A stretch of 64,000 nucleotides of DNA from a virus. Its lineage: Duplodnaviria; Heunggongvirae; Uroviricota; Caudoviricetes. The stretch is from IMG/VR virus record IMGVR_UViG_3300013121_000049, positions 80,253 to 144,252 of that record. One strand, given 5' to 3'. Positions 1 through 64,000 of the stretch are shown here, one piece after another. The notes under the pieces are model-generated. The model was not told the DNA's origin, did not search any database, and worked only from the letters and a program-made list of their open reading frames with translations. The translations under genes were made by a program, and so were the position numbers. Positions within the stretch are counted from its first letter, which is position 1; every line of letters begins with the position of its first letter.

Positions 1-938
1 TCGGCCAGCGCATTCAGGATGGCGCTGAAATCACCCAGGGTTCGCAACTTGGCCACGCATTCCGGGCCCAGGGGCTTGATGGACTTCAGGATAGGGTTCA
101 GGATTTTGCCGCCCTGCAGGATGGTGCCGCCGGGGATTTTCTTGATGAGGTCGGACATCTTGCGCAAGGCGGCTTCCTTGGTCACCACGCGGTGGCTGGC
201 GATCTTGGTATGATCGCCCATTCCAGCCTCTTCCGCCAGGATGGCCCCGGGGACGGCGCCCACCGCATGCGCCACCTTGCGCAGGGCGGACGACGTGACA
301 TCCGCCGGACGCAGCACGAAGGACATGTCGAAGAACTTGAGCGGACCCAGGTTGAGCGCCATGACGCGCTGACCGTTCGGGTAGATGCGGTTCATCTCGG
401 TCTTCAAGTGCTGACAGTACGCCGCCGTGCTGTGCGCCTTGTTGTTGCAGATCGAGCAGACGTCCCAGGGGGTCTTGCAAGCCATGGATGTAGATGGGTA
501 GTCACCTCGCGCAATACGCTCCAGGATGTCCTTGCCCTTTTCCCGATCCACTTCCTCCACGACCTCGATACGGTGCATGTCGCGGTTGTAGACGGCGAAC
601 AGGACTTTGCCAATGCTCTTGGCCGGGTCGTCGTTGATGTGGTGGCGGAAGACGTGCCCGTGCTCTTCGAACGTCTTGCAGTACTGGATCAGCTGGTCTT
701 CCGGGAAGTAGTCGCCGTTCTTGTTCGAACCGTAGTACTCCCCTGCCCCCATGGCGTTGATGTGCAGGTAGAACTTGGAAGGGTTGGGCCGCAGGACATG
801 CGTGATGAAGTGATCTATCTCGGCATGCGCAGCCCGCTTCGTCAACCCGGAGAGGGACTGCCCCGGGGTAACCAGGTGCATCCGAGGCTCATCGTCCTGG
901 TAGAACGAATCGAGGTCAACGATCTTGGTCAGCGACAT
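1..938 (-). CDS. hypothetical protein, partial: the N-terminal 312 aa continue beyond the window start (MSLTKIVDLDSFYQDDEPRMHLVTPG...; His-rich EHGHVFRHH and CSICNNKAHSTAAYC motifs)
   Basis: Translated by hand from the minus strand. ATG is the reverse complement of 936-938, with a GAGGA ribosome-binding site 7 nt upstream. The frame stays open to position 1 with a protein-like composition. It is not in the ORF track because no stop codon lies inside the window. Confidence 0.55.
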   Translation of the reverse strand, partial: MSLTKIVDLDSFYQDDEPRMHLVTPGQSLSGLTKRAAHAEIDHFITHVLRPNPSKFYLHINAMGAGEYYGSNKNGDYFPEDQLIQYCKTFEEHGHVFRHHINDDPAKSIGKVLFAVYNRDMHRIEVVEEVDREKGKDILERIARGDYPSTSMACKTPWDVCSICNNKAHSTAAYCQHLKTEMNRIYPNGQRVMALNLGPLKFFDMSFVLRPADVTSSALRKVAHAVGAVPGAILAEEAGMGDHTKIASHRVVTKEAALRKMSDLIKKIPGGTILQGGKILNPILKSIKPLGPECVAKLRTLGDFSAILNALA

Positions 939-945
939 ACTGTCC

Positions 946-1518
946 TCACTTCACAACGTAATTCTTGATGGGCATTTGCTGGTTCCCGGAGTACCGGGTC
1001 TCCAGGTTAGTCAGCATGTCGATGGTCTTGACATCCAGTCCGCCGCTTTCGATCGCCGGCACCAGGATGCTGGCCAGGATGTTGGCGTCGGCCGCCGCGT
1101 TCGGCGCATACCGGAAAATGGTGGCCGCCATGGCGTTGATGACCGTGCGGTCCGCCATGCGCAGACGAGGCTCCTTCATGATCGCCTGTTCCAGCGCCTC
1201 GCGAAACTTCGACGCCTGAATCGGGTTGTTCACCACGGCCTTGCTCAGGCGGGCCAGCCCAAGGATGGCTCCCCCGGCCAGCGTGGCCCCGAGGACGCCA
1301 AGGCCGATGCCGGAAATCTTGCCGGCCAGACCGGACGCGGCAGCGCCCGCCAGCGCCGGGCCGCCCGCGGCGAAGGACGCTTTCTTGTCCATGGGCAAAG
1401 CGTCGAAGGAAGCCAGAACTTCCTGCGCCAAGTCATTACATGCCGTCGAGTGGAATCCCATCTTGCGGAATTCGGCGACACACGCCCGCTTCAGGTAATG
1501 GGGAAACAGATCGCTCAT
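946..1518 (-). CDS. hypothetical protein with a Gly/Ala-rich hydrophobic (membrane-like) segment
   Basis: ORF 946..1566, trimmed to the internal Met (MSDLFPHY) that follows a GGAG motif. It has a long AAGGPALAGAAASGLAGKISGIGLGVLGATLAGGAILGLA segment. It lies in the same operon as the flanking genes. Confidence 0.5.
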   Translation of the reverse strand: MSDLFPHYLKRACVAEFRKMGFHSTACNDLAQEVLASFDALPMDKKASFAAGGPALAGAAASGLAGKISGIGLGVLGATLAGGAILGLARLSKAVVNNPIQASKFREALEQAIMKEPRLRMADRTVINAMAATIFRYAPNAAADANILASILVPAIESGGLDVKTIDMLTNLETRYSGNQQMPIKNYVVK

Positions 1519-1522
1519 GAAA

Positions 1523-2707
1523 TCAATCTCCGTGCAGGGAGGAGTAGACGTGTTCGGATGGAGCAATCTGCTCCCGGAAGAAGAGGGGCTCCGCCTTGTC
1601 CATGGCCCCTTGGATAGACGGATTCTTGGCCAAGCGCCCCACAGGGGATGCCTTGAATCGACGCGCTCGATCAGACCAGCGCTGGGCAGCCGTCATGGTT
1701 GCCTTGGCCGTACCTTCCGGAGGGATCTCTGCTTGCTTGCGGAAGGCTGCACTGGGCTGCGCGCGGCCGGGGGACGCCTTCCTTACGCTACCGCGCAAAG
1801 TCGGACCGTCTCCCGGAGCCGTACTGCGGCCATTCCAGATGCCGGGACCGATGGCTCCTTGCGGCTGCGCCATGTGCGTCGGCGCCGGATGGGAAATCGC
1901 CGTGCGGTACCCCGGGGACAACGGAGAGCGCAGGTCTGCCTTCACCAGGGAGGCGATGCCGTTGGCGCTGACCAGACCGGCCATCTTATCCAGGCACTCC
2001 GCCACCAGGTTGCTGCGCTCGACCAGCTCTGCGGCCTTGACCAGCAGAAGGCCGAGTTGGGCCAGCGGCTTGAACTCGTTCACCCGGAAAGGGACGCGGC
2101 CGGCGGACTTGCTGTGGCCCTCTTCCGCCAGAAGCCCTACCAGGTAGTCCTTGCCGAGGCCGGTGTACGACGCCAGCTTGTCCTGTAGCCAGGGATCCCG
2201 ACGAATTTCCGCCGCCGACTTCTCGATGGTCTCCCGCATGGCCAGCATTTCATGAGTCAGCACGTCCCGGTCCCGGCGCAGTTTCTCACTCCAGTCCATG
2301 GCAATCTTGATCTGGACATGGCGAGGCCATTGGTCGATGGATCCGAAGTCGAATCCTTCCGCAACCGGAGCGGCCGAAGCGGCCTTCTGCATGCCGGGGC
2401 CCGCGAGGATGGACAGGGTCTCGTCGTAAACCGACGCCGACTTTTCGTGGTCTTCGGGGATCAGGAGAGATGCGCGAATGACATCGCGTTCCGCCAGGGG
2501 AAACTGGAAGGTACGGTCAGCCGACTTCTCCAGCAACTTGAGGTACGTCACCTGATTGGCGCTCTCGATCAGGCGGTCGGTCTGCGCCAGGTTGAGGCTG
2601 TTCTCCCGAGCGGCCTTCACAATACCGTCGTTGAGCGAGACGCCCTGATTGATGAACTGGGTGACCACGCTGGCCGTCATGGTCTTGAGCAAATCGGTGC
2701 TGAACAT
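1523..2707 (-). CDS. hypothetical protein (394 aa), mostly helical, possibly virion or scaffold-related
   Basis: Complete ORF. A GAGGAG ribosome-binding site sits upstream of the ATG at 2707. It packs tightly with its neighbours. Confidence 0.6.
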   Translation of the reverse strand: MFSTDLLKTMTASVVTQFINQGVSLNDGIVKAARENSLNLAQTDRLIESANQVTYLKLLEKSADRTFQFPLAERDVIRASLLIPEDHEKSASVYDETLSILAGPGMQKAASAAPVAEGFDFGSIDQWPRHVQIKIAMDWSEKLRRDRDVLTHEMLAMRETIEKSAAEIRRDPWLQDKLASYTGLGKDYLVGLLAEEGHSKSAGRVPFRVNEFKPLAQLGLLLVKAAELVERSNLVAECLDKMAGLVSANGIASLVKADLRSPLSPGYRTAISHPAPTHMAQPQGAIGPGIWNGRSTAPGDGPTLRGSVRKASPGRAQPSAAFRKQAEIPPEGTAKATMTAAQRWSDRARRFKASPVGRLAKNPSIQGAMDKAEPLFFREQIAPSEHVYSSLHGD

Positions 2708-2743
2708 GCGGGAGGCTCCTCTGCATGGATCTAGTTTACACCA

Positions 2744-3478
2744 TCATCCGGAGTTGAGGCCCCAATCGATGGATGGGCCTTTCTTCGGGTACATGGCGTC
2801 GACGGCCGGGTGTTTGCCCACCACTTGCGGCGACCCGGCCAATTTCTCGATTTCCTTCATGGCGGCATCCAGGTCGGCAGCGCCCGCGCTGTTGTTGACG
2901 TCCGGCAGAACCTGCGGGTCGTCGCCAACGTCGTCGAGAGACGGGATGGGCAATTCTTCCGGATTCGCCCCGGAGACTGCCAGCTCCAGGTCGTCCAGCA
3001 ACCCCTTCTTGTCGGTCACCCACAGCTTCAGGCTGCGGCCTACCGCCAAAGCCACCATGGCCCACTTTCGAGCCTCGGCGTCGTTGTCGCTGGTGGCCGC
3101 CGCAAAGAACGCCTCCTTGGCCTTGAACACGCAATCCGGGAAAAGGCGCTGCATCCCCTCTACCGCGGACACCTCGACGGGCATCCCCAGCCGCCATTGG
3201 ACAAACTCGATGCCCTGGGTGATCGCCCACATCTTCAGGTTCTTCTCTTCGGTATCCTGAATGGAGTGGACGTGCTCCAGCTTGGCCAGCTTCGACGCCA
3301 GGCGTACCCGGTAATGTCGGCTGACATACTCTTCGATAACGACAAGGGGGAGTCCGAACATGTCGGCGATGAGGTTATTGTCGGGCGTAGCAAGAAGAGC
3401 CGCTTCCAGATAAAGGCGCTGGAAGCGGCTGTGTTTTATTTCCGAGAAGTACGTGAACAGGTCAACGTCATCGGTCAT
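2744..3478 (-). CDS. hypothetical protein (244 aa)
   Basis: Complete ORF. Its start overlaps the upstream stop as ATGA at 3475-3478. Confidence 0.6.
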   Translation of the reverse strand: MTDDVDLFTYFSEIKHSRFQRLYLEAALLATPDNNLIADMFGLPLVVIEEYVSRHYRVRLASKLAKLEHVHSIQDTEEKNLKMWAITQGIEFVQWRLGMPVEVSAVEGMQRLFPDCVFKAKEAFFAAATSDNDAEARKWAMVALAVGRSLKLWVTDKKGLLDDLELAVSGANPEELPIPSLDDVGDDPQVLPDVNNSAGAADLDAAMKEIEKLAGSPQVVGKHPAVDAMYPKKGPSIDWGLNSG

Positions 3479-5440
3479 ATTCTGCTGCGCGAAGTGTCGG
3501 CGTCCCGACTGATAGCCGCATTGAGCGCGTTCTTCAGCTTCAATGCACTGTCCCCCAGCGAACGATACGTCCCACGCAAGGCGGATATCAGGGTCGGCAG
3601 GTTATCGGGTGCGCTCTCGTCGGCCCCCAGCCGGAGGAACAGGAGAGTGCGGCCAATCCGGTCAAGGCAACGATCGATGGCCGGCAAGTAGGTAGAGATA
3701 GTGCTATACATCGACGGGTCGAGCAAGATCTGCGAAATGATGGTCGACTCCACAATATCAGGGTAACCCGTGTCGATCGCTCCCTGAACAGCGTTGGTAT
3801 CGAACAGCGTCGGCTCTTCCTGGGGCGGCATCTGGCCATACTCGGGGATTTCCCCGACCGGCGTGGCGCCCATGTCGCTGGCCTTCTTCGCCATGAAAAC
3901 CGTGATGCTGCCTTTTTCCTGGGCCGACTTGATGAAGGTCAGGCACGCCTGCTTGCCAATGCCCTCCCCGATGATCAGCTTCTTGACGAGGTCGATTTCC
4001 GAGATCGGGCTTCCATTGAACGAGAACATGCCGTGACCATGGCTGCGGATCTCCACGGGGTCCTGGAGCATGCCGATGGTTCGCAACTCCAGCTTGCGCT
4101 GGGCGGAGTTGATGTTGCGCTCGACCGAGTCCGCGATGCAGTTGGGCAGAACCACGACGCTGCGGACGGGATTGGTGATGATCTCGCCGCTGTCGACGAA
4201 GTAGTCCCCTTTGAAGCCGGTGGACGCCGTCAGCTTGAGTCGGCCGCAGCGGTCCGCCATCCCCCGGTAGAATCCGTAATCCCAGGGCTCCTCCAGGTCC
4301 ATGACTACGGCGAAGTCCGTGTGGGTGACGGTGCACGCCGTGAACGGGCCCAACGCGCCCTTGCCGGTGAGGATGACGAAGGTGTCGCCGGTGACCACGG
4401 AGTTCAGGTCTCGGACGCGGCCTTGGGTGTAGAGCTCCTGAGCCACGTCAGAGAGCAGGACAGGCGTGTTGACCAGGACGGTCATGCCGTCGTCTGTCCA
4501 GCCGCCATACTCGGAGATGAACAGGTTGCCGCGCGCCTCCTTCCCGGCAACGCCCTCCGTGGTGAAGAAGCCGGCGTGCGGGCGCAGCTTGTGGTCAGGC
4601 ATGTCGATGCCTTCGCGACGCGGGGCGCGCTTCAACACCATGCCGTTGACGTGACTGCCATCGGCAAGCACCGCCTTGTAAGCCATGCCCTGGATGGCGC
4701 CCTGCAGCTGCAGGTAGCCCTCGGCGCCAGTCACTTGCTCCACGGCTTGGCGCGGCTCGATGACGTCGCCGCGAATGTGGTAACCGCAGTCCACGATGTC
4801 CTTGATGACCAGCGGATCCAGGTTGCTCAAGCCGGTGGTGCCGGTGATGACTTCGACCGAGGGCTTCGATACCGTGGTCGTCAGGGGCTTGGATTGCGGA
4901 GACGACGGGATGACCCGGGACTCCGCGATGGACTGCAGGTCGACATACCGGGAGATCTGCTTGGCCATGTCCTTGTTGTCGAGCATGGTGTTGTACAGGC
5001 GATCCCACAGATGAGGCGGTAACGTGGCCAGGAATTCCTCCAGCTGACCGCTGGCGTAGCTGTACTTGCCGGTGCGCGGCGGCACGATCAGGTTGTAGAC
5101 GGACGGGTTGATGTTGACGTACGACGGGATGCGCGTCGGCTTACCCATCCGCGTGCCTTGGCTACGGATGAGCTGCGTCACCGTGTCCGTGGTCAACGGG
5201 AGGAACATGTCCGTCGACATGTCGTAGAGGGAATCCAGCGGATAGACGATCTCGCCACGAGCAATCACCGGCACCAGGTAGAACCCCGGGGGGAGCTGGA
5301 GCAGGATGACGCCCATGGACACATTGGAGTCCTCTGGGAGCTTTGACGACAGATCCTGGAAGCGGATGATGTAGTTGGCCAGCTCGGGGGAGGCCTGGCT
5401 CAGGGACTGGATCGCTTCATTCGGGAAATCTTGCATCATG
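3475..5440 (-). CDS. hypothetical protein (about 654 aa) immediately downstream of the RNA polymerase beta-prime C-terminal gene
   Basis: ORF 3475..5472. Start assigned to the Met at 5440 (rc of 5438-5440), 4 nt after the stop of the upstream gene. The alternative start at 5472 would overlap by 29 nt. Confidence 0.6.
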
Positions 5441-5443
5441 ATG

Positions 5444-7267
5444 TCAGTACCTGCCGTGTTCGCCTTCACCAAAGGTTTTGCCGAAGATATACGGAGCTAT
5501 GGGATCCGTGGAATGCAGCGGCGATTCCTGAGATTGGGATGCCGCCTCAATGATACTTGATTTTAGGTTAGAAGACGCCAACCGTGAGATCCAGTTGGGG
5601 TCCAGCAGTTTTGACTGCTTGACGCCGGTAGCCATCGGCTCCACGGACAAGCCCGTCGTGGATATCGGCACCTCGTGAATGCCGCGCTGATTGAGTTCGC
5701 GCACATGCTGGTGGTCGAGCAGGGTGCCCGGCATCAGGCTGGATACCCGCCGGGCCAGGACCTTGCCGGCGGCCCGTTCGATCGGTACAACCTGACTGCC
5801 CTTGTCGAACTCGTGCGCCACCTTGCCGACTTCCACGATGTCTCCCGGCAAGAAGTCCGTGTCCCCGGGATTCTTGATCTTGACATACTTGGCGACGTTG
5901 CGGGCGATGACGTCGAAGTGCCGGGGGTCCAGGTCGTTGCCGTAGACTTCTCGCAACTTCTTGGAGAAGTACTCGCGTCCCGCCCCCAGTCCGCGCAGCT
6001 CGACCAACTCCTTGGGATTCGGAGTCCCTTCGGAAAGCTCCTGGCCCGCGTAAACGTGGTCACCTTCCTTCACTTTCAGGCCTTGGTCTTGGGGAACGAA
6101 GTGAGGGATGCCGTTGACGTGGACCTGGAAGTCACCCAGAGCGGTCTTCTCAATCTTGTTAACCTTGCCGGCCGCCGTCGCCAGCGTCGCCGCATCCTGA
6201 AAGTTCTCAGGGATGGTCAGCAGGTTCTTGGATGCCTCGAACATGTTCTGCGTGGCCTTGATCTTGGACCCTGCCGTGCCGCCCTGGTGCTTGGATGAGA
6301 GCACCGCCTGGATCATGCCCTCCGAGATCGACTCTGCCGCCACGACCCCGACATTCTCGCCGATCTCCGGGTAATTGCCCCGGGAGTCCCGGCCGTAACA
6401 CATCTGGCAGATACCTTCGTGGGCCTCGCAGGTCGTCGGCGTGCGGATCGTGATGGTCTTGGTCCCTGAGGAGAGCTTTTCCTTGTAATAGGCGTCGTCC
6501 ACCATGTGATCCGTGCCGGCTTCTACGTGGCCGACGACGCGCCGTCGGTCGTGGACGTCGTAAGGCGTACCGTTCTTGGTCCCGCAATTATGAATAGTGA
6601 CGACCTCGTGGAACACCGAGGGGACCAGCTTCTTGAAAAGAGCGCCGGGCTCGGACGCCGCCATCTGGGCCTTGATCGTCGCCGCTCGGCCGCCGTAGGC
6701 CATGGCCAGGTGTTCGGCCGGCGTCAGACCCTCTGCAAAGGAGTGGCGAATTGGCAGCGGGATAGGCTTGCCCTCGATGTCTACGGACATCATCGGGGAG
6801 AACGTGCCCTGCCCCAGTTGCATGGGGTTGCCGCGCGCGCCGGTCAGCGCCATGAGGCCCGCCGTGGACCCCTTGCTTACCATGTACTTCAAGTTGAGGT
6901 CTTGCGACTTCTTGACGTATTGCCCGGCCACCTCGTTCAACGCCTGAGTTTTCTGGGCGCGCGTCAACTTGGAGTTGTCGTTGATGGCGTTGATCTTGTT
7001 CACGTACTCATCCAGGAAGACGTTGCGCTCCTGGCTGTCGTTCTCGTAGTCGGTGAGCGGCGTGGAAAACCCGTTGACGGTTGCCGTGTGAAAAAACAGG
7101 TTGGAGAGATTCTGGATGGTCTCATGGGCCTGGCTGCCGCCGTGCTTGATGACCAGCGACATGAGGTTCGTCACCCCATTCTTGTCGAGGACCATGTTGG
7201 GGTCATAGTGCTTCTGCACCTCGGGGGGCAGCATGCTCTTGATCAGTAGGGAGCCCGCGGTCGCCAT
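5444..7267 (-). CDS. DNA-directed RNA polymerase beta-prime subunit, C-terminal portion (region F with the bridge helix, and region G with the trigger loop), encoded as a separate polypeptide
   Basis: TGARGNPMQLGQG corresponds to E. coli SGARGSAAQIRQLAGMRG. CEAHEGICQMCYGRDSRGNYPEIGENVGVVAAESISEGMIQAVLSSKHQGG corresponds to the beta-prime block TCxxHGVCxxCYGRDLARG...[24 protein letters not shown]. Confidence 0.9.
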   Translation of the reverse strand: MATAGSLLIKSMLPPEVQKHYDPNMVLDKNGVTNLMSLVIKHGGSQAHETIQNLSNLFFHTATVNGFSTPLTDYENDSQERNVFLDEYVNKINAINDNSKLTRAQKTQALNEVAGQYVKKSQDLNLKYMVSKGSTAGLMALTGARGNPMQLGQGTFSPMMSVDIEGKPIPLPIRHSFAEGLTPAEHLAMAYGGRAATIKAQMAASEPGALFKKLVPSVFHEVVTIHNCGTKNGTPYDVHDRRRVVGHVEAGTDHMVDDAYYKEKLSSGTKTITIRTPTTCEAHEGICQMCYGRDSRGNYPEIGENVGVVAAESISEGMIQAVLSSKHQGGTAGSKIKATQNMFEASKNLLTIPENFQDAATLATAAGKVNKIEKTALGDFQVHVNGIPHFVPQDQGLKVKEGDHVYAGQELSEGTPNPKELVELRGLGAGREYFSKKLREVYGNDLDPRHFDVIARNVAKYVKIKNPGDTDFLPGDIVEVGKVAHEFDKGSQVVPIERAAGKVLARRVSSLMPGTLLDHQHVRELNQRGIHEVPISTTGLSVEPMATGVKQSKLLDPNWISRLASSNLKSSIIEAASQSQESPLHSTDPIAPYIFGKTFGEGEHGRY

Positions 7268-7331
7268 AGTGAAATCTCTCGGGAATGCGTAAATCTTAGC
7301 ACAGCCGTTCGTTCAATTTATCCGCAGGGTT

Positions 7332-7340
7332 TGGCATAAG
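7332..7340 (+). promoter_or_regulatory. promoter-like motif TGGCATAAG, a variant of the recurring TGGTATAAG element
   Basis: Lies 31 nt upstream of the ATG at 7371, at the divergent junction. Confidence 0.35.
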
Positions 7341-7370
7341 GACTATGACCTCAACACAGCGGAGTAAAGC

Positions 7371-7688
7371 ATGCACTTGTTAACTTGGTCTCAGACTTTT
7401 TTCCTGGGCCGTGAACTCGGTCCGGTTTTTCCCATCACCATCCCGGCGGATACCGCCGTGGAAAAAACGCGCGGTATGACGTCTGTCCGCAAGGCAGACT
7501 TCGTCCTGACGGCGCGCGTTGACGGCGCAAAAAACACCTTCAAGGTCTGGATCGATCCTATGAAAGGACTGGTCCTCGTCCTGTCCGGGAAAGCCGGCTA
7601 TGAGCAGGCCGGTCTGTTCTGGACGGCAGACCCGGACAAGGTGGCATCCGTCCTCCGCATCAAAGGGTATTCACCATGCGCCGCCTGA
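7371..7688 (+). CDS. hypothetical protein (105 aa)
   Basis: ORF with a GGAG motif 9 nt upstream. It is the first gene of a small plus-strand island. Confidence 0.5.
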   Translation: MHLLTWSQTFFLGRELGPVFPITIPADTAVEKTRGMTSVRKADFVLTARVDGAKNTFKVWIDPMKGLVLVLSGKAGYEQAGLFWTADPDKVASVLRIKGYSPCAA

Positions 7689-7951
7689 TCTTTTCGTTGT
7701 CCATGCCCAGGGTAAACTCCTGGAACGGCAAGTGGTCCAAGGAAGGCTGCTCCCTGTGGCTTGCCCGTGATGTCCCGGAAGGGCGCGCGGAACAGCTCCT
7801 CAACGAAGGCCCGTTCGATTACGACTTCGGCGACGGCTGGACCGCCCGCATCATTGTTTCCAGCACAGAACCGAAAGAACCATCCACAGGCTTCTGTGGC
7901 TACGACTGGATGGTCGACAGCCTGCTGGCCTGCGGGAGTATCTGCTCCTAG
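7676..7951 (+). CDS. hypothetical protein (91 aa)
   Basis: ORF that overlaps the previous gene by 13 nt. Confidence 0.45.
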   Translation: MRRLIFSLSMPRVNSWNGKWSKEGCSLWLARDVPEGRAEQLLNEGPFDYDFGDGWTARIIVSSTEPKEPSTGFCGYDWMVDSLLACGSICS

Positions 7952-7971
7952 TCATTTTTGACGGAGTAGGT

Positions 7972-7980
7972 TGGTATAAG
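7972..7980 (+). promoter_or_regulatory. promoter-like motif TGGTATAAG (extended -10-like)
   Basis: Exact copy of the recurring motif, 32 nt upstream of the ATG at 8012. Confidence 0.5.
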
Positions 7981-8011
7981 ATAGTACTCAACAAACAAAG
8001 AGGTGGTTAGC

Positions 8012-8224
8012 ATGAACCCTTACCTGAAAGAGATGGAGAAAGTCGCTGGTGTCCTGCAGAACGCGGGCGCTGCAATCAAGAAGCAGCTTACGACTCCCCT
8101 CAAGGTACAAGGGGGCCGCATCGTCAAGCAGATGCACCCCGACGACGAAAAGGCGTTGGCAAAAGCCATCAAGGATAAGATGGCAAATGGTGAAGTAAAG
8201 CACGTCACCGGAATTTTTGATTAA
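8012..8224 (+). CDS. small hypothetical protein (70 aa, Lys-rich)
   Basis: ATG at 8012 preceded by an AAAGAGGTGG ribosome-binding site. It sits between a promoter motif and a terminator. Confidence 0.55.
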   Translation: MNPYLKEMEKVAGVLQNAGAAIKKQLTTPLKVQGGRIVKQMHPDDEKALAKAIKDKMANGEVKHVTGIFD

Positions 8225-8253
8225 AAAGAAAAGGGCCTCGCGCCCTTTTCTTT
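8222..8253. terminator. bidirectional intrinsic terminator (A-tract, AGGGC-ctcgc-GCCCT stem-loop, T-tract)
   Basis: Hairpin at 8232-8246 flanked by AAAAAGAAAA and TTTTCTTT. It lies at the convergent junction with the minus-strand gene 8262..9314. The downstream flank CTTTTCTTTAGCCGRRATTACC is shared with the terminator at 26096-26127. Confidence 0.7.
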
Positions 8254-8261
8254 AGCCGAAA

Positions 8262-9314
8262 TTACCTCCGAAACCCTTTGCTCCCCAGCAACTGGAGCAC
8301 GGACGAAGACAGGTTTGTCCCGATCTTGCTGGCCAGGGAAGGTTTGCTCAGCTCAACGACTTGTCGGGCAACATCCGGGGCCATTCGGCGTGCTTTGCTC
8401 AGTAGGTTGGAGAAGTTTTTCGGGCGGGACTCCGCCCACGGAATACCTAGCCCTTTTGTAACAAAATTGGCCTCCCCTGCCGATTGGCGCCAAGAATTGG
8501 TCAAAGACAAGGGGTGTGTCCCGCTATTCTCCATGGAGTATCGGTCTGCGTCATAAAATATGCCCAGATCTCCTTTTTGCGTGGATTTCACCACTTGTCT
8601 GGCGGACACGGCAGGCGGCACGATGTGGTCATAGGGGTCATGCCCCCTGTCCAGGCTCTCTCTTGCCAGTACTGCAGGGCTGACGTGAGAGTATACCCTG
8701 GGCACCTTATCCAACCCGACGTTAGGACCGTGTTTTTGGAGCAACCGCCTGCTCTCGTCATACTCGTAGAACTCATGACGATGGGCCTTGACATCCTGAA
8801 GCCGGCGAAGGTCCTCTGCCACATTACCGGAGGGACCCAGTAGCGGGGGGACTCGAATGTCTGCGTGCATTACCCCCGTTCCGGGGTGATATGACGTTAC
8901 TTTTGTCTCGTATTGAGCCTTGGGGTGATAGGACTCGTTGATGTTTGTCTTCGGGATAACATTGATAGGGCGAGCTTCATAGGTACGAAGATCCGGGGTA
9001 ACTCCGCCTCTCCGCAGGATTGCATCCGCCATTGCTCGCGTACCTTTGGTTTGCCCCTCAAGGTATTGCGCGGGAGACCGGAGAACCCCTCTGTCTTGCA
9101 ATTCTTGCAGCCGTGACATCGGATATTTTTCCCGGTTATCCGCGATGTGACGGGACAACCTGTTGGCCTCCTTGACCAATGCCTGCCCCTCCTTTGCCCG
9201 CCGGGCCACGCTGAGCGCAATAGCCACTGCCTGCTTCTGCGGCTTACCCGCCGCCATTTCTGTGCGAATATTCTGGGAGATGGCTTCTCGGGAATCGGAG
9301 GGGATCAGCGGCAT
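8262..9314 (-). CDS. hypothetical virion-associated protein (350 aa)
   Basis: Last gene of the long minus-strand structural operon. It ends KGFRR, with its stop next to the terminator. Confidence 0.6.
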   Translation of the reverse strand: MPLIPSDSREAISQNIRTEMAAGKPQKQAVAIALSVARRAKEGQALVKEANRLSRHIADNREKYPMSRLQELQDRGVLRSPAQYLEGQTKGTRAMADAILRRGGVTPDLRTYEARPINVIPKTNINESYHPKAQYETKVTSYHPGTGVMHADIRVPPLLGPSGNVAEDLRRLQDVKAHRHEFYEYDESRRLLQKHGPNVGLDKVPRVYSHVSPAVLARESLDRGHDPYDHIVPPAVSARQVVKSTQKGDLGIFYDADRYSMENSGTHPLSLTNSWRQSAGEANFVTKGLGIPWAESRPKNFSNLLSKARRMAPDVARQVVELSKPSLASKIGTNLSSSVLQLLGSKGFRR

Positions 9315-9477
9315 GACAGCGGTCCTCGTTTACTTGGCGGTTGGCTCTGCTATCGCCTGCTGGGCAGCTCCCATCGTCGAGGAGCCCGGCTGGCGGCGCA
9401 TTGCAGCATTTCTGTTCTTCGTCCTGACCGGGCCTTCCCTGGCGCTGGTCTTGCTATGGGTGGTCCTGCGGTCCTGA
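9313..9477 (+). CDS. possible small membrane protein (54 aa, two predicted transmembrane helices: MTAVLVYLAVGSAIACWAAPIVEEPGWRRIAAFLFFVLTGPSLALVLLWVVLRS)
   Basis: It fills, to the nucleotide, the only large (163 nt) gap in the minus-strand operon. A GGAGGGG motif lies 7-13 nt upstream. Its ATG at 9313-9315 shares a CATG with the minus-strand ATG at 9312-9314. Confidence 0.35.
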   Translation: MTAVLVYLAVGSAIACWAAPIVEEPGWRRIAAFLFFVLTGPSLALVLLWVVLRS

Positions 9478-10746
9478 TCAGACGTGATGCCACTTACGGG
9501 CGTTCAGCGCAAACTGGGCCATGTGACGGAGGTGAGCGTTTTCCGTAGTAGCCAAGACGTGACGCAGGGATTCCTCGGAAATGCGCTCGCCTTGCGGGAC
9601 GCCCATGGCGGCATGGAGGTCGCCCCTGTGCGCGGGGTTAACGGGTTGGAAGTCGGCGGAAGCCTGCTTGCTGATCAGCGGCATACGGTCAAACCGCGCC
9701 TGCGCCCGCGGCGTTCCCGACGCGCCCAGTACAGCGCCCAGCGCGGCTGCTGCGGGGACAGCGTATTTCAACCGAACCCCGGGAATCATGCTCAGGCCTA
9801 CCCCCGTAATACCTCCGGCAAGGGCTCCTGTTGTCGACCGACCCAGCATGGTGGGGCGGTGTACTTCGCTAGGTTGCAGCCACCCTTCCCGGATACCCTG
9901 GTCGATCCGGTGATCCCGGTATACCTGCAGCCCTACGCCCGCAGCCGCTCCACCGAGAGACCCCGCTGCCGCCCATGCAGGGCTGGCGCCGCCTCCCAGC
10001 CAACTGCCCAGCATGCCGCCCCAGATCGCTCCGGAAACTTTGTCAGTATCCCCGGGGTAGACATACTTGACCTGAGGGCGAGAGTCCTCCGCCGACTTGG
10101 TTAGAAATTGCCGAGCCAGCGACAGGGAAGATTGCTTAAAAATACCTGTGTACATGGGATTAAGGCTCCCCGTAGATGGATGGAACGGGAGACTATCTGC
10201 CGCGAGTATTTCTCCCAGGTCTGCCGAAGATGATTTGGCAGTGGCCAAGAGATACTGATCATACTTATGGCGAAGGCTATTCGGAACAGAGTCTTTGTGA
10301 TGAAAAGCCTCCTGGAACTTATCATGGATGCTTCCCTCTCTAAGCCTGGAGGTAAGGTCGCTCTCCAGCTCCGGATACCTCGAATATGCCCCCGCTTGAA
10401 GCGCTGCTTTTCTGGAAGAAATATCGGAAAAATGAGCCTGCATGGCCCGCCAGTCCTCTGGGGTTGGCGAAGCTGCGTGCGTAATCACCGGAGTAGGGCC
10501 GTTCATAAAATTTTTTAAGGGCTCCCGAATAGAGGGAGGGACTTCCCCTATGTCCTTGCGCAAGGCGTCAATCGTACCTGTCGCGTGAGCCAACCCGCCC
10601 CGCAAAGCTCTCCTTCGAAGACTGACCGCAAGCGCCCCTCCCCCCAGCAACGCTCCGCCGGCCAACGCCAAGCCGGGCAGGTTTACAGGCTGGCCATGCT
10701 TGCGCGTGGCTTCCGGCGGAGTATTACGAGAGGACAGGACGCTCAT
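9478..10746 (-). CDS. hypothetical Gly-rich protein (422 aa), possibly an internal virion protein
   Basis: Complete ORF with Gly/Ala-rich hydrophobic stretches. Its start is 2 nt from the upstream stop. Confidence 0.6.
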   Translation of the reverse strand: MSVLSSRNTPPEATRKHGQPVNLPGLALAGGALLGGGALAVSLRRRALRGGLAHATGTIDALRKDIGEVPPSIREPLKNFMNGPTPVITHAASPTPEDWRAMQAHFSDISSRKAALQAGAYSRYPELESDLTSRLREGSIHDKFQEAFHHKDSVPNSLRHKYDQYLLATAKSSSADLGEILAADSLPFHPSTGSLNPMYTGIFKQSSLSLARQFLTKSAEDSRPQVKYVYPGDTDKVSGAIWGGMLGSWLGGGASPAWAAAGSLGGAAAGVGLQVYRDHRIDQGIREGWLQPSEVHRPTMLGRSTTGALAGGITGVGLSMIPGVRLKYAVPAAAALGAVLGASGTPRAQARFDRMPLISKQASADFQPVNPAHRGDLHAAMGVPQGERISEESLRHVLATTENAHLRHMAQFALNARKWHHV

Positions 10747-10747
10747 G

Positions 10748-11263
10748 TCAGGCCGCCTTCACGATGTAATCGGTGTCGTTGAACTGGAAGCTGTTGGCGG
10801 TGAGCGCCATGCCCAGAACCTGGTGAATGGATCCGGTGCCTTGAGCACTGATCGGGGTAGCCGTCGCACCGCCCGGCGTGGTCGCCGACAGGTAGTAACG
10901 GGTGTCCGGGGTCAGGCCGGTCAGCGCGGTGTTCACGCCGTCAAAATATACCATGACGCCGGTCGCATTGGCGGCAGCCGATTGCAGGACGAAGCCTTCG
11001 GCGTAGTGGCCGCCGGCGGAAGCCACTGCGTTGGCAATCTTGCCATCACTGCGGATGTAGACGAAAGCGCCAGCCGCCAAGTTTTCGAAAGCCGTGCCCG
11101 TATAGGTGTCCGGGCCGATGCCGACCGGCATGAAGGACAGATCGAGACGACCGTTGGCGTCAAGGGCGGGGATGGCGCCGGCGCTGGAGATACCGGCGCT
11201 GGCAGTGATCGCCACGACTTCGGAGGTCTTGCCGTTGACGAGGGCGAGATAGGTAGTAGCCAT
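10748..11263 (-). CDS. hypothetical structural protein (171 aa), Ala/Gly/Thr-rich
   Basis: ORF in the structural operon. Confidence 0.55.
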   Translation of the reverse strand: MATTYLALVNGKTSEVVAITASAGISSAGAIPALDANGRLDLSFMPVGIGPDTYTGTAFENLAAGAFVYIRSDGKIANAVASAGGHYAEGFVLQSAAANATGVMVYFDGVNTALTGLTPDTRYYLSATTPGGATATPISAQGTGSIHQVLGMALTANSFQFNDTDYIVKAA

Positions 11264-11267
11264 GATG

Positions 11268-11909
11268 TTACCTCGGAGCGTTGAAGATGATCGGGGGGGA
11301 GATGTCGACCTTTATTTTAGTCGGTTCCATCGCTACCCCAACCTGCTGCTGAAACAAAGCACCCGGCTGGTTAGGATCTTGGGTCAACCCCCCGTTCCAG
11401 CCGAGAAAAACAGGCTGCCCGGGAGTCCAGGCCCAGTTCTGATTAACCAGTTCGCCTTCCTGAATGACCTTGATCATGGTCCCCATCAAAGCCGAGTTAT
11501 TGGCCACGCCCAGGATGGCGTCCGCGCTGGCCATATCCCGGTTGCTGCCATGCACTGCCGCCCCCACGGAATTCGCCACCACGACGTAGCCGGCGATAAC
11601 CGATCCGCCGGCCGGCCGGTCAATGCTGACCTGGGAACGATCGATCACGGCGACCGTATGCCCAAGGTCCAGCGGCGTTTTCTCTGTGACGATCACGCCG
11701 TTGGTTGCCTGGTAGTACCGGGCGCCCTGAGTGAAGACGTAGAAGGTCAGCACGCCCGCAGGGTCTGTTGTCGTGGGGTTGGCAATCTGCTGGCCGTGGA
11801 TGTCAAACAAGTCGGACAGCGTGACGCCATCCGCCTCAAAGATGGTCGTGGGCGCCGATCGCAACACGGCGCCGTTCTTGTAGCGGATCGTCTGCTGGAT
11901 GCGATACAT
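11268..11909 (-). CDS. tail-fibre or adhesin-like protein (213 aa)
   Basis: Composition and position match a fibre or collar-type protein. It is tightly coupled to its neighbours. Confidence 0.55.
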   Translation of the reverse strand: MYRIQQTIRYKNGAVLRSAPTTIFEADGVTLSDLFDIHGQQIANPTTTDPAGVLTFYVFTQGARYYQATNGVIVTEKTPLDLGHTVAVIDRSQVSIDRPAGGSVIAGYVVVANSVGAAVHGSNRDMASADAILGVANNSALMGTMIKVIQEGELVNQNWAWTPGQPVFLGWNGGLTQDPNQPGALFQQQVGVAMEPTKIKVDISPPIIFNAPR

Positions 11910-11912
11910 GGG

Positions 11913-12368
11913 TCACCAAGAGTCGACGACGGGCAGGTCGAGCATGTACAGGTGCTGGGGCGTGATCCTACTCATGGCCTCCGCCCGGAAATACCGGTTA
12001 CCGGCTTTGTGAATGGCGTAGTACACGGCTTCCGAGCACCAGAACGCATCGGATTCTTGCCAGTTGCGGTGCATGCCTAGCCCCAGTGCCCCCAGCGTAT
12101 CGTAGGGAAGACCGAGAAGGGACACGGCGTTGGCGATGACGTCCTTGGCGCTCTTGACCGGGCACTCCAGGATGACTCCTTTTCGGGAACGATCTTTCAG
12201 GGACTGCAGGGACGATACGTGTACACCCCCCTGGAAAGTGGCTTCCATAATGCGGCCGTCGTCGATGACCAACGCGGCATGCGCCCATTCGGACCACGTA
12301 TTCCACTTGATGATCCGGGCGAAGGGGCCCTTGGTGTCCGCCAGGACAATTTGCACGGAATCGGTCAT
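11913..12368 (-). CDS. hypothetical protein (151 aa)
   Basis: ORF 11913..12518, trimmed to the Met at 12368 (MTDSVQIV), which forms an ATGA overlap with the stop of the upstream gene. Confidence 0.5.
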   Translation of the reverse strand: MTDSVQIVLADTKGPFARIIKWNTWSEWAHAALVIDDGRIMEATFQGGVHVSSLQSLKDRSRKGVILECPVKSAKDVIANAVSLLGLPYDTLGALGLGMHRNWQESDAFWCSEAVYYAIHKAGNRYFRAEAMSRITPQHLYMLDLPVVDSW

Positions 12369-12787
12369 ACAAGCACCTTGTGGAGTTTCCAGTTGATGGC
12401 CAGGTTGACATCGAGGCTGCCGGTGTTGGTGTACGACAGGCGAATAGCCAGGCCCGCCGGTATCTTGGCTGGATACGGCATGTCCATGTTGATGTTGACG
12501 TTGCCCACGAGGAGCCACTCCTCGATGAAGGTCTTCACCACGCCGCCCGGAGTGCCTGTGATGGCGCCGGAGGGGTCGACAACCTGGAATGACGCCGTGT
12601 CGCCGAAATTGCTGTACAGGCTGATTACCCAGGCCCCGGTAATCAGCGTGTCGTCTGTCAGGACCAAGTCAAGATCGGTTGTAAGCCCGGGCGGACAAAG
12701 CTTGCTTACCCCTTTAGCCGCATAGTTCAGCTTGGACTTCTGAAAGTCTGCTACGCTCTGCGGATCATACGTCGTATTGGACGGCAT
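12365..12787 (-). CDS. hypothetical structural protein (140 aa)
   Basis: ORF whose start is directly adjacent to the stop of the upstream 595 aa gene. Confidence 0.55.
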   Translation of the reverse strand: MPSNTTYDPQSVADFQKSKLNYAAKGVSKLCPPGLTTDLDLVLTDDTLITGAWVISLYSNFGDTASFQVVDPSGAITGTPGGVVKTFIEEWLLVGNVNINMDMPYPAKIPAGLAIRLSYTNTGSLDVNLAINWKLHKVLV

Positions 12788-14575
12788 TTACGTGTCCTCG
12801 CTCCAATTGATGGCAACAAGCTGATTGGATGAACCGCCCGATATGGGCGTAACCGAGATCGTCAAGGTTTCTCCGGGCTGGAGTTGGATATCGAAGTCAG
12901 TCAGGTCGCAGAAGGTCGTCCCCTTGGGGTCGGCGATCGTGTTGAACACCGTGATGCCGCCAGTGACCGTAGTCCCCGCCGTATCCACCGCCGCCAGGGA
13001 GTTGTTGGCGTCGATGTTGGCGTAGGACGGTACGCCGCCCAAGGTCGCGTTTTTAACGGCCTTGACGATGGCCGGTACATTAGAAAGCGTCCCCACGGAT
13101 ACCGATCGTATCCGAATCGTCGAGTTATTGCTGACGCCGTTGATCGTTGTGTTGCAGCGCACGGAGAGAACGCTGGTATCCGTCCCTGACGCAATGCTCT
13201 TCGTATGGTTTGCCGCATAGATGGCGTCTCCCGCCCGGCTACGCTCCCCCTCCAGAAATACCCCGAAGCTGCCGGACTTGACCACGATATTCGAGGTGTT
13301 CGACGTATTTGCTGCCTGTATCTGGAACCAGAGCGTTGGATTGATGAACTGAGGCTGCGTTGCCGAGTTGGCGAAGGATGTACGGTGGAAGTCCACCCAT
13401 TCGCCATTCGCCGGATTGATCACCGAGAACAGGCAGCCAAACACTCCGAGGTAGCCGATCTGCAGTTTGAAGATGTTGATCTTCGTGGGATCGATCGTCA
13501 TCCCGGACTTACCCGTGCCGTCCAGAGGGTCGAGGTTGAAGGCCGCCTGAGCCGTCCAGGTATTTACGCTATTCCTTCGCCAGAGAACCCCGAAAGACGT
13601 TCCGTTATAGCCGACCCCGAAGCCGTCCTGAGCGTTGAACATGCCGGCGGTCTGAGAGGAGTTCGCCACCCCCGCGGTAAACACCGCCGTGAATCGCGCA
13701 AGGACACCCTGTCCCGCCCGGTGCTTTGCAACCCGCACCGAACGAATCGTAGCGCTGGAGGACGCCGCTGCCGTCGTGGACACCACCGCCATCTGATTCG
13801 CCGAAGTCGCCGTCCCCGAACCCGTCGTACTGCTGGAAACGATGTTCGAGTTCAACCCATAGGCAAAGTCCCCTTGTGTAAACGGAGACGGGATTGCGAC
13901 CAACTGTTCTCCGAACACGGAGCCAATCCCCGCGGCGGCCGTCGATAGCTTGCCTCCTCGGGTTGCTACGGGAGTCGCGATGTTTCCGCCAGAGGAGAGC
14001 CCGTAGAGCAGGATGGGGGATAGGTTCTGAACCATGGCCGGGGTTTTTGCGTCGATGCTGGCCGATGCGGCGTCCGTTACCCGCAGTGCTCCCGCCGTCG
14101 TCAGCGACAGCGGATTGCTCTGCCCGGTGGTGTACGCAGGGGCCGCCGTAGTGACTGCGCCAAATATCAGGTTACCCGTCTGCCCTGTCGTCGTGGATCC
14201 GGCCGCCGCATTGGTCGGCTGGTTGGCTGCGGTAGACGCACCCGTGGGAAGGGGGAGCGTTCCGTCGGAGGCGTAGACGAACGACTGGCTCTGAGCTGCT
14301 GTTTTCTGACCAAGGTCCCGGGGGGACAACGTGATATTGGCCATGACGGGAGGGGATGCCAGCACCAGCCCTGTATTCAGGTTGACCCACTTCATGGAAA
14401 ACGTGAAGGGAGACCCCTGGGTGATCAAGGGGATGGCCATCAGCGTATCGCCGACGCTGTACCCCGTCCCGGCCGTGACAACCTTGTAGGTGGCGCTGGG
14501 CGCACCACTGGTCAAATCAAGGATGTTCTCGGTCCAGACCCCGCCGGATAGCTGAAGGTACGTCGTCGTGGCCAT
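12788..14575 (-). CDS. tail fibre or receptor-binding-like protein (595 aa), Ser/Thr/Gly/Ala-rich
   Basis: Large ORF with a low-complexity composition typical of fibres. Confidence 0.65.
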   Translation of the reverse strand: MATTTYLQLSGGVWTENILDLTSGAPSATYKVVTAGTGYSVGDTLMAIPLITQGSPFTFSMKWVNLNTGLVLASPPVMANITLSPRDLGQKTAAQSQSFVYASDGTLPLPTGASTAANQPTNAAAGSTTTGQTGNLIFGAVTTAAPAYTTGQSNPLSLTTAGALRVTDAASASIDAKTPAMVQNLSPILLYGLSSGGNIATPVATRGGKLSTAAAGIGSVFGEQLVAIPSPFTQGDFAYGLNSNIVSSSTTGSGTATSANQMAVVSTTAAASSSATIRSVRVAKHRAGQGVLARFTAVFTAGVANSSQTAGMFNAQDGFGVGYNGTSFGVLWRRNSVNTWTAQAAFNLDPLDGTGKSGMTIDPTKINIFKLQIGYLGVFGCLFSVINPANGEWVDFHRTSFANSATQPQFINPTLWFQIQAANTSNTSNIVVKSGSFGVFLEGERSRAGDAIYAANHTKSIASGTDTSVLSVRCNTTINGVSNNSTIRIRSVSVGTLSNVPAIVKAVKNATLGGVPSYANIDANNSLAAVDTAGTTVTGGITVFNTIADPKGTTFCDLTDFDIQLQPGETLTISVTPISGGSSNQLVAINWSEDT

Positions 14576-14635
14576 GGGCGGAAATACCTGTAAAAAAGAG
14601 GGGGAGCTCCTCCATTTTAGACGAAGCTCCTCGGT

Positions 14636-14908
14636 TTAGGCATCCTGAGCGCCGGCAAACTGCGGCTGCTGCTTCAGCAACAGGTAGGCGTAGTTCAACG
14701 GGTTGGCCGCCTGGATATCCGGAGGATTCTGGATACCCAGTGTCTGACGGTCAAGCGGATCGTTTTCCTGGCGATCCTGCGAGTTCTCCCACACCTCCAG
14801 CAGCAGACTGCATTGCCGAGAAGTGTGACCGGTAACTTCTACTTTGATGTACGCGCTGCTGAGCACGCGGCCCTGCGAAGTGCGTACATTTTGCACGATG
14901 ATAGCCAT
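14636..14908 (-). CDS. small hypothetical protein (90 aa)
   Basis: ORF 14636..14965, trimmed to Met20 (rc of 14906-14908). That Met lies 1 nt after the upstream stop and has a GGGGG ribosome-binding site. Confidence 0.4.
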   Translation of the reverse strand: MAIIVQNVRTSQGRVLSSAYIKVEVTGHTSRQCSLLLEVWENSQDRQENDPLDRQTLGIQNPPDIQAANPLNYAYLLLKQQPQFAGAQDA

Positions 14909-14909
14909 A

Positions 14910-16814
14910 TTAACCCCCGTTATGATGAGCTTCGTAGGTGCACTGCCAGTAGCAAGTATCGCCACCTGCAGCAGTTGTGTTTGCCATGCTGATGTCCAAC
15001 AAGCCGCTGGACACAGCAGGAGTAAAAGTAATCGTCTGCGTGTCAGGATTCCAGTCAGTACCTACAGTCTGCGTATCCAATGTCGCTGTCGTGCCATCCC
15101 AACGCACACAAACGCGGCGTTTTCCATACCACACCGCACCTGCGCTGGTTGTCATTGTCAGCAAGCATTCAAAAATACTAACCGCGTGATGTCCTGTGGG
15201 TTTCGTCAGATACGCAGGAAGTTTGGTATTGCTCGAAGTGACAAGCGAAGACGCAGCAGTACCAGTGGACGACCCTTTGAGCGAGCCGACGTAGCCTGTA
15301 ACCTTCGACGCGCTGTACGAAACACTGCTATTTCCAAACAGTGCAGCATCTTCCGGGCATAGCCCAGAAGAATTTATGAGTTTTCCAGACAATACAGCCT
15401 GATTACTTTTGTTCGCCTTATTTGATGTACCAGCCAGAATTGAAGATGTTGTGCCACCGGGATTTACATTCCCATTCGCCGTATTTATGGAGGGCAGTGA
15501 CTTATACGACACAAGATCTATGTTGTAGTCCGGCAGAGAAAGAGTCCTGTTAGCAGTGGCGTAGTTTGTGATTGCTGTGTACGCTCCTGGAACTCCAAGA
15601 TAAGGATTTGCCAGCACCCTGGCGAACGGAATTAAATACTGCGTATTTGGCGTCAGGTTAACCAAGTTCCATAGATTACCCGATGGGACATACGTATACA
15701 GGTATGTAAACCTTTCGCAACCGGGCACATTGCTACCAGTTATCTGCACAGTGGGTGCGACACTGTACAAGTCCGGCCCCATCACATTTTTAGTGCCTCC
15801 GTTCAGTGTTATGATCCCAACTCCGCTGCCGATACGAGAGTCTTTGTTTAGTGGAGTATCCTTAATAATCACCCAGTCGCCATCTGCTGGAGAGGCTGGC
15901 AAGTTGATAGTATACGAGGAAGTATCAGCGCTGCATTGATATACGCGCCCCGCCACAAGATTCAGCCCTGATGACGTAACAATACCTGCGGGGTCATACA
16001 ACGGCACATTAACTGTGCTGCCTCCGTAACCAAGAATTGCAAGATTGCCGCCGGACACTGTATACGTTAGCGGAATACTGCCAAGATTCACATCTTGGTT
16101 AGGCATAGTGATAGTACGTGCCGTTGCAGTGGAGATATTACCAAGACTCCACGCAATTTTCTTTGTGTTATCCGTACCATCAACTACCCGCCACACGTTT
16201 GATTTCGGCAAATCGCTGTACGCTTTAATTGCCTTCTGGCTGGGAACGCGTGTGTCACTGTTTGATGAAAGCGTCGTATCCGTATCGACGTTCGCCGCGT
16301 TGAACGGCGTGTAGCCGAGGTTCCCCTCGATCTGCGCCCAGTTGGCGGCCGTCTGTCCCGGCGCATCAGTCAGGGCCCGGATGGTGTCGCCGACATTCAC
16401 CGCGACGCCTCCCAACGTACCGGCGACGCTGATGTACCAGAGGTCGCCCTTCATGATGGCGCCGGCCGCGCCGCTGCCTCCGGAGGTCGGGTAGGTGTTC
16501 CCGCTGGCATTGTAGTTACCGCGATCCTTGACGACGCCGGAGATGGCCAGGCCAACCGTGGTTTGGACAAACGCCGTCGTGGATATCCGCGTCGAGTTGT
16601 CTCCCGTGGTCGGTGTCGGCGCCGTTGGGCTTCCTGTCAACGCCAGGTTATCCACGGACGCCACGTCAGAGAATTCAGAACCGCTTGGCGTTGACCCTTT
16701 GGGGATGCGCGTGGTCACCCGCTTCATCACGCCGCCATAGAGAACCAGCTCGTTGACCTCGTAGCCTTCCCCGGGCTGGTAAACCGTGATGAACCCGATC
16801 TTGGTCGTCTTCAT
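14910..16814 (-). CDS. tail-fibre-like protein (634 aa)
   Basis: Gly/Thr/Ser/Asn-rich ORF with a GAGGA ribosome-binding site. Confidence 0.65.
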   Translation of the reverse strand: MKTTKIGFITVYQPGEGYEVNELVLYGGVMKRVTTRIPKGSTPSGSEFSDVASVDNLALTGSPTAPTPTTGDNSTRISTTAFVQTTVGLAISGVVKDRGNYNASGNTYPTSGGSGAAGAIMKGDLWYISVAGTLGGVAVNVGDTIRALTDAPGQTAANWAQIEGNLGYTPFNAANVDTDTTLSSNSDTRVPSQKAIKAYSDLPKSNVWRVVDGTDNTKKIAWSLGNISTATARTITMPNQDVNLGSIPLTYTVSGGNLAILGYGGSTVNVPLYDPAGIVTSSGLNLVAGRVYQCSADTSSYTINLPASPADGDWVIIKDTPLNKDSRIGSGVGIITLNGGTKNVMGPDLYSVAPTVQITGSNVPGCERFTYLYTYVPSGNLWNLVNLTPNTQYLIPFARVLANPYLGVPGAYTAITNYATANRTLSLPDYNIDLVSYKSLPSINTANGNVNPGGTTSSILAGTSNKANKSNQAVLSGKLINSSGLCPEDAALFGNSSVSYSASKVTGYVGSLKGSSTGTAASSLVTSSNTKLPAYLTKPTGHHAVSIFECLLTMTTSAGAVWYGKRRVCVRWDGTTATLDTQTVGTDWNPDTQTITFTPAVSSGLLDISMANTTAAGGDTCYWQCTYEAHHNGG

Positions 16815-16823
16815 TGTCTGTCC

Positions 16824-19800
16824 TCAATTCGCGTTGGTGCGGGTGGTGATGAACGCCTTCCACGACATATCGCCGAGAACGCCGGTGCTGCCGACCGTGA
16901 TACGCAGGAGACCGTCGCTCTGGGACGCATCGATGGCGACCGATGTAGTCGCTCCGACAGGCATGCCATCCCACTCTTCAGCAATCAGGGTCTCCCCTAC
17001 CGCCATGAAGGTGGGTCCATAGCAGCGGGTCCGCAGGATGGATTCCCGGTAGTAAAACACGCCGGAAGCACAACCTTCGATGACGATGTGGTGAGACGCT
17101 TGAGTACTGTTCCTCGGGGAACCAACCGGAGTCGGACTAGTAGCGATCGTATTGTATTGACCGATCACCCCGGTGCCGTCCAGCGTCAGCGCCTTCGTGC
17201 TGTTCAGGGTGGTGTTGGCCGTCAATACGACTTCCTGGTGCAACGCACTGTTGGACCTCGACAGCAAATACCACGTAGTCCCCTTGAGTCCAATCTCGCA
17301 GAGATCCCCCGGCAGCAGCTGAAGGGAAGCGCATGCGCTGTCCACGGAGTTCCCCAGCTGAGCGGAAAACGTCGCCCATATAGGCGCTACCGCCCGGAAT
17401 ACGATGCGCTTTCCTTCGCGCGCAAAAGGCAGCACGTAGGTCTGCGACATCCCGGAGAGCGTCGACGTGGTCAGGTTGACCAGATCCGCCCCAGCAGGGA
17501 CGGTCAACGTGCCCGATAGCGCCGTAGCCGTCAGGGTCACCGTACTGGAATTAGGCCGAATCTCCTTGACGCCGGTATATACCCGGATGACGCCGGAAGC
17601 ATCCAGGTTGTAGGCTTGGGCGTCTACCGCCCAGTCAACTCTCCACGAAGCGCCTGCGGGAATCCTCCCCAGAGGCAGGCTCTGTGCAATGCCGGGGCCA
17701 TAGGTATCCCCGGTATCTTCGTTGACCAGGACAACGTGGTAGTTCGGCCCATTGAATATGCTGAATGCAAAACTGACATCGACGGCGGACTGGTTTTCCA
17801 CCATCACCACGCCAGCTGCTGTAGAGACATTATCAAAGACCAGGGACGTCCCGATAACGCTCCCCGTAAACGCGGGGTCCAGAACAACCGTGATTGCTCG
17901 CGTACGATCCGCATAGATCGGAGCAGACACGTTTCCGGGGTTGCCGGTAAACACCCAACGAGGAGATCCGGTATCGGATTCTCCCTCCAGCTTGGTGCAG
18001 ACCCACCCAGGAGGGACGTTACTGGTTTCAAGGCCGGTTCTGAGCCGACTGAACTCGTTCCCTGTGCCGACCCAGCGCAACCCTCCGCCGTACGCAGCAT
18101 ACGCCTGCGTCCCTGCGCTTTGCGTCGTAATCACCATGTTGTCGAACGGCACCACCTGCGTCCAGGCAAGGCCGTCTTGCAGCACGAGGTTCCCCGGGGT
18201 ATACCCCGCGAAAGCGCCGGTCGGTGAATTACCCACAAGAAAGCCATCGGCTCCGCCCAGGCCGGTAAACGGCACGTCGTTCACAATATGTACGTACAAA
18301 ACCCCGGGGCTGCGGCCAGTCTGTGTCAGCGCGCGCAGAGCCCTCTGCAGCAAATCCGGGATGCCGATCAGCGCGACATCGGTCTCCAGCGTAGTGATCC
18401 GGGTCTCATGGTCACCTGTCGTCGTCTGCAGCCCCGATACTTGGCCGTCCAGCGTCGTCAGGTGCGTATCCGTGGCCGAGATGTAGTTGGCCAAGTCGGT
18501 TTGCAGGGCGCCGATATCCGCCTGATACTGCGTCAACCTGACCAGAGAGCTTGCCTTGGGATAGACGAAGATCGTGGTCGCATCCATGAACTCGACAATG
18601 TCACCGGTCTCTGCCGCCACTCCGTTGTAGGATCCGCCGGGGAGAGCGTAGTACCGGTTTCCGACTTCCGCGCCAACAGGGGGGTACGGGTCGTGAGTCG
18701 TAACGGTGAGCCACGGAACAAAGTTTCCGGGGATGCCCTCCGTGATCGCCAGGGGATCGATCGAGTGCCGCAACGAAACCGTTGCGCCTATCTGAGGGTC
18801 TCCCGCTTGAATCGAGGAGTAGGTCCCTTCCACGAAGGCGCAGATCGTGGTGATATCCGCCGGGAGGACAAACGGAGTAAGACCGCCGATCCACCCCTGG
18901 TCAACGCCATTAACGAGGAACCCTACCTTCCCGGTAGCGCCCTCGAAGTAGACAACTACCCGGCAGTCCACCGGGAAAGTCAGCGGAATTGCCTGGGATA
19001 CCAGGGTGTCTGTCCCCCCGGGATGCTCGTACTGGCTGGATACGGAGCCGATAATGCCGGACGGACTATTGGCTACCTGGATGAATACGGAGAATCCCTT
19101 GGTCATCGCGGCATTCCGGGCAAATATGCCGGAGAACGCTATAACCTGTCCGGACCCGAGCAGCGCGGCTGTCATATCGGAAGACACGTCCAGCAAGATC
19201 GCAGTGACATTAGGGCCCGTAGGCAAGGGGAGGTCGCCCACGCTGCCCGTATTAGTAAGCACCTGGAATCCGTTTGCCGTCGCCGCCGCATAGGCAAAGA
19301 AGGGGGGGTTCCCTTCAAAAAGGCTGAAGGAGTGAACGCTGTCGTCTCCGGATACCGTGGGGAACGGAGCAGCGCCAATGAACTCCGCCACCCCATCCAT
19401 GACGGGGTACTGGAGAATGTCTTGTTGCTGGGTGACCGGCGACATATCCCAGCCGCCTTTGATCGGCAGGTCGAGGTTGGCCCTGGCCGCCAGCGGCTGC
19501 ACTGCAATCCACTGCCCTCCCGAGTAGATCAGCATATCCTTCTCAGCGCCGGTAATGGCGCCGATATCGACCAGACTTTGCGGAACGTCCAGGACTCCGG
19601 ACCAATGAACCTGGGCGGCGAGGCCTGCCCGGTACTCTTGATAGCCGGAGGCGTCGCCGAGATGCGTATCGTCGATCACCCGGTACATGATCTGGATGTC
19701 GTCTTGCATCACGGTGTCGCCGTTTTGCACTTGCGCCGTGGTCAGAGCAAACCGGGCAGCCTCGTCGGCCACATGCACCAGACGCTCCAGCGCCGCTGCC

Positions 19801-20114
19801 GGGATAACCGACAACGGCAGCATGCCCGTGGTGATGTTCGATGCGTTGGTCGTGTCGACATTCTGGACGTTACCCAAGCCGACGTCCGCGTTGGTCAGGA
19901 CAACGATGCCGACTTTGCCGTTAACGCTCAGCACGCTGCTCGGCGGAAAGTAGCCCAGAGTAGTCCCATAACCTACTCCGGTAGCTACCACCGGGCGACC
20001 CGCTCCTCCCTGCCACGTCGAAAATGCGTCCGTGGAGAACAGCTTGGTGCCGATGTTGCCGTTGACGAAGTTGATGAACGGCTGGATGTCTTCCAAGTAA
20101 ATGGGCGTCGGCAT
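16824..20114 (-). CDS. large tail protein (1096 aa), likely a fibre, tailspike or baseplate component
   Basis: Gly/Thr-rich ORF with a coiled-coil-like segment (TTLDGQVSGLQTTTGDHETRITTLETDVAL). It shares a TAATG stop/start overlap with the upstream gene. Confidence 0.7.
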   Translation of the reverse strand: MPTPIYLEDIQPFINFVNGNIGTKLFSTDAFSTWQGGAGRPVVATGVGYGTTLGYFPPSSVLSVNGKVGIVVLTNADVGLGNVQNVDTTNASNITTGMLPLSVIPAAALERLVHVADEAARFALTTAQVQNGDTVMQDDIQIMYRVIDDTHLGDASGYQEYRAGLAAQVHWSGVLDVPQSLVDIGAITGAEKDMLIYSGGQWIAVQPLAARANLDLPIKGGWDMSPVTQQQDILQYPVMDGVAEFIGAAPFPTVSGDDSVHSFSLFEGNPPFFAYAAATANGFQVLTNTGSVGDLPLPTGPNVTAILLDVSSDMTAALLGSGQVIAFSGIFARNAAMTKGFSVFIQVANSPSGIIGSVSSQYEHPGGTDTLVSQAIPLTFPVDCRVVVYFEGATGKVGFLVNGVDQGWIGGLTPFVLPADITTICAFVEGTYSSIQAGDPQIGATVSLRHSIDPLAITEGIPGNFVPWLTVTTHDPYPPVGAEVGNRYYALPGGSYNGVAAETGDIVEFMDATTIFVYPKASSLVRLTQYQADIGALQTDLANYISATDTHLTTLDGQVSGLQTTTGDHETRITTLETDVALIGIPDLLQRALRALTQTGRSPGVLYVHIVNDVPFTGLGGADGFLVGNSPTGAFAGYTPGNLVLQDGLAWTQVVPFDNMVITTQSAGTQAYAAYGGGLRWVGTGNEFSRLRTGLETSNVPPGWVCTKLEGESDTGSPRWVFTGNPGNVSAPIYADRTRAITVVLDPAFTGSVIGTSLVFDNVSTAAGVVMVENQSAVDVSFAFSIFNGPNYHVVLVNEDTGDTYGPGIAQSLPLGRIPAGASWRVDWAVDAQAYNLDASGVIRVYTGVKEIRPNSSTVTLTATALSGTLTVPAGADLVNLTTSTLSGMSQTYVLPFAREGKRIVFRAVAPIWATFSAQLGNSVDSACASLQLLPGDLCEIGLKGTTWYLLSRSNSALHQEVVLTANTTLNSTKALTLDGTGVIGQYNTIATSPTPVGSPRNSTQASHHIVIEGCASGVFYYRESILRTRCYGPTFMAVGETLIAEEWDGMPVGATTSVAIDASQSDGLLRITVGSTGVLGDMSWKAFITTRTNAN

Positions 20115-22975
20115 TACGGGGTCTCCTCGATCTCAAAGGTCACCAGATGCGCGGGGTCGTTGTTCCCCAGCACGTTGGCCTGATCGTTGTTGTAGACCAG
20201 GTTGCCCGTCGGGTTAGCAACGCCGGACGGCCCGGTAATCGTATAGGTGAACGGACCCGACAGCGGGTCATTCCCAGTGGCCCCGGTGTACGTCACGTTG
20301 AACGTGCCCGCGGCTCCCTTCGACAAATTGGTTGCCTTCAGCTTAGCCGTATTGACGACCGGCGTACCGATGATGGCTTCTCTGGATTGCACGGGGAACG
20401 ACACCGGGCGCCGCACGAAACCGCCAACCGTGTAGTTGGCCCCGCCGGAAATCGTCGTCACCACGATACCCGCCGGGTTACGCACCGACAGGTTGCTGAA
20501 TGCCGTGACGCCCTTCGGATCGGTGTCGAATACCTTGAGGACCCGTGATGGCGTAAACCCGGTCGTCCATGCACCCTGCCAGGAGCCGATCCCCGCATCG
20601 AGAGAGTCTACGGTCAGCAGTTGCGGAGTCGGATTGACGTCATGCAGGGAGACCGTATAGCCCGGGGCGCCGCTGTATCCCGTCGCCGGCGACAGCGGGC
20701 CGGACTGCAGCCGGGCCGGACTGCCGGAGATGCTGACCGCCACGACCGGCGTGATGCTGGCGACAAAGACGGTAGTCGTAAACACGCCGGACGTCGCATT
20801 GGTCGCCTTCGTCAGGGTCACCCGGATGTTGTTGTTCGGCGTCGTCAAGTTGTATTCCTGGACACCTGCGCCAACCGTTACGTCCACTTGGCTGGATGTA
20901 GCATTGGCCAGCACCAGATCTCCGGTCGGGTTGGCTATCGCTACTGCCGTGTAATTGGCCGGCGTAAACGCCACGGTTACCGCAGGGTCTCCTTCCTTGA
21001 TGGCGGTCTGACCGATCGGATAAACAATGGCGGCAAACGCATTCGTCGGACGAACGTCATCCAGGGAGACGATGTTGGCCGTAGTGAACCACGCAGACCA
21101 AGCCCCCGCCGGGGACTTCACTCGAACCTTGATGTACTTGCTGACCGGCAATCCCCCCGGCTGACTGCGCGCCGCCGCCGTCAGGGTTTGCACAAAGCCA
21201 ATGGTTGCCGGGAAGTTGTTGGACGCCGCCAGGTGCGCACTGCCGGCTTCATCGGCAAACTCGATGGCCGTAAAAGGGGAGTCCGCCGTAACGGTGACGC
21301 CGAATGTCTGCCCCGCCGCGTAATCGACCTGCCCCAGCTGCAGGTTCGGACTACTGACTACAGCAGACAGGACAACCGGAGGCGTTTCGTACTGAAGGCT
21401 GACGGAATGCCGGGGGCCTTCTCCGTGGGTAACCGAAAGAGTTGTCGCCCCCAGGGTATCGACGTCCACATACCCCGTCCACGTATCGGTGCTGCCTACC
21501 CGGGTCAAAGGAACCGGCGTGCTCAGGCCGAGAGTCACCGTCGGCTTAAAGTGCAGCATTCCGGTTGTCGCCAGCACAGTCACCCGGACCAGATGTGTCG
21601 AAGAAAGTCCGCTGACGAACACATTGCCGTCATCCGACGTCACCTTGTTGCCGACGTTATCTGACGGGTTCGTTGCCGAGATATCGGAGATCGCCACGAA
21701 GCCATGGGAGATGTTGGTGGTCAACGTCGTGTTGTCTCCCAGGGTCGCCGTCAGATTGGAATCGGTCGGGCTGTACTGCAGGGAGGTAATTGCAGGCGGG
21801 ACAGTGATCTGTGTCGACAGAACATCGCCGCTGGACAAAGTCAGCGTCAGGGTCTGCGTCTGGCCATCGTAATCCAGGCCAGATACTCCAGGGGGAAGGG
21901 CCACGCTGGCTTGCGTCCCGTCACCCATTTCCACGACGAGCTCGCCGGTCTGATCGCTGTAGCTAAGGCTGGCGATGTTGGTCGGCACATCCGTCTGGAG
22001 AAACGTGCCGTCTCGCATGGAGATCGTCAGGACGTGATCGGTGGGGTTGAACTCCAGGCCGATCACCGGATTCAGGTCGTGGTCGTGCTCCGGCGGCAGA
22101 CGGCTGATCCACAGGTCCTGCAGGTTGTTCTCGAAGCGCACCCGATCCCCCTTCAGGGTGCGATATCCACGGTACATACCCGGATGGGTGACCAGGTACT
22201 GCTTGCCGTCGGCGGCATCCACAGGAGGCGTAGCATCCCCGGACGTCTGCATGGGGCTGTGGCCGCCGATAGTGGCGGCCGCCGTGAAGGCCAGGGATCC
22301 CGCTTGGAAAGCGACGTGCGACGTGGCGAAGGTCATGTAGCAAAGGCCATACAGGGTCGCCGGCTGCGGAAGGCCCAGGAGGCCCATCGGCCCAGCCTGC
22401 AAAATGGGCTCGGACCCCTTCTGCACGACCAGGTTCATGTTCTGGAAGTCGATGCCGATGAAGATGTGGTCGCCGGCCACCGCGGGGGACTGCCAGTTCC
22501 CAGAAACAGGCGCCTGCACCACGCCGGCGATCACGGGAAACGCTTGAAAACCTGACGCCGAAACCTGCAGCCAATTGCCGAAAATGGGGTCCGGAGAGGC
22601 GCTCTCGATCATCAGGGCTTCGAACATCTCCGGCGTCGTATTCTCATCGAGGAACGCCGCGCCATAGCTGACTACATTGTCCCCGGGCTGAATTGCGGGG
22701 ACCACCAGCGGACCCATCCACCGGGTACCCGAGAATGCCGTGGCGGGGATGCCGTTTCCAGTGAACGCGGCGGACATGTTGCCGGAGTCCGGAATAACCG
22801 CGTCAGGGACCAGGGCCGACCCGTTCCATGTTCCGTGAAGGGCCCCGACGATAGCGGCGTTCGCCAGGGCGGACGTCATGTTCCAGGTGCCGGCCAGCGG
22901 CCAGACCGTTGGCGGGTGCTCCAGCGCCGGGTTCTGGAAGAGGAGGTGCGGAAAATCTACGCTGAGGCGACCCAT
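20114..22975 (-). CDS. tail protein (953 aa) with three tandem repeats of about 29 aa
   Basis: Repeat units are IASLSYSDQTGELVVEMGDGTQASVALP, VSGLDYDGQTQTLTLTLSSGDVLSTQITVP and ITSLQYSPTDSNLTATLGDNTTLTTNISHG. A GAGGA ribosome-binding site precedes the start. Confidence 0.7.
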   Translation of the reverse strand: MGRLSVDFPHLLFQNPALEHPPTVWPLAGTWNMTSALANAAIVGALHGTWNGSALVPDAVIPDSGNMSAAFTGNGIPATAFSGTRWMGPLVVPAIQPGDNVVSYGAAFLDENTTPEMFEALMIESASPDPIFGNWLQVSASGFQAFPVIAGVVQAPVSGNWQSPAVAGDHIFIGIDFQNMNLVVQKGSEPILQAGPMGLLGLPQPATLYGLCYMTFATSHVAFQAGSLAFTAAATIGGHSPMQTSGDATPPVDAADGKQYLVTHPGMYRGYRTLKGDRVRFENNLQDLWISRLPPEHDHDLNPVIGLEFNPTDHVLTISMRDGTFLQTDVPTNIASLSYSDQTGELVVEMGDGTQASVALPPGVSGLDYDGQTQTLTLTLSSGDVLSTQITVPPAITSLQYSPTDSNLTATLGDNTTLTTNISHGFVAISDISATNPSDNVGNKVTSDDGNVFVSGLSSTHLVRVTVLATTGMLHFKPTVTLGLSTPVPLTRVGSTDTWTGYVDVDTLGATTLSVTHGEGPRHSVSLQYETPPVVLSAVVSSPNLQLGQVDYAAGQTFGVTVTADSPFTAIEFADEAGSAHLAASNNFPATIGFVQTLTAAARSQPGGLPVSKYIKVRVKSPAGAWSAWFTTANIVSLDDVRPTNAFAAIVYPIGQTAIKEGDPAVTVAFTPANYTAVAIANPTGDLVLANATSSQVDVTVGAGVQEYNLTTPNNNIRVTLTKATNATSGVFTTTVFVASITPVVAVSISGSPARLQSGPLSPATGYSGAPGYTVSLHDVNPTPQLLTVDSLDAGIGSWQGAWTTGFTPSRVLKVFDTDPKGVTAFSNLSVRNPAGIVVTTISGGANYTVGGFVRRPVSFPVQSREAIIGTPVVNTAKLKATNLSKGAAGTFNVTYTGATGNDPLSGPFTYTITGPSGVANPTGNLVYNNDQANVLGNNDPAHLVTFEIEETP

Positions 22976-22992
22976 GGTTAGTCCTCTATCAA

Positions 22993-23001
22993 TGGTATAA
23001 G
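22993..23001 (+). promoter_or_regulatory. plus-strand copy of TGGTATAAG in a 28 nt gap between two minus-strand genes
   Basis: Exact motif, but it points into the antisense of gene 23004..23510. It may be coincidental or an antisense promoter. Confidence 0.2.
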
Positions 23002-23003
23002 GA

Positions 23004-23510
23004 TCAGGTCAGCGGAACCACGCGCCAACCGGTCTGACCCCCAACGAAGGTCACCAGGCAGGGGACGCTGATGTCCAGGTAGTAGGGCGCTGCGTCGCCC
23101 TGAATCGGCGCACTCGCCATCAGCTGGACGTTGTTGGTCTCCCAAGTGCCGATCAGGTTACCCGCCTGTCCCCGCGAAAACATCGCCGGGGTGATCAGGT
23201 GGGACGACCCGGACTTGTCGATTGCGTTGGGAAACAGCGTCACCACGATGCCGACCTGCGAGGTATCCGCCGAGATGTTCTCGCCTTCGGCCAGCACCGT
23301 ATCGGAGTTCTTGACCGGGAAGTCGCCGCGAATATCCACCATGGCGTTAGGGGAGATCGGCACGATCTTGCCTTGCCCCTGCGCCGTCTGTACGCTGGGA
23401 TCCTGATACTGCGCGTCGGTCAACGTGACCTTCTGGAGGTAGTTCAGGAACATCGCTCCGCCGAAGAGGCGGATGCCCTCCGTAACGACGCACTGGATGG
23501 ATTGGCTCAT
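23004..23510 (-). CDS. hypothetical structural protein (168 aa); first gene of the minus-strand structural operon
   Basis: ORF with a GGAGG ribosome-binding site. Confidence 0.6.
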   Translation of the reverse strand: MSQSIQCVVTEGIRLFGGAMFLNYLQKVTLTDAQYQDPSVQTAQGQGKIVPISPNAMVDIRGDFPVKNSDTVLAEGENISADTSQVGIVVTLFPNAIDKSGSSHLITPAMFSRGQAGNLIGTWETNNVQLMASAPIQGDAAPYYLDISVPCLVTFVGGQTGWRVVPLT

Positions 23511-23560
23511 GGGTACCTCCGGGCTACCTTTCCATTTTACAGCAGCGAAGAGGGGAATCC

Positions 23561-23818
23561 ATGTTCACCGACGCTGATATGCAGTTCATCCGCCGCCTGA
23601 AGGCCGGACAAATCGCCTGGGACGACCTCCCCGTCATCCTACAAGACACGTTGTTCGAATTCTTTCAGCCAAACATGCCCTACACTATTCAGAAAGCCAG
23701 GGACGACGATCCCGTCAACTGGATGACCAGACGCCTGCACTGGATTACGCACGATGGCCCGTCTCATGTCCTCCCGCCAGTTCAAGCACTGGCTGAATAC
23801 CTCCGTCCCTCACCGTAG
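23561..23818 (+). CDS. hypothetical protein (85 aa)
   Basis: ORF with a GAGGGG ribosome-binding site. It is the first gene of the plus-strand island. Confidence 0.5.
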   Translation: MFTDADMQFIRRLKAGQIAWDDLPVILQDTLFEFFQPNMPYTIQKARDDDPVNWMTRRLHWITHDGPSHVLPPVQALAEYLRPSP

Positions 23819-24062
23819 CGAGGCCGCCAACCAGCTCTTTGCCCGGGCGGTGGACAACGGCCGAACGATGGCCGAACAATTCCAGCACGAGCTGAGCGCG
23901 GATCGCCCGTTGGCGTTCACCGTACCCGGCCATGCCTTTTCCGTCGCCATGACGGCGTCATCCTACCTGATTTCCTACCGGTTCCTCGACGAAAGCGTCT
24001 GGACCGGTCAATCCCCGCTCCGCACGCACCGCAGCCTGGTGCTGGTGGAGCGCCGACCATGA
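23754..24062 (+). CDS. hypothetical protein (102 aa)
   Basis: Protein-like ORF that overlaps the previous gene by 65 nt in another frame. The ribosome-binding site is weak and the start is uncertain. Confidence 0.35.
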   Translation: MARLMSSRQFKHWLNTSVPHRSEAANQLFARAVDNGRTMAEQFQHELSADRPLAFTVPGHAFSVAMTASSYLISYRFLDESVWTGQSPLRTHRSLVLVERRP

Positions 24063-24069
24063 GGACTCC

Positions 24070-24414
24070 ATGAGCCAAGCCGACAAATATTTCTGGTTCC
24101 CGCACATCGACCGCATCACTCCCGACTACCCCGGATATACGGGGACCATCGAGACCAAGCACCTGCCTACCCTCCCGGGATACTGGGTAGTCCACCCGGA
24201 GAAGGGCTACCTGTTCTATCGCCTGTACATGGGCCCCAAGGGCGAAGTCACTGCGATGGTCAACGGCGATGAACGCACGGCCGAACGATTGCTCCTCTGG
24301 CTGAAACGACAGCCGATTCCCGGAATCGAAGACGCCCACCTGGCCTTCGTGCAGACAGGCTACTGCGAAAAAGCCTACCTCCACTTCCCTCACCACAAGG
24401 AAATCCCTTCATGA
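24070..24414 (+). CDS. hypothetical protein (114 aa)
   Basis: ORF with a GAGGA ribosome-binding site. It overlaps the DHH gene start as ATGA. Confidence 0.55.
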   Translation: MSQADKYFWFPHIDRITPDYPGYTGTIETKHLPTLPGYWVVHPEKGYLFYRLYMGPKGEVTAMVNGDERTAERLLLWLKRQPIPGIEDAHLAFVQTGYCEKAYLHFPHHKEIPS

Positions 24415-25319
24415 ATACCTCTCCCAAAACGGTCATCGTCTACCACGACAAATGCTTCGACGGCCTGGGCGCCCTGTGGGCCGTCCTGCGCAACCTGGAC
24501 TTCTCCGAAGACCTGGACGACGAAATCAACGACGGGTTGCTGATCCTACACGCCGCCAACTACGGTCAAGAACCGCCCGACGTCGCCGGCTGCGATGTCA
24601 TCATGGTGGACTTCAGCTATCCCCGCGACGTCATGGAACAGCTGATTGCCGATGCCAACTCCTTCATCTGCCTCGACCACCACAAGACCGCGCAGGAAGC
24701 GTTGGCTGGCCTTCCCGGCTGCCACTTCGACATGGACCAAAGCGGAGCCGGCATGGCCTGGCGGCACTTCGCCAAGCAGAGTGCCATGACTCCTTACTTC
24801 CTTTCCTACATCGAGGACCGCGACATCTGGCGCAAGGCGCTGCCTTGGACGGAGGAGGTCAATGCCTACATCGGCAGCATCGTCGACTTTGGCAGACCGG
24901 TGTTGGAAAACCTCTACGCCTTCGACCGCATCCAGGATATGACACCGCAGGAGATGGCGGGGATCGGCGGCCCGCTGCGTCGCGTCAACCTCAGCCACGT
25001 CGAATCCTGCGCGTCCATGTGGTTCTTCGTCACCCTGAAGAACGGCGTCGAGCTTCCCTGCGTCCTGGGCACGGCCAAGGTGGCCAGCGAAGTCGGCAAC
25101 CTGCTGTGCGCACACACCGACCTGGCCACGGCACTGGTCATCACCAGCGGCGGCGCCGGTCGCTTCGGCATGAGCTTCCGCTCGACGGCAGGAAAAGCAG
25201 CCGAACTGGCAAAACTGTACGGGGGCGGCGGTCACCTGAACGCGGCCGGCGCCAGCCTGGGGCCTGACGAGATCGGCGCCCTGCTGGCCACCCGGCGCGA
25301 GCGTCCGGAAAGTCAATAA
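24411..25319 (+). CDS. DHH-DHHA1 family phosphoesterase (NrnA or RecJ-like nanoRNase, or a cyclic or linear oligonucleotide phosphodiesterase)
   Basis: DHH motif FICLDHHKT. DHHA1 motif LYGGGGHLNAAGAS. Asp-rich N-terminal motifs (VYHDKCFDGLGA, VIMVDFS). Confidence 0.85.
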   Translation: MNTSPKTVIVYHDKCFDGLGALWAVLRNLDFSEDLDDEINDGLLILHAANYGQEPPDVAGCDVIMVDFSYPRDVMEQLIADANSFICLDHHKTAQEALAGLPGCHFDMDQSGAGMAWRHFAKQSAMTPYFLSYIEDRDIWRKALPWTEEVNAYIGSIVDFGRPVLENLYAFDRIQDMTPQEMAGIGGPLRRVNLSHVESCASMWFFVTLKNGVELPCVLGTAKVASEVGNLLCAHTDLATALVITSGGAGRFGMSFRSTAGKAAELAKLYGGGGHLNAAGASLGPDEIGALLATRRERPESQ

Positions 25320-25332
25320 CCGACAGGCCGAT

Positions 25333-25341
25333 TGGTATAAG
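25333..25341 (+). promoter_or_regulatory. promoter-like motif TGGTATAAG
   Basis: Lies 112 nt upstream of the small ORF at 25453. The leader contains the hairpin GGAGCctggtGCTCC. Confidence 0.45.
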
Positions 25342-25452
25342 GAGAATAGAGAGGAGCCTGGTGCTCCGATTACCCACGTCAAGCCTGAGCGTGGGGCCGC
25401 CGTCCGTGCCGATATCGAGCAACGGGTTGTCAGATGCTAAAGGAGCATAATC

Positions 25453-25581
25453 ATGGCCTACTTCACTATCATTACCACGTCCCTGCAAGTGATCACTGTT
25501 GCTGCAGCGTCTTTCCGCGACGCCATAACGGGGGCGGAAGCGCAGGGATACAAGGTCTCAGAATGCCGGGAGGCACGCTAA
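25453..25581 (+). CDS. small hypothetical protein (42 aa)
   Basis: A strong AAAGGAG ribosome-binding site lies 7 nt upstream of the ATG. A terminator follows immediately. Confidence 0.4.
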   Translation: MAYFTIITTSLQVITVAAASFRDAITGAEAQGYKVSECREAR

Positions 25582-25583
25582 GA

Positions 25584-25617
25584 CCGCGCCCCTCTTCGGA
25601 GGGGCGTTCACTTTTTT
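25584..25617 (+). terminator. intrinsic terminator (GCGCCCCTC-ttcg-GAGGGGCG followed by TTCACTTTTTT)
   Basis: A 9 bp GC-rich stem followed by a T-tract. Confidence 0.65.
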
Positions 25618-25645
25618 ACCCGCAACTTTCATTCCGGAGAAAGTC

Positions 25646-26095
25646 ATGAGCATCTCTTTCCTGCAGTTCTGGCTGCTCTGCGGACTGGCTACCCTCGCGG
25701 TGAGCCTGTTTGCATCGGCCTATGTCTTCGCCCGGGCGGTATCCGACCGGGCGGAATCCCTGCGCGGCGTCCGCTTGGGCGTCGTCGCCAACCTGGCTGT
25801 GGTCGTTTCGTCCACGATCATCTGCCTCATCGGCGGGCCGCTGGCGCTGGCGGCCTGCCTCACCCCGGCGACATGGAGATCCTGCCGGATGATTGCCTGC
25901 CACCCTCGCTTCAATGCGAGGGACGTATTGACCACGCTGGTGGTGGTCAAGGTCAAGGACGAGTACGTCATGGCGGATCAGAACCTCAGCCCCAACCCGC
26001 TGGACGGCGAGGTGTATACCTTGCCTGACGCCAGACGGCGCTATAAGCACGAACGCTACCAGTTCGTGCCGTTAGACCGCATCAAGGCGGTCTAA
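25646..26095 (+). CDS. membrane protein (149 aa) with an N-terminal transmembrane domain and a soluble C-terminal domain
   Basis: GGAGA ribosome-binding site. Hydrophobic N-terminus. It is the last gene before the bidirectional terminator. Confidence 0.6.
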   Translation: MSISFLQFWLLCGLATLAVSLFASAYVFARAVSDRAESLRGVRLGVVANLAVVVSSTIICLIGGPLALAACLTPATWRSCRMIACHPRFNARDVLTTLVVVKVKDEYVMADQNLSPNPLDGEVYTLPDARRRYKHERYQFVPLDRIKAV

Positions 26096-26127
26096 CGAAA
26101 AAGGCCCCGCAATGGGGCCTTTTCTTT
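26096..26127. terminator. bidirectional intrinsic terminator (AGGCCCC-gcaat-GGGGCCT with A- and T-tracts)
   Basis: Lies at the convergent junction between the plus-strand island and the 3' end of the RNA polymerase gene. It shares the CCTTTTCTTTAGCCGRRATTACC flank with the terminator at 8222-8253. Confidence 0.75.
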
Positions 26128-26135
26128 AGCCGGGA

Positions 26136-29100
26136 TTACCCGAGAGGTCGGACCCCATTGCTGACATCCGCCGGCGCGCTCATGCCCGCCTGGCTCTGGT
26201 ACTCGAAGGTCGTCTTCGAAAGGAAGTCCTCGACGCCCTGCGGGTAGAACTCGCTGGGCGGCAGGATGTACGGCGCGCTCTTCGGGTCGCCCTCGGCGTG
26301 GTTGTGGCTGACCGACTCGCCCGAAGCCTGCTTGTGGTGACTGCCGATGACGACCTCCTGGTTCTCGTGGACCTTGCCGGCCTTGAGCGCCGCCACGGCT
26401 TCCGCCTCTGTGGCGAAGTGCACGGTCTTCTGCGTCTCGTCCTTGCTGGTCAGATGTACGCTGCCCAGGATGGCCTCGTGGCCGGGCGCAAACATCGAGT
26501 AGCCGTAGCCCTTGCGCACGTCGTTGATGTGGTGCATTGGCAGCAGCTTGGCCTTGGCCTCGGCGATGGCTTCCGGCGTCATCGGCAAGTGCATGGTCAT
26601 GGCGTCGCCGTCGAAGTCCGCGCCGAACGCCGGCAAGTGCAGCGGATTCAGGCCGATCGTGTTTTCCTTGGTCGGCACCGGATAGATGGCCAGCTCGTTA
26701 GTCCGCAGCAGGGTCGGCGCGCGGTTCAGCAGCAGCGGGATGTCCTTGATGCAGCGGTTGAACGCATAGGTCGCCAGGTTGTCGCGCTTGGTGTAGGAAT
26801 CCAACGCCTCGGGCATCGACATGCCCTGCTTCGCCAGGAAACGCAGGATGTGGTACTTGTAGAGCACCCACAGCTGGTCCACCGGGATGCGGGCCTCGTT
26901 GAAGCCGACATCCGGGGCAGCATAGATCGTCGCCCGTCCCGAGAAGTTCTGCTTGCGCGCCAGCAACCGGTCATGAAACACCCCGGTCTTCGGCCCGCCT
27001 TCCCCGGCGATCTGCTTGATGAACCCCTTCAGCGGCTTCTTGGCGCCGATGTTGTCGCCCAAACCCATGATGGCCGCTGCGCCCTGATAGAGGTCCTTGC
27101 GCATGGGCACCAGGGCATCCGGCGTCGAATCCGCGAGGTTCTTCTTCAGGGTCTTGCTGACCAAGATGTGATCGTTGTACAGGTTGTTGACGTCCGCGAA
27201 GTGCAGACTGCCGCCGCCCTGATCCATGAAGGGGCGCATGACCGGGGGCAGCACGGGCATGTGCTTGATGACGTAGGCGTCCGCCGGGTTGGAGAATCCG
27301 CTCTTCTGCAGGCCGCGCAGGTACTTGGCGCGCTTCACCTCGTCATCTCGCGCCGATACCGACTTCAGGTTGACGGCGTTGTGCACGGAGGTCTTCAGCG
27401 CCTCGTCGACATCGATGTTGGCCAGCAACTCCTTGAACGCCTCGCCGCCCACCTTGATCTTGTCGTCGTTGTAGGCTTCGTCGGCGTCCGCCTTCTTGGT
27501 CATGCCGACACCGGTCTTGCCGATGTGAATATCCCGGACCTTGGACTGGTTCAGCGTGTCGTAGAGGCCGTAGTGTCCCGGCGCAATCTTCTGCACGCCG
27601 TAAGAGCCGTCAGTCAGCCGATCGAACTCGTCCGCGCTCAGCTTGAGCACCGACTTCACGGGCATCTCGAAGGTAGGGTTCACGATGGGCTCGGCCAACG
27701 TGTAGTGCGACCACTTGGTGCCCTCCGGGCCGCCGGTAATGATGGGGTCGAACATGCCGCCTTTCTCAGGCTGCAGGGTGCGCGCCAACAGGCGGCCCTC
27801 GTTGACCTCGCCGCCGCTCATCTCCAGGATCTTGTGGTCGGTCAGCGGGGCCAGCGTCACTTTGTCGTTGGCCGTGCGCACATCGATGCCGGCGCCCTTC
27901 AGGTAGCCCAAGAACTTGTCGGTGGCAAAGGTCGTCTTCGGCTTGGGAAGCGGCTCGCCATTCTGGAAGGCCTTCCAGAACTCCTCGTTCTTCTCGGCCT
28001 TGATGGTCGACATCTCCTGCAGGTTCTTGCGGGCGTTGGACCCCAGCAAGGCCAGGAATTCCATGTAGGCCGTCCGCTTGGATCCCTCTTCCCCGCCCTT
28101 GGACGGCTGGCGCCAGGAGTCATAGCCACCCTCGACGTTGCGGGCGCTGTAATTGGAGTCCGTGGTCTTGTAGGTCTTGACCACGTAATGCGGGCCGCCG
28201 AAGACCTTGGGCAACACCTTGCCGGAGACCGGATCCACCAGCACGTCATGCTGCTTGAGCCCGTGCGCCTTCAGCTCGTCCTTGATCTTGCGGACAGAGT
28301 CCCCGGCGTTCTCATAGTTGTGGACCACATACTGCTTGCCCGTCTTCTGGGCAATGCGACCGGCCGCCGTCTCCAGGACCGATCCCAGGTTGATCCGGGA
28401 GGTGACCGAAGCCGGGTTGAAGATGGCGTCGACGGGTTTCCCCGTCTCCTGGTTATAGGGCATCTGCTCGTCCGGGACGATCTTGGAGACCACGCCCTTG
28501 TTGCCATGAAAGCCGGTCAGCTTGTCGCCTACCTCCAGGTGCTTCACCGAGCGCGTCAGGATGCGAACCTCCTTGCCATCGGTGTGGGCCTCGATGACCT
28601 CGCCGGGCTCCTCGTGCGTCCAGTACTCCACGACTGCCAGGTACGGGGAAACCAGCTGCTTGCTGATGCGGTGGTACATCAGGTCGGTCGTGCTCATCGT
28701 GCGCGGCTTGAGCACCGCCCAGATGGGATCGCCGTAGCGCAGGGTCTGGCCTTTCTGGATGAAGCCGCGACTGTCCAGCTTGGCCAGCTGGTCGGACTTC
28801 AGCAGGGACGGGAACGTCTTGCGGAACAGCGCCCGATCGGTCTTCATGTCCGTCGTCAGGGACAGGTCGTACTTGTAGGCGTGGTGGCTGGACAGCTTCT
28901 CGGCCGCGCCTTGGCTGACCACGATGCCGTCTTCATGGTTGAAGCCGTGGTACGGCATGAAAGCCACGTTCAGGTTGCGGCCCAGCGCCAGTTCCCCGCC
29001 GCGCGTGTAGTTGCTGTCGTACAGGGACTGCCCCTTCTCGACGCGATCGCCCACCTTGACCAGCGGGGCCTCATCATCGCGGAACCCCTTCTGGTTGTAT

Positions 29101-30905
29101 GGCAGGTTGACCACGCGGGCGACCTTGGCCGTCTTCCCGTCATCCCCGCGGATCTCCATCCCGGTGTCGGTGATCTTGCTCACCGTGCCGCTCACCGGGC
29201 TGATCGTGGTCATGATCTTCCCATAGACCTTGGTGAACGGGACCTCCCTGCCGTTCCGGTCACGGGTGGCCGTGGTTACCAGCGGCGCCTCGCGGTCCTT
29301 CAGGGAGAGCGCCTGGACGATGGCCTTGCCCGCCATGGTCAGACGACCCGGATGGTCGGCGTTCATGAACGGCACCAGGTTGGTGGTGACCGTGTACATG
29401 TCCGTCGGCTTCTCCACCCAGTACTGGACCTTGGACTCCGGGACGTTCTTCAGGACGCCGTGATCCTGGGCCTGCACCAAGCCGTTCTTCTTGCCGATCG
29501 TGAACCCGATGCAAGCGTTCATGATCTGGGACGCCGACAGGTAGACCGAGCGCCCCTTGGTGTCCTTGAACCGGCCGTAAAGGTTGCCCTTGGCGTCGCG
29601 CGCCGAGTTGATGGCAAAGCGCAAGTCGACGCCCACCGTGTCGGCTTCCGGCGTCCGGCTGGGATCCAGGATGGTCAGGTGGGACGGGTCAATGTTGCGC
29701 GTCCGGACGTTGTTGGCTTTCTGCAGATCGATGCCGCCTTCCCCCTCGCCCAGAACGGTGACCTTGGCCACGTTCTCCAGGGACTCGATGGGGTTGGTTT
29801 CCGACGGCACGATCGACAGCGTGGACTTGGTCAGGAAGTTCTGCATGACCTTGTTGTAGGGCTTGGAGACCACGACCTTGCGGATCTTCGGCGTCTCCTT
29901 GGACAAGACGGCGCGGTCCAGCCCCCACTTGATCTTGCGGCTGGCGTCGCTGACGTTCTCGTGTTCGCGGCCCTGTTCAAACCGCCGGGCAATCAGGTCC
30001 GGGTAGCTCACGACCCGCTTGAACTGCAGGGAGTCGCGGTTGTCTTCCTCGCGCTCGCCCTTGTGGATGGCGATGATGTTGGCGGCGATACGCAGCAGGG
30101 CATCGCCATCCAGATGCCCAAAGGACTTGCCCAGGGTGACCTTGGTGCCGTCTTCATCCAGGGTACGCTTCTCCAGCCCGACCTTGATCCACTTGATCTT
30201 CTCGGCTTGCGCGGGGTCCGGGTTGGCCTTGCGCTGCTCGTACGGAGCCACCTTGCGATACAGGCGGTTGGCGATGCCGTCGCTATCCCCGGACTCCATC
30301 AGATCCTTGTCCCAGATGGCCGTGGGAATGTAGGCGGACGCTTTCTGCCGGTCGATGCCGAAGACGTGGCTGAGCACCCAGACCAGCGGCACGTTGATGT
30401 CGCCGCTGCTCAGGATCAACGTCTGCTTGCGCGGGTCCAGGGACACTTCCAGGGAGCCGCCGCCGGAGTTGATCTGGGCCATGACAGCGCCGTTGCTGCG
30501 CCGACGATGGTAGACGCCCTCCTTGAGCTGCAGGAGGTGGGAGATGACGTAGTTGTTGCCCTTGTAGACGACCGTGTGCTTGTCCGTCAGGTGAAAGCAG
30601 TCGGCCAGGGCGTAGTTCTTCTCTTCGTCGACCGTCTTCCCCGTCTGCTTGTCGATGATGCGCAGGGTGCCGCGCACCGGGAACGTCAGGGACTTCGATT
30701 CCAGGATCGCCTTCTTTTCGTCTTCCTTGTCGAACGTCTTGCGATCGATCGTGATGTCCGAGACCTCGATACGGTAGCGGGCGTTCTCGATGGGGAACTG
30801 CTTGCGCACGCCATCCACGATGGCCTGGCAAACATCGTTCAGCGTGCTGTCCGGAGACGAGATCATGTGCTTCAGCGGCTTGCCGTCGAGACTGGTCAGG
30901 CTCAT
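26136..30905 (-). CDS. DNA-directed RNA polymerase: a complete beta-like subunit fused to the N-terminal half of beta-prime (through the NADFDGD catalytic region), 1589 aa
   Basis: Beta-subunit blocks: [12 protein letters not shown] (compare GYNFEDSILVSE), [25 protein letters not shown] (compare [25 protein letters not shown]), and LGEGEGGID...TPEADTVGV. Beta-prime blocks: [16 protein letters not shown] and [25 protein letters not shown]. The start is at the ATG that forms an ATGA overlap with the upstream stop; a GTG at 30914 is an alternative. Confidence 0.92.
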   Translation of the reverse strand: [1589 protein letters not shown]

Positions 30906-31330
30906 AGTTGCCACCCCTCACCCGGTTCCTCGTCTTTCTTCGGCGTCTCGAAGACCACGCCCTCGTAGGGCGCATCCTTCGGCTCCAGATACGTCAGGAC
31001 GACGATCATCTCGCCCTCCTTGTTGAAGGATTCCTTGCGGTCCACCAGGTAGATCCGCGTGGTCTCCGAGTGGATACAGGCGTCCAGCAGGCTCTCCAGC
31101 ATCAGTTCCTGCTCGGCAAACCCGGACAGCAGGAACCGCTTGACCCGGAGCTTGTAGTCGGCCAGTTTGAACCCGGCCCGGCCGGGAGCCTTGTCCTTTA
31201 CCGCGGCTTCCTCGTCAAGGTTGCGCAGGGTGACCCCCGGCATGGCTGCCGAATAGTCCTGCAGACCGACTCCCGCGTTCTCCGGAAGGTTGGGGGCATT
31301 GACCCCCGGCGTCTTGTCACGCGGCGGCAT
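30902..31330 (-). CDS. hypothetical acidic protein (142 aa), translationally coupled to the RNA polymerase gene
   Basis: ORF 30902..31381, trimmed to the Met after the GGAGGA ribosome-binding site. Its stop overlaps the RNA polymerase start. Confidence 0.5.
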   Translation of the reverse strand: MPPRDKTPGVNAPNLPENAGVGLQDYSAAMPGVTLRNLDEEAAVKDKAPGRAGFKLADYKLRVKRFLLSGFAEQELMLESLLDACIHSETTRIYLVDRKESFNKEGEMIVVLTYLEPKDAPYEGVVFETPKKDEEPGEGWQL

Positions 31331-33071
31331 TGGCCTGTCCTCCATCGGCTTGAGCGTTCGGATCTCCCGGGTTGCCCGCATCCTGCGCCGGAGCCGGCTG
31401 CAGGGCGGAGACGTCCGGGCGTGCTGTCGTCATCAGGGCGTGCAGGAGGGCGGCCACCGGCATGTCCTCGTACTGCAGGCGCATGATGGCGGTCTGCTGA
31501 TCCTGCGGCGCGTAGGACTGCAGCTGGACGAACAGGTCATACGCCTTGCGCTTGGCCTCCTCGTAGCGTTCGTCGCGGTTGCGGGAATCCTTCTCCGCCA
31601 CGGCCGCCTTGTAGACCGCCTTGAGCTGGACGTCCTGGATGCGGATGGCCGTCTCGGCGCGCATCTCCGCCGCCCGGATCTGACGCTCTTGCTCCTCGCG
31701 GAAGTCGAGGCCGATGGATTCCAGCAGGGTGATGTCGGAGACCTGCCCGTTCTGCGCCAGCGTCGGCAGGAACTGCTTGAGCATCTCGTCGTCGGTCAGC
31801 TCGAATGGCGTCATCTTCACCGGCACCCGGGCAATCCCCAGGAAGGCCGAGATCTTGTTGAAGACCCAGTCGATCAGACCGTCGATGCTACGGACGTAGT
31901 TCTCCATGCTGTTCTTGAGCATGCGCAGGCCGATCGTGGAAGACGTCCAGTTCGTCGTACCGGCCATCATTTCCCGGGAAACACCCAGCGACATCAGGAG
32001 CTGCTCTTCGGACAGCTGCAGCTCCTGGGCCACGAGAAGGTTCTTGCCGTCGCCGCCGATCGTACTGATGCCCACCGGGACCGGTGCGATCACCTGATGG
32101 TTGGGGTCATGCTTGAACCGCTTGATATTTTCTTTCATGTTGTCCACGAAGCCTGCCAGCGACATCGACATCACGGGATCGCTGTTCGAGCTCTGCGGCT
32201 GCGGGAAGATCACGCGCAGCGGTGTCATGTGCTCGGATGCAATGGCTTCGTTGGCCCGGCGCATCATGGCCTGGTGGAAGATCAGCTGGTAGACCGCCAT
32301 GATCGGCGGAATGCAAACGCCGTCGTCGAGCTTGCCGATGCTCATGTTCATCAGGTGGTAGATGCTGTTCGGGTCGAACTTGAACGACTTCTTGAGACCA
32401 ATGGCCTCCAGCATGCCCATGGGAAGCGTCGACAGGTACATGGTGTCGCCCATCAGCACCTTGCGCTTGATGAACGGCGGGATCTGGTAGTAGTACTCCG
32501 ACTCGCCGGTGACCGGGTTGTGGTTCACCGTCATGTAGTTCGGGTCCCAGCTGATCAGGTTGATGCGACCCTCGTCCCGGACGTACTTGTCGGTGACTTC
32601 GTAGACCCCGGTATACCCGCAGCCCCGGGCCGGGCAGCCGCCGGTGAACTTGCCGTTGCGGAAGCGGATCTTCGCAATACTGCGGACGTTGTGAACGGTC
32701 TTGCAGGACGGGCATACCGCCGTGCGAACGAAGGGCAGGTAGACGGAGACGAAGGAGTTGCCTCTGGTGTAGTACTCCAGACCGAAGTTGTTCAGCTTAT
32801 GCTTGAGCTGGATGGCCTTGCACAGCCGCTTGTAGCGATCCGCCAGGTCCTGGGAATCCGTATCCGGGATGAAGTCGGTGATCGGGTAGGTTGCGTGCTT
32901 GCGCAGGACCTCCATTGCCGTCGGGGATTGCGTGACGATGAAGTCAGCCCACCGCAGCAACTCCTTGAAGTTGCGTGGCAGGAACTGGTTGCTCAGCGTG
33001 AAGAAAGGGTTGGGCTGGTACCCCCGGTTGAAGTCTCCGTACAAACCGGCGCCACTCATCGGGTCTATCAT
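31317..33071 (-). CDS. Zn-ribbon-containing protein (584 aa), function unknown; candidate RNA polymerase accessory or virion protein
   Basis: Zn-ribbon pattern CPSCKTVHNV...CPARGCGYTG. The C-terminus is a helical, charged region. It sits in an operon with the RNA polymerase and overlaps it. Confidence 0.65.
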   Translation of the reverse strand: MIDPMSGAGLYGDFNRGYQPNPFFTLSNQFLPRNFKELLRWADFIVTQSPTAMEVLRKHATYPITDFIPDTDSQDLADRYKRLCKAIQLKHKLNNFGLEYYTRGNSFVSVYLPFVRTAVCPSCKTVHNVRSIAKIRFRNGKFTGGCPARGCGYTGVYEVTDKYVRDEGRINLISWDPNYMTVNHNPVTGESEYYYQIPPFIKRKVLMGDTMYLSTLPMGMLEAIGLKKSFKFDPNSIYHLMNMSIGKLDDGVCIPPIMAVYQLIFHQAMMRRANEAIASEHMTPLRVIFPQPQSSNSDPVMSMSLAGFVDNMKENIKRFKHDPNHQVIAPVPVGISTIGGDGKNLLVAQELQLSEEQLLMSLGVSREMMAGTTNWTSSTIGLRMLKNSMENYVRSIDGLIDWVFNKISAFLGIARVPVKMTPFELTDDEMLKQFLPTLAQNGQVSDITLLESIGLDFREEQERQIRAAEMRAETAIRIQDVQLKAVYKAAVAEKDSRNRDERYEEAKRKAYDLFVQLQSYAPQDQQTAIMRLQYEDMPVAALLHALMTTARPDVSALQPAPAQDAGNPGDPNAQADGGQANAAA

Positions 33072-33120
33072 TCTGCTTTGCTCCGGGGAATCCAGTCTAT
33101 TTTACGACGAGGAGGTGGCC

Positions 33121-35397
33121 TTACAAGGGGCCTTTCCCGGCCATGATGATCACCAGTCCCGGCCCGCCCGCCGTCGCAAGCAGTGGATCTATTCCCGGGC
33201 CGCCGGAGTAATGGTGACCTATCCCCCCCGCCCCGTACGATCCGGGGAATTGAGCCGTCGTCATGGACAGCAGCGGAGCCGCCCAGCTGGCGATGTGATC
33301 AGGTACAACTACCGCCGCTCCCGCAGATACGTGGTCCCAGTTCGAAATATCATGACCGGGGGAGTTGACTCTGGCAATGAAAACGTACCCGGCTGGGTAG
33401 TAAAACCGGCCGATCCTGCCGGGCACCGATACCGTCCAGTGATCCCCCGCCGCCACCGTTCCGCCAACGCCGCTGCCTACGGTAGGATAGGACGGATTGG
33501 CCTGGGCGTCCCAGTTACCCTGATTGCTGACAAGAGGCCCCGGGCGAGACCCCTGCCAAGCTGCGCCTGGGCCGCCTCGTGTGCTCCCCAAGGGGCCAGC
33601 ATACACAGTGACTTCCGTATCAGCCGCCAACACGTTCTGCCCGTCGTCTACCGCCCCTCTCAGTCGAACAATTCGACTACGAGACGGAAGAAAGACCCCG
33701 GCGGCGTTAATGAAGCCGGCTTGAACCACCTTGTAGTCTCCCTTCGACCCGCTGAACGAATAGCTCGACTCATTTGCTGCCCCTACCAGGTTAACTCCGG
33801 GCCACCATGAGTAATCTCCCTGCGCATAATGAAACTCATGCGTATACCCCTTGCCCAGTAAGTTGAACGCCTCGAACGGAATACCGGCTTTCCCGCCGCA
33901 CCCGCCGATGTTCCCCGCGAAGGCCCCATCCTTGCCAATTCCCCCCGTTTCGCCTGCCGGCAGACAGACTTGATAGACCGGAAGATAATTCGCATCAAGG
34001 ATCGTAACGAAGGTGTCTGCTGCGCCGGATGACAAAAACGGGTCCCCTCCGTAAGTGGAGTTGTCGTGAGAGTAGACCGGGTTAAAGGAGGGCACTGACC
34101 CGTTGTGCCACGCATTGACCCCCACCCAGTTATTATTTGCGGGGGTGTCAGGAGTGCCGAACTCAGAGACCACCTTGAATCCCCCGAGGTCGCCATAAAC
34201 GGTAAATACCGCAGCAGATCCCGGGCCCCCGCCCCCGCCACCCCCGCCTCTGGCCGTGCCATCCTGCCCCCAGGTATTGCCGGCGCCTCCTACCCCTATC
34301 CCCAGCACCGTGAGGCTTCGCGTACCCGCCGGGAGGGTATCGATCGTTGTGTTGCCGACGCCCGTTCGTACATGCACCAGCTGATCAGACAGCCCACCAG
34401 AGCCCGCAGTAATCACCAGCCACGTCGACCACGACGCCCCGTTGTATGTGCGCGACGCAACTGCGCCATCAACTGCGCTATGCGCGTCTTGCGCAATAAC
34501 AACCCCTTTCTGCCGAACCTTGAGTACGCCCGCCGTGAACGGGCGGTTCTTTACCGCATCTTGAGCGGGGTTCAGGCCCTCAAACGAATACTCACCGACC
34601 GTCGTCACCGTGTCCAGATCGGCATCCCCTACCGCATTCCCGGTCAGGGCCAGATCGCGATCGATGCCGTTGGCGTAGGCACGCGACAGCGTCAGGAAGG
34701 GATCGTCGTCCGTACCGCCGCCCTCCTCCCACCAGCCGGTCAACTCCACGTCCTGAGAGGCTATCACCGTCTGGTTGTGACCGAGGACGACCCGCATGAC
34801 CTCAAAAGCCCCGCCTACCGGGGTAGGAAATGTATAGGGAGGGCCGATCAATTGGTCCGACCCGGCGACCGCAGTAAACAGCAGCTTCTTGACCTGATTG
34901 ACGCCGCCCGTGAACAGAGACTTGAACTGGGCCGTGGTGCCGGGATCAGCCGGATCAAAGCCGGGGATCGTGGCATCTTCGGCAACTACCTGAGCCTGAA
35001 TGCTGTATGGCCGACTGTAACCTACCGCGATGCCGGCCGCCGAGAACGTCAAGGTCTGCGCAGCCGTAGCCAAGGCAATCCGGGCGGTATCCACAGGATG
35101 GGCGTTAGTCGTAACCGTCGTGTTGACCGTAGCAATGGCACGGACAAGGGTGAGCGTCAGGTTGCCGTTGTACTGCAGACGGCCTACCGCCGTGTTCTCT
35201 TTGGCATAACCGCGCAGCGCCCATGCAATGGCCCCTGCCAACGGTGTCTGGGACGCAATCAAAGCGTCCGACCCGTCCACCAGCAGCTCGTCGTTCTTAG
35301 CCATGTCCTTGAGCGGACGGTTGTCGACATCCCGGTGGTAGGGGTCGCCGCTCAAATAGTAACGGACCTGGGAAAGCAGGTTGCGGATGAGGCTCAT
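33121..35397 (-). CDS. glycine-rich tail-fibre-like protein (758 aa)
   Basis: ORF 33121..35523, trimmed to the Met (MSLIRNLL) after the GGAGA ribosome-binding site. It contains a poly-Gly tract (GGGGGGGGPG) and a Gly/Ser/Thr-rich composition. Confidence 0.65.
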   Translation of the reverse strand: MSLIRNLLSQVRYYLSGDPYHRDVDNRPLKDMAKNDELLVDGSDALIASQTPLAGAIAWALRGYAKENTAVGRLQYNGNLTLTLVRAIATVNTTVTTNAHPVDTARIALATAAQTLTFSAAGIAVGYSRPYSIQAQVVAEDATIPGFDPADPGTTAQFKSLFTGGVNQVKKLLFTAVAGSDQLIGPPYTFPTPVGGAFEVMRVVLGHNQTVIASQDVELTGWWEEGGGTDDDPFLTLSRAYANGIDRDLALTGNAVGDADLDTVTTVGEYSFEGLNPAQDAVKNRPFTAGVLKVRQKGVVIAQDAHSAVDGAVASRTYNGASWSTWLVITAGSGGLSDQLVHVRTGVGNTTIDTLPAGTRSLTVLGIGVGGAGNTWGQDGTARGGGGGGGGPGSAAVFTVYGDLGGFKVVSEFGTPDTPANNNWVGVNAWHNGSVPSFNPVYSHDNSTYGGDPFLSSGAADTFVTILDANYLPVYQVCLPAGETGGIGKDGAFAGNIGGCGGKAGIPFEAFNLLGKGYTHEFHYAQGDYSWWPGVNLVGAANESSYSFSGSKGDYKVVQAGFINAAGVFLPSRSRIVRLRGAVDDGQNVLAADTEVTVYAGPLGSTRGGPGAAWQGSRPGPLVSNQGNWDAQANPSYPTVGSGVGGTVAAGDHWTVSVPGRIGRFYYPAGYVFIARVNSPGHDISNWDHVSAGAAVVVPDHIASWAAPLLSMTTAQFPGSYGAGGIGHHYSGGPGIDPLLATAGGPGLVIIMAGKGPL

Positions 35398-35441
35398 AGT
35401 CGGATCTCCGGAGGCGTCTTCTGATTTTACGCCTAAAAAGC

Positions 35442-35451
35442 CGGGTATAAG
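35442..35451 (+). promoter_or_regulatory. promoter-like motif CGGGTATAAG
   Basis: Lies in the divergent region, 147 nt upstream of the ATG at 35598. The leader is purine-rich. Confidence 0.4.
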
Positions 35452-35597
35452 CATAGTGGAATCACGAGGGAGACGCGACAGAGAGCGAGATAGAGAACGC
35501 AACCAGAGACCATTCATAGACAACTACGACAGCCCAAGCCAAGCCGACCAGTCCGAGACGGTTGACAGCGGCGAGGGATTTTTACCCGGAGAACAGC

Positions 35598-36062
35598 ATG
35601 AAACTCAATCTTGAAAACCTAGAGCACTTGGCGGATGTCTGCGTCGATAGCGGACAACTGCTGATCGTGGACCCCTGCTACATCGACAGTCAGTGGGAGG
35701 AGAAAGAATTCCAGGACATCCGCCGGTTCCGCCACAAGACCACGGGCGACATACTGGCGTATCGGACGGACTTCCCGCACTTCGAAGCCGTCATCCCCAA
35801 GTACGGCCAGACCATGAACCAGCTCAACCAGACAGGGGAGTGGGAGCCCGTCCCGGTACCGGTCCCCCCGGGCTTGAACTACGACGCCTGTTGCCGAACT
35901 ACACTGGGCGAGAAGGACGGCGGCAGCATCGCCGGCATTGCCGCTGCACTGTCTTCCGGCTATGGAGACGGCACCTACCCGGTATTCGTCGAACGCAACG
36001 CGGAAGGCGTCATCGTGAAGATCATCATCGATCTCGACCCGGAAGAGGAGTGCGACGGATGA
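35598..36062 (+). CDS. hypothetical protein (154 aa)
   Basis: ORF 35562..36062, with the ATG at 35598 after a GGAG ribosome-binding site. Confidence 0.55.
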   Translation: MKLNLENLEHLADVCVDSGQLLIVDPCYIDSQWEEKEFQDIRRFRHKTTGDILAYRTDFPHFEAVIPKYGQTMNQLNQTGEWEPVPVPVPPGLNYDACCRTTLGEKDGGSIAGIAAALSSGYGDGTYPVFVERNAEGVIVKIIIDLDPEEECDG

Positions 36063-36292
36063 CTGCCCTCCTGGCTATGCTGGCTGCCGCCGTCGCGGCG
36101 GCCGGTTACCTGGTATGGCTATTCCTGAAAGCCATCCTTGCCCTGTTTTTCGTGTTCTATCAGGTGCTGTTCACAGGACTGCAGATGGTGTGGATCGCCT
36201 CCGGACAACCCGGATGGCTCGCCATGCTGATCTGCCTGTGGGTCAGCGTATCCATCTTTCTGCTGCTTGCCCGGGGGGTTCGCCGTGGGTGA
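36059..36292 (+). CDS. small membrane protein (77 aa, two or three transmembrane helices); a holin-like candidate
   Basis: ATGA overlap with the upstream stop. Sequence begins MTALLAMLAAAVAAAGYLVWLFLKAILALFFVFYQVLFTGLQMVWIASG... Confidence 0.5.
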   Translation: MTALLAMLAAAVAAAGYLVWLFLKAILALFFVFYQVLFTGLQMVWIASGQPGWLAMLICLWVSVSIFLLLARGVRRG

Positions 36293-36302
36293 AGAAGAGT
36301 TC

Positions 36303-36599
36303 ATGGACAACGTCATCTGCCCCGTTGTCCTGTTTTGCGCACGCCAGCGCTTTCGACAATACGCCCAGCTCCGTGAACTCATCGAGGAACTGCTGCTCGG
36401 CATGGAGTCTTTCGGGTATGTAGACGTCATCGGGCCGGGTGCGATAGATTCGCTGATTGAAGAGGGGATTCGCGGCGTTCTGGACCAAGGGGACTCCTTG
36501 ATGCCGCCGCTGACCGGACCACAAGAAAATGCGCTGCGCGACATGCTGCGGCAAATGAGCCAGCCACCAGAGGATGACGTAGACTATGGCCAATTTTGA
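36303..36599 (+). CDS. hypothetical acidic protein (98 aa) ending EDDVDYGQF
   Basis: ORF 36267..36599. The start is uncertain (ATG at 36303 or GTG at 36285). Confidence 0.45.
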   Translation: MDNVICPVVLFCARQRFRQYAQLRELIEELLLGMESFGYVDVIGPGAIDSLIEEGIRGVLDQGDSLMPPLTGPQENALRDMLRQMSQPPEDDVDYGQF

Positions 36600-36804
36600 C
36601 GATACCGCCACTGAGTACGAAGAGTTCGAACGAGACCTGGCCCTGCGTCGCCAGAAGGAATCCCCGAAATTTCCGCGTTTGACTCCGAAGGGGCGTTGCC
36701 ATAATTGCAACGAGCCCCTGCTCTCCGGGATCCTGTTCTGCGACAAGGACTGCTGTGCGGATTATGAGGCGCTGGAGAGCGCCAAGAAGCGCAACGGGAG
36801 ATAA
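36586..36804 (+). CDS. small Cys-rich (Zn-binding) protein (72 aa)
   Basis: Cys pattern CHNCNEPLL...CDKDCC. It overlaps the previous gene by 14 nt. Confidence 0.5.
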   Translation: MANFDDTATEYEEFERDLALRRQKESPKFPRLTPKGRCHNCNEPLLSGILFCDKDCCADYEALESAKKRNGR

Positions 36805-36806
36805 CC

Positions 36807-37175
36807 GTGCAACGCTATGCCCTGTTCCCCTCCGCAGTGGGGACGCTGTACCCCGTCCTGACTCCGCCGGGCCTCCCGGTGGAGGAGGAGCTCAAGCAGA
36901 TACGCGACGCCCACTTGCTGGTCGATGAAGCCGTCTTCGTCGGTTACGCCTTCGAAGAAGACGCCTTGCCCCTGCTTCTCGCCGGGCTCGAAGGCGATCT
37001 GGTCAACGCCATGACCAATCGCGTCCGCGTCCTCACCAAAAGCAACGTCCTGCCCCGCCTCCCCGTAGACTTCGCCCCGGCGGACTTGCTCCGCCAGATT
37101 ACGGAGACGCTTTTTTTACACCTGTCTGAAGACGGGAAGAACCTGTTCTTCCCCCTGTCGACCCACCGGATCTGA
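36807..37175 (+). CDS. hypothetical protein (122 aa)
   Basis: GTG start with a GGGAG ribosome-binding site 7 nt upstream. Confidence 0.5.
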   Translation: MQRYALFPSAVGTLYPVLTPPGLPVEEELKQIRDAHLLVDEAVFVGYAFEEDALPLLLAGLEGDLVNAMTNRVRVLTKSNVLPRLPVDFAPADLLRQITETLFLHLSEDGKNLFFPLSTHRI

Positions 37176-37178
37176 CCC

Positions 37179-39101
37179 ATGCAAGTCCGCGCCCTCCCTG
37201 GGGGGCGCTACGCGGAGATTGTCGCGGAGTCCCCCCATACCGATTTACCCCTGCTGGACAGCTTTCTCGGCGGGCACAAACACCGTAGCCGGCCGTCCCG
37301 CCTGGTGAGCCGCGACAACCCGCTGGTCCTGAAGTCCGTCCTGCGCCGCCTGAAGCGGCACGTCAAGAACAAAGTCCGGATCCACCTGGACGCCGAAATC
37401 GCTCAGGACTACCTGGGAGAGCCCAAGCTCAAGCCGCTGCCCGCCGGGTTCCGCTACCACACGGCCCCGCTGGAGCACCAGGATATCGCCCTGCGTTACC
37501 TGTGGACGTATCCGCGATTCGGTCTGGGCCTGGACCCCGGTCTGGGAAAGACCAAGGTTGTCCTCGACTGGTTCGCCCTGCTGCAGGTCAAGAAGGCGCT
37601 GGTCATTTGCCCCAAGCCGCTGTTCTACGAATGGCTTCGCCAGGCCCCCCTGCACCGCCCCGACCTGAAGGTCCACGTCCTGTCTTCGGTCTCCTACCGG
37701 GATCTCATTGCAACCCGACAGGAGAAGCTGCAGAGCCCCGACCTGGACCGCGACACCCGTCGAAGGCTGGAGGCTGAACTGCGTACGCTGGAGCGTGAGC
37801 GCCAAGAGGAGAACGATCGGGTGCGGGACGCCCAGGTCATCGTGGCCAACTACGCCAAGCTCCTGCAGAACGAGACGTTCTTCACCAAGATGCCCTGGGA
37901 CGCCGTGGCCATCGACGAAGCCCTGGTCAAGAACCCCGACAGCGAACAGAGCCGCGTCATCCAGGCCATCTCCGACAAGGGCATGCCGATCACGCTGATG
38001 TCGGGCACCCTGATCAACAACGACGCCGGTGACTGCTTCTCGCCGATCCGCATCCTCGACCGATCTATCCTGGGTTCCAGCTTCTACGCCTTCAAGCAGC
38101 GGTACGCCGTCTATCGCCAGTTCGAAGACCCCGAGGGAAAGACCCGAAACCTGCTTGTCGGGTACAAGGATGTGGAGGAGATTCAGGACGCCCTGAATTC
38201 CGTCTTCCTGTTCATGCGCAAGGAGCAATGGCTCAAGGATTTGCCGCCCAAGATCTTCAAGGAGATCGAGGTCGAGCTGTCCGAGGACCAGAAGCGCGTC
38301 TACAAGCTGCTGAAGGAAAACTACGCCGCCCGGCTGCTCAACGACGAATGGGTGGAAGCGGATAACCCCATGGTGCTGGCCGGCAAGCTGGCCCAGATAT
38401 CGTCGGGGTTCATCTACTACGGCTCCCCGGAAGACGAGCTTCGCGACCTGGGGCTGGTCAGCCTGGCTACCTTGCTGCAAGGGAAAAAGGGCAAGGACGG
38501 CGCCAAATCCAAACGGGTCAAGAAGCCGCGCTTCACCTTCAAGTTTGCCGAGAATCCGAAAATCGATGCCGCCATGGCGTTACTAACCGGTGAACTGGCA
38601 AAGAAGAAGGTCGTGCTCTGGTACAACTTCGGCGCCGAGGAAGAAATGCTGGCGGCGGCCCTGCGGCAGCGCGGCATCACCTACCGCACGATCAACGGCG
38701 AGACCAAGGACTCCGGCAAGCTGATCGCCGAGTTCAACACCACGGAGAACGTGCAGGTCCTGATGTGCCAGGCCAAGGCGGTCAACTACGGCATCACGCT
38801 GCTCGGCCGCAACATCGACGACTGCGAGTACGAACCCGAGCTGAGTCCGGAAGTGTACACCCACGTTTTCTACAGCCTGAATTACAGCCTGGAAGTCTTC
38901 CTGCAGCAGCAGGACCGAAGCCACCGCATCGGTATGACTCACAGCCCTACCTATTACATCCTCAGAGGAAAGACCATGATCGAGCGTGCGATCTACCGCC
39001 GCCTGCTGGCCCGCATGGAGGTCCGCGAGGCCTTCGTCCGCGACACCCTGCGCCCGCCCCCTTCCAAGGAGCCGGTCATCGCCGGTCTGGGAGACGACTG
39101 A
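37179..39101 (+). CDS. SNF2-family (DEAD/DEAH-like) helicase
   Basis: Motif I LGLDPGLGKTKVVL. A DExx-type motif II (AIDEALVKN). A C-terminal helicase domain (VLWYNFGAEEEMLAAAL...QQQDRSHRIGM). Confidence 0.85.
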   Translation: MQVRALPGGRYAEIVAESPHTDLPLLDSFLGGHKHRSRPSRLVSRDNPLVLKSVLRRLKRHVKNKVRIHLDAEIAQDYLGEPKLKPLPAGFRYHTAPLEHQDIALRYLWTYPRFGLGLDPGLGKTKVVLDWFALLQVKKALVICPKPLFYEWLRQAPLHRPDLKVHVLSSVSYRDLIATRQEKLQSPDLDRDTRRRLEAELRTLERERQEENDRVRDAQVIVANYAKLLQNETFFTKMPWDAVAIDEALVKNPDSEQSRVIQAISDKGMPITLMSGTLINNDAGDCFSPIRILDRSILGSSFYAFKQRYAVYRQFEDPEGKTRNLLVGYKDVEEIQDALNSVFLFMRKEQWLKDLPPKIFKEIEVELSEDQKRVYKLLKENYAARLLNDEWVEADNPMVLAGKLAQISSGFIYYGSPEDELRDLGLVSLATLLQGKKGKDGAKSKRVKKPRFTFKFAENPKIDAAMALLTGELAKKKVVLWYNFGAEEEMLAAALRQRGITYRTINGETKDSGKLIAEFNTTENVQVLMCQAKAVNYGITLLGRNIDDCEYEPELSPEVYTHVFYSLNYSLEVFLQQQDRSHRIGMTHSPTYYILRGKTMIERAIYRRLLARMEVREAFVRDTLRPPPSKEPVIAGLGDD

Positions 39102-39103
39102 CC

Positions 39104-40675
39104 ATGTGGACCCGTCAGCAAATCACCGAGAACTTCCCGCTGGAAGGCCGGGCGCCGCGCTTCTCACAGGTCGTCACCGTGGAGGCCATCCTCGACAGCT
39201 TCATGAACCGGGGTAAGCGTTTCGTCATCCTGCAGTCCCCCGTGGGTTCCGGGAAATCGGCCATCGCCATGTCGCTGGCCAAGTACTTCGGCAGCAGCCA
39301 CGTCCTTACGCCGCGCAAGCCCCTGCAGGACCAGTACTTCAGCGACTTCCAGCACATGGCGGTCACCATGAAGGGCCGGTCCTCCTACCCTTGCGTCTAC
39401 CTGGACAACAGCGAGTACGAGCTGATCCGCAAGTTCATCTTGCGCGGGGAGTCGCCACCGGCGTTCATCACCGAGCGCAACTGCGCCCAGGGTCGCTGCA
39501 GCAACGGCAACAAGGAAGTCTACGAGGCCTGCTCCCGGCGCCAGCAATGCCCTTACTCCCTGGCCATGGGCGTTGCCCAGCAGAGCAACCACATCCTCCA
39601 CAACTTTCACTCGTTCATCTTTCAGGCCTATATGGGCGACAAGTTCGACAAGCGCCCCCTGATGGTCATTGACGAAGCCCACCGCCTGCGAAACACGCTG
39701 CCGGACTTCCTTAGCCGCCAGGTTTTCGCCCGCGGCATCCGGGGAGACTCCAAGACGCCGGCGGACGGCGCTCCGATTGACGAATGGTGCGACTGGTTCA
39801 GCCAGGAGGAATTCGTCCACAAGTACAGCACCAAGGTCGACCGGGAAGACTACCTGGACCGTATCGCCTCGCTGCGCATGGGCATGCGCGGCCGGGAATA
39901 CGTCATCGAGCGCAAGGTGCTGGACGCAGGCACGCGATTCACTTTCCGCCCGCTGTACCTGGGGCAGATTGCCGAGGAGTTTCTCTTCCAGTTCGCCGAC
40001 AAGATCCTGCTGATGTCCGGCACGATCTACAGCAAGGACGCCTTCTGCGACCGGCTGGGCATTGACCCAGAGGAAGCCGACTTCCTCGACGTCGACTCCT
40101 CCTTCCCGGTGAAGATCCGCCCGGTCATCGTCAAGCCCGACTACCTGGTGCCGACGTCCCACAAGGACAAAGACATGCGGAGGATCCGCGATGTCGTGAA
40201 GACGATCCTCGACCGGGCTCCGGACAAGAAGGGCCTGATTCACGTCCCCAGCTACGAGTTCGGCCGCGAGCTGATCTCGGCCATGCCCGACGAGCCGCGC
40301 CTGCTTGGCCACGCCTCGGACAACACGCAGGAAACGCTCGACAAGTTCTTCCAGAGCGATCAGGCGCTGGTGCTGGTTTCCCCGGTTTGCACGGAAGGCG
40401 TGGACTTCAAGGACGACCGCGCGCGCTTCCAGATCGTCTGCCGGGTGCCCTATCCGAATGTCGGCGATCCCTGGGTGAAGGCGCACATGGAGCGTAGCCG
40501 CAACTGGTTCAACCTGGAGGCACTGACCGTGTTCGGCCAGATGCTGGGCCGCGTCAATCGCCATGACGACGACTACGGGGTTACCGTGCTCATCGACGAA
40601 CGCTTCCCCGACTTCATCCGGCGCAACAAGCACTTGATCCCGGAATGGCAATACAAGGCGTTCATTTTCCGCTGA
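39104..40675 (+). CDS. XPD/Rad3/DinG-family Fe-S helicase
   Basis: Walker A SPVGSGKS. DEAH box VIDEAHRL. A four-Cys Fe-S cluster (C...C..C...C between CVYLD and QQCPY). The start is trimmed to the ATG at 39104. Confidence 0.85.
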   Translation: MWTRQQITENFPLEGRAPRFSQVVTVEAILDSFMNRGKRFVILQSPVGSGKSAIAMSLAKYFGSSHVLTPRKPLQDQYFSDFQHMAVTMKGRSSYPCVYLDNSEYELIRKFILRGESPPAFITERNCAQGRCSNGNKEVYEACSRRQQCPYSLAMGVAQQSNHILHNFHSFIFQAYMGDKFDKRPLMVIDEAHRLRNTLPDFLSRQVFARGIRGDSKTPADGAPIDEWCDWFSQEEFVHKYSTKVDREDYLDRIASLRMGMRGREYVIERKVLDAGTRFTFRPLYLGQIAEEFLFQFADKILLMSGTIYSKDAFCDRLGIDPEEADFLDVDSSFPVKIRPVIVKPDYLVPTSHKDKDMRRIRDVVKTILDRAPDKKGLIHVPSYEFGRELISAMPDEPRLLGHASDNTQETLDKFFQSDQALVLVSPVCTEGVDFKDDRARFQIVCRVPYPNVGDPWVKAHMERSRNWFNLEALTVFGQMLGRVNRHDDDYGVTVLIDERFPDFIRRNKHLIPEWQYKAFIFR

Positions 40676-40681
40676 CCGAAT

Positions 40682-40690
40682 TGGTATAAG
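40682..40690 (+). promoter_or_regulatory. promoter-like motif TGGTATAAG
   Basis: Lies 43 nt upstream of the ATG at 40733. A short GGGGAC-acttc-GTCCC hairpin follows. Confidence 0.45.
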
Positions 40691-40732
40691 GACAGTACCG
40701 GGGACACTTCGTCCCTTTCAAAGGAGAGTGCC

Positions 40733-41182
40733 ATGAGCATTACTGTTACCGCAAGCTTTGTGGAGACCCCGATCCTCCACGGCCTGCAGACCCTGCTAGC
40801 AGTGAATCACAGCCGCCGTCAGGCTTCTGTAGAGATCGGAGAATTCTTGACCGCAGCCTTCCCGGCAATCGCCGGGGCGGCTGCAAAAGAGTTCGACGTG
40901 GAAGAGTGCCAGCTCTTCCACGACGCAGCCCGAGCCGTCGGCCCGGACGTGGCGCAAGCCATGTGCGTCAAGCTGGACGCCATGCCCCCGAGCATGGTGA
41001 TACCGCATGCGGTTGCTTTCCTCCAGCGCGAGCTGGCGGCAAGCGACTGTGATGAGACCCTGCTCCTGAAAGGGGCGAGCCTCATTGATCGGGGCCTCCG
41101 TGCCAAGGCAGGGATCCTGCCCTGCGCGGAAGGCGCGGTGCACGGCATCCGCGCCGTGCGCCGCCTGCTGGAGGCCGCATGA
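40733..41182 (+). CDS. hypothetical protein (149 aa)
   Basis: ORF with an AAAGGAGAG ribosome-binding site. Confidence 0.55.
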   Translation: MSITVTASFVETPILHGLQTLLAVNHSRRQASVEIGEFLTAAFPAIAGAAAKEFDVEECQLFHDAARAVGPDVAQAMCVKLDAMPPSMVIPHAVAFLQRELAASDCDETLLLKGASLIDRGLRAKAGILPCAEGAVHGIRAVRRLLEAA

Positions 41183-41235
41183 ATTGGCCGGATGAAGACG
41201 ACGACGAGGCCCTAGACCTCGATGTCGTCTTCTGA
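41179..41235 (+). CDS. small acidic peptide (18 aa) MNWPDEDDDEALDLDVVF
   Basis: ATGA overlap with the upstream gene. A terminator follows. A paralogue lies at 43070..43147; it differs by synonymous changes (AAT/AAC, CCG/CCC, CTA/TTA), which indicates selection at the protein level. Confidence 0.35.
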   Translation: MNWPDEDDDEALDLDVVF

Positions 41236-41247
41236 CTCCCTCAATTC

Positions 41248-41271
41248 AGCCCGCCATGTGCGGGCTTTTTT
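41248..41271 (+). terminator. intrinsic terminator (AGCCCGC-catgt-GCGGGCT followed by TTTTT)
   Basis: A 7 bp GC stem followed by a T-tract. Confidence 0.7.
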
Positions 41272-41282
41272 AGCCCGAACAC

Positions 41283-41291
41283 GGGTATAAG
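41283..41291 (+). promoter_or_regulatory. promoter-like motif GGGTATAAG
   Basis: Lies directly after the terminator. It heads a 545 nt non-coding stretch before the ATG at 41834. Confidence 0.45.
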
Positions 41292-41812
41292 AAGCTAGAC
41301 ACCGAACTTTACCCCAGGCGGGGTACGGCGTGTCATGGCAAGGCCGGGCTCGGCACGGTCCGGCGGGGCTTGCAGAGGTTTGGCGAGGTGCGGCGTGGCA
41401 AGGACTTCTCACTGGGCTCGGCGAGTTCAGTGAGAAGTCCTTGAGGAAGGGTTTGGCTTGATCTGGTCAGGTTGGGCTGGGCGGGGTGTTGCTTGGAAAG
41501 GCAAGCCTGGGCTCGGCGAGGCAAGGCTAGGAGAGGCAAGGCGAGCCGGGGAATGGCAAAGCTTGGCAAGGCGTGGCAAGGCCCGGCATGGCGGGGCTCG
41601 GATAGGCACGGCATGGCTGGGTTAGGTACGGATTGGCATGGCGAGGGTTTCTCGCTGGGCTCGACGAGTTCAGCGAGAAACCCTTGGTGACTAGCACTAA
41701 TGATTATCTTCAATGGCGAGGTTCGGTCAGGTTTGGACAGGACGGGCTGGGTAAGGTAAGGCATGGCAAGGGCTTCGCCCGGAGCGGGAAACCACTCCGG
41801 GTTTTTCTTTTT
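41292..41812 (+). ncRNA. candidate structured non-coding RNA or long leader: GGCAAGGC/GGGCTCGGC-type short repeats, two covarying hairpins, and a 3' intrinsic terminator
   Basis: Hairpin 1, 41403-41439: GACTTCTCACTG-ggctcggcgagtt-CAGTGAGAAGTC. Hairpin 2, 41645-41683: GGGTTTCTCGCTG-ggctcgacgagtt-CAGCGAGAAACCC. The loops are near-identical and the stems differ but stay complementary. The terminator CCCGGAG...CTCCGGG plus TTTTTCTTTTT lies at 41778-41812. Confidence 0.4.
41778..41812 (+). terminator. intrinsic terminator or attenuator immediately upstream of the ribosome-binding site for gene 41834
   Basis: A 7 bp stem (CCCGGAG / CTCCGGG) followed by a T-tract. Confidence 0.6.
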
Positions 41813-41833
41813 CACACACAAAAGGAGGTCAGC

Positions 41834-42454
41834 ATGGCTGGCAAGAAGAAAGACGTGGTGGGCGATCCCACCAATGGCGGTGAAGAAAGCATTCTGGCTT
41901 CTGCGCCCTACACAGTTCGAGTTCAAATTACTGGAAGTGCGAAGTTTCTGTTTCACAGATGGAACTGCGAAAGCATTGAAGCCAAAGCAGCTGCGGCCAA
42001 GAACAGCGCCGCTAAGAGGACTGACGATACCGCGTCTTACGTTTACCGTGACGACGACGGCAATCTGTGCATCCCCGGCGAGTATCTGCGGCAGGCGATC
42101 ATTGCCGCCGCCAAGTACCGTCAGGATCCGCGCAGTCCGCGCAAGTCCATGATGGACATCACGAAGGCCGGCATCGTCAGCCTGACCGACTTGGCCAGCT
42201 TGGGTGTTCAGGATTGGGACTTCCTGGACAAGCGCCGGGTGGTCGTGCAACGCGCGGGCATCAACAGGACTCGGCCCGCCATGAACGCCGGGTGGTCAGC
42301 CGAGTTCGACTTGATGGTCGGACTTCCCGAATATTTCACTCCTGCACTGGTCAATGATCTGCTGGTAGACGCTGGCCGCCTGATCGGCATCGGCGACTTC
42401 CGGCCGACGTTTGGCCGATTCAACGTAACCCATTTTGAGGTGCTGACGAAATGA
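41834..42454 (+). CDS. hypothetical protein (206 aa)
   Basis: ORF 41633..42454, trimmed to the ATG at 41834 after an AAAGGAGG ribosome-binding site. The upstream part of the listed ORF is the repeat region. Confidence 0.6.
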   Translation: MAGKKKDVVGDPTNGGEESILASAPYTVRVQITGSAKFLFHRWNCESIEAKAAAAKNSAAKRTDDTASYVYRDDDGNLCIPGEYLRQAIIAAAKYRQDPRSPRKSMMDITKAGIVSLTDLASLGVQDWDFLDKRRVVVQRAGINRTRPAMNAGWSAEFDLMVGLPEYFTPALVNDLLVDAGRLIGIGDFRPTFGRFNVTHFEVLTK

Positions 42455-43086
42455 CCGCTCCCGCTTACTTCGCCCACACTTTGGGCGAATACAAGCTGCC
42501 CGCAGACGCGGCAGCCAAGCTCCACTCCGCCCCACGAGACCTGGGGAAGTTCATGCCGGTAGTCCTGGACTTGTGCGGGGAAGCCGCTGAATGGGCTACC
42601 ACCGCCCTGCTACACGTTCTCTCCGAGCTGCCGGATAAACTGGCAAAAGAGGTCGGCGTGACGGTTTCCATGGACGACCTCAAGACGTTCAACGCCGGCT
42701 TCCTGCTGTCCACCATCGAGCAGGAAATCCCCCGCGTGCAGGACTTCGGAGGAAAGGATGCCCGGGAAATCTCCTTGGACGACCTGGCCAGCGTCCTGCG
42801 GTTCACGGCGCTGCAGTCCAAGACAATGCTCCTGCACGAGGAACTCCTCGGCAAGACCATGCTGGACGACAGCGTCCACCCCGTGAAACGCTTGGCGGCG
42901 ATGACGCAGTTCAAGGAAGTTGGGGAAATGGCGGTCAAAGAATTCCTGAAGACGGTGCGGTGGTGCGACGTTCTGGCAGACCGCGCCAATCGCTCCGGAT
43001 TCGTCCGGGATACTCTGGAAGCTTTGCTGATCGAGAGCCTGGTAATGCCGCCCGGCGAGGAGGACAACCATGCAAGCGCACATTAA
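42451..43086 (+). CDS. hypothetical protein (211 aa)
   Basis: ORF with an ATGA overlap with the previous gene. Confidence 0.6.
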   Translation: MTAPAYFAHTLGEYKLPADAAAKLHSAPRDLGKFMPVVLDLCGEAAEWATTALLHVLSELPDKLAKEVGVTVSMDDLKTFNAGFLLSTIEQEIPRVQDFGGKDAREISLDDLASVLRFTALQSKTMLLHEELLGKTMLDDSVHPVKRLAAMTQFKEVGEMAVKEFLKTVRWCDVLADRANRSGFVRDTLEALLIESLVMPPGEEDNHASAH

Positions 43087-43147
43087 CTGGCCCCCGGAGC
43101 CCGAGGATAACGAGGATGACTCGTTAGACCTCGATGTCGTGGGCTGA
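43070..43147 (+). CDS. small acidic peptide (25 aa) MQAHINWPPEPEDNEDDSLDLDVVG
   Basis: Paralogue of the 41179 peptide. It overlaps the end of gene 42451..43086 in another frame. It is also antisense to the last 24 nt of the sigma factor gene. A terminator follows. Confidence 0.3.
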   Translation: MQAHINWPPEPEDNEDDSLDLDVVG

Positions 43148-44032
43148 CTCAACGACGGCCTCCTCCGGGAGGCCTTTTTTTACATAGAATTGCCGGATCT
43201 TGCGCATGGCCGCAGTCTGCAGACGACGGACCTCGGACACCGTGCACCCCATATCCTGAGACAGCTGACTGATACTCTGCTTGGCCGCGCCGGCCAGCTC
43301 GAACATCGCCGAAATGACGCGCCACTCCCGAGAGGAAAGCATGGCCTGCAGGCGCCCGCACAAGAGGTCGTCATCCATGCTCTGGATGAGGTCATCTGAG
43401 AAGTCGGCCACCGTGAGGGGGGCCAGGGTAATGTCTGATCGCGCAACGGCGTCATCAATGTCGGCAGAGGAGTGGCGAGAGGAGTGTGAAGACAGGATGC
43501 CGCGGAGGATGTCATCGATGTAGACGGTGACGTACAGGGTCTTTCGCAAGTTGGCGATGATCTCCGTACTGGTGGATGGCGCGCACCGCTGCTGAAGCTC
43601 GACATCCGTGATCCTGGGTTCCTTGGCCAGGATGTCGCGTATCTTCACGGCAAGCTGCTGCTGCCACACGGGGAGCTTGACCAGCCTGAGCTTCTGCTGC
43701 GTCCGCCACTGGCACTGGTTTACCCACCACCCGGCGTAGGTCAGGAACTTGTGCCCGCGCTTGTAGTCGAACCGCGACAGGGCGATACACAGACCTTCGT
43801 TCCCCGCCGCCACCAGTTCTTCGAACTCATAGGCACCCAGTTTACGAGCACGCAGCTTGGCCTGCTTGGCGACAAACATGATGCACGACCGGACGATCTT
43901 GTCGCGGGCCGCATCCTTTTTCCAGCGCGGCGCTTCCGGATCCTCCAGTGTGGCGAACAGAGACTGCTCCTCCTCCCGGCTCAAGGGCTTTTGTTTTGAA
44001 ACCAGGGTGAAATAGGAGGATATTGGATCCAC
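43124..44032 (-). CDS. sigma-70 family RNA polymerase sigma factor (302 aa)
   Basis: Region 2: IMFVAKQAKLRARKLGAYEFEELVAAGNEGLCIALSRFDYKRGHKFLTYAGWWVNQCQWRT, which has the FSTYATWWIRQAI-type pattern. Region 4: SSREWRVISAMFELAGAAKQSISQLSQDMGCTVSEVRRLQTAAMRKIR. The start is a GTG with a weak ribosome-binding site, so it is uncertain. Confidence 0.85.
   Translation of the reverse strand: MDPISSYFTLVSKQKPLSREEEQSLFATLEDPEAPRWKKDAARDKIVRSCIMFVAKQAKLRARKLGAYEFEELVAAGNEGLCIALSRFDYKRGHKFLTYAGWWVNQCQWRTQQKLRLVKLPVWQQQLAVKIRDILAKEPRITDVELQQRCAPSTSTEIIANLRKTLYVTVYIDDILRGILSSHSSRHSSADIDDAVARSDITLAPLTVADFSDDLIQSMDDDLLCGRLQAMLSSREWRVISAMFELAGAAKQSISQLSQDMGCTVSEVRRLQTAAMRKIRQFYVKKGLPEEAVVESAHDIEV
43157..43181 (+). 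terminator. intrinsic terminator (GGCCTCC-tccg-GGAGGCC followed by TTTTTTT), located inside the 3' coding region of the convergent sigma gene
   Basis: A 7 bp stem followed by a T7 tract. On the opposite strand the same bases encode ...KKGLPEEAVV of the sigma factor. Confidence 0.65.
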
Positions 44033-44096
44033 GTTTCTAATTGCCGTGTTCGCCGATCCGATCTAGCATATAGAGGCGATAACCTGGAGTAAATCC

Positions 44097-44312
44097 ATGC
44101 GCCTCAAGATAGAAAAACACCCGACCGAAAATAAGGGTCGAATCACCGTTGTTGCCGACAGCGACGACGAAAAAGTCAAACTGGACCTGCTGTTCCAGGC
44201 CCTGATGACCACCGCCCGCAAACAGGGCGAAATGACCTCCACCAATTCGTTCTCCGTACTGTTCGAGACCTCTCCCGAATGGAAGAACCCGGAAGGCGGG
44301 AGGCGGCCATGA
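44097..44312 (+). CDS. hypothetical protein (71 aa)
   Basis: ORF with a GGAG ribosome-binding site. Confidence 0.45.
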   Translation: MRLKIEKHPTENKGRITVVADSDDEKVKLDLLFQALMTTARKQGEMTSTNSFSVLFETSPEWKNPEGGRRP

Positions 44313-44725
44313 CAAACCTGCTTGCCCTCCTGGGGTTGCTGAGCGACGACATGCCGCCTGAGGCCAAGATCGCCATCGTGGCGCATGAAGTCAACCGCCT
44401 CTACTGCAAGGCGCAGCACATGGCCATACCCCCTGCCTGGATGGATCTTTCCGACAACCTGAAGAACAGCGCCATCATGGGCGTCCGCCTTCGCTTGGAG
44501 GACGGCGGCAAAGCCGATGCCGAGTTCTTTCACGGCGAGTGGATGAAAGCCAGGTTGGCGGACGGCTGGACCCTGGGGGACACCGTGGACCACCAAGCCA
44601 AGACGCACCCCTGCCTGCGTCCTTACAGCGAACTGCCGGAAGCCCAGCGTCGCAAGGATCTCATTTTTGACGCCGCCGTTCGCCTCGGCGCCCTGATTTT
44701 TCAGCCGGCGCAATCGCCGGTATAA
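44309..44725 (+). CDS. RyR (ryanodine-receptor) domain protein (138 aa)
   Basis: The sequence HEVNRLYCKAQ...FFHGEWMKARLADGWTLGDTVDHQAKTHPCLRPYSELPEAQRRKDL matches the phage RyR domain signature. The start is trimmed to the ATG that forms an ATGA overlap. Confidence 0.6.
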   Translation: MTNLLALLGLLSDDMPPEAKIAIVAHEVNRLYCKAQHMAIPPAWMDLSDNLKNSAIMGVRLRLEDGGKADAEFFHGEWMKARLADGWTLGDTVDHQAKTHPCLRPYSELPEAQRRKDLIFDAAVRLGALIFQPAQSPV

Positions 44726-44726
44726 G
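44717..44726 (+). promoter_or_regulatory. promoter-like motif CCGGTATAAG, overlapping the stop codon of the upstream gene
   Basis: Lies 17 nt upstream of the ATG at 44743. Confidence 0.35.
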
Positions 44727-44742
44727 CCTCTCGGAGACCACC

Positions 44743-45135
44743 ATGACCATTACCCGTGAAGACTTGGCCGCTATCATCGCCGAGCGCGTTGACACCCATG
44801 TATCTCAAACCGTGGGGGAAGCCCACCACTACCCCACCCTCGACCAGACCGGCCGCATTATCCCCACCAACGGAGTGGACTCCCTGAAGAATCTGATTGC
44901 ACAAGGTCTTCAGCAAAGCGTACAGCCGATCTTCAATATCACCTCAGAGCAAGGCACCTGGGCGCCTGCCTCCGACCTGATCTCCGAGGATCCTCCTGCC
45001 GTGGTCGGCTTACCCTGCACCAAGATTACCGGCAAAATCATCCTTTTCACTACCCAGGAAGAGTTGGACGCCTTCAAGGCCGGGCTTCTGGAAGACCTGT
45101 ACAACGCCCTGCAGGAGCCACAACCTGCTGGCTAA
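44743..45135 (+). CDS. hypothetical protein (130 aa)
   Basis: ORF with a GGAGAC ribosome-binding site. Confidence 0.55.
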   Translation: MTITREDLAAIIAERVDTHVSQTVGEAHHYPTLDQTGRIIPTNGVDSLKNLIAQGLQQSVQPIFNITSEQGTWAPASDLISEDPPAVVGLPCTKITGKIILFTTQEELDAFKAGLLEDLYNALQEPQPAG

Positions 45136-45151
45136 CCCCACCCTCTCTTAC

Positions 45152-45175
45152 AAGCGCCTTCGGGCGCTTTTTTTT
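45152..45175 (+). terminator. intrinsic terminator (AAGCGCC-ttcg-GGCGCTT followed by TTTTTTT)
   Basis: Stem-loop plus a T8 tract, immediately followed by the GGAGA ribosome-binding site of the next gene. Confidence 0.7.
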
Positions 45176-45185
45176 GGAGAAACAC

Positions 45186-45407
45186 ATGGCAACAGATATC
45201 AAGACAACGGCGCGATCCGTCGAGGTTACCCCCAGCGGTTTCCGCGAAGTGGAGGCTACCCTGTCAGGGGTAGACGCCGGCAGCGTGCTCGACCACTTTT
45301 CCGCAAGCGAGGTCATAAAGCACTTTGGCACAGAAGCCATCCTGAATGAGATCGGGATGAGTGAGTGCGTTGATCACTTCAACCTCACCCTTGCCGACGA
45401 CGACTGA
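45186..45407 (+). CDS. hypothetical acidic protein (73 aa)
   Basis: ORF 45174..45407, trimmed to the ATG at 45186. Confidence 0.5.
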   Translation: MATDIKTTARSVEVTPSGFREVEATLSGVDAGSVLDHFSASEVIKHFGTEAILNEIGMSECVDHFNLTLADDD

Positions 45408-46081
45408 TGCCCGCCGTCACCCTGCAATGGTCGCCTGCCTGGAAAAACGACATCGGCCATTCCGGCTGGATCATCCCGGCCTACCGGGACTGGATGTACC
45501 CGATTCGCGAAGGCGACCTGCTGGCCCACGATGTCCTGCAGCACATCTCTCCGGAGCAAGACGGCTCCGTCGCCAAGGAGATCTCCGCGCTGGGCGCCGC
45601 CGCTTTTACCCACTTTCTGTCCGGCGGCCTGCACCATCCCATGTATACGCCCGAAGAAGATATGGGGACCTCCCTCTCCAGCCTGGTCATCGAGCAGTTC
45701 GAAGTCAACAACGGGCGTCCGCTGGACCCACCGCCGCGCAATCGCCTGGTCCCGGACTTTGACTCGGAGTTCGGCTACATCTTCAGCCACTGCGAGGCAA
45801 GCTGCAGCGGACCGGCCAGAAGCTGGTTCCGCCGCCACGAACGCTCCGTTCGCCTATGGTTTGCCGACGGTTTTGCCCGCGCCCGCCGACGCTACGGCGA
45901 CCCGGGGTACGCGCTTATGCTGTTCCAAGCGGTTTCCCGCGCAGCTGATGGCCTGATCAAGCGCAGTATCGGCTTCGATGACTACCTGTCGGCCTCCGAT
46001 GAAGTCACCCTGCGCTATTGCATCGCCCGTCGTTCGGCAGAACTGATTGTCCCGCCTCACCTGGAGGAACTGCTCTTGTGA
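45407..46081 (+). CDS. hypothetical protein (224 aa)
   Basis: ORF with a TGATG overlap with the upstream gene. Confidence 0.55.
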   Translation: MPAVTLQWSPAWKNDIGHSGWIIPAYRDWMYPIREGDLLAHDVLQHISPEQDGSVAKEISALGAAAFTHFLSGGLHHPMYTPEEDMGTSLSSLVIEQFEVNNGRPLDPPPRNRLVPDFDSEFGYIFSHCEASCSGPARSWFRRHERSVRLWFADGFARARRRYGDPGYALMLFQAVSRAADGLIKRSIGFDDYLSASDEVTLRYCIARRSAELIVPPHLEELLL

Positions 46082-46380
46082 CCCTTCCCCCTGAACTGCG
46101 CGACGCGATACGCGCCCTGATCGACGAGCACCGGCTCACCCTCGTAGAGAAGGTCAGCGTGGACTCCGATGCCTTCGATACGAACGCCGAGTACCGCAAG
46201 GCCATCGCCGAAGCCAAGAAAAAGATCGGAGCGCGCCTGACCGACCGGCTCGCCCAAGTCGTTTCGAATCCGAAATCCCTTGGCTACGAGAACTACGCGG
46301 TATCCGTCGCCGTGCTCAAGAACCCCGACGCCCTTGTCAGCCGACTGCTGGCACTGTTGGATACCCGGGAAAAGCGGTAA
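46078..46380 (+). CDS. hypothetical protein (100 aa)
   Basis: ORF 46018..46380, trimmed to the GTG at 46078 that forms a GTGA overlap with the upstream stop. Confidence 0.45.
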   Translation: MTLPPELRDAIRALIDEHRLTLVEKVSVDSDAFDTNAEYRKAIAEAKKKIGARLTDRLAQVVSNPKSLGYENYAVSVAVLKNPDALVSRLLALLDTREKR

Positions 46381-46390
46381 CCTGAACCTT

Positions 46391-46399
46391 TGGTATAAG
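46391..46399 (+). promoter_or_regulatory. promoter-like motif TGGTATAAG
   Basis: Lies 19 nt upstream of the ATG at 46418. Confidence 0.45.
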
Positions 46400-46417
46400 C
46401 ATTTTGGAGACACCGCC

Positions 46418-46600
46418 ATGCTCGAAAAAAACGGTATGCTCAACCTGACTCAGGAGGAAATCCTGGCCATTCAACGCGGGCAAGTTCCGCAGCGTCTGGC
46501 CGAGGAGTTCGGGCAATCCCCTGCCCGTCTAAAGGAACTGGTGAAATCCGGGGAATACCGCAAAGACAACGCTAACCACAACGAGACAAACCATGACTGA
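46418..46600 (+). CDS. small putative DNA-binding (HTH-like) protein (60 aa)
   Basis: ORF 46280..46600, trimmed to the ATG at 46418 after a GGAGAC ribosome-binding site. It contains the helix-rich segment LTQEEILAIQRGQVPQRLAEEFGQSPARLKELV. Confidence 0.45.
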   Translation: MLEKNGMLNLTQEEILAIQRGQVPQRLAEEFGQSPARLKELVKSGEYRKDNANHNETNHD

Positions 46601-47462
46601 AGCAACTGAAATCTCCCTGCCCTCCATCCAAGGCATTCGCGAAGCGGCTGCCAAGCTTCCCAAGGACCTCAAAGCCAATGCGCTGGCCCTCTGCGATGAC
46701 ATGGAGCAAGTCATCGAAGGCTTGGGCGACAGCGACAAGATCTGGTACCCGACGCGCTTGCGCATCGTTCAAGGCACCACCAAGACCAAGGAGCTGACCA
46801 ACCCCGATGAAGCCGCCCGCGGCAGGCTGATCATCGGCAACACGGTGGTCGGCAAGGAAATGAACGTGTACGCTATCCGCCTGTGGAACAGCCGTACGCT
46901 GATGAACCCGGATGTCGACAAGACGAACGTCATGTGCACCTCTCCGGACGGCAAGTTCGGCACGCGCTACGGCCGCTGCGGCAGCGAGCACTGCCTGTAT
47001 GCCAAGTTCGACGAAGCGTCGAAGAAAGCCGTTCCCTGCCGGTCGAACCAGGATGCCATTCTGCTGACGGACGATTTCCGCCACATCCTGCACTTCCAGT
47101 TCTACCGCACGTCTTCGGACCTGGGCAAGAACTTCAAGGCCATGCTGTCCAAGGTCGGCCCGGAATACATGTTGCGAAAGCTGGCCTTCAAGACCGAGGA
47201 CTCGGAGAAGAAGGACACCGTCAGCGCACCGGCGATCAGCCGTACCGACGTGACGGCCGGCGGCGCCGAACGCGAGTTCATCCTGGCCGTCACCAAGTAC
47301 TACGCCGACCGCCGTCACTATGAGCTGGCTCGCCACGAAGCCTATCTGGCCGAGAAGCGCGCCCGCGGCCAAGAGGCTGAACCAGTCAGCCACGAGGATG
47401 TGCGCCGCATCGCCGTGGCGCAGGAGCAGGCCGGTGTGGAGACCGGCGGCATCGACCTCTAA
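46593..47462 (+). CDS. hypothetical protein (289 aa), possibly a recombination partner of the downstream nuclease
   Basis: ORF that overlaps the upstream gene by 8 nt. It has a Cys cluster CTSPDGKFGTRYGRCGSEHC. Confidence 0.55.
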   Translation: MTEATEISLPSIQGIREAAAKLPKDLKANALALCDDMEQVIEGLGDSDKIWYPTRLRIVQGTTKTKELTNPDEAARGRLIIGNTVVGKEMNVYAIRLWNSRTLMNPDVDKTNVMCTSPDGKFGTRYGRCGSEHCLYAKFDEASKKAVPCRSNQDAILLTDDFRHILHFQFYRTSSDLGKNFKAMLSKVGPEYMLRKLAFKTEDSEKKDTVSAPAISRTDVTAGGAEREFILAVTKYYADRRHYELARHEAYLAEKRARGQEAEPVSHEDVRRIAVAQEQAGVETGGIDL

Positions 47463-47474
47463 CCCCTACGAAGA

Positions 47475-47502
47475 AAGCCCGGGTACGCCCGGGCTTTTTT
47501 TT
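47475..47502 (+). terminator. intrinsic terminator (AAGCCCGGG-tac-GCCCGGGCTT followed by TTTTTT)
   Basis: A 9-10 bp GC stem followed by a T8 tract. Confidence 0.7.
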
Positions 47503-47522
47503 GCCCCAACTGAGGCCATTCC

Positions 47523-48425
47523 GTGGAAGACCTGAAAAAAGAGATCGTGCGGCGCGTCTCGGAGCCGCGAATACTGGTCATGGACGCCCCGCGAACCGGC
47601 CCGTGGTCAAACTCCAGCCTGAAAATGCTGGAAAAGTGCCCGATGTTCTGGTTCCTGGAAAAGGTCCTGAAGATACAGGCGCCCCGGGACCCGTCCTCAC
47701 AGACGTCCTACCTGAATGCACTGGGAAAGGCCGCGCACTACCTGCTGGAGCTTCGCCTGTCGGGGAGCAGCAAGCCCCGGGCGCTTCGTTTGGTGGAAGA
47801 GCAGTACCGCCTCTTGCTGCCGGACACCTGGTGGATAGCGTTCCATGACTTGATCCCCAACGTGGAATCCCTGCTCCTGAGGATCCACGACTTCATGCGC
47901 AAGGTCGTCGTCACCGACATCCTTGTCGAAACGAAGCTGGCATTCACCCATGACAAAAAAGCGGTGGAATTTGACGATCCCAGGGCTTTCTTCCGAGGCA
48001 TCATTGACCTTACCATCATGGTGGCTGACGGCCGAAGCATCATCATCGAACACAAGACCGGGGTTCCGGCGAGGTCATCCCTCGTCCCCTTCAACCGCCA
48101 GCTGGAAGGATGCTCTTCCCTGCTCCTGCTCGGCATGAATCCCGAGATCAAGGGAGTGCAGCCGTACTTGCATCACATCAAGGACGGCGTCGTCAGGAAG
48201 GGGCGGTATCTGCCGCGGCGCACCTTGACCGACAGAATCATTCCAGAGCTATATCACGACGTCAGCGACGCGCTGGCTCGTGTCCGCACGGAAGCGGTAT
48301 TTGATACCCGACGGGCCGGCAACACCCTGTGCCAGTACTGTCCTTACAACAACATTTGCAAAGGCCGAAACTCCTTCCTCAAGAGAGAGATCGTGCCGCT
48401 GACAGGAGCTTTCCTCCATGAGTAA
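47523..48425 (+). CDS. Cas4/RecB-like PD-(D/E)xK nuclease with a 4Fe-4S cluster
   Basis: Motif II GIIDLTI. Motif III IIEHKTG. A QPY motif. An N-terminal Cys (EKCPMFWF) plus C-terminal CQYCPYNNIC. GTG start after a GAGG motif. Confidence 0.75.
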   Translation: MEDLKKEIVRRVSEPRILVMDAPRTGPWSNSSLKMLEKCPMFWFLEKVLKIQAPRDPSSQTSYLNALGKAAHYLLELRLSGSSKPRALRLVEEQYRLLLPDTWWIAFHDLIPNVESLLLRIHDFMRKVVVTDILVETKLAFTHDKKAVEFDDPRAFFRGIIDLTIMVADGRSIIIEHKTGVPARSSLVPFNRQLEGCSSLLLLGMNPEIKGVQPYLHHIKDGVVRKGRYLPRRTLTDRIIPELYHDVSDALARVRTEAVFDTRRAGNTLCQYCPYNNICKGRNSFLKREIVPLTGAFLHE

Positions 48426-49308
48426 TCCGCCCCTCCGCACGCATGCCGCCCTTCTGGCCGGTCACGTCCCCAACCCTGAACTGGGCAACCTGCCCTCCCT
48501 CTCCCAGGATTACCTGGAAGAAGAACGCCGCAAGATCGAAGACTACGAGAAAATGGTCAAGCGCATGGGCGGCAAAGACCTCTCGCTGTCTTGCCTGCAC
48601 ATCGCCGCAATGGCCGGCTGGCGCCAGCGCTTCCAGACCGTGGTCGCCGGGGAGGATTGGGCCGGGAAAGGGCTTTGGCTGAACTTTGCCGCCGACACGG
48701 AATACGCGGAACTCCTGCAAGAACTGGGCATGGTGTGGTGTCACTGGAAGCGCTGCAACGAGCCGCACAATCCCCGGGTGATGATCGAGCTGGTGGACCT
48801 GGCCAGCGTCTTCTTCGACAAAATCCTTCAGGACCTCGGCGTTGAGGAATTTCAACCCAACATGCACCCGGACAGCCTGTCGACCAAGTTGGCTGACCTG
48901 GTCAACGCCACCTGGAGCCGCCACTTTGACTTCCTCGCGGAAGAAGGCATCCACGCCTCTGAAGAAACCACAGTCCTTTGCGCTTACCTGACTGAACTCA
49001 GGGAGTGCGTGGCGTCGATGAACCCGATCGAAGGCCTGGGCGTCATCGGTGCAATCCTCGCCATCCTCGGGCTGAACCCCCTGGACCTGTACGGATGGTT
49101 TCTGGGGAAGCAAATCCTCAACCTGTTCCGCCAGGAGCACGGTTACATGGAGGGTACCTACGTCAAGACCTGGGAAAACCGGGAAGACAACGAGCACCTC
49201 GCCACCCTTCTGCAACTCGCCCGGCAAGACGATTACAAGCAATTGCCGGCCAACGATGGCGCGGCGCTGCGTGACAATCTGAGCCGGATCTACCCCAACG
49301 CGGAGTGA
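48418..49308 (+). CDS. hypothetical protein (296 aa)
   Basis: ORF with a GGAG ribosome-binding site. It overlaps the upstream gene by 8 nt. Confidence 0.55.
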   Translation: MSNPPLRTHAALLAGHVPNPELGNLPSLSQDYLEEERRKIEDYEKMVKRMGGKDLSLSCLHIAAMAGWRQRFQTVVAGEDWAGKGLWLNFAADTEYAELLQELGMVWCHWKRCNEPHNPRVMIELVDLASVFFDKILQDLGVEEFQPNMHPDSLSTKLADLVNATWSRHFDFLAEEGIHASEETTVLCAYLTELRECVASMNPIEGLGVIGAILAILGLNPLDLYGWFLGKQILNLFRQEHGYMEGTYVKTWENREDNEHLATLLQLARQDDYKQLPANDGAALRDNLSRIYPNAE

Positions 49309-49314
49309 TCCCCC

Positions 49315-52236
49315 ATGAGCATGTTCCAGATCCTCAAGCGCGAAGTCCCCTTGCGCCAGGGGATCGAGCATTACACCGGGGCCAAGCTGACTTCCTGTGG
49401 AAGTCGTAACAGTCAACTCGAAGACACCTCCTGCCCGTTCTGCGGGCACAACGACTGCTTCAAGTGCCTCAGCGACGAGGATCAGGATATCCTCGTCCAC
49501 TTCCGATGCTATTCCTGCGGCCGGCAGGGCTCGGATACCGTGGCCTTCTACATGGAGCTGCACAACGCGAAGCCGGAGAACCGGGCAAAGAGCATCGAAG
49601 CCATCTATGCCGCCAAGCAGGTAGCCAAAGACTTCGATGTCCCCTGGCAAGACTTCGCCGCCGTGCAGCAAGAGATTCTCGACGTCACCGCCCGGTTCTA
49701 TCACTACTGCCTGACCGGGAACAGCGACCGGATCATCGTGGACGGCTACGACAACCTCAACCCGCTGAAGTACCAGACGGAGTACCGGAAGCACTCCTTG
49801 GAAGCGCTGGATGAGTTCGAGGTCGGGTGGGCGACCAAGTCCAATAGCCTGCAGGACTACCTGGAGGGGCTGGGCTACTCGGTAGAGGATTGCATCTCCG
49901 CCGGCGTCCTGGTTGAGCACAAGGACGAGAAGACCAAGAAGACGAAGGTAAACCCGCTGTTCTGGCCGGGGGTGTTCATCTATCCGCACTTCGTCGACGG
50001 AAAGGTCAGCCATTTCACCCAGAAAAGCCCGGACCCCCTGAAGCCATCCAAGCACCAGATGAAGGCCGAGCATTCCCGCAACGGCTACATGGTGTATGGT
50101 CAGGATGACGTCAAGCATGCCCGTCAGGTGTTCGTCGTTGAAGGGGAGAACGACCGGATATCCCTGTGGGAGCACCTGAAGGGGAAGGCCGCGGTCATCG
50201 CCCTGATCGGTCAACCCTCGAAGAAGCAATGCGACTGGATCGCCGCCAACCTCCGGGACAAGGACGTCTACACCATCTTCGACAATGACGACGCCGGGGA
50301 CAAATACCGGACGGTGTTCCAGGGGCTCAGCCTGGCTCGCCTGAAGCAGTTCAAGGTTCCGGGAAAATGGAAAGACATCGATGAGTACCTGAAGAAGGAT
50401 CCCGCTGCGGAACTGGAGCGTCTTGTCCCTGCCGTCATCAAGCTGGATACCGAAAACGCCCGTACCCCGGAAGACGGCAAGGACGGCACCGGCAGCTTGC
50501 GCGGCGTGTTCGAGGAGGGCAACTGCTACTACCGCCTCAGCATCGACCGGAAGGGAAACGCCGAGCCCGTCAAGGTCAGCAACTTCACCATGCGCCTGCA
50601 ACGGGTCTACGTCTACGAAAAGGACGACACCCGTGAACGCGAGGTCATCATCGTCAAGGAAGATGGCACGGAGGCCCCGGTCCCCTTGCTGGTCGATTCC
50701 CTGGTGAAGACCCGGCTGCAGGACTTCCGCAAAGCCATCGCAGACGTCGCCGACGTCGCGTTCTACGGAGGCGATCAGGACCTGCATGCGGTGTGGGACG
50801 CCGTGTACAACAAGCAGGAGGGGAAAGTCATCCGGGTGCCCATGGAGATAGGCCACCAGTACAACGGCGGATGGGTGTTCCGCGACTGCTACATCGACCC
50901 CAAGGGAGAGGTTTTCCCGGCAACCCGCGACGGGCTGATCCCGGTCCATGACGAATACCTGTTCCCCATGGGTGTCACCATCCAGACCAACGCCCGACGC
51001 AAGCACAGGCAACGTCACGGTATCCCCTCCCTGATCATCCCCTACGACAAGACGGAGGCCGAGCACGAAGCCTTCTTCCAGGAGTTCTGCCACCACTTCA
51101 TCCGGAACATCGGCGACGTTGGCATGGCTGTCTGCATGCTGGCCTGGGCCAAGGCCTGCGCCTTCAGCCACCAGGTCTTTGAGCACTATCGGTTCTTCCC
51201 GTTCCTCTACCTGTGGGGCCGGTTCGGCAAAGGCAAATCCACGGTGTCCTACTGGCTGCTCAACCTGTACGGAATGCGCGGCATCAGCGAAAACAGCCTG
51301 TCCCGCCTGGAGAGCGGCGTCGGCTTCAATCGCATGATGGCGACCTACAGTTCCCTGCCCGTCCTGCTGGAGGAGATGCGGGCAAACAAGGAAGCGTCCG
51401 ACCTACACGGCACCATCCGCTCCTGGTACAACCGGGTGCCCCGCCCCATGGGCGACCGCCGCGACGCCTCCGTGATCGTCAGCCAGCCCGTCCGCGCCTG
51501 CCTGATGTTCAACGGGGAGGACGTGCTGACCGACCCGGCGGCGCGATCACGGTGCATCGAGTTCCAGTTCCCCCCGGAGGAGAAGCGGGACCTGGATGTC
51601 TCCTACACCTGGATTGAAGGCCACGCGGAAGAACTGCCGTCCATCGGTCTCCGCTGGATCCGGGAGAGCCTCACCACGGACTACGAGGCGCTGTTTGCCG
51701 ACATGAAGCGGGTGGAACGCATGCTGCTGGCCGGGGCGACCAAGGACCGCCGCGTCGCCCAGCAGTGGAGCCTGATCGGCGTATTCGCAGACCATCTGTT
51801 CTCCGACCTGGGCCTGGACCCCGTCCAGTACAGTCTGGAGGCTTTCCTGATCGCCGCCTGCAAGGGGAGGTCGGAGGACATCCGCGAGGAGAACATCGTC
51901 ACCCAGTTCTTCCAGATGGTGGAGGGTATCCAGGTACAGAAAAACTCGCCGATCATGGTTGGCGAGCACTTGCGTGTCGCCGGGGACCAGATATTCCTGT
52001 GGGTGCCCGAGCTCTGGCAGATTTGCCAGCGCGAACGCGAAGCCCTCCGGAACAGCGCCACCACGTTCTCCTCGAAGGCCCTGCTCAATAGCCTGAGGGG
52101 GGAGCCCTACTACCAGGACACGGCGGCTCGCAAGATGGGGATGTCCGGCACCAACCGGAAAGTCGTCATTCTGCGCCTGGAAGAGGGTATTCCTGACAGT
52201 TTGAAGGCCATCGCGGCCCTCGCCGAAGCCGAGTAG
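49315..52236 (+). CDS. DNA primase fused to a helicase: Zn-binding domain, TOPRIM domain, and a C-terminal P-loop NTPase
   Basis: CHC2-type Zn finger (SCPFCGHNDCFKC...CYSCGRQG). TOPRIM acidic motifs (VFVVEGENDRISL, TIFDNDDAGDKY). Walker A GRFGKGKST. Confidence 0.88.
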   Translation: MSMFQILKREVPLRQGIEHYTGAKLTSCGSRNSQLEDTSCPFCGHNDCFKCLSDEDQDILVHFRCYSCGRQGSDTVAFYMELHNAKPENRAKSIEAIYAAKQVAKDFDVPWQDFAAVQQEILDVTARFYHYCLTGNSDRIIVDGYDNLNPLKYQTEYRKHSLEALDEFEVGWATKSNSLQDYLEGLGYSVEDCISAGVLVEHKDEKTKKTKVNPLFWPGVFIYPHFVDGKVSHFTQKSPDPLKPSKHQMKAEHSRNGYMVYGQDDVKHARQVFVVEGENDRISLWEHLKGKAAVIALIGQPSKKQCDWIAANLRDKDVYTIFDNDDAGDKYRTVFQGLSLARLKQFKVPGKWKDIDEYLKKDPAAELERLVPAVIKLDTENARTPEDGKDGTGSLRGVFEEGNCYYRLSIDRKGNAEPVKVSNFTMRLQRVYVYEKDDTREREVIIVKEDGTEAPVPLLVDSLVKTRLQDFRKAIADVADVAFYGGDQDLHAVWDAVYNKQEGKVIRVPMEIGHQYNGGWVFRDCYIDPKGEVFPATRDGLIPVHDEYLFPMGVTIQTNARRKHRQRHGIPSLIIPYDKTEAEHEAFFQEFCHHFIRNIGDVGMAVCMLAWAKACAFSHQVFEHYRFFPFLYLWGRFGKGKSTVSYWLLNLYGMRGISENSLSRLESGVGFNRMMATYSSLPVLLEEMRANKEASDLHGTIRSWYNRVPRPMGDRRDASVIVSQPVRACLMFNGEDVLTDPAARSRCIEFQFPPEEKRDLDVSYTWIEGHAEELPSIGLRWIRESLTTDYEALFADMKRVERMLLAGATKDRRVAQQWSLIGVFADHLFSDLGLDPVQYSLEAFLIAACKGRSEDIREENIVTQFFQMVEGIQVQKNSPIMVGEHLRVAGDQIFLWVPELWQICQREREALRNSATTFSSKALLNSLRGEPYYQDTAARKMGMSGTNRKVVILRLEEGIPDSLKAIAALAEAE

Positions 52237-52620
52237 CCGTTTCGGCTACCTCCGGCTACCTAACTGCTACTTCGCGTTTATCTTCAAGTAGCCGGGCAAA
52301 CCGTTGCGCCCCAACGGTTTCAGCTCTCCGGCTACCTCGGCTACCTCGGCTACCAAAAAAGTATGACGTCATATATACGTACATGTGCGCGTACGGTATT
52401 GACCGCCTAGTCACAGAAAAGTGTTGACATTCTCGTTTTCACTTGATCTAGGATTGTAGGACAATATATATCTCTTATATATATATAGTCTTTTTCAGAA
52501 AGTAGGTAGTAGAGGTAGCCCAAACGCTGAATCCCTTGCGCCCCAAAGATTTGCTCGGCTACCAAAAGGTAAAAACGAAGTAGCAATTAGGTAGCCGAGG
52601 TAGCCCGGCCTCGGGTATAA
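52237..52620. repeat. putative replication origin: GGCTACC iterons (direct and inverted, at least ten copies) flanking an AT-rich core at 52462-52486, plus palindromes TGACGTCA and TAGCCGtttCGGCTA
   Basis: CGGCTACCTCCGGCTACC at 52246. CCGGCTACCTCGGCTACCTCGGCTACC at 52327. GGTAGTAGAGGTAGCC at 52503. GGTAGCCGAGGTAGCC at 52589. Core AATATATATCTCTTATATATATATAG. A duplicated TTGCGCCCCAA. Lies immediately downstream of the primase-helicase gene. Confidence 0.55.
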
Positions 52621-52621
52621 G
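52613..52621 (+). promoter_or_regulatory. promoter-like motif GGGTATAAG
   Basis: Lies 20 nt upstream of the ATG at 52641, which has an AGGAGG ribosome-binding site. Confidence 0.45.
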
Positions 52622-52640
52622 AACGACAGGAGGCATCCTT

Positions 52641-53549
52641 ATGACTGAAACCGTTTACACCACCCCCTCCGGCCGCTTCCGGGTCGACGCTGAGCTGGAT
52701 GACGACGCCGAGAACCCCTGGAAAGACTGCGATACCGGCTTCGAATACCACTTCGAGGCCGGTCGATACATCAGCGACATCAGCAAAGACTTCCCCATGG
52801 ACTGCCACCCAGGCGGCCCGCGCTTCAAGGCCGGCCATCCGGACTACTGGTGGTACCCCGTGTACGCGTACATCCACAGCGGCATCACGGTCTCCCTGTC
52901 TCCGTTCTCCTGCCGCTGGGACTCCGGCGTCCTGGGGTGGGTGGCCGTCAAAAGGCCAAGCCGTGGCGGCGAGTGGCGCCGTCAAAAGGACTTCCTCAAG
53001 TACCTTCAGGGAATGATCGATGTTTACGACGACTACCTCACCGGCAACGTCTACGGATACCTTGTGGTCGATACGAAGACCGGGGACGAACTGGACTCCT
53101 GCTGGGGGTACTACGGAAACGACCACGAAAAGTCCGGGCTGCTGGAAGCAGGAAAAGCCCAGGCTGACTACTACGAATCCCAACTGGAGATCTGCATGAA
53201 CACTCGCCCCGTCCACGACAAGGACACCCTTTACCCCTTCTTCTGGGTCACCGCTGTCGTCCAGATAGAAGAGCCCGACTCGCCCGGCAAGTTCTACTAC
53301 CGCGACGCCGAGACCGATGATGACGCCACGCATTTCGGCGTCTACCGCTACAACCCGCCGGGCGCCGACGGCATCAGCGTTTGCGACCACATCTGTGACT
53401 GCCCTACCCGGCCGGTCGCCGAGCGGATCCGGGACACACTGGACCTGCTGCGCAACAGCATCAACGGTATCCTGCCCTGGCTCCCCGAAGAGACCGAGGC
53501 CAAGCGCAAGAATGCGCTGTCTCTTTACCAGACCGGGGATAAGTCATGA
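52641..53549 (+). CDS. hypothetical protein (302 aa), Trp/Tyr/Asp-rich
   Basis: ORF with a strong ribosome-binding site. It is the first gene after the origin-like region. Confidence 0.6.
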   Translation: MTETVYTTPSGRFRVDAELDDDAENPWKDCDTGFEYHFEAGRYISDISKDFPMDCHPGGPRFKAGHPDYWWYPVYAYIHSGITVSLSPFSCRWDSGVLGWVAVKRPSRGGEWRRQKDFLKYLQGMIDVYDDYLTGNVYGYLVVDTKTGDELDSCWGYYGNDHEKSGLLEAGKAQADYYESQLEICMNTRPVHDKDTLYPFFWVTAVVQIEEPDSPGKFYYRDAETDDDATHFGVYRYNPPGADGISVCDHICDCPTRPVAERIRDTLDLLRNSINGILPWLPEETEAKRKNALSLYQTGDKS

Positions 53550-53920
53550 GCGAGAAAAGTCACGTCTCCATGGAGCAGCACGCCTGCCTGGTCTGCACCA
53601 AGCTCTTTGACACCGGCGCCATCTTGCTGGATAAGCGTCTTCAAGCCAGCATGGACAACACTACGGTAACCGGGTGGGGTCTCTGCCCGGAACATCAGGC
53701 CAAGTGGGACGAAGGGTACATCGCCCTTGTCGAAGCCACGCCTGGGAACCCCCCTGGGCGCACCGGTCGCCTTGCCCATATCCGCCGGGAAGCTTGGGGG
53801 AAACTTTTCGACGTTCCTCCCCCCAGTCACCACGGCAAGCCCCTGCCCTTGGCCTTCATCGAGCCCGAGGCTTTCGAAAAGCTTGCCGCCCTTGCCACCC
53901 ACACGGACAATCCGGAATGA
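53546..53920 (+). CDS. Zn-finger protein (124 aa)
   Basis: Cys pattern CLVC...CPEH. ATGA overlap with the upstream gene. Confidence 0.55.
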   Translation: MSEKSHVSMEQHACLVCTKLFDTGAILLDKRLQASMDNTTVTGWGLCPEHQAKWDEGYIALVEATPGNPPGRTGRLAHIRREAWGKLFDVPPPSHHGKPLPLAFIEPEAFEKLAALATHTDNPE

Positions 53921-54909
53921 AATACGAACACACCATCGACTTCACTACCGGCGACGGCCTGGGCATCCTCACCTTGAAGCCCGTGAACGGGGTGGCCGAC
54001 GAAAAAACCCGCGACCTGATTCGCAAGCTGATCGCGCGGTGCCCTGATGGCTGCAAGACTCTGCATGTGTTCTTGCAGCCGCTCGGGAAAAACTCCTGGG
54101 CTTTTCGTATCATGCAGAAAGTGGGTGTCACATGGTCGACTCTGGTCTTCGAGGAGTTCACCGATGCCGGCTTCGGCAACATCCTCTTCATGGCCAAAGC
54201 GCTGGCCTGGGCGGAGGCCGGGACAGTGATCGTGGAGACCCGTATCCCTGCCTACAGTCGCCGTGAAGACCTCATTCCGTGGGTCATCTCCATGTCCCGG
54301 CAGTGCCTGATGTTCCACCCGGACGACGACCCGGCAGACGTCATCCGCAGTTTGACAGGCGAACCCTTGTTCACCTCGGAGGAGTGCGTCGTCCTGCGCC
54401 AGCAGATCGAGAAGATGCGTGCAGACTGGGAGGATGACCTGTACGTCGTGCTCAATGCCTTTGCCGCCGGTTTCGGCCGAGACGGCTTCGGAGTGGGATA
54501 CCTTGATGCGAGGAAGGCGGTGCTCTACTCGGAAGACGAGGAGAAACGGATCCACGACTACTTCACCGAGCAGGTCAAGCAAGCCGCTACCCTGCTGGCG
54601 TCCATCAAGGATACTGTGAATGCGGAAGGCCCGGGATACCCGACCGTGTCTCAGGCACATCTGTTGACTATCCTGGCCGACCGCACAGCGACCCGCGACG
54701 TCCTTTCGCATCTGGAGCCTGTCCTGGAAGACCCGCCTCCGCGGAAGACCCGCATCACCGACCGGCTACACGGCATCATCAACGATATGATCCGCAGCAA
54801 CGTTGGTACGTTCTCTTCCGCGTACCATGCCTCCGTGCACAAATCCGCCAGCCATTACTTGCGTGTCCTGGAGAATCCCAGTGGCATCTCGTCCAAGATC
54901 CCCGATTGA
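53917..54909 (+). CDS. hypothetical protein (330 aa)
   Basis: ORF 53674..54909, trimmed to the ATG at 53917 that forms an ATGA overlap. Confidence 0.55.
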   Translation: MKYEHTIDFTTGDGLGILTLKPVNGVADEKTRDLIRKLIARCPDGCKTLHVFLQPLGKNSWAFRIMQKVGVTWSTLVFEEFTDAGFGNILFMAKALAWAEAGTVIVETRIPAYSRREDLIPWVISMSRQCLMFHPDDDPADVIRSLTGEPLFTSEECVVLRQQIEKMRADWEDDLYVVLNAFAAGFGRDGFGVGYLDARKAVLYSEDEEKRIHDYFTEQVKQAATLLASIKDTVNAEGPGYPTVSQAHLLTILADRTATRDVLSHLEPVLEDPPPRKTRITDRLHGIINDMIRSNVGTFSSAYHASVHKSASHYLRVLENPSGISSKIPD

Positions 54910-54976
54910 GACGCACTTGCTGATCCTGACCCTGTTCAGGACGCATGTCTGGCTTACCGCGCCGCTGGTCCACCGC

Positions 54977-55228
54977 ATGCTGACACGTCATGGCTTTGAA
55001 TATTCGCTGCGGTCCACGCAGCGATTCATTGCCGACATGACAAGGACCGGCATGCTGGTTGTCCACCCGGAGGACCCGCAGCCATCGGAACACATGCGGC
55101 GCGGCCTCAACCCCGACCATCCGGTTGTCCGGGCGTGGGTGACCGGCGAACCGGTGCCCTACCCGACGTTCAAACAATCCGTTTCCCTGAGCCGCGGCCC
55201 GCGGCTCCCTCTTCAGGTGAATCCATGA
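54977..55228 (+). CDS. small hypothetical protein (about 83 aa; possible HTH); start uncertain (a TTG at 54917 is an alternative)
   Basis: ORF 54803..55228. Its upstream part overlaps the previous gene. Its stop forms an ATGA overlap with the GHKL gene. Confidence 0.3.
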   Translation: MLTRHGFEYSLRSTQRFIADMTRTGMLVVHPEDPQPSEHMRRGLNPDHPVVRAWVTGEPVPYPTFKQSVSLSRGPRLPLQVNP

Positions 55229-57117
55229 GCAACATCTCCATGCAGGTCTCCACGTCCAAGCTGATGCAGAGCCTGACCTATGCCTTCAACTCCCCGCGGT
55301 CTGTGCTCGGCGAGCTCCTGCAAAACTCCCGCCGGGCAAAAGCGAAAAACATCGTGCTGACCGTCGAGATGACCTTCTTGCGGCCGGATGGCGAACCTCT
55401 GGTAGTCACGCTGGGCCGCGATGAATGGGACGCTGTTTCCAGCGACTTCATGAACGCCGCGTACACCAGCCATGTTCGTCGAGATCTGAAGAACACCACC
55501 CTGACCTCATTGAGCTTCGAGGTCTGCGACGACGGCTGCGGCATCGACGACTTCCAGAAGCTCTTCTGCCTGGCCGACTCCGGCTGGTCGGACGACGTGA
55601 TGGAGGCGGAAGGCCCCTACGGCCTGGGGTTCTTCTCGGCTATCGTCAGCGCACCGCGTATCCTGTTGTCCAGCCGGGGCATTCGCCTGGACGTCAACTC
55701 CGCCGCGCTCATCTCCGGCAATGGCGTCGCCATTACGGAGACGCACACAGAGGACACGGGGAAGACGGTTGTCCGCCTTGAGGGAATTGATGCCTCCCGG
55801 ATGATCTCCGGTAACCTCACGGTGGACTCCTACGCCTACTCCAAGATGTGCTACGCCAATCTGGTCGAATACATCCAGAAGCTGGTCCAGGCGTTCCCTG
55901 TCCCGGTCCGCCTCCCCGACGGCTACCGCATCCAGTCTCCCTTTGCGGATATCCCCGGACGCCACGGTGTCGCCCTGCCCTGCGGCAGTCGAGCTATTTT
56001 CGGCCGCCCGGTAACAGGTCTCACTGCGTTCCGCAAGCCCGAGCAGGAAGCTGAGTTCTGGAAGCGGTACGTTCGCTATGCCGGCTCAATGTCCACCAGC
56101 GTGATGTACAGCCTGCAGAGCTTGCCTATTGAGGTATCCACCACCGGCATGCTGCCATCGCACGGCAGCCGGTCCCGTCGGTACTACCACGCCATGGTGC
56201 ATCTCAACTCTCGCAGCTACCGGGGCCGCCTGCCGGACCGCAGCCACATTTACGGCGAAGACGAACGCAGTGCGGACCTCACGGCTATTCGGGAGGACCT
56301 TTACGGCATGGTGGCGAAGCGGCGGATTGACCGCGAAGCCCCGCAGTTTGGCGACAACGTCTGGGCAGACGCCGCCATCCGCTGGTTGATGCCCATCTTT
56401 TCGGGCAGGTCCGTAGTGCACGGAATGGTGCCCATGATCGAGATGGTTCCGTCGTCTATCTGCATGGGACCGCGCTTGGGGTCACCCCATCGTTTTCAAG
56501 GCAGCGATACCCTGGCCAAGACAATGGATCTGGCCAGACTGCTCGGGGCAAGCCGCCAAATCCTCTGCCGGGACATGCTGTCGTCCGACGGAAGCTGCCC
56601 CTTGACCACCCCGGAAACCATGGTGCTGGTCGCGTCGTTTTCTTACGTAGTGGACACTGTATTCACCGAGGTTTACCCGGAAGTCCCTGTGACCACGGTA
56701 TCCTCTGTGGTAGAAGAGACAAGGGCTATCGTCAACCGAATTCAAGACCGCAAAGACGAGGCTCCGATTGTCATTCGCGCAGGTCTCCCGGAGTTCGTTT
56801 TTCACGAAGACCCGGTCCCCGCCATGTTCATCATCGGTAACCGCGCGTATCTTCCGAAACGACCGGGGATCACCCAGGAAGTTGCCGGCAAGCGATTGGC
56901 GCATATCCACCGGACGTCCTCTTACCCGAGCGCTCACCTCAAGGAGTTTGTGGCGGCGGCCTTGAAAGGCATGGGCCTGGACGAGGGGTTCCTGCTCAAG
57001 GAGTTCCGTGACAACCTCAACGATGACAGCGAGTTTCGCCAGCTGATTTCCGGCGGGGCTTTTACCCTCACCTTTGATGACAAGGGAGAACTGACGTATG
57101 TCGCAAGAGTACGGTAG
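55225..57117 (+). CDS. MutL-like GHKL-family ATPase (630 aa)
   Basis: N-box ELLQNSRRAKAK (compare MutL ELVENSLDAGAT; the Asp is replaced by Arg). G1 box VCDDGCGID (compare DNGCGI). G2 box PYGLGFFSAIVSA (compare GFRGEALASIS). Its size matches MutL. Confidence 0.7.
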   Translation: MSNISMQVSTSKLMQSLTYAFNSPRSVLGELLQNSRRAKAKNIVLTVEMTFLRPDGEPLVVTLGRDEWDAVSSDFMNAAYTSHVRRDLKNTTLTSLSFEVCDDGCGIDDFQKLFCLADSGWSDDVMEAEGPYGLGFFSAIVSAPRILLSSRGIRLDVNSAALISGNGVAITETHTEDTGKTVVRLEGIDASRMISGNLTVDSYAYSKMCYANLVEYIQKLVQAFPVPVRLPDGYRIQSPFADIPGRHGVALPCGSRAIFGRPVTGLTAFRKPEQEAEFWKRYVRYAGSMSTSVMYSLQSLPIEVSTTGMLPSHGSRSRRYYHAMVHLNSRSYRGRLPDRSHIYGEDERSADLTAIREDLYGMVAKRRIDREAPQFGDNVWADAAIRWLMPIFSGRSVVHGMVPMIEMVPSSICMGPRLGSPHRFQGSDTLAKTMDLARLLGASRQILCRDMLSSDGSCPLTTPETMVLVASFSYVVDTVFTEVYPEVPVTTVSSVVEETRAIVNRIQDRKDEAPIVIRAGLPEFVFHEDPVPAMFIIGNRAYLPKRPGITQEVAGKRLAHIHRTSSYPSAHLKEFVAAALKGMGLDEGFLLKEFRDNLNDDSEFRQLISGGAFTLTFDDKGELTYVARVR

Positions 57118-58630
57118 CCGTGCGCCTCGCCGCCGGTCCAGCCTGTCTGTGCTTCAGGAGCCCGGCGACCAGGTCACCGTCACCGTAGGCCAGGACACCG
57201 TAAAGGTGTCCGCGTCAGCCGACGATCCGCCGTGGGACAGAGAGCCTGTCCCCGTCTTTGACCTCCCGGACGAACCCGTGGTTCCTTCCCGACTGGCGGC
57301 GGAAAAGCCGGCTGAGAAGAAGCCCAAGAAAATCCTGATCCGCGACATGACGGCGGATCAGGTCTACGCGGCCGTGGAAGAACGCGGCAAGGTCACGCCG
57401 TCCCTGCAGGCCAGATTGAAGGAGATCGAGGACTTTTCCCAACTGTCCCCCCGCTGGTGCGAAAAGATTTGCCAGGCGCCTTGCGGAAAGAACCCCAACA
57501 CCACGGTTCGCGGCGACGCGGACATTGTCATCCTCACGTCGGTCAAATCCAGCGGCTCCCGCTTCAAGACCGGCGACGAGGAGGACAAGAAGCGTATCGA
57601 GGTCTGGTCTTTCATTGCCAACCGCGTGGCGCCGGACCTGCGCATCAAGGTCGTCTACGGCATGATCTGCCGCCCGGAGTTCCCCGACGGAACGCCGGAA
57701 AAAGACCGCAAGGTCAGCATGAGCAAGATCAAGCCGTGCTTTGCCTACCAGGAGCATTACCTGCGGACGCACCGGCCCAAGGTCATCATCGCCACCAGCG
57801 CGGCCGACCTTGGCCTGCTGGGCATCAAGGTGTCGATGAACAAGGGCTTGTCCAGCATCCAGGAATGGAACGGCATCCCCGTGGTGGTGACGCTGAACGT
57901 CGCACAAACCATGATGATCCGCCAGAACCAGCAGGGCGGTCGATGGGGCGTCGACATGTTCTTCCTCATCCAGAAGGACCTGGAGAAGGCCGCACGGATT
58001 GCCCGCGGCGAGTTCAACCCGGTAGGGCGATCCCCGGTGGACGTGATGAACTGGATGCGGTCCACAGGGCAACTGAAGGTTCTGGACACCCTGCAGAAAG
58101 TCCGAGAGTTCTGCATGCACGCGGCGTCCCTGCCGGCCAACAAGATGCTGACCTTCGACATCGAGTCGACGGGGCTGGATCCCTGGGCGGAAGACGCGCG
58201 CATCCTGACCATCCAGTTCGGCCTGACGGTCAACGGCAGGTCGGACGGGTTTGTCGTCCCCCTCTGGCACCGGGACAACCGGTTCTACAACCCCGACGAC
58301 GCATGGACGCTGGTTGCCATGGTCCTGACGGCTGACGTCAGCAAGGCCGGCCACGACGGGCGATTCGACATCCGCTACATCCAGGTCACGACGGGCGTCC
58401 GTGTCCGTAACTATCGGCTGGACACGTTGCTGCTCTTGCACTCGCGATCCAGCGGGCTGCAGAAATGCTACGGTCTGAAGAAAGCCGTCTGGGACGAAAT
58501 ACCGGAAAGCGGTCTTGGCGGGTACGACGACGTGATCGTCGAGAAGACCCCTGAAGAAGCGCTTGAGGATGACCCCGAAGACCTGGCCGACAACCCATTG
58601 GAGGAGCCTATTGAAGCCGCTCAATCTTGA
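57098..58630 (+). CDS. DNA polymerase I-family protein, N-terminal part: a domain of unknown identity (possibly UDG-like) plus 3'-5' exonuclease motifs Exo I and Exo II
   Basis: Exo I motif MLTFDIESTGLDPW. It overlaps the GHKL gene by 20 nt. The Exo III motif is absent here and is found at the N-terminus of the 59474 gene. Confidence 0.75.
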   Translation: MSQEYGSRAPRRRSSLSVLQEPGDQVTVTVGQDTVKVSASADDPPWDREPVPVFDLPDEPVVPSRLAAEKPAEKKPKKILIRDMTADQVYAAVEERGKVTPSLQARLKEIEDFSQLSPRWCEKICQAPCGKNPNTTVRGDADIVILTSVKSSGSRFKTGDEEDKKRIEVWSFIANRVAPDLRIKVVYGMICRPEFPDGTPEKDRKVSMSKIKPCFAYQEHYLRTHRPKVIIATSAADLGLLGIKVSMNKGLSSIQEWNGIPVVVTLNVAQTMMIRQNQQGGRWGVDMFFLIQKDLEKAARIARGEFNPVGRSPVDVMNWMRSTGQLKVLDTLQKVREFCMHAASLPANKMLTFDIESTGLDPWAEDARILTIQFGLTVNGRSDGFVVPLWHRDNRFYNPDDAWTLVAMVLTADVSKAGHDGRFDIRYIQVTTGVRVRNYRLDTLLLLHSRSSGLQKCYGLKKAVWDEIPESGLGGYDDVIVEKTPEEALEDDPEDLADNPLEEPIEAAQS

Positions 58631-58634
58631 TGGC

Positions 58635-59090
58635 ATGCTAGGGGGACTGTCCGACTGGACCCTCCCCATGCCCGCCATCGACACGAACCAGCCAGCCCTT
58701 ATCGGTGGGCAAACCGCAGTATTCATCCGCCAGGACCAGATCGGCCCTAACGTGGTCCTGTACTTTTGCAAACAGTCGTCGATCGAGGTGTCCCCTTTCA
58801 AGATCGACGGCACGCCGTACAGCGCCGGAGACATCGCCTTGATGGGGTTGTCCGGTGTAGCCAGCGATTCCCCGGTAGCCAATGGCAGCGCCAATACCGA
58901 CACGATCTACATCGTGATGCGGCGCGGCTCCTACAAGGTGGTCCATGATTTGAAGGAGGTGCTCGCCGAGAGCACCTTGCTCGGTGTTCGTCCGGAGGGG
59001 CTTCTTGAACTGCAGGTGGGACTGCTCAACGAAGCCCCGACGGCGATTCTCAGCGCGGAAGTGCTCAACGTCGATTCCGTCTTGCACTAG
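58635..59090 (+). CDS. hypothetical protein (151 aa), encoded between the two DNA polymerase fragments
   Basis: ORF 58563..59090, trimmed to the ATG at 58635. The ribosome-binding site is weak. Confidence 0.4.
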   Translation: MLGGLSDWTLPMPAIDTNQPALIGGQTAVFIRQDQIGPNVVLYFCKQSSIEVSPFKIDGTPYSAGDIALMGLSGVASDSPVANGSANTDTIYIVMRRGSYKVVHDLKEVLAESTLLGVRPEGLLELQVGLLNEAPTAILSAEVLNVDSVLH

Positions 59091-59415
59091 GCGGTTGGCC
59101 GTCGTCCTGGTAAGCCTCAATGAGCAGGCTCAGGACTTCCTCCAGCCGCTTTTCCGCCGCCAAGAGGCGATCGTCTACGGCCTTGTGGCGTAATGCCTCC
59201 ATTTCCTTGTAATGCTCGATGTGGGTGCGAAGCTCCTCTACGGTAGCTTCCACCCGGCTTTTCCACGTCTCCTCTTCGATCAGATCCTTCTTTTTTTGCC
59301 GGAAGTAATTCACGCCATTCCATAGGATGGTGACGACTCCCGAGATGAAGCCCACGATGGCGAGAACATACCCCATCAGGTCTTTTGTGGTATCAGGATT
59401 AGGAGGAGCAGCCAT
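59065..59415 (-). CDS. single-pass membrane protein with a cytoplasmic coiled coil (116 aa); the only minus-strand gene in the plus-strand replication cluster
   Basis: Transmembrane helix LMGYVLAIVGFISGVVTILW followed by charged heptad-like EEETWKSRVEATVEELRTHIEHYKEMEALRH. Confidence 0.5.
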   Translation of the reverse strand: MAAPPNPDTTKDLMGYVLAIVGFISGVVTILWNGVNYFRQKKKDLIEEETWKSRVEATVEELRTHIEHYKEMEALRHKAVDDRLLAAEKRLEEVLSLLIEAYQDDGQPPSARRNRR

Positions 59416-59473
59416 TTTTGCTAGCCTTTCTTGCGGGAGGTTTTGATGATTTTACCCCATAGGAGATGTCCGT

Positions 59474-61132
59474 ATGGCTAAGGCGAAAAACATTGCCTTT
59501 GAAAACGTGGACTTCCACGACCTGTGCAATTACGCGGGGACGGATGGCATCGTGACCCTGGAGATCATGAAGCGGATCTGGCCGGACGTAACCCGCAAAC
59601 CGATCTACCGGTATTTCTTCCAGAACGGCGAGGTCAAGGACATCGTCCTGCCGTCCATTGTCGAGGAGATGGATACCGTCAAGATGCCTGCCCACGAATT
59701 CCTCACGGACATGGAGGTTGAGGGCATGCCCTACGACAAGGAGCGCGCCGAGATCATGGGCACGGCGATGCGCCGGGAGATCGAGAGCCTGGAGCGTCGC
59801 ATCCACGACTTCATCGACCCCGGCTACAACCTGGATTCGGACAAGGATTTGACGGCCCTGCTCTATACGCCGCAGGGATTCAACCTCAAGTCGCCGTTCA
59901 AGACGAAGAAGGGCGGCGAAGCCACCAGCTACGAAGCTCTGGAAGTCCTGATTGGCAACTACCCGGAGCACGAAGCCTGGCTGAAGCCGCTGGCTCGCCG
60001 CCGCAAGGTCGCCGGCATCTACCGGGGCTTCATCGAGACCTACCGGGAAAAATACGTGCGCCGCGACGGCAAGGTGCACGCCAGCTACAACTTGTTCGGG
60101 ACGAGTTCACACCGCATTTCGTCGAACGATCCGAACATGCTCAACCTGCCGGCTTGGCGGTCCAGCAAACCATACGACCTGCGCAGCCTGTATACCGTGC
60201 CGCGCAAGATGTCGCCGGACGGCCTGAACGTCATCAACGAAATCTTCGCCTTCATCACGATGGACTTCTCTTCTTGCGAAGTGAAGATCTTGGCGGCGCT
60301 CTGCGAAGACGAGGGGCTGATCCAGGCCTGCCGGGAGGGCAAGGATTTCCATACGTACACCTTCAGTACGATTTCCGGCATCCCGTACGACGACATTCGC
60401 AAGGTACTGAAGGCCAGCGAAGCCGCCCTGAAAGCAGACCCGACTCTGGCCAAACTCCATGAGGAGTATAGTGATCAGAGGCAAGCCTATAAGGCAACGA
60501 CCTTTGGACTTATCTATGGGTCCTCTAATGAAGCGATTGCTACTGGTATCGGCAGGCCCATTGATGAGGTCAACAAGATCATCGAGGCGTACTTCACGAC
60601 GTTCCCGAAGATCAAGACGTTCATCGAAAACGCGCACCGCATGGCGATCCACAATCACTACCTGGTGACGCCGTTCGGTCAGCGCAAGCAAGCCGCCGGC
60701 ACCCTGCCGTGCTTCCGCAAGACGGCGGTCTACAACGCCAGCCTGCGTAACGCCCAGAACTTCCTGGTGCAGAGCACCGCATCGACGTTGGGTCTGCTGG
60801 TCTTCACCGAGATCAACAAGAAACTGCGCGAGATGGGCGGCGCCGTGATCTGCACGGTGTACGACTCCTGGGAAGGCTACGTCCCGATTTCCCGACTGGC
60901 GGAAGCTGTCGAGATGGGCTTTTACTACATGAACGATTGGCCGCAACAGCAATGGAGCTGGCTGACGTTCCCGATTGGCGCCGACGCGGAAGTCGGCATC
61001 AACTGGGGCAAGTCGCTGCAAGAAGTGAAGCGCGGCGTGACCCAGGAACAGTGCCTGAAGGCCGTGGAGGAGTCCCGGCATCTTCAGGAAAAATACGACC
61101 AACAAATGTGGGACGCCGCCTACGCGGCCTAA
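59474..61132 (+). CDS. DNA polymerase I-family polymerase domain (552 aa), with Exo III at its N-terminus
   Basis: Exo III YxxxD (CNYAGTDGIVTLEI). Motif A ITMDFSSCEVKILA. Motif B RQAYKATTFGLIYGSS. Motif C ICTVYDSWEG. GGAG ribosome-binding site. Confidence 0.88.
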   Translation: MAKAKNIAFENVDFHDLCNYAGTDGIVTLEIMKRIWPDVTRKPIYRYFFQNGEVKDIVLPSIVEEMDTVKMPAHEFLTDMEVEGMPYDKERAEIMGTAMRREIESLERRIHDFIDPGYNLDSDKDLTALLYTPQGFNLKSPFKTKKGGEATSYEALEVLIGNYPEHEAWLKPLARRRKVAGIYRGFIETYREKYVRRDGKVHASYNLFGTSSHRISSNDPNMLNLPAWRSSKPYDLRSLYTVPRKMSPDGLNVINEIFAFITMDFSSCEVKILAALCEDEGLIQACREGKDFHTYTFSTISGIPYDDIRKVLKASEAALKADPTLAKLHEEYSDQRQAYKATTFGLIYGSSNEAIATGIGRPIDEVNKIIEAYFTTFPKIKTFIENAHRMAIHNHYLVTPFGQRKQAAGTLPCFRKTAVYNASLRNAQNFLVQSTASTLGLLVFTEINKKLREMGGAVICTVYDSWEGYVPISRLAEAVEMGFYYMNDWPQQQWSWLTFPIGADAEVGINWGKSLQEVKRGVTQEQCLKAVEESRHLQEKYDQQMWDAAYAA

Positions 61133-61147
61133 CCACGGAGATCCTCA

Positions 61148-62050
61148 ATGACTGGTTTTCTGATGTTCTTCTCGATTGTGTTCGCTGTCTGGGCTATCTG
61201 CTGCAAGGTGTTCAAATCCGACCAGCACGCCCCGGGCATCCTCAAGCTGCCGGTTGCGTTGCCTGCAGCTCTCTCCGCAGTCATGCTGCTGGCCTCGCTG
61301 GCCAGCCTGTTCAACCCTTTCGTGACCATTGGCCAAACCCAGGTGGGCGTTCTGAAGCAGTGGGGGCGCATCGCTTCGGACGACGGCCTGTCGCCCGGCC
61401 TGCACACCGTCATCCCCGTCATGCAGACCGTGGACATCTGGGACGTATCCTTCACCAAGACTGCCGGGAAATCCGATGCTTCCAGCCGCGACGTGCAGCG
61501 CACGACGACGGAGTGGGCGCTGACCTGGCACCTTGATCCGAAAGCTGTGGTTCCCTTGGCCAAGCGTTCCGGGAAGGACTTCGAGACGACGCTGATCCAG
61601 CCCGCCGTGCAGGAATCCCTGAAGTCGGTGACCGCCAAGTTCACCGCGGAAAACCTGATCGCCCAGCGGGAGGACGTGCGCAGCCAGGTCGACGCCCTGC
61701 TCAACGAAAAGCTCAGCAAGTACGGCATCCGCATCGACCAGTTCGCCATCATGAACTTCGACTTCAGCCGCCAGTTTGACAGCGCGGTCGAGGCCAAGCA
61801 GCAGGCCGAGCAAATGGCGCTGAAGGCCAAGAATGACCTGGACCGCGTGAAGATCGAAGCCGAGCAGAAGGTCGCCCAGGCCCAGGCGGAGGCCGACGCC
61901 TTGCGGGCCCAGCGCGAGCAGATCACCCCCGAGCTTCTGGAGCTTCGCCGCGTGCAAGTCGCCCAGGAAGCCGTTGCCAAGTGGGATGGCCGCCTGCCGA
62001 CAACCAACGCCGGCGGCGCGCTGCCCTTCCTTGACCTCGTCAAGAAGTAA
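61148..62050 (+). CDS. SPFH/Band-7 (prohibitin/HflKC-like) membrane protein
   Basis: N-terminal transmembrane helix (FLMFFSIVFAVWAICC). SPFH core. C-terminal prohibitin-like coiled coil (AVEAKQQAEQMALKAKNDLDRVKIEAEQKVAQAQAEADALRA). Confidence 0.8.
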   Translation: MTGFLMFFSIVFAVWAICCKVFKSDQHAPGILKLPVALPAALSAVMLLASLASLFNPFVTIGQTQVGVLKQWGRIASDDGLSPGLHTVIPVMQTVDIWDVSFTKTAGKSDASSRDVQRTTTEWALTWHLDPKAVVPLAKRSGKDFETTLIQPAVQESLKSVTAKFTAENLIAQREDVRSQVDALLNEKLSKYGIRIDQFAIMNFDFSRQFDSAVEAKQQAEQMALKAKNDLDRVKIEAEQKVAQAQAEADALRAQREQITPELLELRRVQVAQEAVAKWDGRLPTTNAGGALPFLDLVKK

Positions 62051-62053
62051 CCC

Positions 62054-62485
62054 ATGCGCCCCGGGTCTCCCCGGGGCACGGAGTCTGCCGTGAGAACCCG
62101 TACTTTCCACGAAGACCTGTTCTTCGAGCACATGAAGCCCTACCGCCCGGAAGGCGTCGAGAAGAACGCGCTGAATATCTGCCTGGACTCCAACCCCATG
62201 CTGGAGACCTACGGCGCAGACTATGAGTTTGTCCTGAAGGCCGATCCGAACTACCTGTGGACACTGCTGGAGGCAGACGGCGCTCTGTACATCACGTCCG
62301 GTCGGCACTTCGTCAACCGGATCGGCTACTACATCACCGAACTGCCTCACCATGGTCTACACTTGGAATTCCGCATGGGTCGCGACGAGCCCGCTCTGAC
62401 GGCGGTAGGGTTGAACGCCCGGAAAAAGACGTTGGACCGGATGATCGAGACCTACCGCAAGAACCACGCCGGAGAGATGTCATGA
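62054..62485 (+). CDS. hypothetical protein (143 aa)
   Basis: ORF located 3 nt after the upstream stop. Confidence 0.5.
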   Translation: MRPGSPRGTESAVRTRTFHEDLFFEHMKPYRPEGVEKNALNICLDSNPMLETYGADYEFVLKADPNYLWTLLEADGALYITSGRHFVNRIGYYITELPHHGLHLEFRMGRDEPALTAVGLNARKKTLDRMIETYRKNHAGEMS

Positions 62486-63093
62486 GCATGAGCGACAATA
62501 AAGCATCACCCTTCGCTGTCTTGACCACTGGGCCGAATACCCCGCTGACTTCCATCGTGGAACGGGCGATGGTTGATTGCGTGAAACCACCGTCTCCGTT
62601 CTACGTTAACGCCCGTACAGGAGAACCGTGGGAGGATGACGAGATTCATGCGTCCCTGATGCAGCAAGACGCCTCTCTTCAAGCTATGGCTGATCGGATC
62701 GGTGTACTCAAAGACCTCTTGCGCACCCCGCTGACCGCCGGCCGCACTTTCATGGACCAATTGCCTGCCACAAACGAGGTGCGGATAAAGACACCAATGT
62801 TAGGCAAACGGATCGACTCCACTCCTTGCCCGGTAATCTCAATGGACGGTCTGACCCTTGCCAAGGTCCGGGCAATCGTGGCGGCGGCCGCCGGCCTGCT
62901 CACGGACGCCGACGACACCCCGGTGGAAGCCGACTCCCCGACGCTGCGCAACATCCTCCGCATGCAGCGCGAACTGGAGGACCTCCGTACGCCGAAACAG
63001 GCGGTCGCCGTTCAGGCTGCAGGCCCGGGCAAAGCGCTCTCCACTGATTACTTCCTGGCCTGTCGTCAGGACGGTAGGCATCCGCTGGCGTAA
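62482..63093 (+). CDS. hypothetical protein (203 aa)
   Basis: ORF 62257..63093, trimmed to the ATG at 62482 that forms an ATGA overlap. Confidence 0.5.
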   Translation: MSMSDNKASPFAVLTTGPNTPLTSIVERAMVDCVKPPSPFYVNARTGEPWEDDEIHASLMQQDASLQAMADRIGVLKDLLRTPLTAGRTFMDQLPATNEVRIKTPMLGKRIDSTPCPVISMDGLTLAKVRAIVAAAAGLLTDADDTPVEADSPTLRNILRMQRELEDLRTPKQAVAVQAAGPGKALSTDYFLACRQDGRHPLA

Positions 63094-63124
63094 ACTCCAT
63101 GGACAATGTCTTTGGGAGACGGCC

Positions 63125-63394
63125 ATGACCCCGCGCGAGCAGGTAGACCAGTACGCCATTCTCAATGCAGTCTTTGAGCTGGAGACTTACGCCAAGCACT
63201 TGGACTGCTCCACGGAGCACGACTGGCTGAGGTTACCTACCCAGGCTCCCTTCGTCCTGCGGGAGCGTCTGTCCACCGCCAAGGATGTGCTGGTCTTTTT
63301 CGGCATGTTGCATGAAGCCGGAGACCAGTTCTACATCGACAAGGAACACCCGCTCTACGATCACCGGAAGCTCTACGCGCCTTCCCCCGTCTAG
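63125..63394 (+). CDS. hypothetical protein (89 aa)
   Basis: ORF 62858..63394, trimmed to the ATG at 63125 after a GGGAGACGGCC ribosome-binding site. Confidence 0.5.
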   Translation: MTPREQVDQYAILNAVFELETYAKHLDCSTEHDWLRLPTQAPFVLRERLSTAKDVLVFFGMLHEAGDQFYIDKEHPLYDHRKLYAPSPV

Positions 63395-63417
63395 GTTTTA
63401 CGGAAAACCGCAGGCAT

Positions 63418-63426
63418 GGTATAAAT
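63418..63426 (+). promoter_or_regulatory. promoter-like motif TGGTATAAA
   Basis: Lies 31 nt upstream of the ATG at 63457. It is preceded by the GGTTTTacggAAAACC hairpin. Confidence 0.4.
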
Positions 63427-63456
63427 CGCCTACGATTTACTCACCCGAGACCGATC

Positions 63457-63897
63457 ATGTCTGACGTCGAAGAGAAGCCCGTAGAGGCCGCTGCGGAGGT
63501 CGTTACCGAGGTTCCCGCAGAAAAGCCCGCCAAGAAGGCGGCCAAGGCCGCCGCCCCCAAGGACCCTGTTGCTTCTGCTCCGGTTACCGTGCCCCTTGCG
63601 GCAGCCGAAGCGCTGGAGGCTATCGTGGACTCTCCGCTGTATCGCCAGATCCGGCTGACCACGCTGTCCTCCTTGATGCTGTACGAGCCGAACTGGTCTT
63701 TCCTGGCGCCCAAGATGTCCAGCCTGTGCGTGGCTATGCGCGATCTTTGCGAGGGGGATACCTCTCTGTCCTCCGAACGAACTCGTCTGGCGGTCGCCGC
63801 GCTGCCTGCGCTGATTACCGCATCCACTGACCAAGAAGACCGGTGGAACCGCATTGCCCACCGGGCATTTGCCGTCGCCGACCTGTGCCTCCGCTGA
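63457..63897 (+). CDS. hypothetical protein (146 aa) with an Ala/Lys/Pro-rich, histone-H1-like N-terminal tail
   Basis: ORF with the N-terminal low-complexity segment AEKPAKKAAKAAAPK. Confidence 0.55.
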   Translation: MSDVEEKPVEAAAEVVTEVPAEKPAKKAAKAAAPKDPVASAPVTVPLAAAEALEAIVDSPLYRQIRLTTLSSLMLYEPNWSFLAPKMSSLCVAMRDLCEGDTSLSSERTRLAVAALPALITASTDQEDRWNRIAHRAFAVADLCLR

Positions 63898-64000
63898 GGC
63901 CAGGTCACCCAAGGGCCAGCAGAAGGTGCCCGAGTCTCATGCCTCATAACATCTGCAGCTATAGCGCCTCCCTACTCCAAATGTCCTCGACGACAGGAAC

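Follow-up and report, generated by a model that had tools for sequence, protein, structure and literature searches.

Duplicated Trp-box micro-genes beside a DinG-like helicase in a large phage and their possible role as docking peptides

The window analyzed here is a 64,000-nt stretch of viral DNA (IMGVR_UViG_3300013121_000049:80253-144252) that contains two very short ORFs, referred to below as mini-genes 1 and 2. Their family sits within a block of replication genes encoding a SNF2 helicase, a DinG-like helicase, a PD-(D/E)XK nuclease, a primase, and Pol A. The conserved synteny anchor of the family is the DinG/XPD-like helicase gene (39101-40675, + strand), which has Helicase_C_2, ResIII, and DEAD_2 domains. 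Just past its stop at 40675, a promoter-like motif, GGTATAAG (40683-40690, +), marks the start of a first unit, 43 nt before gene 1 (40733-41182, +). Gene 1 encodes a 149-aa orphan without Pfam or PHROG matches and is lineage-specific cargo between the motif and mini-gene 1; the related loci L031 and L032 have no counterpart of it in the interval from helicase to mini-gene. Mini-gene 1 (MNWPDEDDDEALDLDVVF; 41179-41235, +; 18 aa, ATG to TGA) encodes a divergent Trp-box micropeptide, and its start overlaps the stop of gene 1 as ATGA, in the -1 frame. A Shine-Dalgarno (SD) sequence read from the DNA, GGAGG (41170-41174, +), stands 4 nt before the ATG, and an intrinsic terminator (41248-41271, +) follows the ORF, with its stem at 41248-41266 (AGCCCGC-catgt-GCGGGCT) and then T6.

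A scan for the promoter-like motif placed the start of unit 2 at 41284-41291 (+). Arrays of (GGNNN)n at 41337-41771 precede a gene for a 206-aa protein (phrog_4652; 41834-42454, +), widespread cargo that was rejected as a synteny anchor, being promiscuous cargo found in unrelated temperate phages without neighboring mini-genes. Gene 2 (42451-43086, +), directly upstream of mini-gene 2, encodes a 211-aa orphan and is again lineage-specific cargo; it had no Pfam or PHROG match, and a search of 5.8 billion proteins found only two protein clusters. No relatives of gene 1 or gene 2 were found in IMG/VR, and direct comparison led us to reject the two genes as paralogues. Mini-gene 2 (MQAHINWPPEPEDNEDDSLDLDVVG; 43070-43147, +; 25 aa), a paralogue of mini-gene 1, overlaps the final 17 nt of gene 2 with its start, in the +1 frame, and has an SD sequence, GAGGAGG (43057-43063, +; read from the sequence), 6 nt before its ATG. 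The initial annotation does not mention an SD sequence for either mini-gene. The second intrinsic terminator (43157-43181, +; stem at 43157-43174, GGCCTCC-tccg-GGAGGCC, then T7) sits inside the 3' coding end of a convergent phage sigma-70-family gene (43124-44032, - strand; Sigma70_r2 and Sigma70_r4, phrog_351), and the complement of its T-run supplies the codons for the conserved KKG at the sigma C-terminus. Transcripts ending at 43181 would cover 57 nt of the sigma coding end; mini-gene 2 itself, which had been described as antisense to the 3' end of the sigma gene, overlaps the last 8 sigma codons.

The two acidic mini-ORFs are present as initially described, each with a terminator after its stop (9 to 12 nt away), and rereading of the sequence confirmed their frames relative to the preceding genes. 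These frames are open from 41089 (peptide 1) and 43046 (peptide 2), and neither contains an alternative ATG, GTG, or TTG between the preceding stop and the mini-ORF start. A 16-mer, TAGACCTCGATGTCGT, is identical in both mini-genes and occurs at no third site within the window. The earlier statement that the copies differ by synonymous substitutions and an indel needs one qualification: purely synonymous differences (n = 4) are confined to the NWP and LDLDVV blocks, and the acidic linker has D/E/N/A/S replacements as well as a 3-codon indel. A third gene with an acidic tail (36267-36599, ending EDDVDYGQF), which had been listed alongside the pair, proved not to be a relative: it lacks a Trp box, and the orthologue in L032 ends in RNKTFTY. 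Nine copies of the GGTATAAG motif are present in the window (0.33 expected), always on the + strand and always in intergenic positions, and it is also found upstream of genes in L031, L032, L053, L054, L067, L071, L080, and Salmonella phage Arash. The window phage carries the mini-gene unit in duplicate, each copy behind lineage-specific genes. In unit 1, gene 1 separates the promoter-like motif from the mini-ORF; in unit 2, gene 2 and the 206-aa gene do so. Each mini-ORF is therefore the final cistron of an operon and overlaps translationally with the one before it.

We recovered further members of the family by using the neighboring DinG-like helicase as an anchor (48 loci). A same-strand mini-ORF of 11 to 46 codons was present 0 to 3.4 kb downstream of the helicase at 35 of the 48 loci, while the other 13 had no member within the fetched flanks; conservation in related phages, which had been proposed as a check, is borne out, and one member lies in the cultured phage Arash. 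The 29 unique peptides yield the consensus [LI]-[WF]-[ND]-W-[DP]-x-[WF]-P. This Trp box, near the N-terminus, is the conserved part, and the tail is variable. The box begins at residues 2 to 25, often directly after the Met, and 5 to 40 residues separate the invariant Trp from the peptide end. Most members (22/29) have two to four Trp residues, with W at position -2 in 21 of 29 and N at position -1 in 23. Matches to the four-residue core numbered 29 in the 66,234 residues of short downstream frames on the helicase strand versus 8 in 306,026 residues elsewhere (odds ratio, 16.8; P = 1.5e-15), and in long ORFs (373,771 residues) a slightly extended motif matched only 5 times. SD-like sequences precede most members, though not all, and intrinsic terminators follow 2 to 17 nt after the stop. 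At several loci, promoter-like GGTATAAG, SD sequence, mini-ORF, and terminator together make up a unit that stands alone. What comes after the terminator is either another promoter-like motif (as for window copy 1, L054, and L067) or a convergent gene (window copy 2, L031, and L032).

The closest relative, L001 (helicase identity, 99%; gene 2 identity, 89%), has both copies: its orthologue of mini-gene 1 (8968-9024) encodes an identical peptide with 3 synonymous changes, and that of mini-gene 2 (10620-10697) differs by V>I and one synonymous change. L031 (helicase, 63%) and L032 (helicase, 59%) each have a single stand-alone copy—MKTKAGICFNWDECEGDESSLQYSSPDED and MCGFNWDDCEGEDTSLSYSGPDEE, respectively—between the helicase and a convergent sigma gene, and the position of mini-gene 2, before a terminator and the convergent sigma gene, matches that in L031, L032, and Arash. 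L033 and L034 (helicase, 49%) encode MN[FL]FNWPDPEDGGLFEDDADQG, and distant loci (helicase, 31 to 45%) and phage Arash encode peptides of the WNWDxW(P) type. The Arash member lies in an unannotated gap [OQ632216.1, complement(121790..121930)]; the helicase stop and the beginning of a conserved ~90-aa ORF, likewise unannotated, both overlap with the mini-ORF in Arash-like phages. The window copies are the most divergent members, with only one Trp (codon 3 or codon 7), which lacks flanking aromatic residues, and their membership rests on synteny and on the intermediates L031, L032, L034, and L061.

The phages bearing the family form a clade of large phages with their own multisubunit RNA polymerase, of which Arash is a cultured member. 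Their GC contents span ~35 to 62%, which points to very different hosts. In this clade, the family is set just downstream of the DinG/XPD-like helicase, often before a convergent sigma gene, and its ancestral form is a tiny stand-alone unit consisting of the GGTATAAG motif, a short 5' untranslated region, an SD sequence, the mini-ORF, and an intrinsic terminator. Placed by sequence comparison, the window ORFs are assigned to this unannotated family of phage micro-genes of 11 to 46 aa and are not chance ORFs. Other searches were negative. Megablast against INPHARED returned no close relatives, and a back-translated pattern, TGGCC..GAYCTNGAYRTNGTNNNNTRA, gave 15 chance matches in IMG/VR, none with NWP plus an acidic run. 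Neither the peptides nor the family profile matched Pfam, PHROGs, or PDB sequences, and a literature search for a WNW phage peptide found nothing relevant. The helicase profile hit only three mis-binned MAG contigs among bacterial genomes, which gave no host information.

Nucleotide changes within the family are those of a coding sequence. Across 9 orthologous pairs, differences at codon positions 1, 2, and 3 numbered 17, 9, and 41, and the 12-codon core of L035 and L037 differs by 8 synonymous and 0 nonsynonymous codon changes. Between the window and L001, peptide 1 has 3 synonymous and 0 nonsynonymous changes, in line with the peptide-level conservation originally proposed, as are the stand-alone orthologues with their own signals. 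Sigma codons or terminator context had been named as a possible sole cause of the conservation but do not account for it; in the same comparison, the overlapping sigma tail varies (A>T and D>N), while peptide 2 changes only by V>I and one synonymous substitution. Positions -2 and +3 accept W, F, Y, I, or M and not arbitrary residues, and this limited exchange suggests selection on side chains rather than on UGG codons. Judged from these alignments, the mini-ORFs are paralogues with the signature of purifying selection, as expected of genuine coding-type mini-genes.

Several readings that would deny the free peptide a role were weighed against this pattern. Both NWP blocks start exactly at the upstream stop (TGA-ATT-GG and TAA-CTGG), as would be expected if they were C-terminal extensions of the upstream proteins made by programmed frameshifting or created by assembly error. 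Yet opposite shifts (-1 and +1) would be required and a slippery site is absent, the upstream genes 1 and 2 are unrelated, each copy has its own SD sequence and ATG, and the orthologues in L031, L032, L034, and other loci are free-standing, 11 to 54 nt or more past the preceding gene; the same arrangement also recurs in independent assemblies from several samples. The judgment of the initial annotation that a frameshift fusion is unlikely is well founded, and we regard this explanation as highly improbable. An RNA-level element, in which a structured 3' end (hairpin plus terminator), maybe antisense to sigma mRNA, would be the selected product and the ORF incidental, deserves somewhat more attention but is still very unlikely. 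Mini-gene 1 forms a hairpin (41181-41247, +; minimum free energy, -28.9 kcal/mol; z = -5.08; 0 of 200 shuffles as stable) in which 41194-41203 pairs with 41223-41232 and 41205-41209 with 41217-41221, the LDVVF codons of peptide 1 being the reverse complement of its EDDDE codons. Intra-ORF hairpins were significant in peptide 1 (z = -5.1), L031 (-3.8), L044 (-3.1), and peptide 2 (-2.8), the 16-nt identity of the window copies has no internal synonymous change, and a transcript to 43181 would run into the sigma coding end as described above. However, L032, L034, L037, and Arash have no stable intra-ORF hairpin (z, ~0), and with 4 of 8 tested members significant, the hairpin was rejected as a family-wide trait. 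In addition, the 16-mer in L001 copy 2 has GTC changed to ATT (Val to Ile), third positions diverge freely across the family while the peptide core is retained, and copy 1 has no antisense gene. The significant hairpins in peptide 1, peptide 2, L031, and L044 may leave room for an RNA-level function at those loci. A cis-acting ORF, whose translation or nascent peptide would control the terminator, the stability of the mRNA 3' end, or the translation of neighboring cistrons while the free peptide has no role, is the rival we take most seriously, though it too seems unlikely. It may work by Trp-codon sensing, by arrest at W/P/acidic sequences, or by ribosome destabilization at N-terminal D/E/P runs. 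Very short, Trp-rich frames whose stops lie so close ahead of a terminator would fit, like Trp leaders (RF00513) and TnaC, which share both traits, and so would the Arash-like mini-ORFs that bridge the helicase stop and the next ORF start, if translation were coupled. PEPED or DEDDDE runs near the N-terminus are of the ribosome-destabilizing type; Chadani and coworkers reportedly described in 2017, for MgtL, that N-terminal acidic/proline runs destabilize ribosomes. Peptide 1 plus its terminator (41179-41273) also gave a subthreshold match to the Rfam Trp_leader model (22 bits; E = 0.25), but the gathering threshold of RF00513 is 41. Unlike a Trp leader, the mini-genes show no antiterminator pairing (with the 3' arm of the terminator blocked, nothing pairs with the 5' arm, and the remaining structure lies wholly upstream) and have no regulated co-directional target, since what comes after the terminator is another GGTATAAG motif or a gene in convergent orientation. 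Each window copy has only the one Trp noted above, and the variable distance from Trp box to stop is unlike a fixed arrest geometry, including the Trp/Asp/C-terminal Pro-stop spacing of TnaC-type arrest. The N/D and D/P residues kept among the Trp residues, together with W-to-F/Y exchanges, favor side-chain selection.

Two further readings give the peptide a role but a different one from that preferred here. The initial annotation suggested that the peptides could mimic the acidic C-terminus of SSB or T7 gp2.5; they would then compete for tail-binding pockets on replication and repair proteins such as ExoI, RecQ, PriA, chi, or DinG-type clients. SSB tails have an acidic run and then a terminal hydrophobic residue, usually Phe, with a free carboxylate, the pattern being [DE]3[IL]PF-COOH; the E. 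coli SSB C-terminus is MDFDDDIPF, and the T7 gp2.5 type is DGDF. E. coli DinG-family helicases are SSB-tail clients. Peptides of the window subclade resemble SSB and T7 gp2.5/gp4 tails in being short, disordered, and acidic, with hydrophobic or aromatic anchors, and their genes lie within the replication block; peptide 1 has a VVF-COOH terminus, and the distant members L071, L080, and L053 have D-W-D-[DEM]-F-P, reminiscent of the SSB end. However, LDLDVV(F/G) endings and acidic runs are confined to part of the family and missing from most members, several tails being basic or Pro-rich, and the net charge is zero or positive in 9 of the 29 unique members. The terminal hydrophobic residue is not conserved either: peptide 2 ends in VVG, and the final residue of other members is variously D, E, G, T, N, Y, L, K, S, A, M, or H. 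Conservation centers on an N-terminal or internal element rather than a C-terminal one, and the peptide 1 hairpin gives its LDVVF ending a nonpeptide reason. Whereas an SSB tail is joined to an OB-fold protein, the mini-gene peptides are not, and their anchor is an internal WNWD box. In T7 gp2.5/gp4, the tail belongs to a larger replication protein and its C-terminal aromatic is essential; the mini-ORFs differ in being free-standing, with their own SD sequence and ATG, and in having a terminal aromatic only in a minority. Tail mimicry does not describe the family, and we consider it improbable. Still less probable is a modified-peptide precursor of the darobactin/daropeptide RiPP kind, which the resemblance of the WNWDxW core to WNWSKSF brings to mind. 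W-N-W is common to the family, at the -2 and -1 frequencies given above, and to the DarA core, where an aromatic residue likewise stands a few positions on. DarA has a WNWxKxF core and a leader of ~48 residues (PMC9055067), whereas the mini-genes stand in a cytoplasmic phage context without a leader, as the early start of the Trp box indicates. K and R are absent from the eight most frequent residues at +2, the cross-link position; the first Trp is missing from the window copies, and a transporter and a signal peptide are both missing. An adjacent DarE radical-SAM/SPASM enzyme would be expected of such a precursor; no radical-SAM domain was found by Pfam among 30 ORFs of the window (64 kb of a ~144-kb contig), and no radical-SAM product name appears in four Arash feature tables, where most products are "hypothetical protein."

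The reading we prefer is a duplicated Trp-box micro-gene whose product may act in trans as a short docking peptide. Its docking part is drawn by analogy, since no profile match in Pfam, PHROGs, or PDB sequences suggests a function, and we put the whole at about even chances. In this proposal, the free peptide would serve as a short linear docking motif, with the aromatic Trp box entering a pocket on some partner kept throughout the clade even though the hosts differ widely. Most economically, the partner would be a replication or transcription protein of the phage or else a host machine of universal occurrence. Where an acidic run is present, in one subclade only, it might add affinity through charge or by mimicking nucleic acid, and LDLDVV(F/G) would be a lineage-specific ending, co-determined at least in copy 1 by the mRNA hairpin. 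T4 stp, which encodes a 26-residue anti-restriction peptide, is mentioned for comparison only. It is likewise a tiny, independently expressed phage ORF whose peptide presumably acts in trans, but it has no sequence similarity to the mini-genes, Stp being basic and aromatic without a Trp box, and the mini-gene family differs in being retained throughout a clade whose hosts are very diverse. More tentatively, the Trp-box peptides could represent a new class of phage short-linear-motif effectors whose WNWDxWP box docks onto some component of replication or transcription that is conserved universally, which may be the phage's DinG-type helicase, sigma, or RNA polymerase or a host machine, with the promoter-terminator cassette serving as a landing pad for new cargo genes, as in the window.

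Gene callers drop ORFs shorter than ~30 codons, which makes conserved phage micropeptides nearly invisible, and the Trp-box family is missing from the Arash annotation, Pfam, and PHROGs. In the window, a mini-gene cassette was duplicated, and orphan genes were then inserted into it. That a Trp-rich motif of eight residues persists over ~35 to 62% GC points to a strongly constrained interaction. Since one member of the clade, Salmonella phage Arash, is in culture, the docking hypothesis is directly testable, and the identity of the partner could give a new handle on the control of replication or transcription in a barely studied clade of RNA-polymerase-encoding phages.

Two mini-ORFs were re-read from the sequence at exactly the positions given in the initial annotation. 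Mini-ORF 1 (41179-41235, + strand) encodes peptide 1, MNWPDEDDDEALDLDVVF, and mini-ORF 2 (43070-43147, + strand) encodes peptide 2, MQAHINWPPEPEDNEDDSLDLDVVG; in both, the ATG is the earliest possible start after the preceding in-frame stop. The ATG of mini-ORF 1 and the stop of gene 1 (40733-41182; 149 aa) share the sequence ATGA, the mini-ORF lying in frame -1 relative to that gene, and mini-ORF 2 begins 17 nt within the 3' end of gene 2 (42451-43086; 211 aa), in frame +1. Genes 1 and 2 are not paralogues, and neither matched Pfam or PHROG. Canonical Shine-Dalgarno sequences precede both mini-ORFs (GGAGG, 41170-41174, and GAGGAGG, 43057-43063; both + strand), and the intrinsic terminators proposed earlier are present 9 to 12 nt past the stops (stems at 41248-41266, then T6, and 43157-43174, then T7; both + strand). 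A 16-mer, TAGACCTCGATGTCGT, is present in both copies and at no other place in the window. The end of mini-ORF 2 overlaps the 3' end of a convergent sigma-70-family gene (43124-44032, - strand), as had also been noted.

Both mini-ORFs are kept in the nearest relative, the syntenic locus L001 (helicase 99% identical, gene 2 89% identical). Peptide 1 is identical in the two genomes, its codons differing only synonymously at three sites (aat>aac, ccg>ccc, and gat>gac), and peptide 2 differs at one residue, V>I, for which two bases have changed, and at one further base synonymously. The three bases changed in peptide 2 also alter the overlapping sigma tail nonconservatively (A>T and D>N), so the conserved frame is that of the mini-ORF rather than the sigma tail. 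Together with the retention of both copies in L001, these differences rule out an assembly error.

Homologues of the neighboring DinG/XPD-like helicase (39101-40675, + strand) were used as anchors to search 48 loci, and a family member was present in 35; none was detected in the flanking sequence covered at the other 13. In L031 and L032 (helicase identities of 63% and 59%), all that separates the helicase from the convergent sigma gene is a mini-ORF (MKTKAGICFNWDECEGDESSLQYSSPDED and MCGFNWDDCEGEDTSLSYSGPDEE, respectively), preceded by AACGGGTATAAGTA, a small 5' untranslated region (5'UTR) hairpin, and a Shine-Dalgarno sequence and followed by a terminator. At L033 and L034 (helicase identity of 49%), MN[FL]FNWPDPEDGGLFEDDADQG and a terminator directly follow the helicase, and peptides at more distant loci include MSNVIWNWDGWEEGEGTPSELT, MRVSLEWNWDNWDY, MPWNWDHWPVPPTK, MNLELWNWQYWPKVPVNRVPVNPKK, and MFLHYFDWDDFPVPETEEVIEND. 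The 29 unique peptides, 11 to 46 aa in length, share the consensus [LI]-[WF]-[ND]-W-[DP]-x-[WF]-P (the Trp box), in which the central Trp is invariant. A mini-ORF of the window's kind is thus a clade-wide feature.

The convergent arrangement has features of its own. In the window (43124-43181, - strand), L031 (4097-4155), and L032 (5224-5300), the sigma ORF extends across the terminator of the mini-gene facing it. In all three, the conserved sigma sequence ...YY(L/V)KKG is encoded by the complement of the terminator T-run, and the poorly conserved residues past KKG are read on across the hairpin and the mini-ORF end. The 5'UTR hairpins of L031 (3975-3996) and L032 (5138-5158), situated between the promoter-like motif GGTATAAG and the mini-ORF Shine-Dalgarno sequence, differ by compensatory changes (CAGGC-gacgt-GCCTG versus CAGAC-aagatc-GTCTG).

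Salmonella phage Arash, an "orphan" phage, is the family's only cultured member and the closest relative in culture (helicase identity of 39%). Its genes for SNF2 helicase, DinG-like helicase, and convergent sigma are ordered as in the window, and it also encodes RNA polymerase (RNAP) subunits (PMC10585845). Arash and three Arash-like contigs carry a mini-ORF reading MNIWNW[GE][YF]FPNG[DE]E[DN]ED..., whose start and the helicase stop overlap as ATGA. The complete Arash genome has a single copy (OQ632216.1, complement(121790..121930), - strand; MNIWNWGYFPNGDEDED...), located in a gap without annotation in GenBank. A further unannotated ORF of ~90 aa (MKMKIQVNECQLEITPEGV...SRVARVLAAVAICAEL...), conserved in four Arash-like genomes (L085/Arash, L062, L064, and L065; L085 6597-6875, equivalent to Arash OQ632216.1 ~complement 121615-121893), begins within the mini-ORF, at DEDED codons that give MKMK when read in the +1 frame, and overlaps the sigma gene 3' end on the opposite strand. 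Arash also has its own tRNA-Trp (51676-51746), one of about 25 tRNAs that it encodes, which is of note only in that the mini-ORF family is rich in Trp.

Short frames downstream of the helicase on its strand (66,234 residues) contained 29 matches to the four-residue core of the Trp box, against 8 in all remaining short frames (306,026 residues; odds ratio of 16.8; P = 1.5e-15), and a slightly extended form of the motif had 5 matches in 373,771 residues of long ORFs. Nine orthologous pairs showed 17, 9, and 41 differences at codon positions 1, 2, and 3, respectively, and the 12-codon core of L035 versus L037 had 8 synonymous and 0 nonsynonymous codon changes. The core enrichment and codon-position pattern are, at the level of sequence, signatures of a translated gene under purifying selection, and a real translated family is very probable. 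The proposal that the mini-genes are real and conserved as peptides is borne out by these comparisons, as is conservation in related phages, with members found from L001 to Arash.

The comparisons thus establish, from sequence, a conserved and selected micro-gene with its own expression signals; how the product works is more tentative. The reading we favor, at somewhat short of an even chance, is that the product would be trans-acting, a short peptide that docks onto its partner by way of the Trp box. Positions flanking the central Trp accept W/F/Y/I/M, whereas N/D and D/P are kept, which points to selection on side chains rather than on UGG codons. A cis-acting regulatory ORF is unlikely, since the distance from motif to stop varies from 5 to 40 residues, arguing against a fixed ribosome-arrest geometry, and no co-directional gene lies downstream of the mini-ORF terminators for an attenuator to regulate. 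These same three observations support a trans-acting docking peptide. An Rfam Trp_leader match (RF00513) spans exactly mini-ORF 1 and its terminator (41179-41273) but falls below threshold (22 bits versus a gathering score of 41; E = 0.25), and a Trp attenuator was rejected at this site, which also lacks the structure that an attenuator requires. Fusion to the upstream proteins by frameshifting, already doubted in the initial annotation, is scarcely credible given the frames of -1 and +1 and the separate Shine-Dalgarno sequence and ATG of each mini-ORF. A darobactin-like RiPP precursor is suggested by WNW, which resembles the darobactin core WNWSKSF, but is highly improbable because no leader precedes the box, Lys/Arg is not among the frequent residues at the cross-link position, and neither the 30 window ORFs scanned against Pfam nor the product names in four Arash feature tables point to a radical-SAM enzyme. 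For a trans-acting docking peptide, retention of the Trp box in phages of very different base composition points to a partner that would be either a conserved phage protein, with the adjacent helicase, sigma, and RNAP as obvious candidates, or a universal host machine.

The initial annotation had suggested that the peptides could be mimics or competitors of single-stranded DNA-binding protein (SSB) tails. This now seems improbable, because only part of the family has the acidic run or the LDLDVV(F/G) end: many members stop right after the Trp box or carry basic or Pro-rich tails, and 9 of the 29 unique peptides are not net acidic. The acidic-tailed gene at 36267-36599, ending in EDDVDYGQF and likened to the peptides earlier, was rejected as a relative, as it lacks a Trp box and the orthologue in L032 does not end in acidic residues. 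The EDDDE codons of peptide 1, GAAGACGACGACGAGG, are an almost perfect reverse complement of its LDVVF codons, CCTCGATGTCGTCTTC, and the two form a hairpin that covers the whole of mini-ORF 1 (-28.9 kcal/mol; z = -5.1), so the hydrophobic end may be partly shaped by RNA structure. Comparable intra-ORF hairpins occur in mini-ORF 2, L031, and L044 and are absent from L032, L034, L037, and Arash; there is little likelihood that the mini-gene is purely an RNA element.

The motif GGTATAAG occurs 9 times in the window versus 0.33 expected (7973, 22994, 25334, 35444, 40683, 41284, 44719, 46392, and 52614), always intergenic and on the + strand, 25 to 60 nt 5' of gene starts. Of its 31 copies in the whole Arash genome, 30 share a strand. 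Distant relatives that differ in GC content have the motif too; it is promoter-like and clade-wide, and the clade's own RNAP and sigma probably use it as their promoter. The sites at 40683, directly after the helicase and before gene 1, and at 41284, directly after terminator 1, define two units in the window. The first consists of the promoter-like motif, gene 1, mini-ORF 1, and terminator, and the second of the motif, a (GGNNN)n leader, a 206-aa gene, gene 2, mini-ORF 2, and terminator. L031 and L032 have one unit each, with only motif, mini-ORF, and terminator. In the simplest history, the mini-gene cassette would have been duplicated, and each copy would have gained lineage-specific genes downstream of its promoter-like motif and ahead of its mini-ORF.

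The 206-aa protein (41834-42454) matches phrog_4652, with no Pfam match, and has 5,935 homologues at E<=0.001, the best 120 of which are 63 to 74% identical; this conservation is unusually high for a mobile cargo gene. The homologues, including one on a Chelatococcus genome contig, occupy very different temperate-phage neighborhoods, beside RecT, RusA, HU, GcrA, and DnaB. The leader of the 206-aa gene (41337-41771) is filled by in-phase GGNNN pentamer arrays in runs of 5 to 17 units (e.g., GGCAAGGCGTGGCAAGGCCCGGCATGGCGGGGCTCGG), which were not found in two control stretches of the window. Arrays also occur in L001 (9124-9486), L010 (4383-4544), L011 (5672-5844), L012, L013 (5854-5975), and L015 (5957-5993); across six unrelated phage or prophage contexts, homologues of the gene have similar arrays 5' of them. 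The layout of triplet and 2-nt spacer may recall the arrays to which ring-shaped RNA-binding proteins such as TRAP bind. The leader also contains two near-perfect, paralogous palindromes with 20 to 22 nt per arm (41399-41443 and 41644-41684; arms CAAGGACTTCTCACTGGGCTCG/CGAGTTCAGTGAGAAGTCCTTG in one).

The window belongs to a phage-like contig of about 144 kb, and no close relative was found in INPHARED or IMG/VR. Its phage encodes a multisubunit RNAP, comprising a fused ORF of 1592 aa (26139-30914, - strand) with Rpb2 domains 3 and 6 (beta) and Rpb1 domains 1 and 2 (beta' N-terminal part) and a beta'-C piece of 607 aa (5447-7267, - strand) with Rpb1 domain 5. A sigma factor, SNF2 and DinG/XPD-like helicases, Toprim primase, Pol A, PD-(D/E)XK nuclease, and dUTPase are also encoded. 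Searches of Pfam, PHROG, and PDB sequences gave no match to the mini-ORF family, and no literature on a Trp-box motif of this kind in phages was found. Phage micropeptides and short docking motifs are already known as a general kind, to which the predicted family belongs; the family itself and its motif are new, and its cassette organization is distinctive. The mini-genes first seen in the window are real, although not as SSB-tail mimics, and the finding is wider than was initially apparent: they are the most divergent, duplicated form of a clade-wide Trp-box micro-gene.

What the first reader, a model, noticed from the sequence alone, without database searches (positions are those of the whole stretch)
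41292..41812. About 520 nt promoter-to-terminator non-coding region with two covarying hairpins and GGCAAGGC / GGGCTCGGC short repeats
Between the promoter motif at 41283 and an intrinsic terminator at 41778-41812 there is no plausible ORF. The only listed ORFs here are an Arg/Pro-rich antisense artefact and an upstream extension of gene 41834. The region has dense copies of (T/A)GGCA(A/T)GGC and GGGCTCGGC (about 15 in total). Two hairpins share a near-identical 13 nt loop (GGCTCG[G/A]CGAGTT). Their 12-13 bp stems differ in sequence but stay perfectly complementary. That covariation points to a conserved RNA structure or a protein-binding palindrome. A terminator placed right before the ribosome-binding site of the next gene fits an attenuator or riboswitch-like leader, or a standalone non-coding RNA.
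Basis: seen in the sequence. Interest (0 to 1): 0.8.

Follow-up and report, generated by a model that had tools for sequence, protein, structure and literature searches.

The report
Phage VIPR guide-RNA array
The 520-base "non-coding region with hairpins" is the guide-RNA array of a VIPR system, a CRISPR-like phage weapon first described in 2026 preprints, and one of its guides appears to be aimed at the equivalent gene of rival phages.

Summary
Window 41317-41774 holds 71 in-phase pentamers GGYNN (G1 97%, G2 93%, Y3 83%, NN near random) in three tracts of 18, 41 and 12 units. Two 21-bp hairpins and a terminator hairpin separate and end the tracts.

This matches VIPR (bioRxiv 10.64898/2026.04.26.720920 and .720927). 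There, Vipr polymerises on vrRNA and the NN dinucleotides read double-stranded DNA with one base skipped per two read.

It is a new member of a known kind, not a riboswitch or attenuator.

One point may be new. Under the published rule, vrRNA3 matches the conserved FHRWNCE codons of rival vipr genes at 20/22 positions, and the sister phage at 19/22. The phage's own vipr matches at only 15/22. It differs from the sister by Leu, Arg and Ser codon-family switches at exactly the positions the guide reads.

No targets were found for vrRNA1 or vrRNA2. The neighbouring candidate accessory gene is an orphan.

The parts
41248..41272 (+). Intrinsic-terminator-like hairpin plus T-run that ends the upstream gene (40733-41182). 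It marks the left border of the module.
41286..41291 (+). TATAAG, a -10-like hexamer and possible start region of the vrRNA transcript. Weak evidence.
   Evidence: Read from the sequence. Identical in the sister phage. Not called by the sigma-70 scan.
41317..41398 (+). vrRNA1 repeat tract. There are about 16 free GGYNN units; units 17-18 (to 41406) run into the tail stem. NN read-out: GG AC GT AT AA CG TC AC CC GG TT GA TT GA GC GT.
   Evidence: Units 1-9 are identical in the sister phage. Among units 10-16, five differ at NN and three at the third (Y) position, while GG is kept.
41399..41443 (+). Tail hairpin 1: 21-bp stem with a GGC triloop.
   Evidence: (-36.3 kcal/mol, z -7.2).
41445..41641 (+). 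vrRNA2 repeat tract. It holds 41 in-phase units in all (to 41649), about 39 of them free, with 5 degenerate units. It may be a staggered multi-guide array.
   Evidence: Length is in the top ~6% of arrays. The sister phage lacks exactly 60 nt, or 12 units.
41642..41686 (+). Tail hairpin 2: 21-bp stem with a GAC triloop. It differs from tail 1 by three compensatory pairs.
   Evidence: found as a 21-bp stem; -37.6 kcal/mol, z -7.9.
41715..41774 (+). vrRNA3 repeat tract: 12 units, all starting with GG. NN read-out: GA TC CA TT CA CG TG AA AA AT AA (CT). Predicted anti-vipr guide.
41777..41812 (+). Terminator-like hairpin plus T-run that ends vrRNA3. It keeps fragments of the tail arms (AGCGGGAAACC).
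41834..42454 (+). vipr: a 206-aa RAMP (Cas7-like) protein, the predicted vrRNA-binding subunit. The ribosome-binding site AAGGAGG lies upstream.
41942..41973 (+). The site in the phage's own vipr (codons 37-47, KFLFHRWNCES) that is homologous to the vrRNA3 target. It matches the guide at only 15/22 positions because of CTG (L39), AGA (R42), AGC (S47) and K37/F38.
42451..43086 (+). Candidate accessory gene in the vap position. It encodes 211 aa and its start overlaps the vipr stop (ATGA). It is an orphan, predicted all-helical.
43157..43184 (+). Terminator-like hairpin plus T-run after the candidate vap gene. Probable right border of the module.

Best explanation
The region is the guide-RNA (vrRNA) array of a phage-encoded VIPR system (Viral Interference Programmable Repeat). 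Gene 41834-42454 is its Vipr protein.

**Shown here**
- Three tracts of GGYNN pentamers lie on the sense strand directly upstream of a stand-alone RAMP-fold gene.
- That gene is homologous to the experimentally studied SUSP1 Vipr and keeps the residues that bind G1, G2 and Y3.
- Arrays of this kind accompany the gene family almost without exception.
- GG is conserved, and NN is rewritten between sister phages.

**Taken from the two VIPR preprints, not tested here**
- The tracts are transcribed and matured into vrRNAs, each consisting of a repeat tract plus a structured 3' tail.
- One Vipr protomer binds each pentamer and sequesters GGY.
- The exposed NN dinucleotides pair with double-stranded DNA at two of every three bases (the 1-nt skip rule). 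This forms an R-loop triplex that blocks transcription of competing phages.

**Inferred here**
- The 21-bp hairpins are the tails of vrRNA1 and vrRNA2. As long perfect duplexes they may also be RNase III processing sites.
- vrRNA3 ends in the terminator.
- vrRNA3 is aimed at the codons for the conserved FHRWNCE motif of rival vipr genes, including the allele of the closest known relative.
- The phage's own vipr escapes because Leu39, Arg42 and Ser47 use the other codon family.
For: **Repeat units.** Across 71 units, G1 is 69/71, G2 is 66/71, Y3 is 59/71, and N4/N5 are near uniform. These are the only such arrays in the 64 kb, and there are none on the minus strand.

**The protein.**
- It matches phrog_4652 and has no Pfam, NCBIfam or PADLOC hit.
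- The AF2 model has pLDDT 82.9.
- tblastn hits phage SUSP1 at the annotated vipr position, E 2e-4.
- SUSP1 residues H17, K33, R39, K82, R138, D177 and R179 align to identical residues in the window protein, and W178 aligns to F189.

**Association with arrays.**
- 152 of 157 loci with a homologue carry an array of at least 7 units on the same strand, within 1 kb upstream or 1.5 kb downstream. The loci come from IMG/VR, GTDB genomes and isolate phages.
- The only DNA-level matches to the region in 50,697 phage records are the equivalent arrays of Cluster F mycobacteriophages. They sit directly upstream of a protein 23% identical to the window's, E 1e-7.

**Sister phage.** Its flanks are 89-93% identical. 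In array 3 the GG columns are conserved and every NN is rewritten. One indel is exactly 12 units long.

**Literature.**

**Predicted target of vrRNA3.**
- With skip 1, the best match is 20/22 and 53 sites reach at least 18/22. All lie at one site in vipr genes, in frame, with the skipped base at the wobble position.
- Skips of 0, 2 and 3 give maxima of 16, 17 and 16.
- None of 400 unit-order permutations reaches 20.
- The phage's own gene scores 15/22 and the sister's allele 19/22.
- Leu/Arg/Ser codon-family switches between the sisters are 3 of 3 inside the site and 2 of 24 outside, Fisher p 0.0034.
Against: - No expression data are available. Transcription, processing and loading onto Vipr are assumed from the SUSP1 and P. 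fulva work.
- Tract 2 has 41 units, far beyond the 9-16 described. It carries 5 degenerate units and relic tail motifs.
- The tails are plain hairpins, not the SUSP1 pseudoknot. No other sampled locus shares them.
- vrRNA3 has a different 3' end from vrRNA1 and vrRNA2.
- No targets were found for vrRNA1 or vrRNA2.
- A terminator sits between the array and vipr, so how vipr itself is transcribed is unclear.
- The gene in the vap position has no detectable relative among the downstream genes of the other VIPR loci compared.
- The recoding argument rests on one pair of genomes and was formulated after seeing the data.
Confidence: 0.92

Rival explanations
1. Cis-acting leader: the region is an attenuator or riboswitch-like 5' UTR that controls read-through into gene 41834.
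For: A terminator-like hairpin (41777-41812) sits about 20 nt before the ribosome-binding site of the gene. An alternative 11-bp pairing exists between 41646-41656 and 41783-41793. It could in principle compete with the terminator.
Against: No Rfam family matches, even at E up to 10. In homologous loci the arrays lie downstream of the gene in 108 of 157 cases, which a leader cannot do. NN positions are rewritten between sister phages while GG is kept. That is the opposite of a ligand-binding fold. The VIPR model explains every feature.
Confidence: 0.02
2. DNA-level element: the pentamers and palindromes are binding sites (iterons, an origin or a centromere-like site) for a phage DNA-binding protein.
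For: The short repeats are dense. Two near-perfect 45-bp palindromes are present.
Against: The strand asymmetry is strict. G-rich pentamers are on the sense strand of the neighbouring gene in 152 of 157 loci, and only 6 arrays lie on the other strand. A 5-bp period puts successive sites on opposite faces of the helix. The partner protein has an RNA-binding RAMP fold. Published VIPR RNAs co-purify with Vipr.
Confidence: 0.02
3. Decaying or partly inactive VIPR locus: the elements are VIPR-derived, but some no longer work as guides. Candidates are the 41-unit tract 2 with degenerate units, or vrRNA3, which lacks the canonical tail.
For: Tract 2 is unusually long, has 5 degenerate units and contains relic tail motifs. 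The sister phage's vipr carries a 160-nt frameshifting deletion, so this lineage can lose the system. No targets were found for tracts 1 and 2.
Against: The window's vipr is intact with all key residues. GG conservation is 93-97% over 71 units. Long in-phase arrays recur in 25 of 435 arrays of the clade, and the literature describes staggered arrays. vrRNA3 has a highly non-random predicted target.
Confidence: 0.06

Closest known systems
VIPR systems, type II as exemplified by Escherichia phage SUSP1 and the Pseudomonas fulva prophage (bioRxiv 10.64898/2026.04.26.720920; structures in 10.64898/2026.04.26.720927)
   Same: - A stand-alone ~20-kDa RAMP protein with the same GGY-contacting residues.
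- Sense-strand GGYNN tandem repeats with hypervariable NN, each tract followed by a structured 3' element.
- The layout vrRNA x3 - vipr - a second small gene, as in P. fulva.
- Phage-encoded.
- No self-target at 80% or above.
- A predicted target that obeys the 1-nt skip rule, with the skipped base at the wobble position.
- A guide against another VIPR system, a class the authors mention.
   Different: - Only 29% identical to SUSP1 Vipr over 63% of its length.
- The tails are perfect 21-bp hairpins with a triloop, not a pseudoknot.
- One tract has 41 uninterrupted units, against the 9-16 described.
- The third guide ends in an intrinsic terminator.
- The gene in the vap position is an orphan with no similarity to SUSP1 vap1.
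- The host is a ~140-kb phage with its own multisubunit RNA polymerase.
- Type assignment was not possible without the authors' phylogeny.
Class 1 CRISPR-Cas effector backbones (Cas7/Csm3/Cmr4 on crRNA)
   Different: - No CRISPR repeat-spacer array.
- No other CRISPR-associated protein among the immediate flanking genes scanned, and none among the Pfam-annotated genes of the sister phage's syntenic locus.
- The period is 5 nt with 3 bases sequestered, rather than 6 nt with 1 flipped.
- Specificity lies in the dinucleotides of a repeat, not in a contiguous spacer.
- There is no adaptation module.
Protein-sequestering or repeat-reading RNAs (CsrB/RsmZ GGA repeats; the TRAP-binding (G/U)AG repeats of the trp leader)
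   Same: Many short G-rich motifs at regular spacing in a non-coding RNA, each read by one subunit of an oligomeric protein. The TRAP sites also have a period of about 5 nt.
   Different: Those RNAs regulate by titration or attenuation and carry no programmable information between motifs. Here the between-motif dinucleotides are the hypervariable, information-bearing part, and the partner is a RAMP. No Rfam hit.

Membership tests
VIPR system | The Vipr protein is a stand-alone RAMP fold (RRM core, glycine-rich loop, thumb). | tested here: met
VIPR system | Sequence homology to an experimentally characterised Vipr, with the GGY-binding and DNA-clamping residues. | tested here: met
   tblastn hits phiSUSP1 at 28501-28890, E 2e-4. 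SUSP1 H17, K33, R39, K82, R138, D177 and R179 are identical in the window protein, and W178 aligns to F189.
VIPR system | Tandem YNNGG (GGY/NN) repeats of at least 4 units flank vipr on its strand. | tested here: met
   71 units in three tracts directly upstream. The same holds in 152 of 157 homologous loci.
VIPR system | GGY is conserved and NN is hypervariable. | tested here: met
   Within the locus: G1 97%, G2 93%, Y3 83%, N4/N5 near uniform. Against the sister phage: the GG columns of tract 3 are invariant and all NN are changed.
VIPR system | An invariant structured 3' tail follows each repeat tract. | tested here: met
   Tracts 1 and 2 end in near-identical 21-bp hairpins. Tract 3 ends in a terminator hairpin that keeps tail fragments. 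The tail type differs from the SUSP1 pseudoknot. Other clades have other hairpin tails.
VIPR system | vrRNA size: 9-16 repeats, about 100 nt. | tested here: inconclusive
   Tracts have 18, 41 and 12 units. The clade median is 13, IQR 11-18, and tracts of 30 or more units make up 25 of 435. The 41-unit tract may be a 'staggered' multi-guide array. Mature ends are unknown.
VIPR system | A minimal locus without a CRISPR array or other cas genes. | tested here: met
   No tandem array with score of at least 80 anywhere in the window. The neighbours are a DinG-like helicase, an orphan gene and a sigma-70-like gene.
VIPR system | An adjacent vipr-accessory (vap) gene. | tested here: inconclusive
   A 211-aa gene overlaps the vipr stop codon. 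It shows no similarity to SUSP1 vap1 or to the downstream genes of three other loci. It has only one homologue, and its AF2 model has pLDDT 46.5.
VIPR system | Targets obey the 1-nt skip rule (NNx), usually with the skipped base at the codon wobble position, and there is no self-target at 80% or above. | tested here: met
   vrRNA3 with skip 1 gives a maximum of 20/22 and 53 sites of at least 18/22, all in frame. Skips 0, 2 and 3 give at most 17, and 0 of 400 permutations reach 20. The best self-match is 15/20, equal to the null. No targets were found for vrRNA1 or vrRNA2.
VIPR system | vrRNAs are expressed, co-purify with Vipr, and repress transcription of the target. | not testable with these tools
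   Requires small-RNA sequencing, pull-down and reporter assays.
VIPR system | Encoded by a virus or provirus. | tested here: met
   The window encodes a tail sheath, virion proteins, phage-type split RNA polymerase subunits, a primase and a DNA polymerase.
VIPR type II (SUSP1 / P. fulva clade) | Position in the Vipr phylogeny, plus a vap1-type accessory gene. | not tested
The layout vrRNA x3 - vipr - small gene resembles P. fulva, but the vap candidate is unrelated to SUSP1 vap1.
CRISPR-Cas (class 1) | A repeat-spacer array and a multi-gene cas operon. | tested here: not met
   No CRISPR-like tandem array. The protein is a lone RAMP, and no PADLOC or NCBIfam cas model matches it.
Riboswitch / transcription attenuator | A conserved ligand- or factor-sensing fold in a fixed position 5' of the regulated gene. 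| tested here: not met
   No Rfam match. Arrays lie downstream of the gene in 108 of 157 loci. The sequence between the GG anchors is hypervariable.

The most novel reading that the evidence does not exclude
vrRNA3 is an anti-VIPR guide that silences rival vipr genes at the codons for the G1-reading FHRWNCE motif. Because VIPR has no PAM, the phage tells self from non-self purely by synonymous codon-family recoding of its own vipr: Leu CTG for TTG, Arg AGA for CGN, Ser AGC for TCN. These are the only synonymous changes visible to a reader that skips wobble bases.

This would identify the six-fold degenerate codons as the escape and self-immunity route in VIPR conflicts. The describing preprint does not discuss this point.

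Less striking possibilities that also remain open:
- a new tail class processed by RNase III;
- a new orphan accessory protein;
- a functional 41-unit multi-guide tract.
Probability: 0.4. Interest if true: 0.7.

Novelty: new member of a known kind. Interest (0 to 1): 0.45.

Why it matters
VIPR was described only in 2026 preprints, and no profile library tested here carries a functional annotation for it. Pfam, NCBIfam and PADLOC have no model for the protein, and PHROGs lists the family as of unknown function. Loci like this one are therefore still annotated as 'hypothetical protein plus intergenic gap'. One relative, in phage DSL-LC04, is even labelled a helix-turn-helix regulator.

Recognising the locus has several consequences.
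- It gives a function to a conspicuous 520-nt non-coding stretch.
- It extends VIPR to a large lytic-type phage with its own RNA polymerase and to Cluster F mycobacteriophages.
- It adds a new tail architecture and an unusually long array.
- It supplies a concrete, testable case of VIPR-against-VIPR warfare. The guide, the rival target, the immune own allele and a sister phage whose vipr is broken are all in hand.

If the recoding idea holds, it explains how a PAM-less guide system avoids attacking its own gene. It also shows how targets can escape a reader that ignores wobble positions.

Tried and rejected
- **Rfam.** An E-value search over 40500-42500 gave only sub-threshold chance hits and no hammerhead or riboswitch.
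- **Coding reading.** Rejected. A period of 5 is not a multiple of 3, and the ORFs there are artefacts.
- **More copies of the tail hairpin.** Exact scans for CTGGGCTCGNCGAGTTCAG in IMG/VR and for a 27-base version in the metagenome collection both found nothing. Covariation therefore rests on only 4 copies.
- **Natural targets of vrRNA1, vrRNA2 and vrRNA3 in IMG/VR.**
  - I ran five exact 8-unit seed scans. They returned 11-105 hits each, about the chance number.
  - None extended beyond the seed.
  - The full 11-unit vrRNA3 pattern had no exact hit in the metagenome collection.
  - Exact seeds are a blunt tool, so this is a weak negative.
- **Self-targets in the 64-kb window.** None above the null.
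- **Reciprocal targeting of the window by the sister phage's guides.** None; the best was 15/20.
- **A general anti-FHRWNCE guide in other loci.** Absent. The best other score was 10/14 among 3,724 seven-unit windows. One other locus (L033) does carry a guide that matches another part of a rival vipr at 19/20.
- **The candidate vap gene.**
  - No family hit in Pfam, PHROGs, NCBIfam or PADLOC.
  - No similarity to four other downstream genes.
  - One homologue among 5.8 billion clusters.
  - Nothing useful among 1.84 billion representatives.
  - AF2 pLDDT was 46.5, so I ran no fold search.
- **Source contig.** An exact-protein look-up for the source contig found nothing on record.
- **G-quadruplex idea.** I considered a G-quadruplex reading of the (GGNNN)n run. 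I dropped it as unnecessary once the RAMP partner was identified.
Full report
**1. What is in the sequence**

- Cutting the region into pentamers gives three in-phase tracts of GGYNN units:
  - 41317-41406, 18 units;
  - 41445-41649, 41 units;
  - 41715-41774, 12 units.
- Over the 71 units, position 1 is G in 69, position 2 is G in 66, and position 3 is a pyrimidine in 59. Positions 4-5 are close to uniform.
- A Fourier measure of period-5 G content puts all 30 strongest 100-nt windows of the 64 kb inside 41271-41820. The peak is 7.2, the median 0.15 and the 99th percentile 1.08.
- A run detector finds only these three arrays in the window and none on the minus strand.
Seven of ten WGGCAWGGC sites and four of six GGGCTCGRC sites lie here.
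- A period of 5 cannot be a coding frame, so the ORFs listed across the region are artefacts.

**2. The hairpins and borders**

- The two hairpins are 21-bp stems, with two G-U pairs, closed by a triloop. They lie at 41399-41443 and 41642-41686.
- Their free energies are -36.3 and -37.6 kcal/mol, with z-scores of -7.2 and -7.9 against shuffles.
- The two copies differ by three double compensatory changes and one A-U to G-U change. With the two copies from a sister phage, 97.6% of cells pair. Slid controls drop to 33-55%. Four sequences is thin evidence, but it is consistent.
- Terminator-like hairpins with T-runs bound the region at 41248-41272 and 41777-41812.
- The proposed promoter is only a -10-like TATAAG that the sigma-70 scan did not call. 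The phage has its own RNA polymerase genes, so this says little.

**3. The neighbouring gene is the key**

- The only DNA matches to the region among 50,697 phage records are Cluster F mycobacteriophages. They match in an intergenic gap made of the same GGCNN pentamers.
- In those phages the gap lies immediately upstream of a 248-aa hypothetical protein. That protein is homologous to the window's downstream gene 41834-42454: BLASTP E 1e-7, and both fall in phrog_4652.
- The family is large, with more than 5,900 clusters, all unnamed. It is absent from Pfam, NCBIfam and PADLOC.
- I collected 157 loci with a homologue: 80 from IMG/VR, 73 from GTDB genomes, and 4 isolate-phage records.
  - 152 have an array of at least 7 units on the gene's sense strand, within 1 kb upstream or 1.5 kb downstream.
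  - 120 have one upstream, 108 downstream and 76 both.
  - Only 6 arrays lie on the opposite strand.

**4. Identification**

A full-text search found two 2026 preprints that describe exactly this.

- The discovery paper, 10.64898/2026.04.26.720920, reports:
  - a ~20-kDa ancestral RAMP named Vipr;
  - vrRNAs of 9-16 YNNGG repeats with conserved GGY and hypervariable NN, followed by an invariant structured tail;
  - recognition of double-stranded DNA by the NN dinucleotides with one skipped base per unit;
  - transcriptional repression of competing phages and prophages;
  - an accessory vap gene;
  - seven system types.
- The structural paper, 10.64898/2026.04.26.720927, shows one protomer per repeat and names the residues that hold G1, G2 and Y3.
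- The window protein hits phage SUSP1, the founding example, at the annotated vipr position.
- In alignment, SUSP1 H17, K33, R39, K82, R138, D177 and R179 are identical in the window protein (H41, K56, R62, K94, R147, D188, R190). W178 aligns to F189.
- The layout of three vrRNAs, then vipr, then a small gene is that of the P. fulva system.
- The window is viral. It encodes a tail sheath, virion proteins, split RNA polymerase subunits, a primase and a DNA polymerase.
- There is no CRISPR-like array.

I therefore file the locus as a VIPR system. The type is unassigned.

**5. How this instance differs**

- **Tails.** They are plain 21-bp hairpins, not the SUSP1 pseudoknot. Related clades each have their own hairpin tail, and no other sampled sequence shares this one.
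- **Tract 2.** With 41 units it is in the top ~6% for length. The clade median is 13, and 25 of 435 arrays have 30 or more units. It has five degenerate units and a relic of the tail apex at 41507-41525. It may be a 'staggered' multi-guide array of the kind the preprint mentions.
- **Tract 3.** It ends in the terminator, which retains fragments of the tail arms.
- **The vap position.** The gene at 42451-43086 overlaps the vipr stop codon but is an orphan.

**6. A sister phage**

The only homologue of the orphan gene led to a syntenic relative, L416 and its fragments.

- The flanks are 89-93% identical.
- Units 1-9 of tract 1 are identical. Among units 10-16, five differ at NN and three at the third (Y) position, with GG kept.
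- Tract 2 lacks exactly 60 nt, or 12 units.
- Tract 3 keeps every GG column while all NN differ. This is the GG-conserved, NN-hypervariable signature seen directly.
- The sister's vipr carries a 160-nt frameshifting deletion in all five assemblies that cover the deletion junction.

**7. Predicted target**

I applied the published rule, in which the guide NN units are concatenated with one wildcard between them. The database was 0.9 Mb of VIPR-bearing loci.

- vrRNA3 (GA TC CA TT CA CG TG AA AA AT AA) matches the antisense of the codons for xILFHRWNCES in other vipr genes.
  - L040 and L035 score 20/22, with the first ten units perfect.
  - Phage DSL-LC04 and the sister phage score 19/22.
  - 53 of 157 loci score at least 18/22.
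  - Every match is in frame, with the skipped base at the wobble position.
- Controls:
  - Skips of 0, 2 and 3 give maxima of 16, 17 and 16, with no site at 18 or above.
  - None of 400 unit-order permutations reaches 20. Their maximum is 18, and none gives more than 3 sites at 18 or above.
- Among 3,069 ten-unit guide windows from all arrays tested against all vipr genes, this is the top hit. One other locus (L033) has a 19/20 anti-vipr guide.
- The targeted motif contains H41, the residue that reads G1.
- The phage's own vipr matches at only 15/22, or 68%, below the preprint's 80% criterion.

**8. Self-avoidance (inference)**

- Between the window and sister vipr genes, 28 of 33 differences in the first 92 codons are at wobble positions.
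- Four of the five non-wobble differences lie inside the 11-codon target. They are synonymous family switches: L39 CTG/TTG, R42 AGA/CGA and S47 AGC/TCC.
- Over all aligned codons, Leu/Arg/Ser family switches are 3 of 3 inside the site against 2 of 24 outside (Fisher p 0.0034).
- Among homologues, codon 42 is CGN in 130 of 141, so AGA is probably the derived state.
- These are the only synonymous changes a wobble-skipping reader can see.
[quoted passage not shown] It does not discuss this route.
- The argument was made after seeing the data and rests on one genome pair. I give it about 0.4.

**9. What remains unknown**

- Expression, processing and loading are untested.
- Targets of vrRNA1 and vrRNA2 were not found. 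Exact 8-unit seeds in IMG/VR gave chance-level hits without extension. There are no self-targets and no reciprocal hits from the sister's guides.
- How vipr is transcribed past the terminator is unclear.
- The role of the orphan gene is open.

**10. Verdict**

The proposed mechanism, a riboswitch or attenuator, is wrong.

The locus is a new member of a known, very recently described kind. It has a distinct tail, an unusually long array, an orphan neighbour, and a well-supported predicted anti-VIPR guide that makes a specific self versus non-self hypothesis testable.

Noticed in passing
L001 2990-3225 and 3226-3972 (Mycobacterium phage Brocalys NC_031262); likewise Saal and about 20 other Cheoctovirus records: Cluster F mycobacteriophages carry a VIPR module. 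A GGCNN pentamer array fills the gap directly upstream of a Vipr homologue (gp45). The module sits between the antirepressor and excisionase genes. The main text of the VIPR preprint does not mention mycobacteriophages.
   Followed up: partly
L416 4545-5001 (ENA ERZ27283041 k141_1209303), also L418, L419, L421-L423; equivalent to window 42110-42269: The closest relative of this phage has a 160-nt frameshifting deletion inside vipr that removes the thumb region. The deletion is present in all five assemblies that cover the junction. Its arrays and the downstream orphan gene are retained.
   Followed up: partly
L084 3001-3618 (Phage DSL-LC04, OR003939.1): A Vipr homologue, 61.5% identical, is annotated in GenBank as 'helix-turn-helix transcriptional regulator'. 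Its upstream array contains a long stem that encloses further pentamer units.
   Followed up: no
L405 3615-4304 (Acidimicrobiales MAG JBIOZN010000056): A single in-phase array of 138 GGNNN units lies directly downstream of a vipr homologue. It is far longer than anything described for vrRNAs.
   Followed up: no
L343-L415 (genome-contig hits): This Vipr clade, marked by the QDPRSPRKS motif, stays 50-65% identical across many phyla: Proteobacteria, Planctomycetota, Actinomycetota, Bacillota, Cyanobacteria, Patescibacteria and a Bathyarchaeia MAG. That is unusually strong conservation for a phage protein across phyla.
   Followed up: no
window 5444-7267 (-), 26136-30914 (-), 43124-44032 (-): The phage encodes split multisubunit RNA polymerase beta/beta'-like proteins and a sigma-70-family protein. 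The sigma gene converges on the VIPR operon. Promoters here may therefore not be of the host sigma-70 type.
   Followed up: partly
window 41444-41480 and L416 4231-4265 / 4414-4450: About 33 nt after each tail hairpin (GAGGAAGGGTTTGNCTTG..GGTCAGGNTGGGC) is repeated after both hairpins in the sister phage. In the window it follows only the first. After hairpin 2 the window has an AT-rich 28-nt insert (41687-41714) instead. This may be a conserved 5' part of the next vrRNA, or a trace of module duplication.
   Followed up: no
L033 3119-3423 versus L034 vipr: Another VIPR locus carries a guide window that matches a different part of a rival vipr gene at 19/20 positions. This suggests that VIPR-against-VIPR guides recur.
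   Followed up: no

Follow-up and report, generated by a model that had tools for sequence, protein, structure and literature searches.

Some phages redirect transcription with sigma factors of their own. SPO1 gp28, followed by gp33/34, and T4 gp55, in company with gp33, form sigma cascades that act on the host polymerase, and the T4 late promoters (TATAAATA) are reduced to -10-only elements. Neither phage encodes a multisubunit polymerase. phiKZ and AR9 do possess phage beta/beta'-type polymerases, completed by an extra specificity subunit (gp68 and gp226), and one polymerase form is packaged in the virion (PMC7598289, PMC7618050, PMC9209446). These phages carry two polymerase sets, each made of 4-5 polypeptides, and gp68 and gp226 have no sequence similarity to sigma. 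Jumbo-phage reviews state that multisubunit-polymerase phages are devoid of sigma homologs and that sigma-encoding phages are devoid of a polymerase (PMC7598289, PMC7824862, PMC13282480). The clade described here encodes both, and is therefore an exception. Sigma70-family proteins are also found in phages S-CBS3 (rpsD4) and MaAM05 (rpoD), with about 25% full-length identity to the protein studied here; these phages have no polymerase, their sigmas are thought to use the host core, and they lack the synteny and motifs of this clade.

An ortholog occurs in Salmonella phage Arash, whose gp196 is annotated as “RNA polymerase sigma factor” (OQ632216.1; PMC10585845). It is known by annotation alone, with no mention in the Arash paper (PMC10585845). 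Over the N-terminal 175 residues, our sigma factor is 35-37% identical to gp196 and its homologs in Vibrio phages D69, D181, and D148, and the AAGNEGL and LTYAGWWV.Q signatures are common to this protein and the gp196 group. The Arash neighborhood is alike as well: the sigma and helicase genes are convergent, a WNW-type micro-ORF follows the helicase, the portal and a beta-beta'N polymerase lie about 10 kb off, and the same TGGTATAAG and TAAAAT motifs are present. The Arash annotation lists a single beta, a single beta', and two sigmas. The virion proteome of this phage, which comprises 88 re-annotated structural proteins plus enzymes such as ribonucleotide reductase, includes the second sigma, gp10, together with beta and beta', while gp196 is not listed; for the enzymes in the particle, the authors suggest carry-over of proteins abundant during infection (PMC10585845).

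This article deals with a sigma gene in a 64,000-nucleotide stretch of a Caudoviricetes genome (IMG/VR record IMGVR_UViG_3300013121_000049), the whole of which is called “the window” below. The window comes from a myovirus and encodes a tail sheath, virion proteins, a primase, helicases, and a DNA polymerase. We regard the sigma factor as a specificity subunit that would be made early and would probably serve the polymerase of the phage itself.

The sigma factor and its conserved residues

The gene and the regions of its product are as follows.

43124..44032, minus strand: sigma-70-family sigma factor gene (302 residues, GTG start, no obvious Shine-Dalgarno sequence)
Approx. residues 1-40: sigma region 1.2
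Approx. residues 41-112: sigma region 2
Approx. residues 113-175: sigma regions 3.0-3.1
Approx. residues 176-222: sigma region 3.2 linker
Approx. residues 223-285: sigma region 4
Approx. residues 286-302: unconserved tail

An earlier note, made from the sequence alone, had assigned this open reading frame (ORF) to the sigma-70 family on the strength of regions 2 and 4. Profile searches and the predicted fold confirm a sigma-70-family protein with regions 1.2, 2, 3, 3.2, and 4, region 1.1 being absent, and Pfam, NCBIfam, PHROG, phmmer, and the AF2 fold all agree. Regions 2 and 4 pass their Pfam thresholds: Sigma70_r2 (PF04542) covers residues 67-106 at 28.2 bits (cut-off 24), and Sigma70_r4 (PF04545) covers residues 232-281 at 26.5 bits (cut-off 24.1), a segment that aligns with RpoS region 4.2. 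TIGR02937 scores 46.8 bits against a cut-off of 42.9, alignments over the full length are obtained with the NCBIfam models for RpoS, RpoD, and RpoH (E 1e-22 to 1e-12), and PHROG 351, “RNA polymerase sigma factor,” is matched at E 5e-24. In the PDB, phmmer aligns residues 16-298 continuously with residues 74-337 of Pseudomonas aeruginosa RpoS (E 1.6e-18). The AF2 model has a pLDDT of 78, and its top PDB matches are all sigmaS or sigmaA chains over about 300 columns. The region 2 helices (residues 36-114) are modeled at pLDDT 80-96; the sigma3 helices occupy residues 122-164, and the linker at residues 168-216 is of low confidence. According to the RpoS alignment and the model, regions 1.2, 3.0-3.1, and the 3.2 finger are in place, as in group 1/2 sigmas. 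A match to the MzaA defence system was set aside as generic sigma similarity, the setting here being a phage replication module.

Judged by its sequence, the layout resembles group 2, yet the protein is neither an RpoS nor an RpoD ortholog: the RpoS equivalog TIGR02394 gives 79.4 bits (cut-off 378.7) and RpoD_Cterm 70.1 bits (cut-off 354). Bacterial RpoS (PDB 7f0r_F, 5ipl_F) aligns end to end, from region 1.2 to region 4.2 and a short C-terminal tail, with a matching fold, the same -10-melting aromatics, and a comparable length (302 residues versus about 330), but identity is only about 22-25%. Region 3.0 has W for H455 and Q for E458 of bacterial group 2, and region 2.2 has Ala-Ala in place of the RpoS-type core contacts Q406 and E407. 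By comparison with E. coli, D403 is replaced by E, Q406 and E407 by A, while G408, N409, L412, and the acidic character of residue 403 are retained; E407 is Ala throughout the family (16/16 lineages checked).

Family members share about 30% identity, unevenly distributed. Pairwise identity is 56% in region 2 (17 invariant columns), 48% in region 3 (9 columns), and 28% in region 4 (1 column), and this gradient fits the recognition of promoters without a -35 element. Within the phage family, region 4 evolves fast. The invariant columns include AAGN.GL, LTYAGWWV.Q, and, in region 3.0, R.V..P...QQL, which are also found in 16 paired lineages. LTYAGWWV.Q is the family form of the region 2.3-2.4 motif, where the residues that melt and read the -10 element are retained: within LTYAGWWVNQ, the (nearly) invariant Y99, W102, W103, and Q106 correspond to Y430, W433, W434, and Q437 of E. 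coli sigma70. The highly conserved LP.W.QQL of region 3.0 would suit contacts with an extended -10 element, of which the TGG of TGGTATAAG is an example. Sigma expression is probably low, to judge from a GTG start that no Shine-Dalgarno sequence precedes.

Genomic setting and the phage polymerase

Among the genes of a 28-kb plus-strand replication block, sigma alone is clearly on the minus strand. It faces the helicase operon, and this convergent orientation, pointed out in the earlier note, holds in nearly all loci examined; Vibrio D69, where sigma is co-directional with its neighbors, differs from the window in this respect. The typical neighborhood has sigma convergent with the helicases and on the same strand as the portal and the beta-beta'N polymerase, ~6-10 kb off. 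It is found in the window, in four related contigs (L007, L010, L012, and L013), in Arash, and in 33 of the 80 IMG/VR sigma loci, arranged as sigma(+), helicases(-), portal(+), RNA polymerase(+). Polymerase and sigma are <10 kb apart in L007, and 13 contigs are common to the sigma and beta' searches of IMG/VR. A single-sequence search for beta'N relatives returned one locus, and a search with an alignment was used instead. The synteny spans >30 lineages, with phage genomes of 37% to 60% GC. The combination of a phage polymerase and a sigma factor, which had been called notable, indeed runs against the reviews, but it is not unique: the pair also figures in the annotations of Arash and of three Vibrio phages, D69, D181, and D148, and recurs in dozens of IMG/VR contigs. 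The sigma gene is a hallmark of a large myovirus clade, most members of which are uncultured; many contigs measure 165-188 kb. The high-GC subclade was sampled through the window, L007, and L010, the sigmas of the latter two being 42-43% identical to that of the window; unlike Arash gp196, this subclade has a 19-residue insertion in the region 3.2 linker, and a C-terminal tail in which the overlap described below is located. Megablast of the 8 kb around sigma gave no match in the phage collection, and an Rfam scan of the whole window matched no family.

The phage-encoded beta/beta' polymerase, already mentioned in the earlier note, corresponds to two genes.

26136..30914, minus strand: RNA polymerase large subunit (1592 residues), a fusion of beta with the N-terminal half of beta'
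5444..7267, minus strand: C-terminal half of RNA polymerase beta' (PHROGs 3015 and 2962; Pfam RNA_pol_Rpb1_5, 60.6 bits)

The first part of the fusion can be aligned with almost the whole of beta, and the part that follows with beta' residues about 150-567. Its flap, flap-tip region included, its clamp helices, and its catalytic motif (ADFDGDA, where bacterial beta' has NADFDGD) are preserved, but the beta' zinc-binding domain is missing. No polymerase paralog was found within the window, nor any alpha or omega subunit, which leaves one set of two polypeptides, compared with the two larger sets of phiKZ and AR9. The enzyme is also much closer to bacterial RpoB and RpoC (26-28% identity) than those of phiKZ and AR9 are.

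How well does this core fit the sigma factor? The docking sites, i.e., the clamp helices and flap-tip region, are kept gap-free. In E. coli, sigma E407 and beta' R275 are needed for sigma-core binding, and E407K alters the sigma70-core interaction (PMC3326312, PMC8321222). In the phage polymerases, R275 is replaced by V, L, I, A, or S (16/16 lineages checked), facing the family-wide Ala at sigma 407. Covariation between the two positions was sought inside the clade, but both are constant in class (Ala on one side, small or hydrophobic on the other), so that only the contrast between clade and bacteria is informative.

Promoter classes and candidate targets

Three kinds of promoter-like sites are present in the window: one in front of the sigma gene, and two phage-specific classes called A (TGGTATAAG) and B (TAAAAT).

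44067..44093, minus strand: candidate promoter of the sigma gene, TTTACT-N15-TATATG, in a 64-bp divergent gap
41284..41291, plus strand: GGTATAAG, nearest upstream class A promoter-like site for the unit ending at the terminator within sigma
7973, 22994, 25334, 35444, 40683, 44719, 46392, and 52614, plus strand: other class A sites
63418, plus strand: class A-like GGTATAAA
33099..33105, minus strand: GTAAAAT, class B promoter-like site with the portal ATG 27 nt downstream
23534-23540, 35424-35430, and 59449-59455, minus strand: other class B sites
14612-14619, minus strand: class B site TAAAATGG
2731-2739, minus strand: class B site GTAAACTAG

TTTACT-N15-TATATG has no second copy in the window. 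Its counterparts are TTTACT-N16-TATATC in L007 and L010, TTGACA-16-TATAAT in L012 (12/12 positions of the sigma70 consensus, the top match over 19.6 kb), TTGACT-18-TATAAT in L013 (11/12), and TTGACT-17-TACTAT in Arash. Among 29 sigma loci, 20 combine TTGAC[ATG] with a TAnnnT -10 hexamer at a spacing of 16-18 nt, the value being 17 nt in 17 loci, and the median rank of the site lies in the top 3% of the 130-nt windows of each locus. These comparisons show that the sigma gene has its own predicted bipartite sigma70-type promoter, unlike either phage-specific motif. In the high-GC subclade, including the window, the match is weak.

Class A sites belong to the genes that neighbor sigma. They are clade-wide, strand-specific, and without a -35 element: in the window, GGTATAAG occurs 9 times versus 0.33 expected, on the plus strand every time, and across 21 IMG/VR loci, 101 copies lie on the strand opposite sigma and 2 on that of sigma (7.2 expected per strand). 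The invariant G of this motif at -7 would be disfavored by host sigma70. In a distant subclade, k-mer enrichment gave no promoter-like 8-mer. TAAAAT precedes structural and polymerase genes, and the site at 33099-33105 heads an operon made of the portal, a 142-residue gene, and the RNA polymerase; the polymerase genes lie behind such late-type promoters in both the window and Arash.

The proposed sequence of events is the following. Sigma would be made early, most simply through transcription by the host sigma70 holoenzyme. It would then serve as an exchangeable specificity subunit, through which a core polymerase is guided to the -35-less promoters of the phage. An early host-type promoter and -10-only phage promoters, here the proposed targets, are shared with the SPO1 and T4 cascades, but this clade adds a beta/beta' core and a second sigma, and T4 gp55 corresponds to a region 2-like part only, while the present sigma is full length. 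In line with the matched changes at the docking interface, the partner core would somewhat more probably be the phage's own beta/beta' enzyme, the host core being the alternative. The preferred target, at about an even chance, would be the extended -10-like TGGTATAAG before the replication genes; the late TAAAAT class is a possible second choice.

That second choice belongs to the most probable of the competing explanations, which we still consider distinctly less probable than our own: the virion polymerase and the gp10-like sigma would read TGGTATAAG, and the non-virion sigma studied here would take over at TAAAAT promoters. It agrees with the Arash particle, where gp10, beta, and beta' are found and gp196 is not, although the virion proteome may be contaminated, and with the position of gp10-like sigma and polymerase genes in structural operons. 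TAAAAT also fits the TAnnnT readable by the conserved Y/W/W/Q, while region 2.3 of the gp10-type sigmas deviates (STHVYNW), and TAAAAT precedes the portal gene in 10/10 close-subclade loci. However, region 3.0 of our sigma suits the TGG of TGGTATAAG, and the sole GGTATAAG on the structural-gene strand of Arash (110 kb) lies directly upstream of gp9 and the gp10 sigma, which places the latter downstream of the TGGTATAAG class. A class A promoter before the gp10-like sigma is not the rule: only Arash has one, and L017, L019, and L020 do not. The gp10-like sigma itself could read either class. A second sigma of this type was sought in the window by tblastn and none was found; L017 and L019, at 47% GC, are clearly other lineages and were rejected as its source, and L020 (60.4% GC, collinear with Arash gp6-gp14) is no more than a candidate for the corresponding locus of the window phage.

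The explanation in which ours is a classical host-hijacking sigma, acting on the host core only and redirecting it in the manner of SPO1 gp28 or T4 gp55, while the phage beta/beta' uses the gp10-like sigma or none, seems to us rather unlikely. To our knowledge, all characterised phage sigma factors work on the host core, which counts in its favor. The gene has a host-type promoter, and its product would be made when the host core alone is certainly present; the polymerase genes have late-type promoters, and an early sigma would first meet only the host core, unless the polymerase is delivered by the virion. G408 and L412 are retained in region 2.2, and the conservation of N409 and of the acidic residue 403 is compatible with host-core binding. 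It is at odds, however, with the family-wide Ala at 407, a position where substitution alters the sigma70-core interaction in E. coli, and with a phage polymerase that keeps both sigma docking modules and bears the matching changes. It also accounts poorly for the strict tie between this family and the phage polymerase across genomes of 37% to 60% GC, and for the presence of two sigmas in Arash, where one polymerase set is found.

The 3' overlap and its possible role

Downstream, the sigma gene runs into the end of the opposing plus-strand unit.

43157..43181, plus strand: intrinsic terminator of the plus-strand unit (GGCCTCC-TCCG-GGAGGCC then T7, -18 kcal/mol)
43070..43147, plus strand: conserved acidic micro-ORF MQAHINWPPEPEDNEDDSLDLDVVG, Shine-Dalgarno GAGGAGG at 43057-43063
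41179-41235, plus strand: paralogous micro-ORF MNWPDEDDDEALDLDVVF, with an ATGA start/stop overlap with gene 40733-41182
41248-41272, plus strand: terminator of the paralogous module

The overlap described in the earlier note is real. The hairpin, with a 7-bp GC stem, a TCCG loop, and seven T residues, lies entirely within the sigma ORF, in its last 20 codons, so that 58 nt of the sigma 3' end are concerned, and its T-run is the antisense of conserved Lys-Lys codons of sigma. The acidic ORF exists too: it encodes 25 residues, has 24 nt in common with sigma, and reaches its stop codon 9 nt ahead of the terminator stem. The long coding sequences do not overlap, as a 211-residue gene stops at 43086, leaving a 37-nt gap to sigma. 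The micro-ORF is a real gene, conserved and with a paralog in the window. The module at 41179-41272 shares 77% DNA identity with that at 43070-43181, and the overlap of terminator and acidic ORF with sigma recurs in L007 and L010, the two other high-GC members sampled; the back-translated DNA pattern of the micro-ORF was found in IMG/VR in the L007 contig only. In relatives, the micro-ORF unit is preceded by the TGGTATAAG promoter motif, and the micro-ORF stop is 5-12 nt from the stem. An earlier reading had overlooked both this conservation and the distinct promoter class of the sigma gene.

In Arash, L012, and L013 the genes are convergent without overlap, with 96 nt between the sigma stop and the micro-ORF in Arash. 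The overlapped part of sigma is the unconserved tail after region 4.2, modeled at pLDDT <50 (predicted disorder). An unconserved, disordered tail and an overlap missing in distant relatives look like overprinting, the micro-ORF and terminator of the convergent unit having presumably been laid over a dispensable C-terminus. The 3' overlap need not, then, be a device for sigma control, although convergent transcription may, speculatively, dampen sigma expression once the plus strand is active.

A dedicated device of the kind suggested in the earlier note, in which plus-strand antisense RNA or polymerase collision sets sigma levels, is rather doubtful; translation of the micro-ORF may modulate such control, because its stop codon is 5-12 nt from the hairpin. 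The convergence of sigma and helicase operon in nearly all loci would fit, as would the micro-ORF and strong hairpin inside the sigma 3' end in the window, L007, and L010, and the latter two have a GGTATAAG promoter immediately downstream, aimed into that end. A minus-strand terminator was sought downstream of the sigma stop codon and only weak consensus matches were found; nor is the hairpin a bidirectional terminator, as on the minus strand GUCGUUGAG comes after it and it lies ahead of the stop codon. Yet the hairpin and its T-run should halt most plus-strand transcripts after an overlap of at most 58 nt, the overlap is missing in three of the relatives, and the tail concerned is neither conserved nor predicted to be ordered. 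That the sigma might be a decaying remnant, or a decoy sequestering proteins without initiating transcription, is very improbable: its score far under the equivalog cut-offs (79 bits versus 379 for RpoS), its GTG start without a Shine-Dalgarno sequence, and its poorly conserved region 4 weigh little against an intact ORF, 17 invariant region 2 columns among members at about 30% identity, the retention of all DNA-melting aromatics, synteny in >30 lineages, and a confident sigma fold.

The early specificity subunit favored here can be extended to a fuller scheme, which we put forward tentatively and consider unlikely to hold in every part: “one phage core, two sigma-70-type sigmas” would replace the phiKZ-type “two polymerases.” The gp10-like sigma would be virion-borne with the polymerase, and the sigma studied here, made after infection from its host-type promoter, would reprogramme the phage core. 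The WNW/NW micro-ORF and hairpin, antisense to the sigma 3' end, would be a feedback element, coupling translation and termination in the convergent unit to sigma expression.

Where the reviews recognize two groups, phages with their own polymerase and no sigma and phages with a sigma that use the host polymerase, this clade has both. It amounts to hundreds of IMG/VR contigs, and many of them, at 165-188 kb, fall below the 200-kb “jumbo” cut-off, which is maybe why it was overlooked. The conserved gene for an 18-45-residue WNW micro-protein represents a new family of small genes whose place in the genome is fixed. With three clear promoter classes and many canonical terminators, the temporal programme is testable in cultured Arash. 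Should the phage core prove to be the enzyme on which this sigma acts, the two would make up a minimal, tractable bacterial-type transcription machine with two core polypeptides and exchangeable sigmas, bearing on the evolution of sigma-core recognition and on the origins of viral polymerases. If true, the one-core, two-sigma scheme would provide the first demonstrated case of a multisubunit polymerase of viral origin that works with bona fide sigma factors.

The sigma factor and its polymerase

The window, a segment of a phage genome with 60% GC, has its genes for tail sheath, virion proteins and portal at about 946-35397 of the minus strand, and those for helicases, primase, nuclease and DNA polymerase at 35598-63897 of the plus strand. 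The earlier note's claim that a single phage encodes a sigma-70-type factor alongside a beta/beta' polymerase is borne out by three genes within this segment:

5444-7267, minus strand: C-terminal half of beta' (607 aa; PHROG matches, Pfam Rpb1_5)
26136-30914, minus strand: near full-length bacterial beta followed by beta' residues about 150-567 (1592 aa)
43124-44032, minus strand: sigma factor (302 aa, start codon GTG)

Judged from profiles, phmmer and AF2/PDB matches, the last is a complete sigma factor with a group 2-like layout, lacking region 1.1. Regions 2 and 4, which had been called recognisable, both exceed their Pfam gathering scores (Sigma70_r2, 28.2 bits; Sigma70_r4, 26.5 bits), and the proposed alignment to regions 1.2-4 covers them all: residues 16-298 match Pseudomonas RpoS 74-337 (phmmer against the PDB) through regions 1.2, 2 and 3.0-3.1, the 3.2 linker, region 4 and a short C-terminal tail. 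The NCBIfam RpoS, RpoD and RpoH models cover nearly all of the protein (E-values 1e-22 to 1e-12), the superfamily model TIGR02937 scores over its cut-off, and PHROG 351 “RNA polymerase sigma factor” matches at 5e-24. Its AF2 model (pLDDT 78) is helical throughout, with low confidence at 168-171, in the linker (200-216) and in the tail (292-302); the top PDB matches all come from holoenzyme structures and are, without exception, their sigmaS or sigmaA chains. Orthology to RpoS or RpoD is ruled out, as the protein falls far under the cut-off of every NCBIfam equivalog model.

This sigma is a new member of a family that is annotated but unstudied. Conservation in the family alignment peaks in region 2, at a mean pairwise identity of 56% with 17 invariant columns (AAGN.GL and LTYAGWWV.Q among them), and is next highest in regions 3.0-3.1 (48%, nine invariant columns, R.V..P...QQL). 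The sequence drifts in region 4, with 28% identity and a single invariant column, and likewise in the 3.2 linker (24%) and the tail (27%). Retained are the residues responsible for melting the -10 element, equivalent to E. coli Y430, W433, W434 and Q437.

The best isolate matches of the window's beta are those of Salmonella phage Arash (49%) and of Vibrio phages D69, D181 and D148 (46%), which also yield the top sigma matches. Beta and beta'N form a single polypeptide in the window, Arash and D69, and all three polymerases (the window and loci L015 and L016) have lost the zinc-binding domain of beta', a four-Cys segment at about residues 66-97 in E. coli; the deletion falls at residues about 1060-1100 of the 26136-30914 product. 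The phage polymerase keeps the beta flap with a flap-tip-like segment, and its clamp helices are ungapped. In E. coli, substitutions in beta' (R275Q, E295K, A302D) and in sigma70 (E407K, N409D) impair the sigma70-core interaction (PMC3326312, PMC8321222). In the phages, beta' R275 is replaced by V, L, I, A or S in 16 of 16 contig-paired lineages and E295 is not retained, while the region 2.2 core contacts Q406 and E407 become Ala/Ser then Ala in every sigma lineage. At the sequence level, both partners of the sigma2-clamp-helix interface are thus altered together relative to bacteria, which fits a cognate pair of window sigma and phage core without proving it.

A second, shorter sigma family, with STHVYNW as region 2.3 and a Pfam Sigma70_r3 match, lies inside the structural module. 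Its members include Arash gp10 (11892-12596 of Arash stretch L002) and P0044 (4779-5621 of L020). Since contig L020 has a GC content of 60.4% and is collinear with Arash gp6-gp14, the window phage probably carries such a sigma too, outside the window. The 64 kb hold no second, paralogous polymerase gene set. A single polymerase set for two sigmas, docking modules that are still in place and interface changes on both partners argue, with moderate confidence, for the phage's own beta/beta' polymerase as the core partner.

Promoter classes and a proposed cascade

The first of three promoter classes, class A, has the motif GGTATAAG, mostly TGGTATAAG, and occurs nine times in the window against 0.33 expected, always on the plus strand; 8/9 copies are intergenic, and seven lie 23-153 nt upstream of a plus-strand gene. 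It is also the most enriched 8-mer in 21 IMG/VR loci (101 copies opposite sigma's strand, two on it). Over 110 kb of Arash, 20 copies stand on the non-structural-gene strand and one on the opposite strand; the D69 counterpart is TGTTATAAG. A search for a -35 element beside class A found none.

Two class A sites have particular surroundings. That at 22994-23001 (plus strand), between two minus-strand structural genes, runs antisense through 23004-23510 and would yield antisense RNA over a late gene; it faces a plus-strand gene island (about 23560-26095), the next called plus-strand gene being 771 nt off. Another ends the 404-bp non-coding gap directly past the primase gene (52237-52640). In this gap, which resembles a replication origin, about 10 GGCTACC(T) iterons form two inverted clusters (94-nt arms, 78% complementary) on either side of an AT-rich core that has (TA)n palindromes as well as TTGACC/TTGACA hexamers.

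Class B, TAAAAT or often (G/C)TAAAAT(A/G), lies 24-35 nt upstream of structural-gene ATGs. It heads the portal-polymerase operon in the window and Arash, as well as Arash beta', and precedes the portal gene in 10/10 close-subclade loci. Taken alone, the number of GTAAAAT copies in the window does not reach significance, the signal lying in position and strand. A more distant subclade (L057, L058, L061, L068, L071, L090) has neither GGTATAAG nor TAAAAT; its portal gene is instead preceded by CCTATTATTT at a distance of about 30-40 nt. Promoter motifs therefore change along with the sigma subclade.

Neither class precedes the sigma gene, which has a host-type promoter. In the relatives it reads TTGACA-16-TATAAT (L012, best match within 19.6 kb), TTGACT-18-TATAAT (L013) and TTGACT-17-TACTAT (Arash); in the window and its subclade members L007 and L010 it is weaker, TTTACT-N15/16-TATAT(G/C), and unique in the window. 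Across 29 sigma loci the best sigma70-type match upstream of the gene ranks at a median in the top 3% of windows, and 20 have TTGAC[ATG] at 16-18-nt spacing (17 nt in 17). Arash has more TTGACA-17 promoters, for example before tRNA clusters. At 46-54 kb (L104), strong TTGACA-17-TAnnnT promoters stand on the strand of tRNA clusters and small genes, and over 44 kb seven lie on that strand and none opposite; this suggests a host-type early class, sigma gene included. The GenBank start of Arash gp196, the sigma ortholog (L001, 5818-6855), seems about 59 codons too far upstream: family homology starts at MGLTKYYEE (L001 position 5995), and the TTGACT-17-TACTAT promoter falls inside the annotated N-terminus.

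The 28-kb plus-strand block has no clear minus-strand gene besides that of sigma, whose lone orientation is found also in L007, L010, L012, L013 and Arash, and not in D69. A possible second case, 59065-59376 (minus strand, 103 aa), has a weak coding score; GTAAAAT at 59449-59455 (minus strand) lies about 70 nt upstream of its start; on the opposite strand, the same site precedes the plus-strand DNA polymerase gene by 19 nt. A RyR-domain gene (44309-44725; PF02026, 44 bits) lies close upstream of sigma on the plus strand and keeps its position in L003, a contig near-identical to the window, and in L007 and L010.

Because its orientation insulates the gene from its neighbours and a host-type promoter drives it, the sigma is probably an early product. 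These features support a temporal cascade of phage transcription in which the sigma, made early from that promoter, should redirect transcription to one phage-specific class, A or B, both without a -35 element. Class A appears the favoured target, as the sigma family conserves regions 2 and 3.0 and not region 4, as the class is an extended -10-like element with an invariant G at -7, and as Arash's sole structural-strand class A site adjoins the gp9-gp10 sigma, just upstream. Host sigma70 should recognise such a G poorly. Alternatively, the window-type sigma would be a late sigma reading class B: TAAAAT has the canonical TAnnnT shape, and gp196 is missing from Arash virions, where the gp10 sigma, beta and beta' are present. 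Against a phage-core partner stands that the polymerase genes lie behind late promoters; a sigma made early would therefore first need virion-delivered polymerase or the host core.

A micro-ORF against the sigma 3' end

The sigma gene converges on a plus-strand unit that has a paralogous counterpart:

41179-41272, plus strand: micro-ORF MNWPDEDDDEALDLDVVF, in ATGA overlap with the upstream gene, then terminator
42451-43086, plus strand: gene preceding the micro-ORF
43070-43147, plus strand: acidic 25-aa micro-ORF (Shine-Dalgarno GAGGAGG)
43157-43181, plus strand: canonical terminator (-18 kcal/mol), nine nt past the micro-ORF stop codon

As had been described, the sigma 3' end runs through both elements, its last 58 nt overlapping the terminator and its last 24 nt the micro-ORF. 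The two modules share 77% DNA identity; their stems differ, with stem and T-run kept. The 16-mer TAGACCTCGATGTCGT is common to both, and its opposite strand encodes sigma's last codons (DIEV) and stop codon. Beside the paralogous module, a 650-bp gap between 40733-41182 and 41834-42454 holds degenerate tandem repeats (41300-41830; GGCAA/GGCTCGG-type units of 5, 10 and 20 nt). In L003 the counterpart genes are 195 nt apart with an upstream start called (273 aa), which matches the window's 41633 ORF, 450 nt from 41182; given 195 against 450 nt, the array may vary in length.

Micro-ORFs occupy the same place in L007 (MCGFNWDDCEGEDTSLSYSGPDED) and L010 (...ICFNWDECEGDESSLQYSSPDED, called by the source gene caller), both with a GGTATAAG promoter of their own, and in both a strong hairpin falls within the 3' end of sigma. 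Compared between the two phages, their codons (seven identical, eight synonymous, six mostly conservative non-synonymous) indicate selection at the protein level. WNW-type micro-ORFs fill the helicase-sigma gap in 13 further loci (for example Arash-like MNIWNWGYFPNGDEDED, L012 ..LWNWDFWPNS and L030 MIWNWDFWPVE). By this conservation and selection, the acidic ORF is a real conserved small gene. The family's N-terminal motif is (I/L)WNW(G/D)x(F/W)P. In Arash it is unannotated (L001 6952-7092), its start coupled to the helicase gp197c stop via an ATGA overlap.

Loci with WNW micro-ORFs: L001, L012, L025, L027, L029, L030, L033, L035, L037, L046-L048, L050, L052, L053

The sigma tail beneath micro-ORF and hairpin is unconserved and predicted disordered, and the overlap is absent in Arash, L012 and L013. 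No minus-strand terminator was found downstream of sigma, so its transcripts probably run antisense into 42451-43086. From the sequence, overlap of the convergent transcripts is likely and a regulatory role possible; if class A promoters depend on the window sigma, the overlap could close a negative feedback loop. In all, the earlier note's observation holds up and its interpretation is supported in part.

Polymerase and sigma across the clade

According to reviews, multisubunit-polymerase phages lack sigma homologs, and sigma-encoding phages lack a polymerase (PMC7598289, PMC7824862, PMC13282480). In the virion proteome published for Arash, gp206 (beta) and gp216 (beta') are listed alongside gp10, another sigma of 234 aa; that paper neither mentions gp196 nor reports promoters (PMC10585845). 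No further literature on the pairing was found.

IMG/VR holds 128 stretches with sigma relatives and 332 with relatives of the beta'N segment, many on contigs of 165-188 kb. Among the 80 sigma loci kept for synteny, 33 have sigma(+), helicases(-), portal(+) and beta-beta'N(+) in this fixed order; a further 35 show helicase, primase or portal markers with no polymerase gene visible, and the remaining 12 (about 29-58% GC) show no markers at all and may be unrelated sigmas. This system differs both from known phage sigmas and from known phage multisubunit polymerases: a bacterial-type polymerase occurs together with true sigma factors and three promoter classes, and a conserved micro-ORF lies antisense to the 3' end of sigma. 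Given the 33 syntenic loci and the many relatives, the polymerase-sigma pairing is no one-off; it is a conserved hallmark of a large and essentially unstudied clade.
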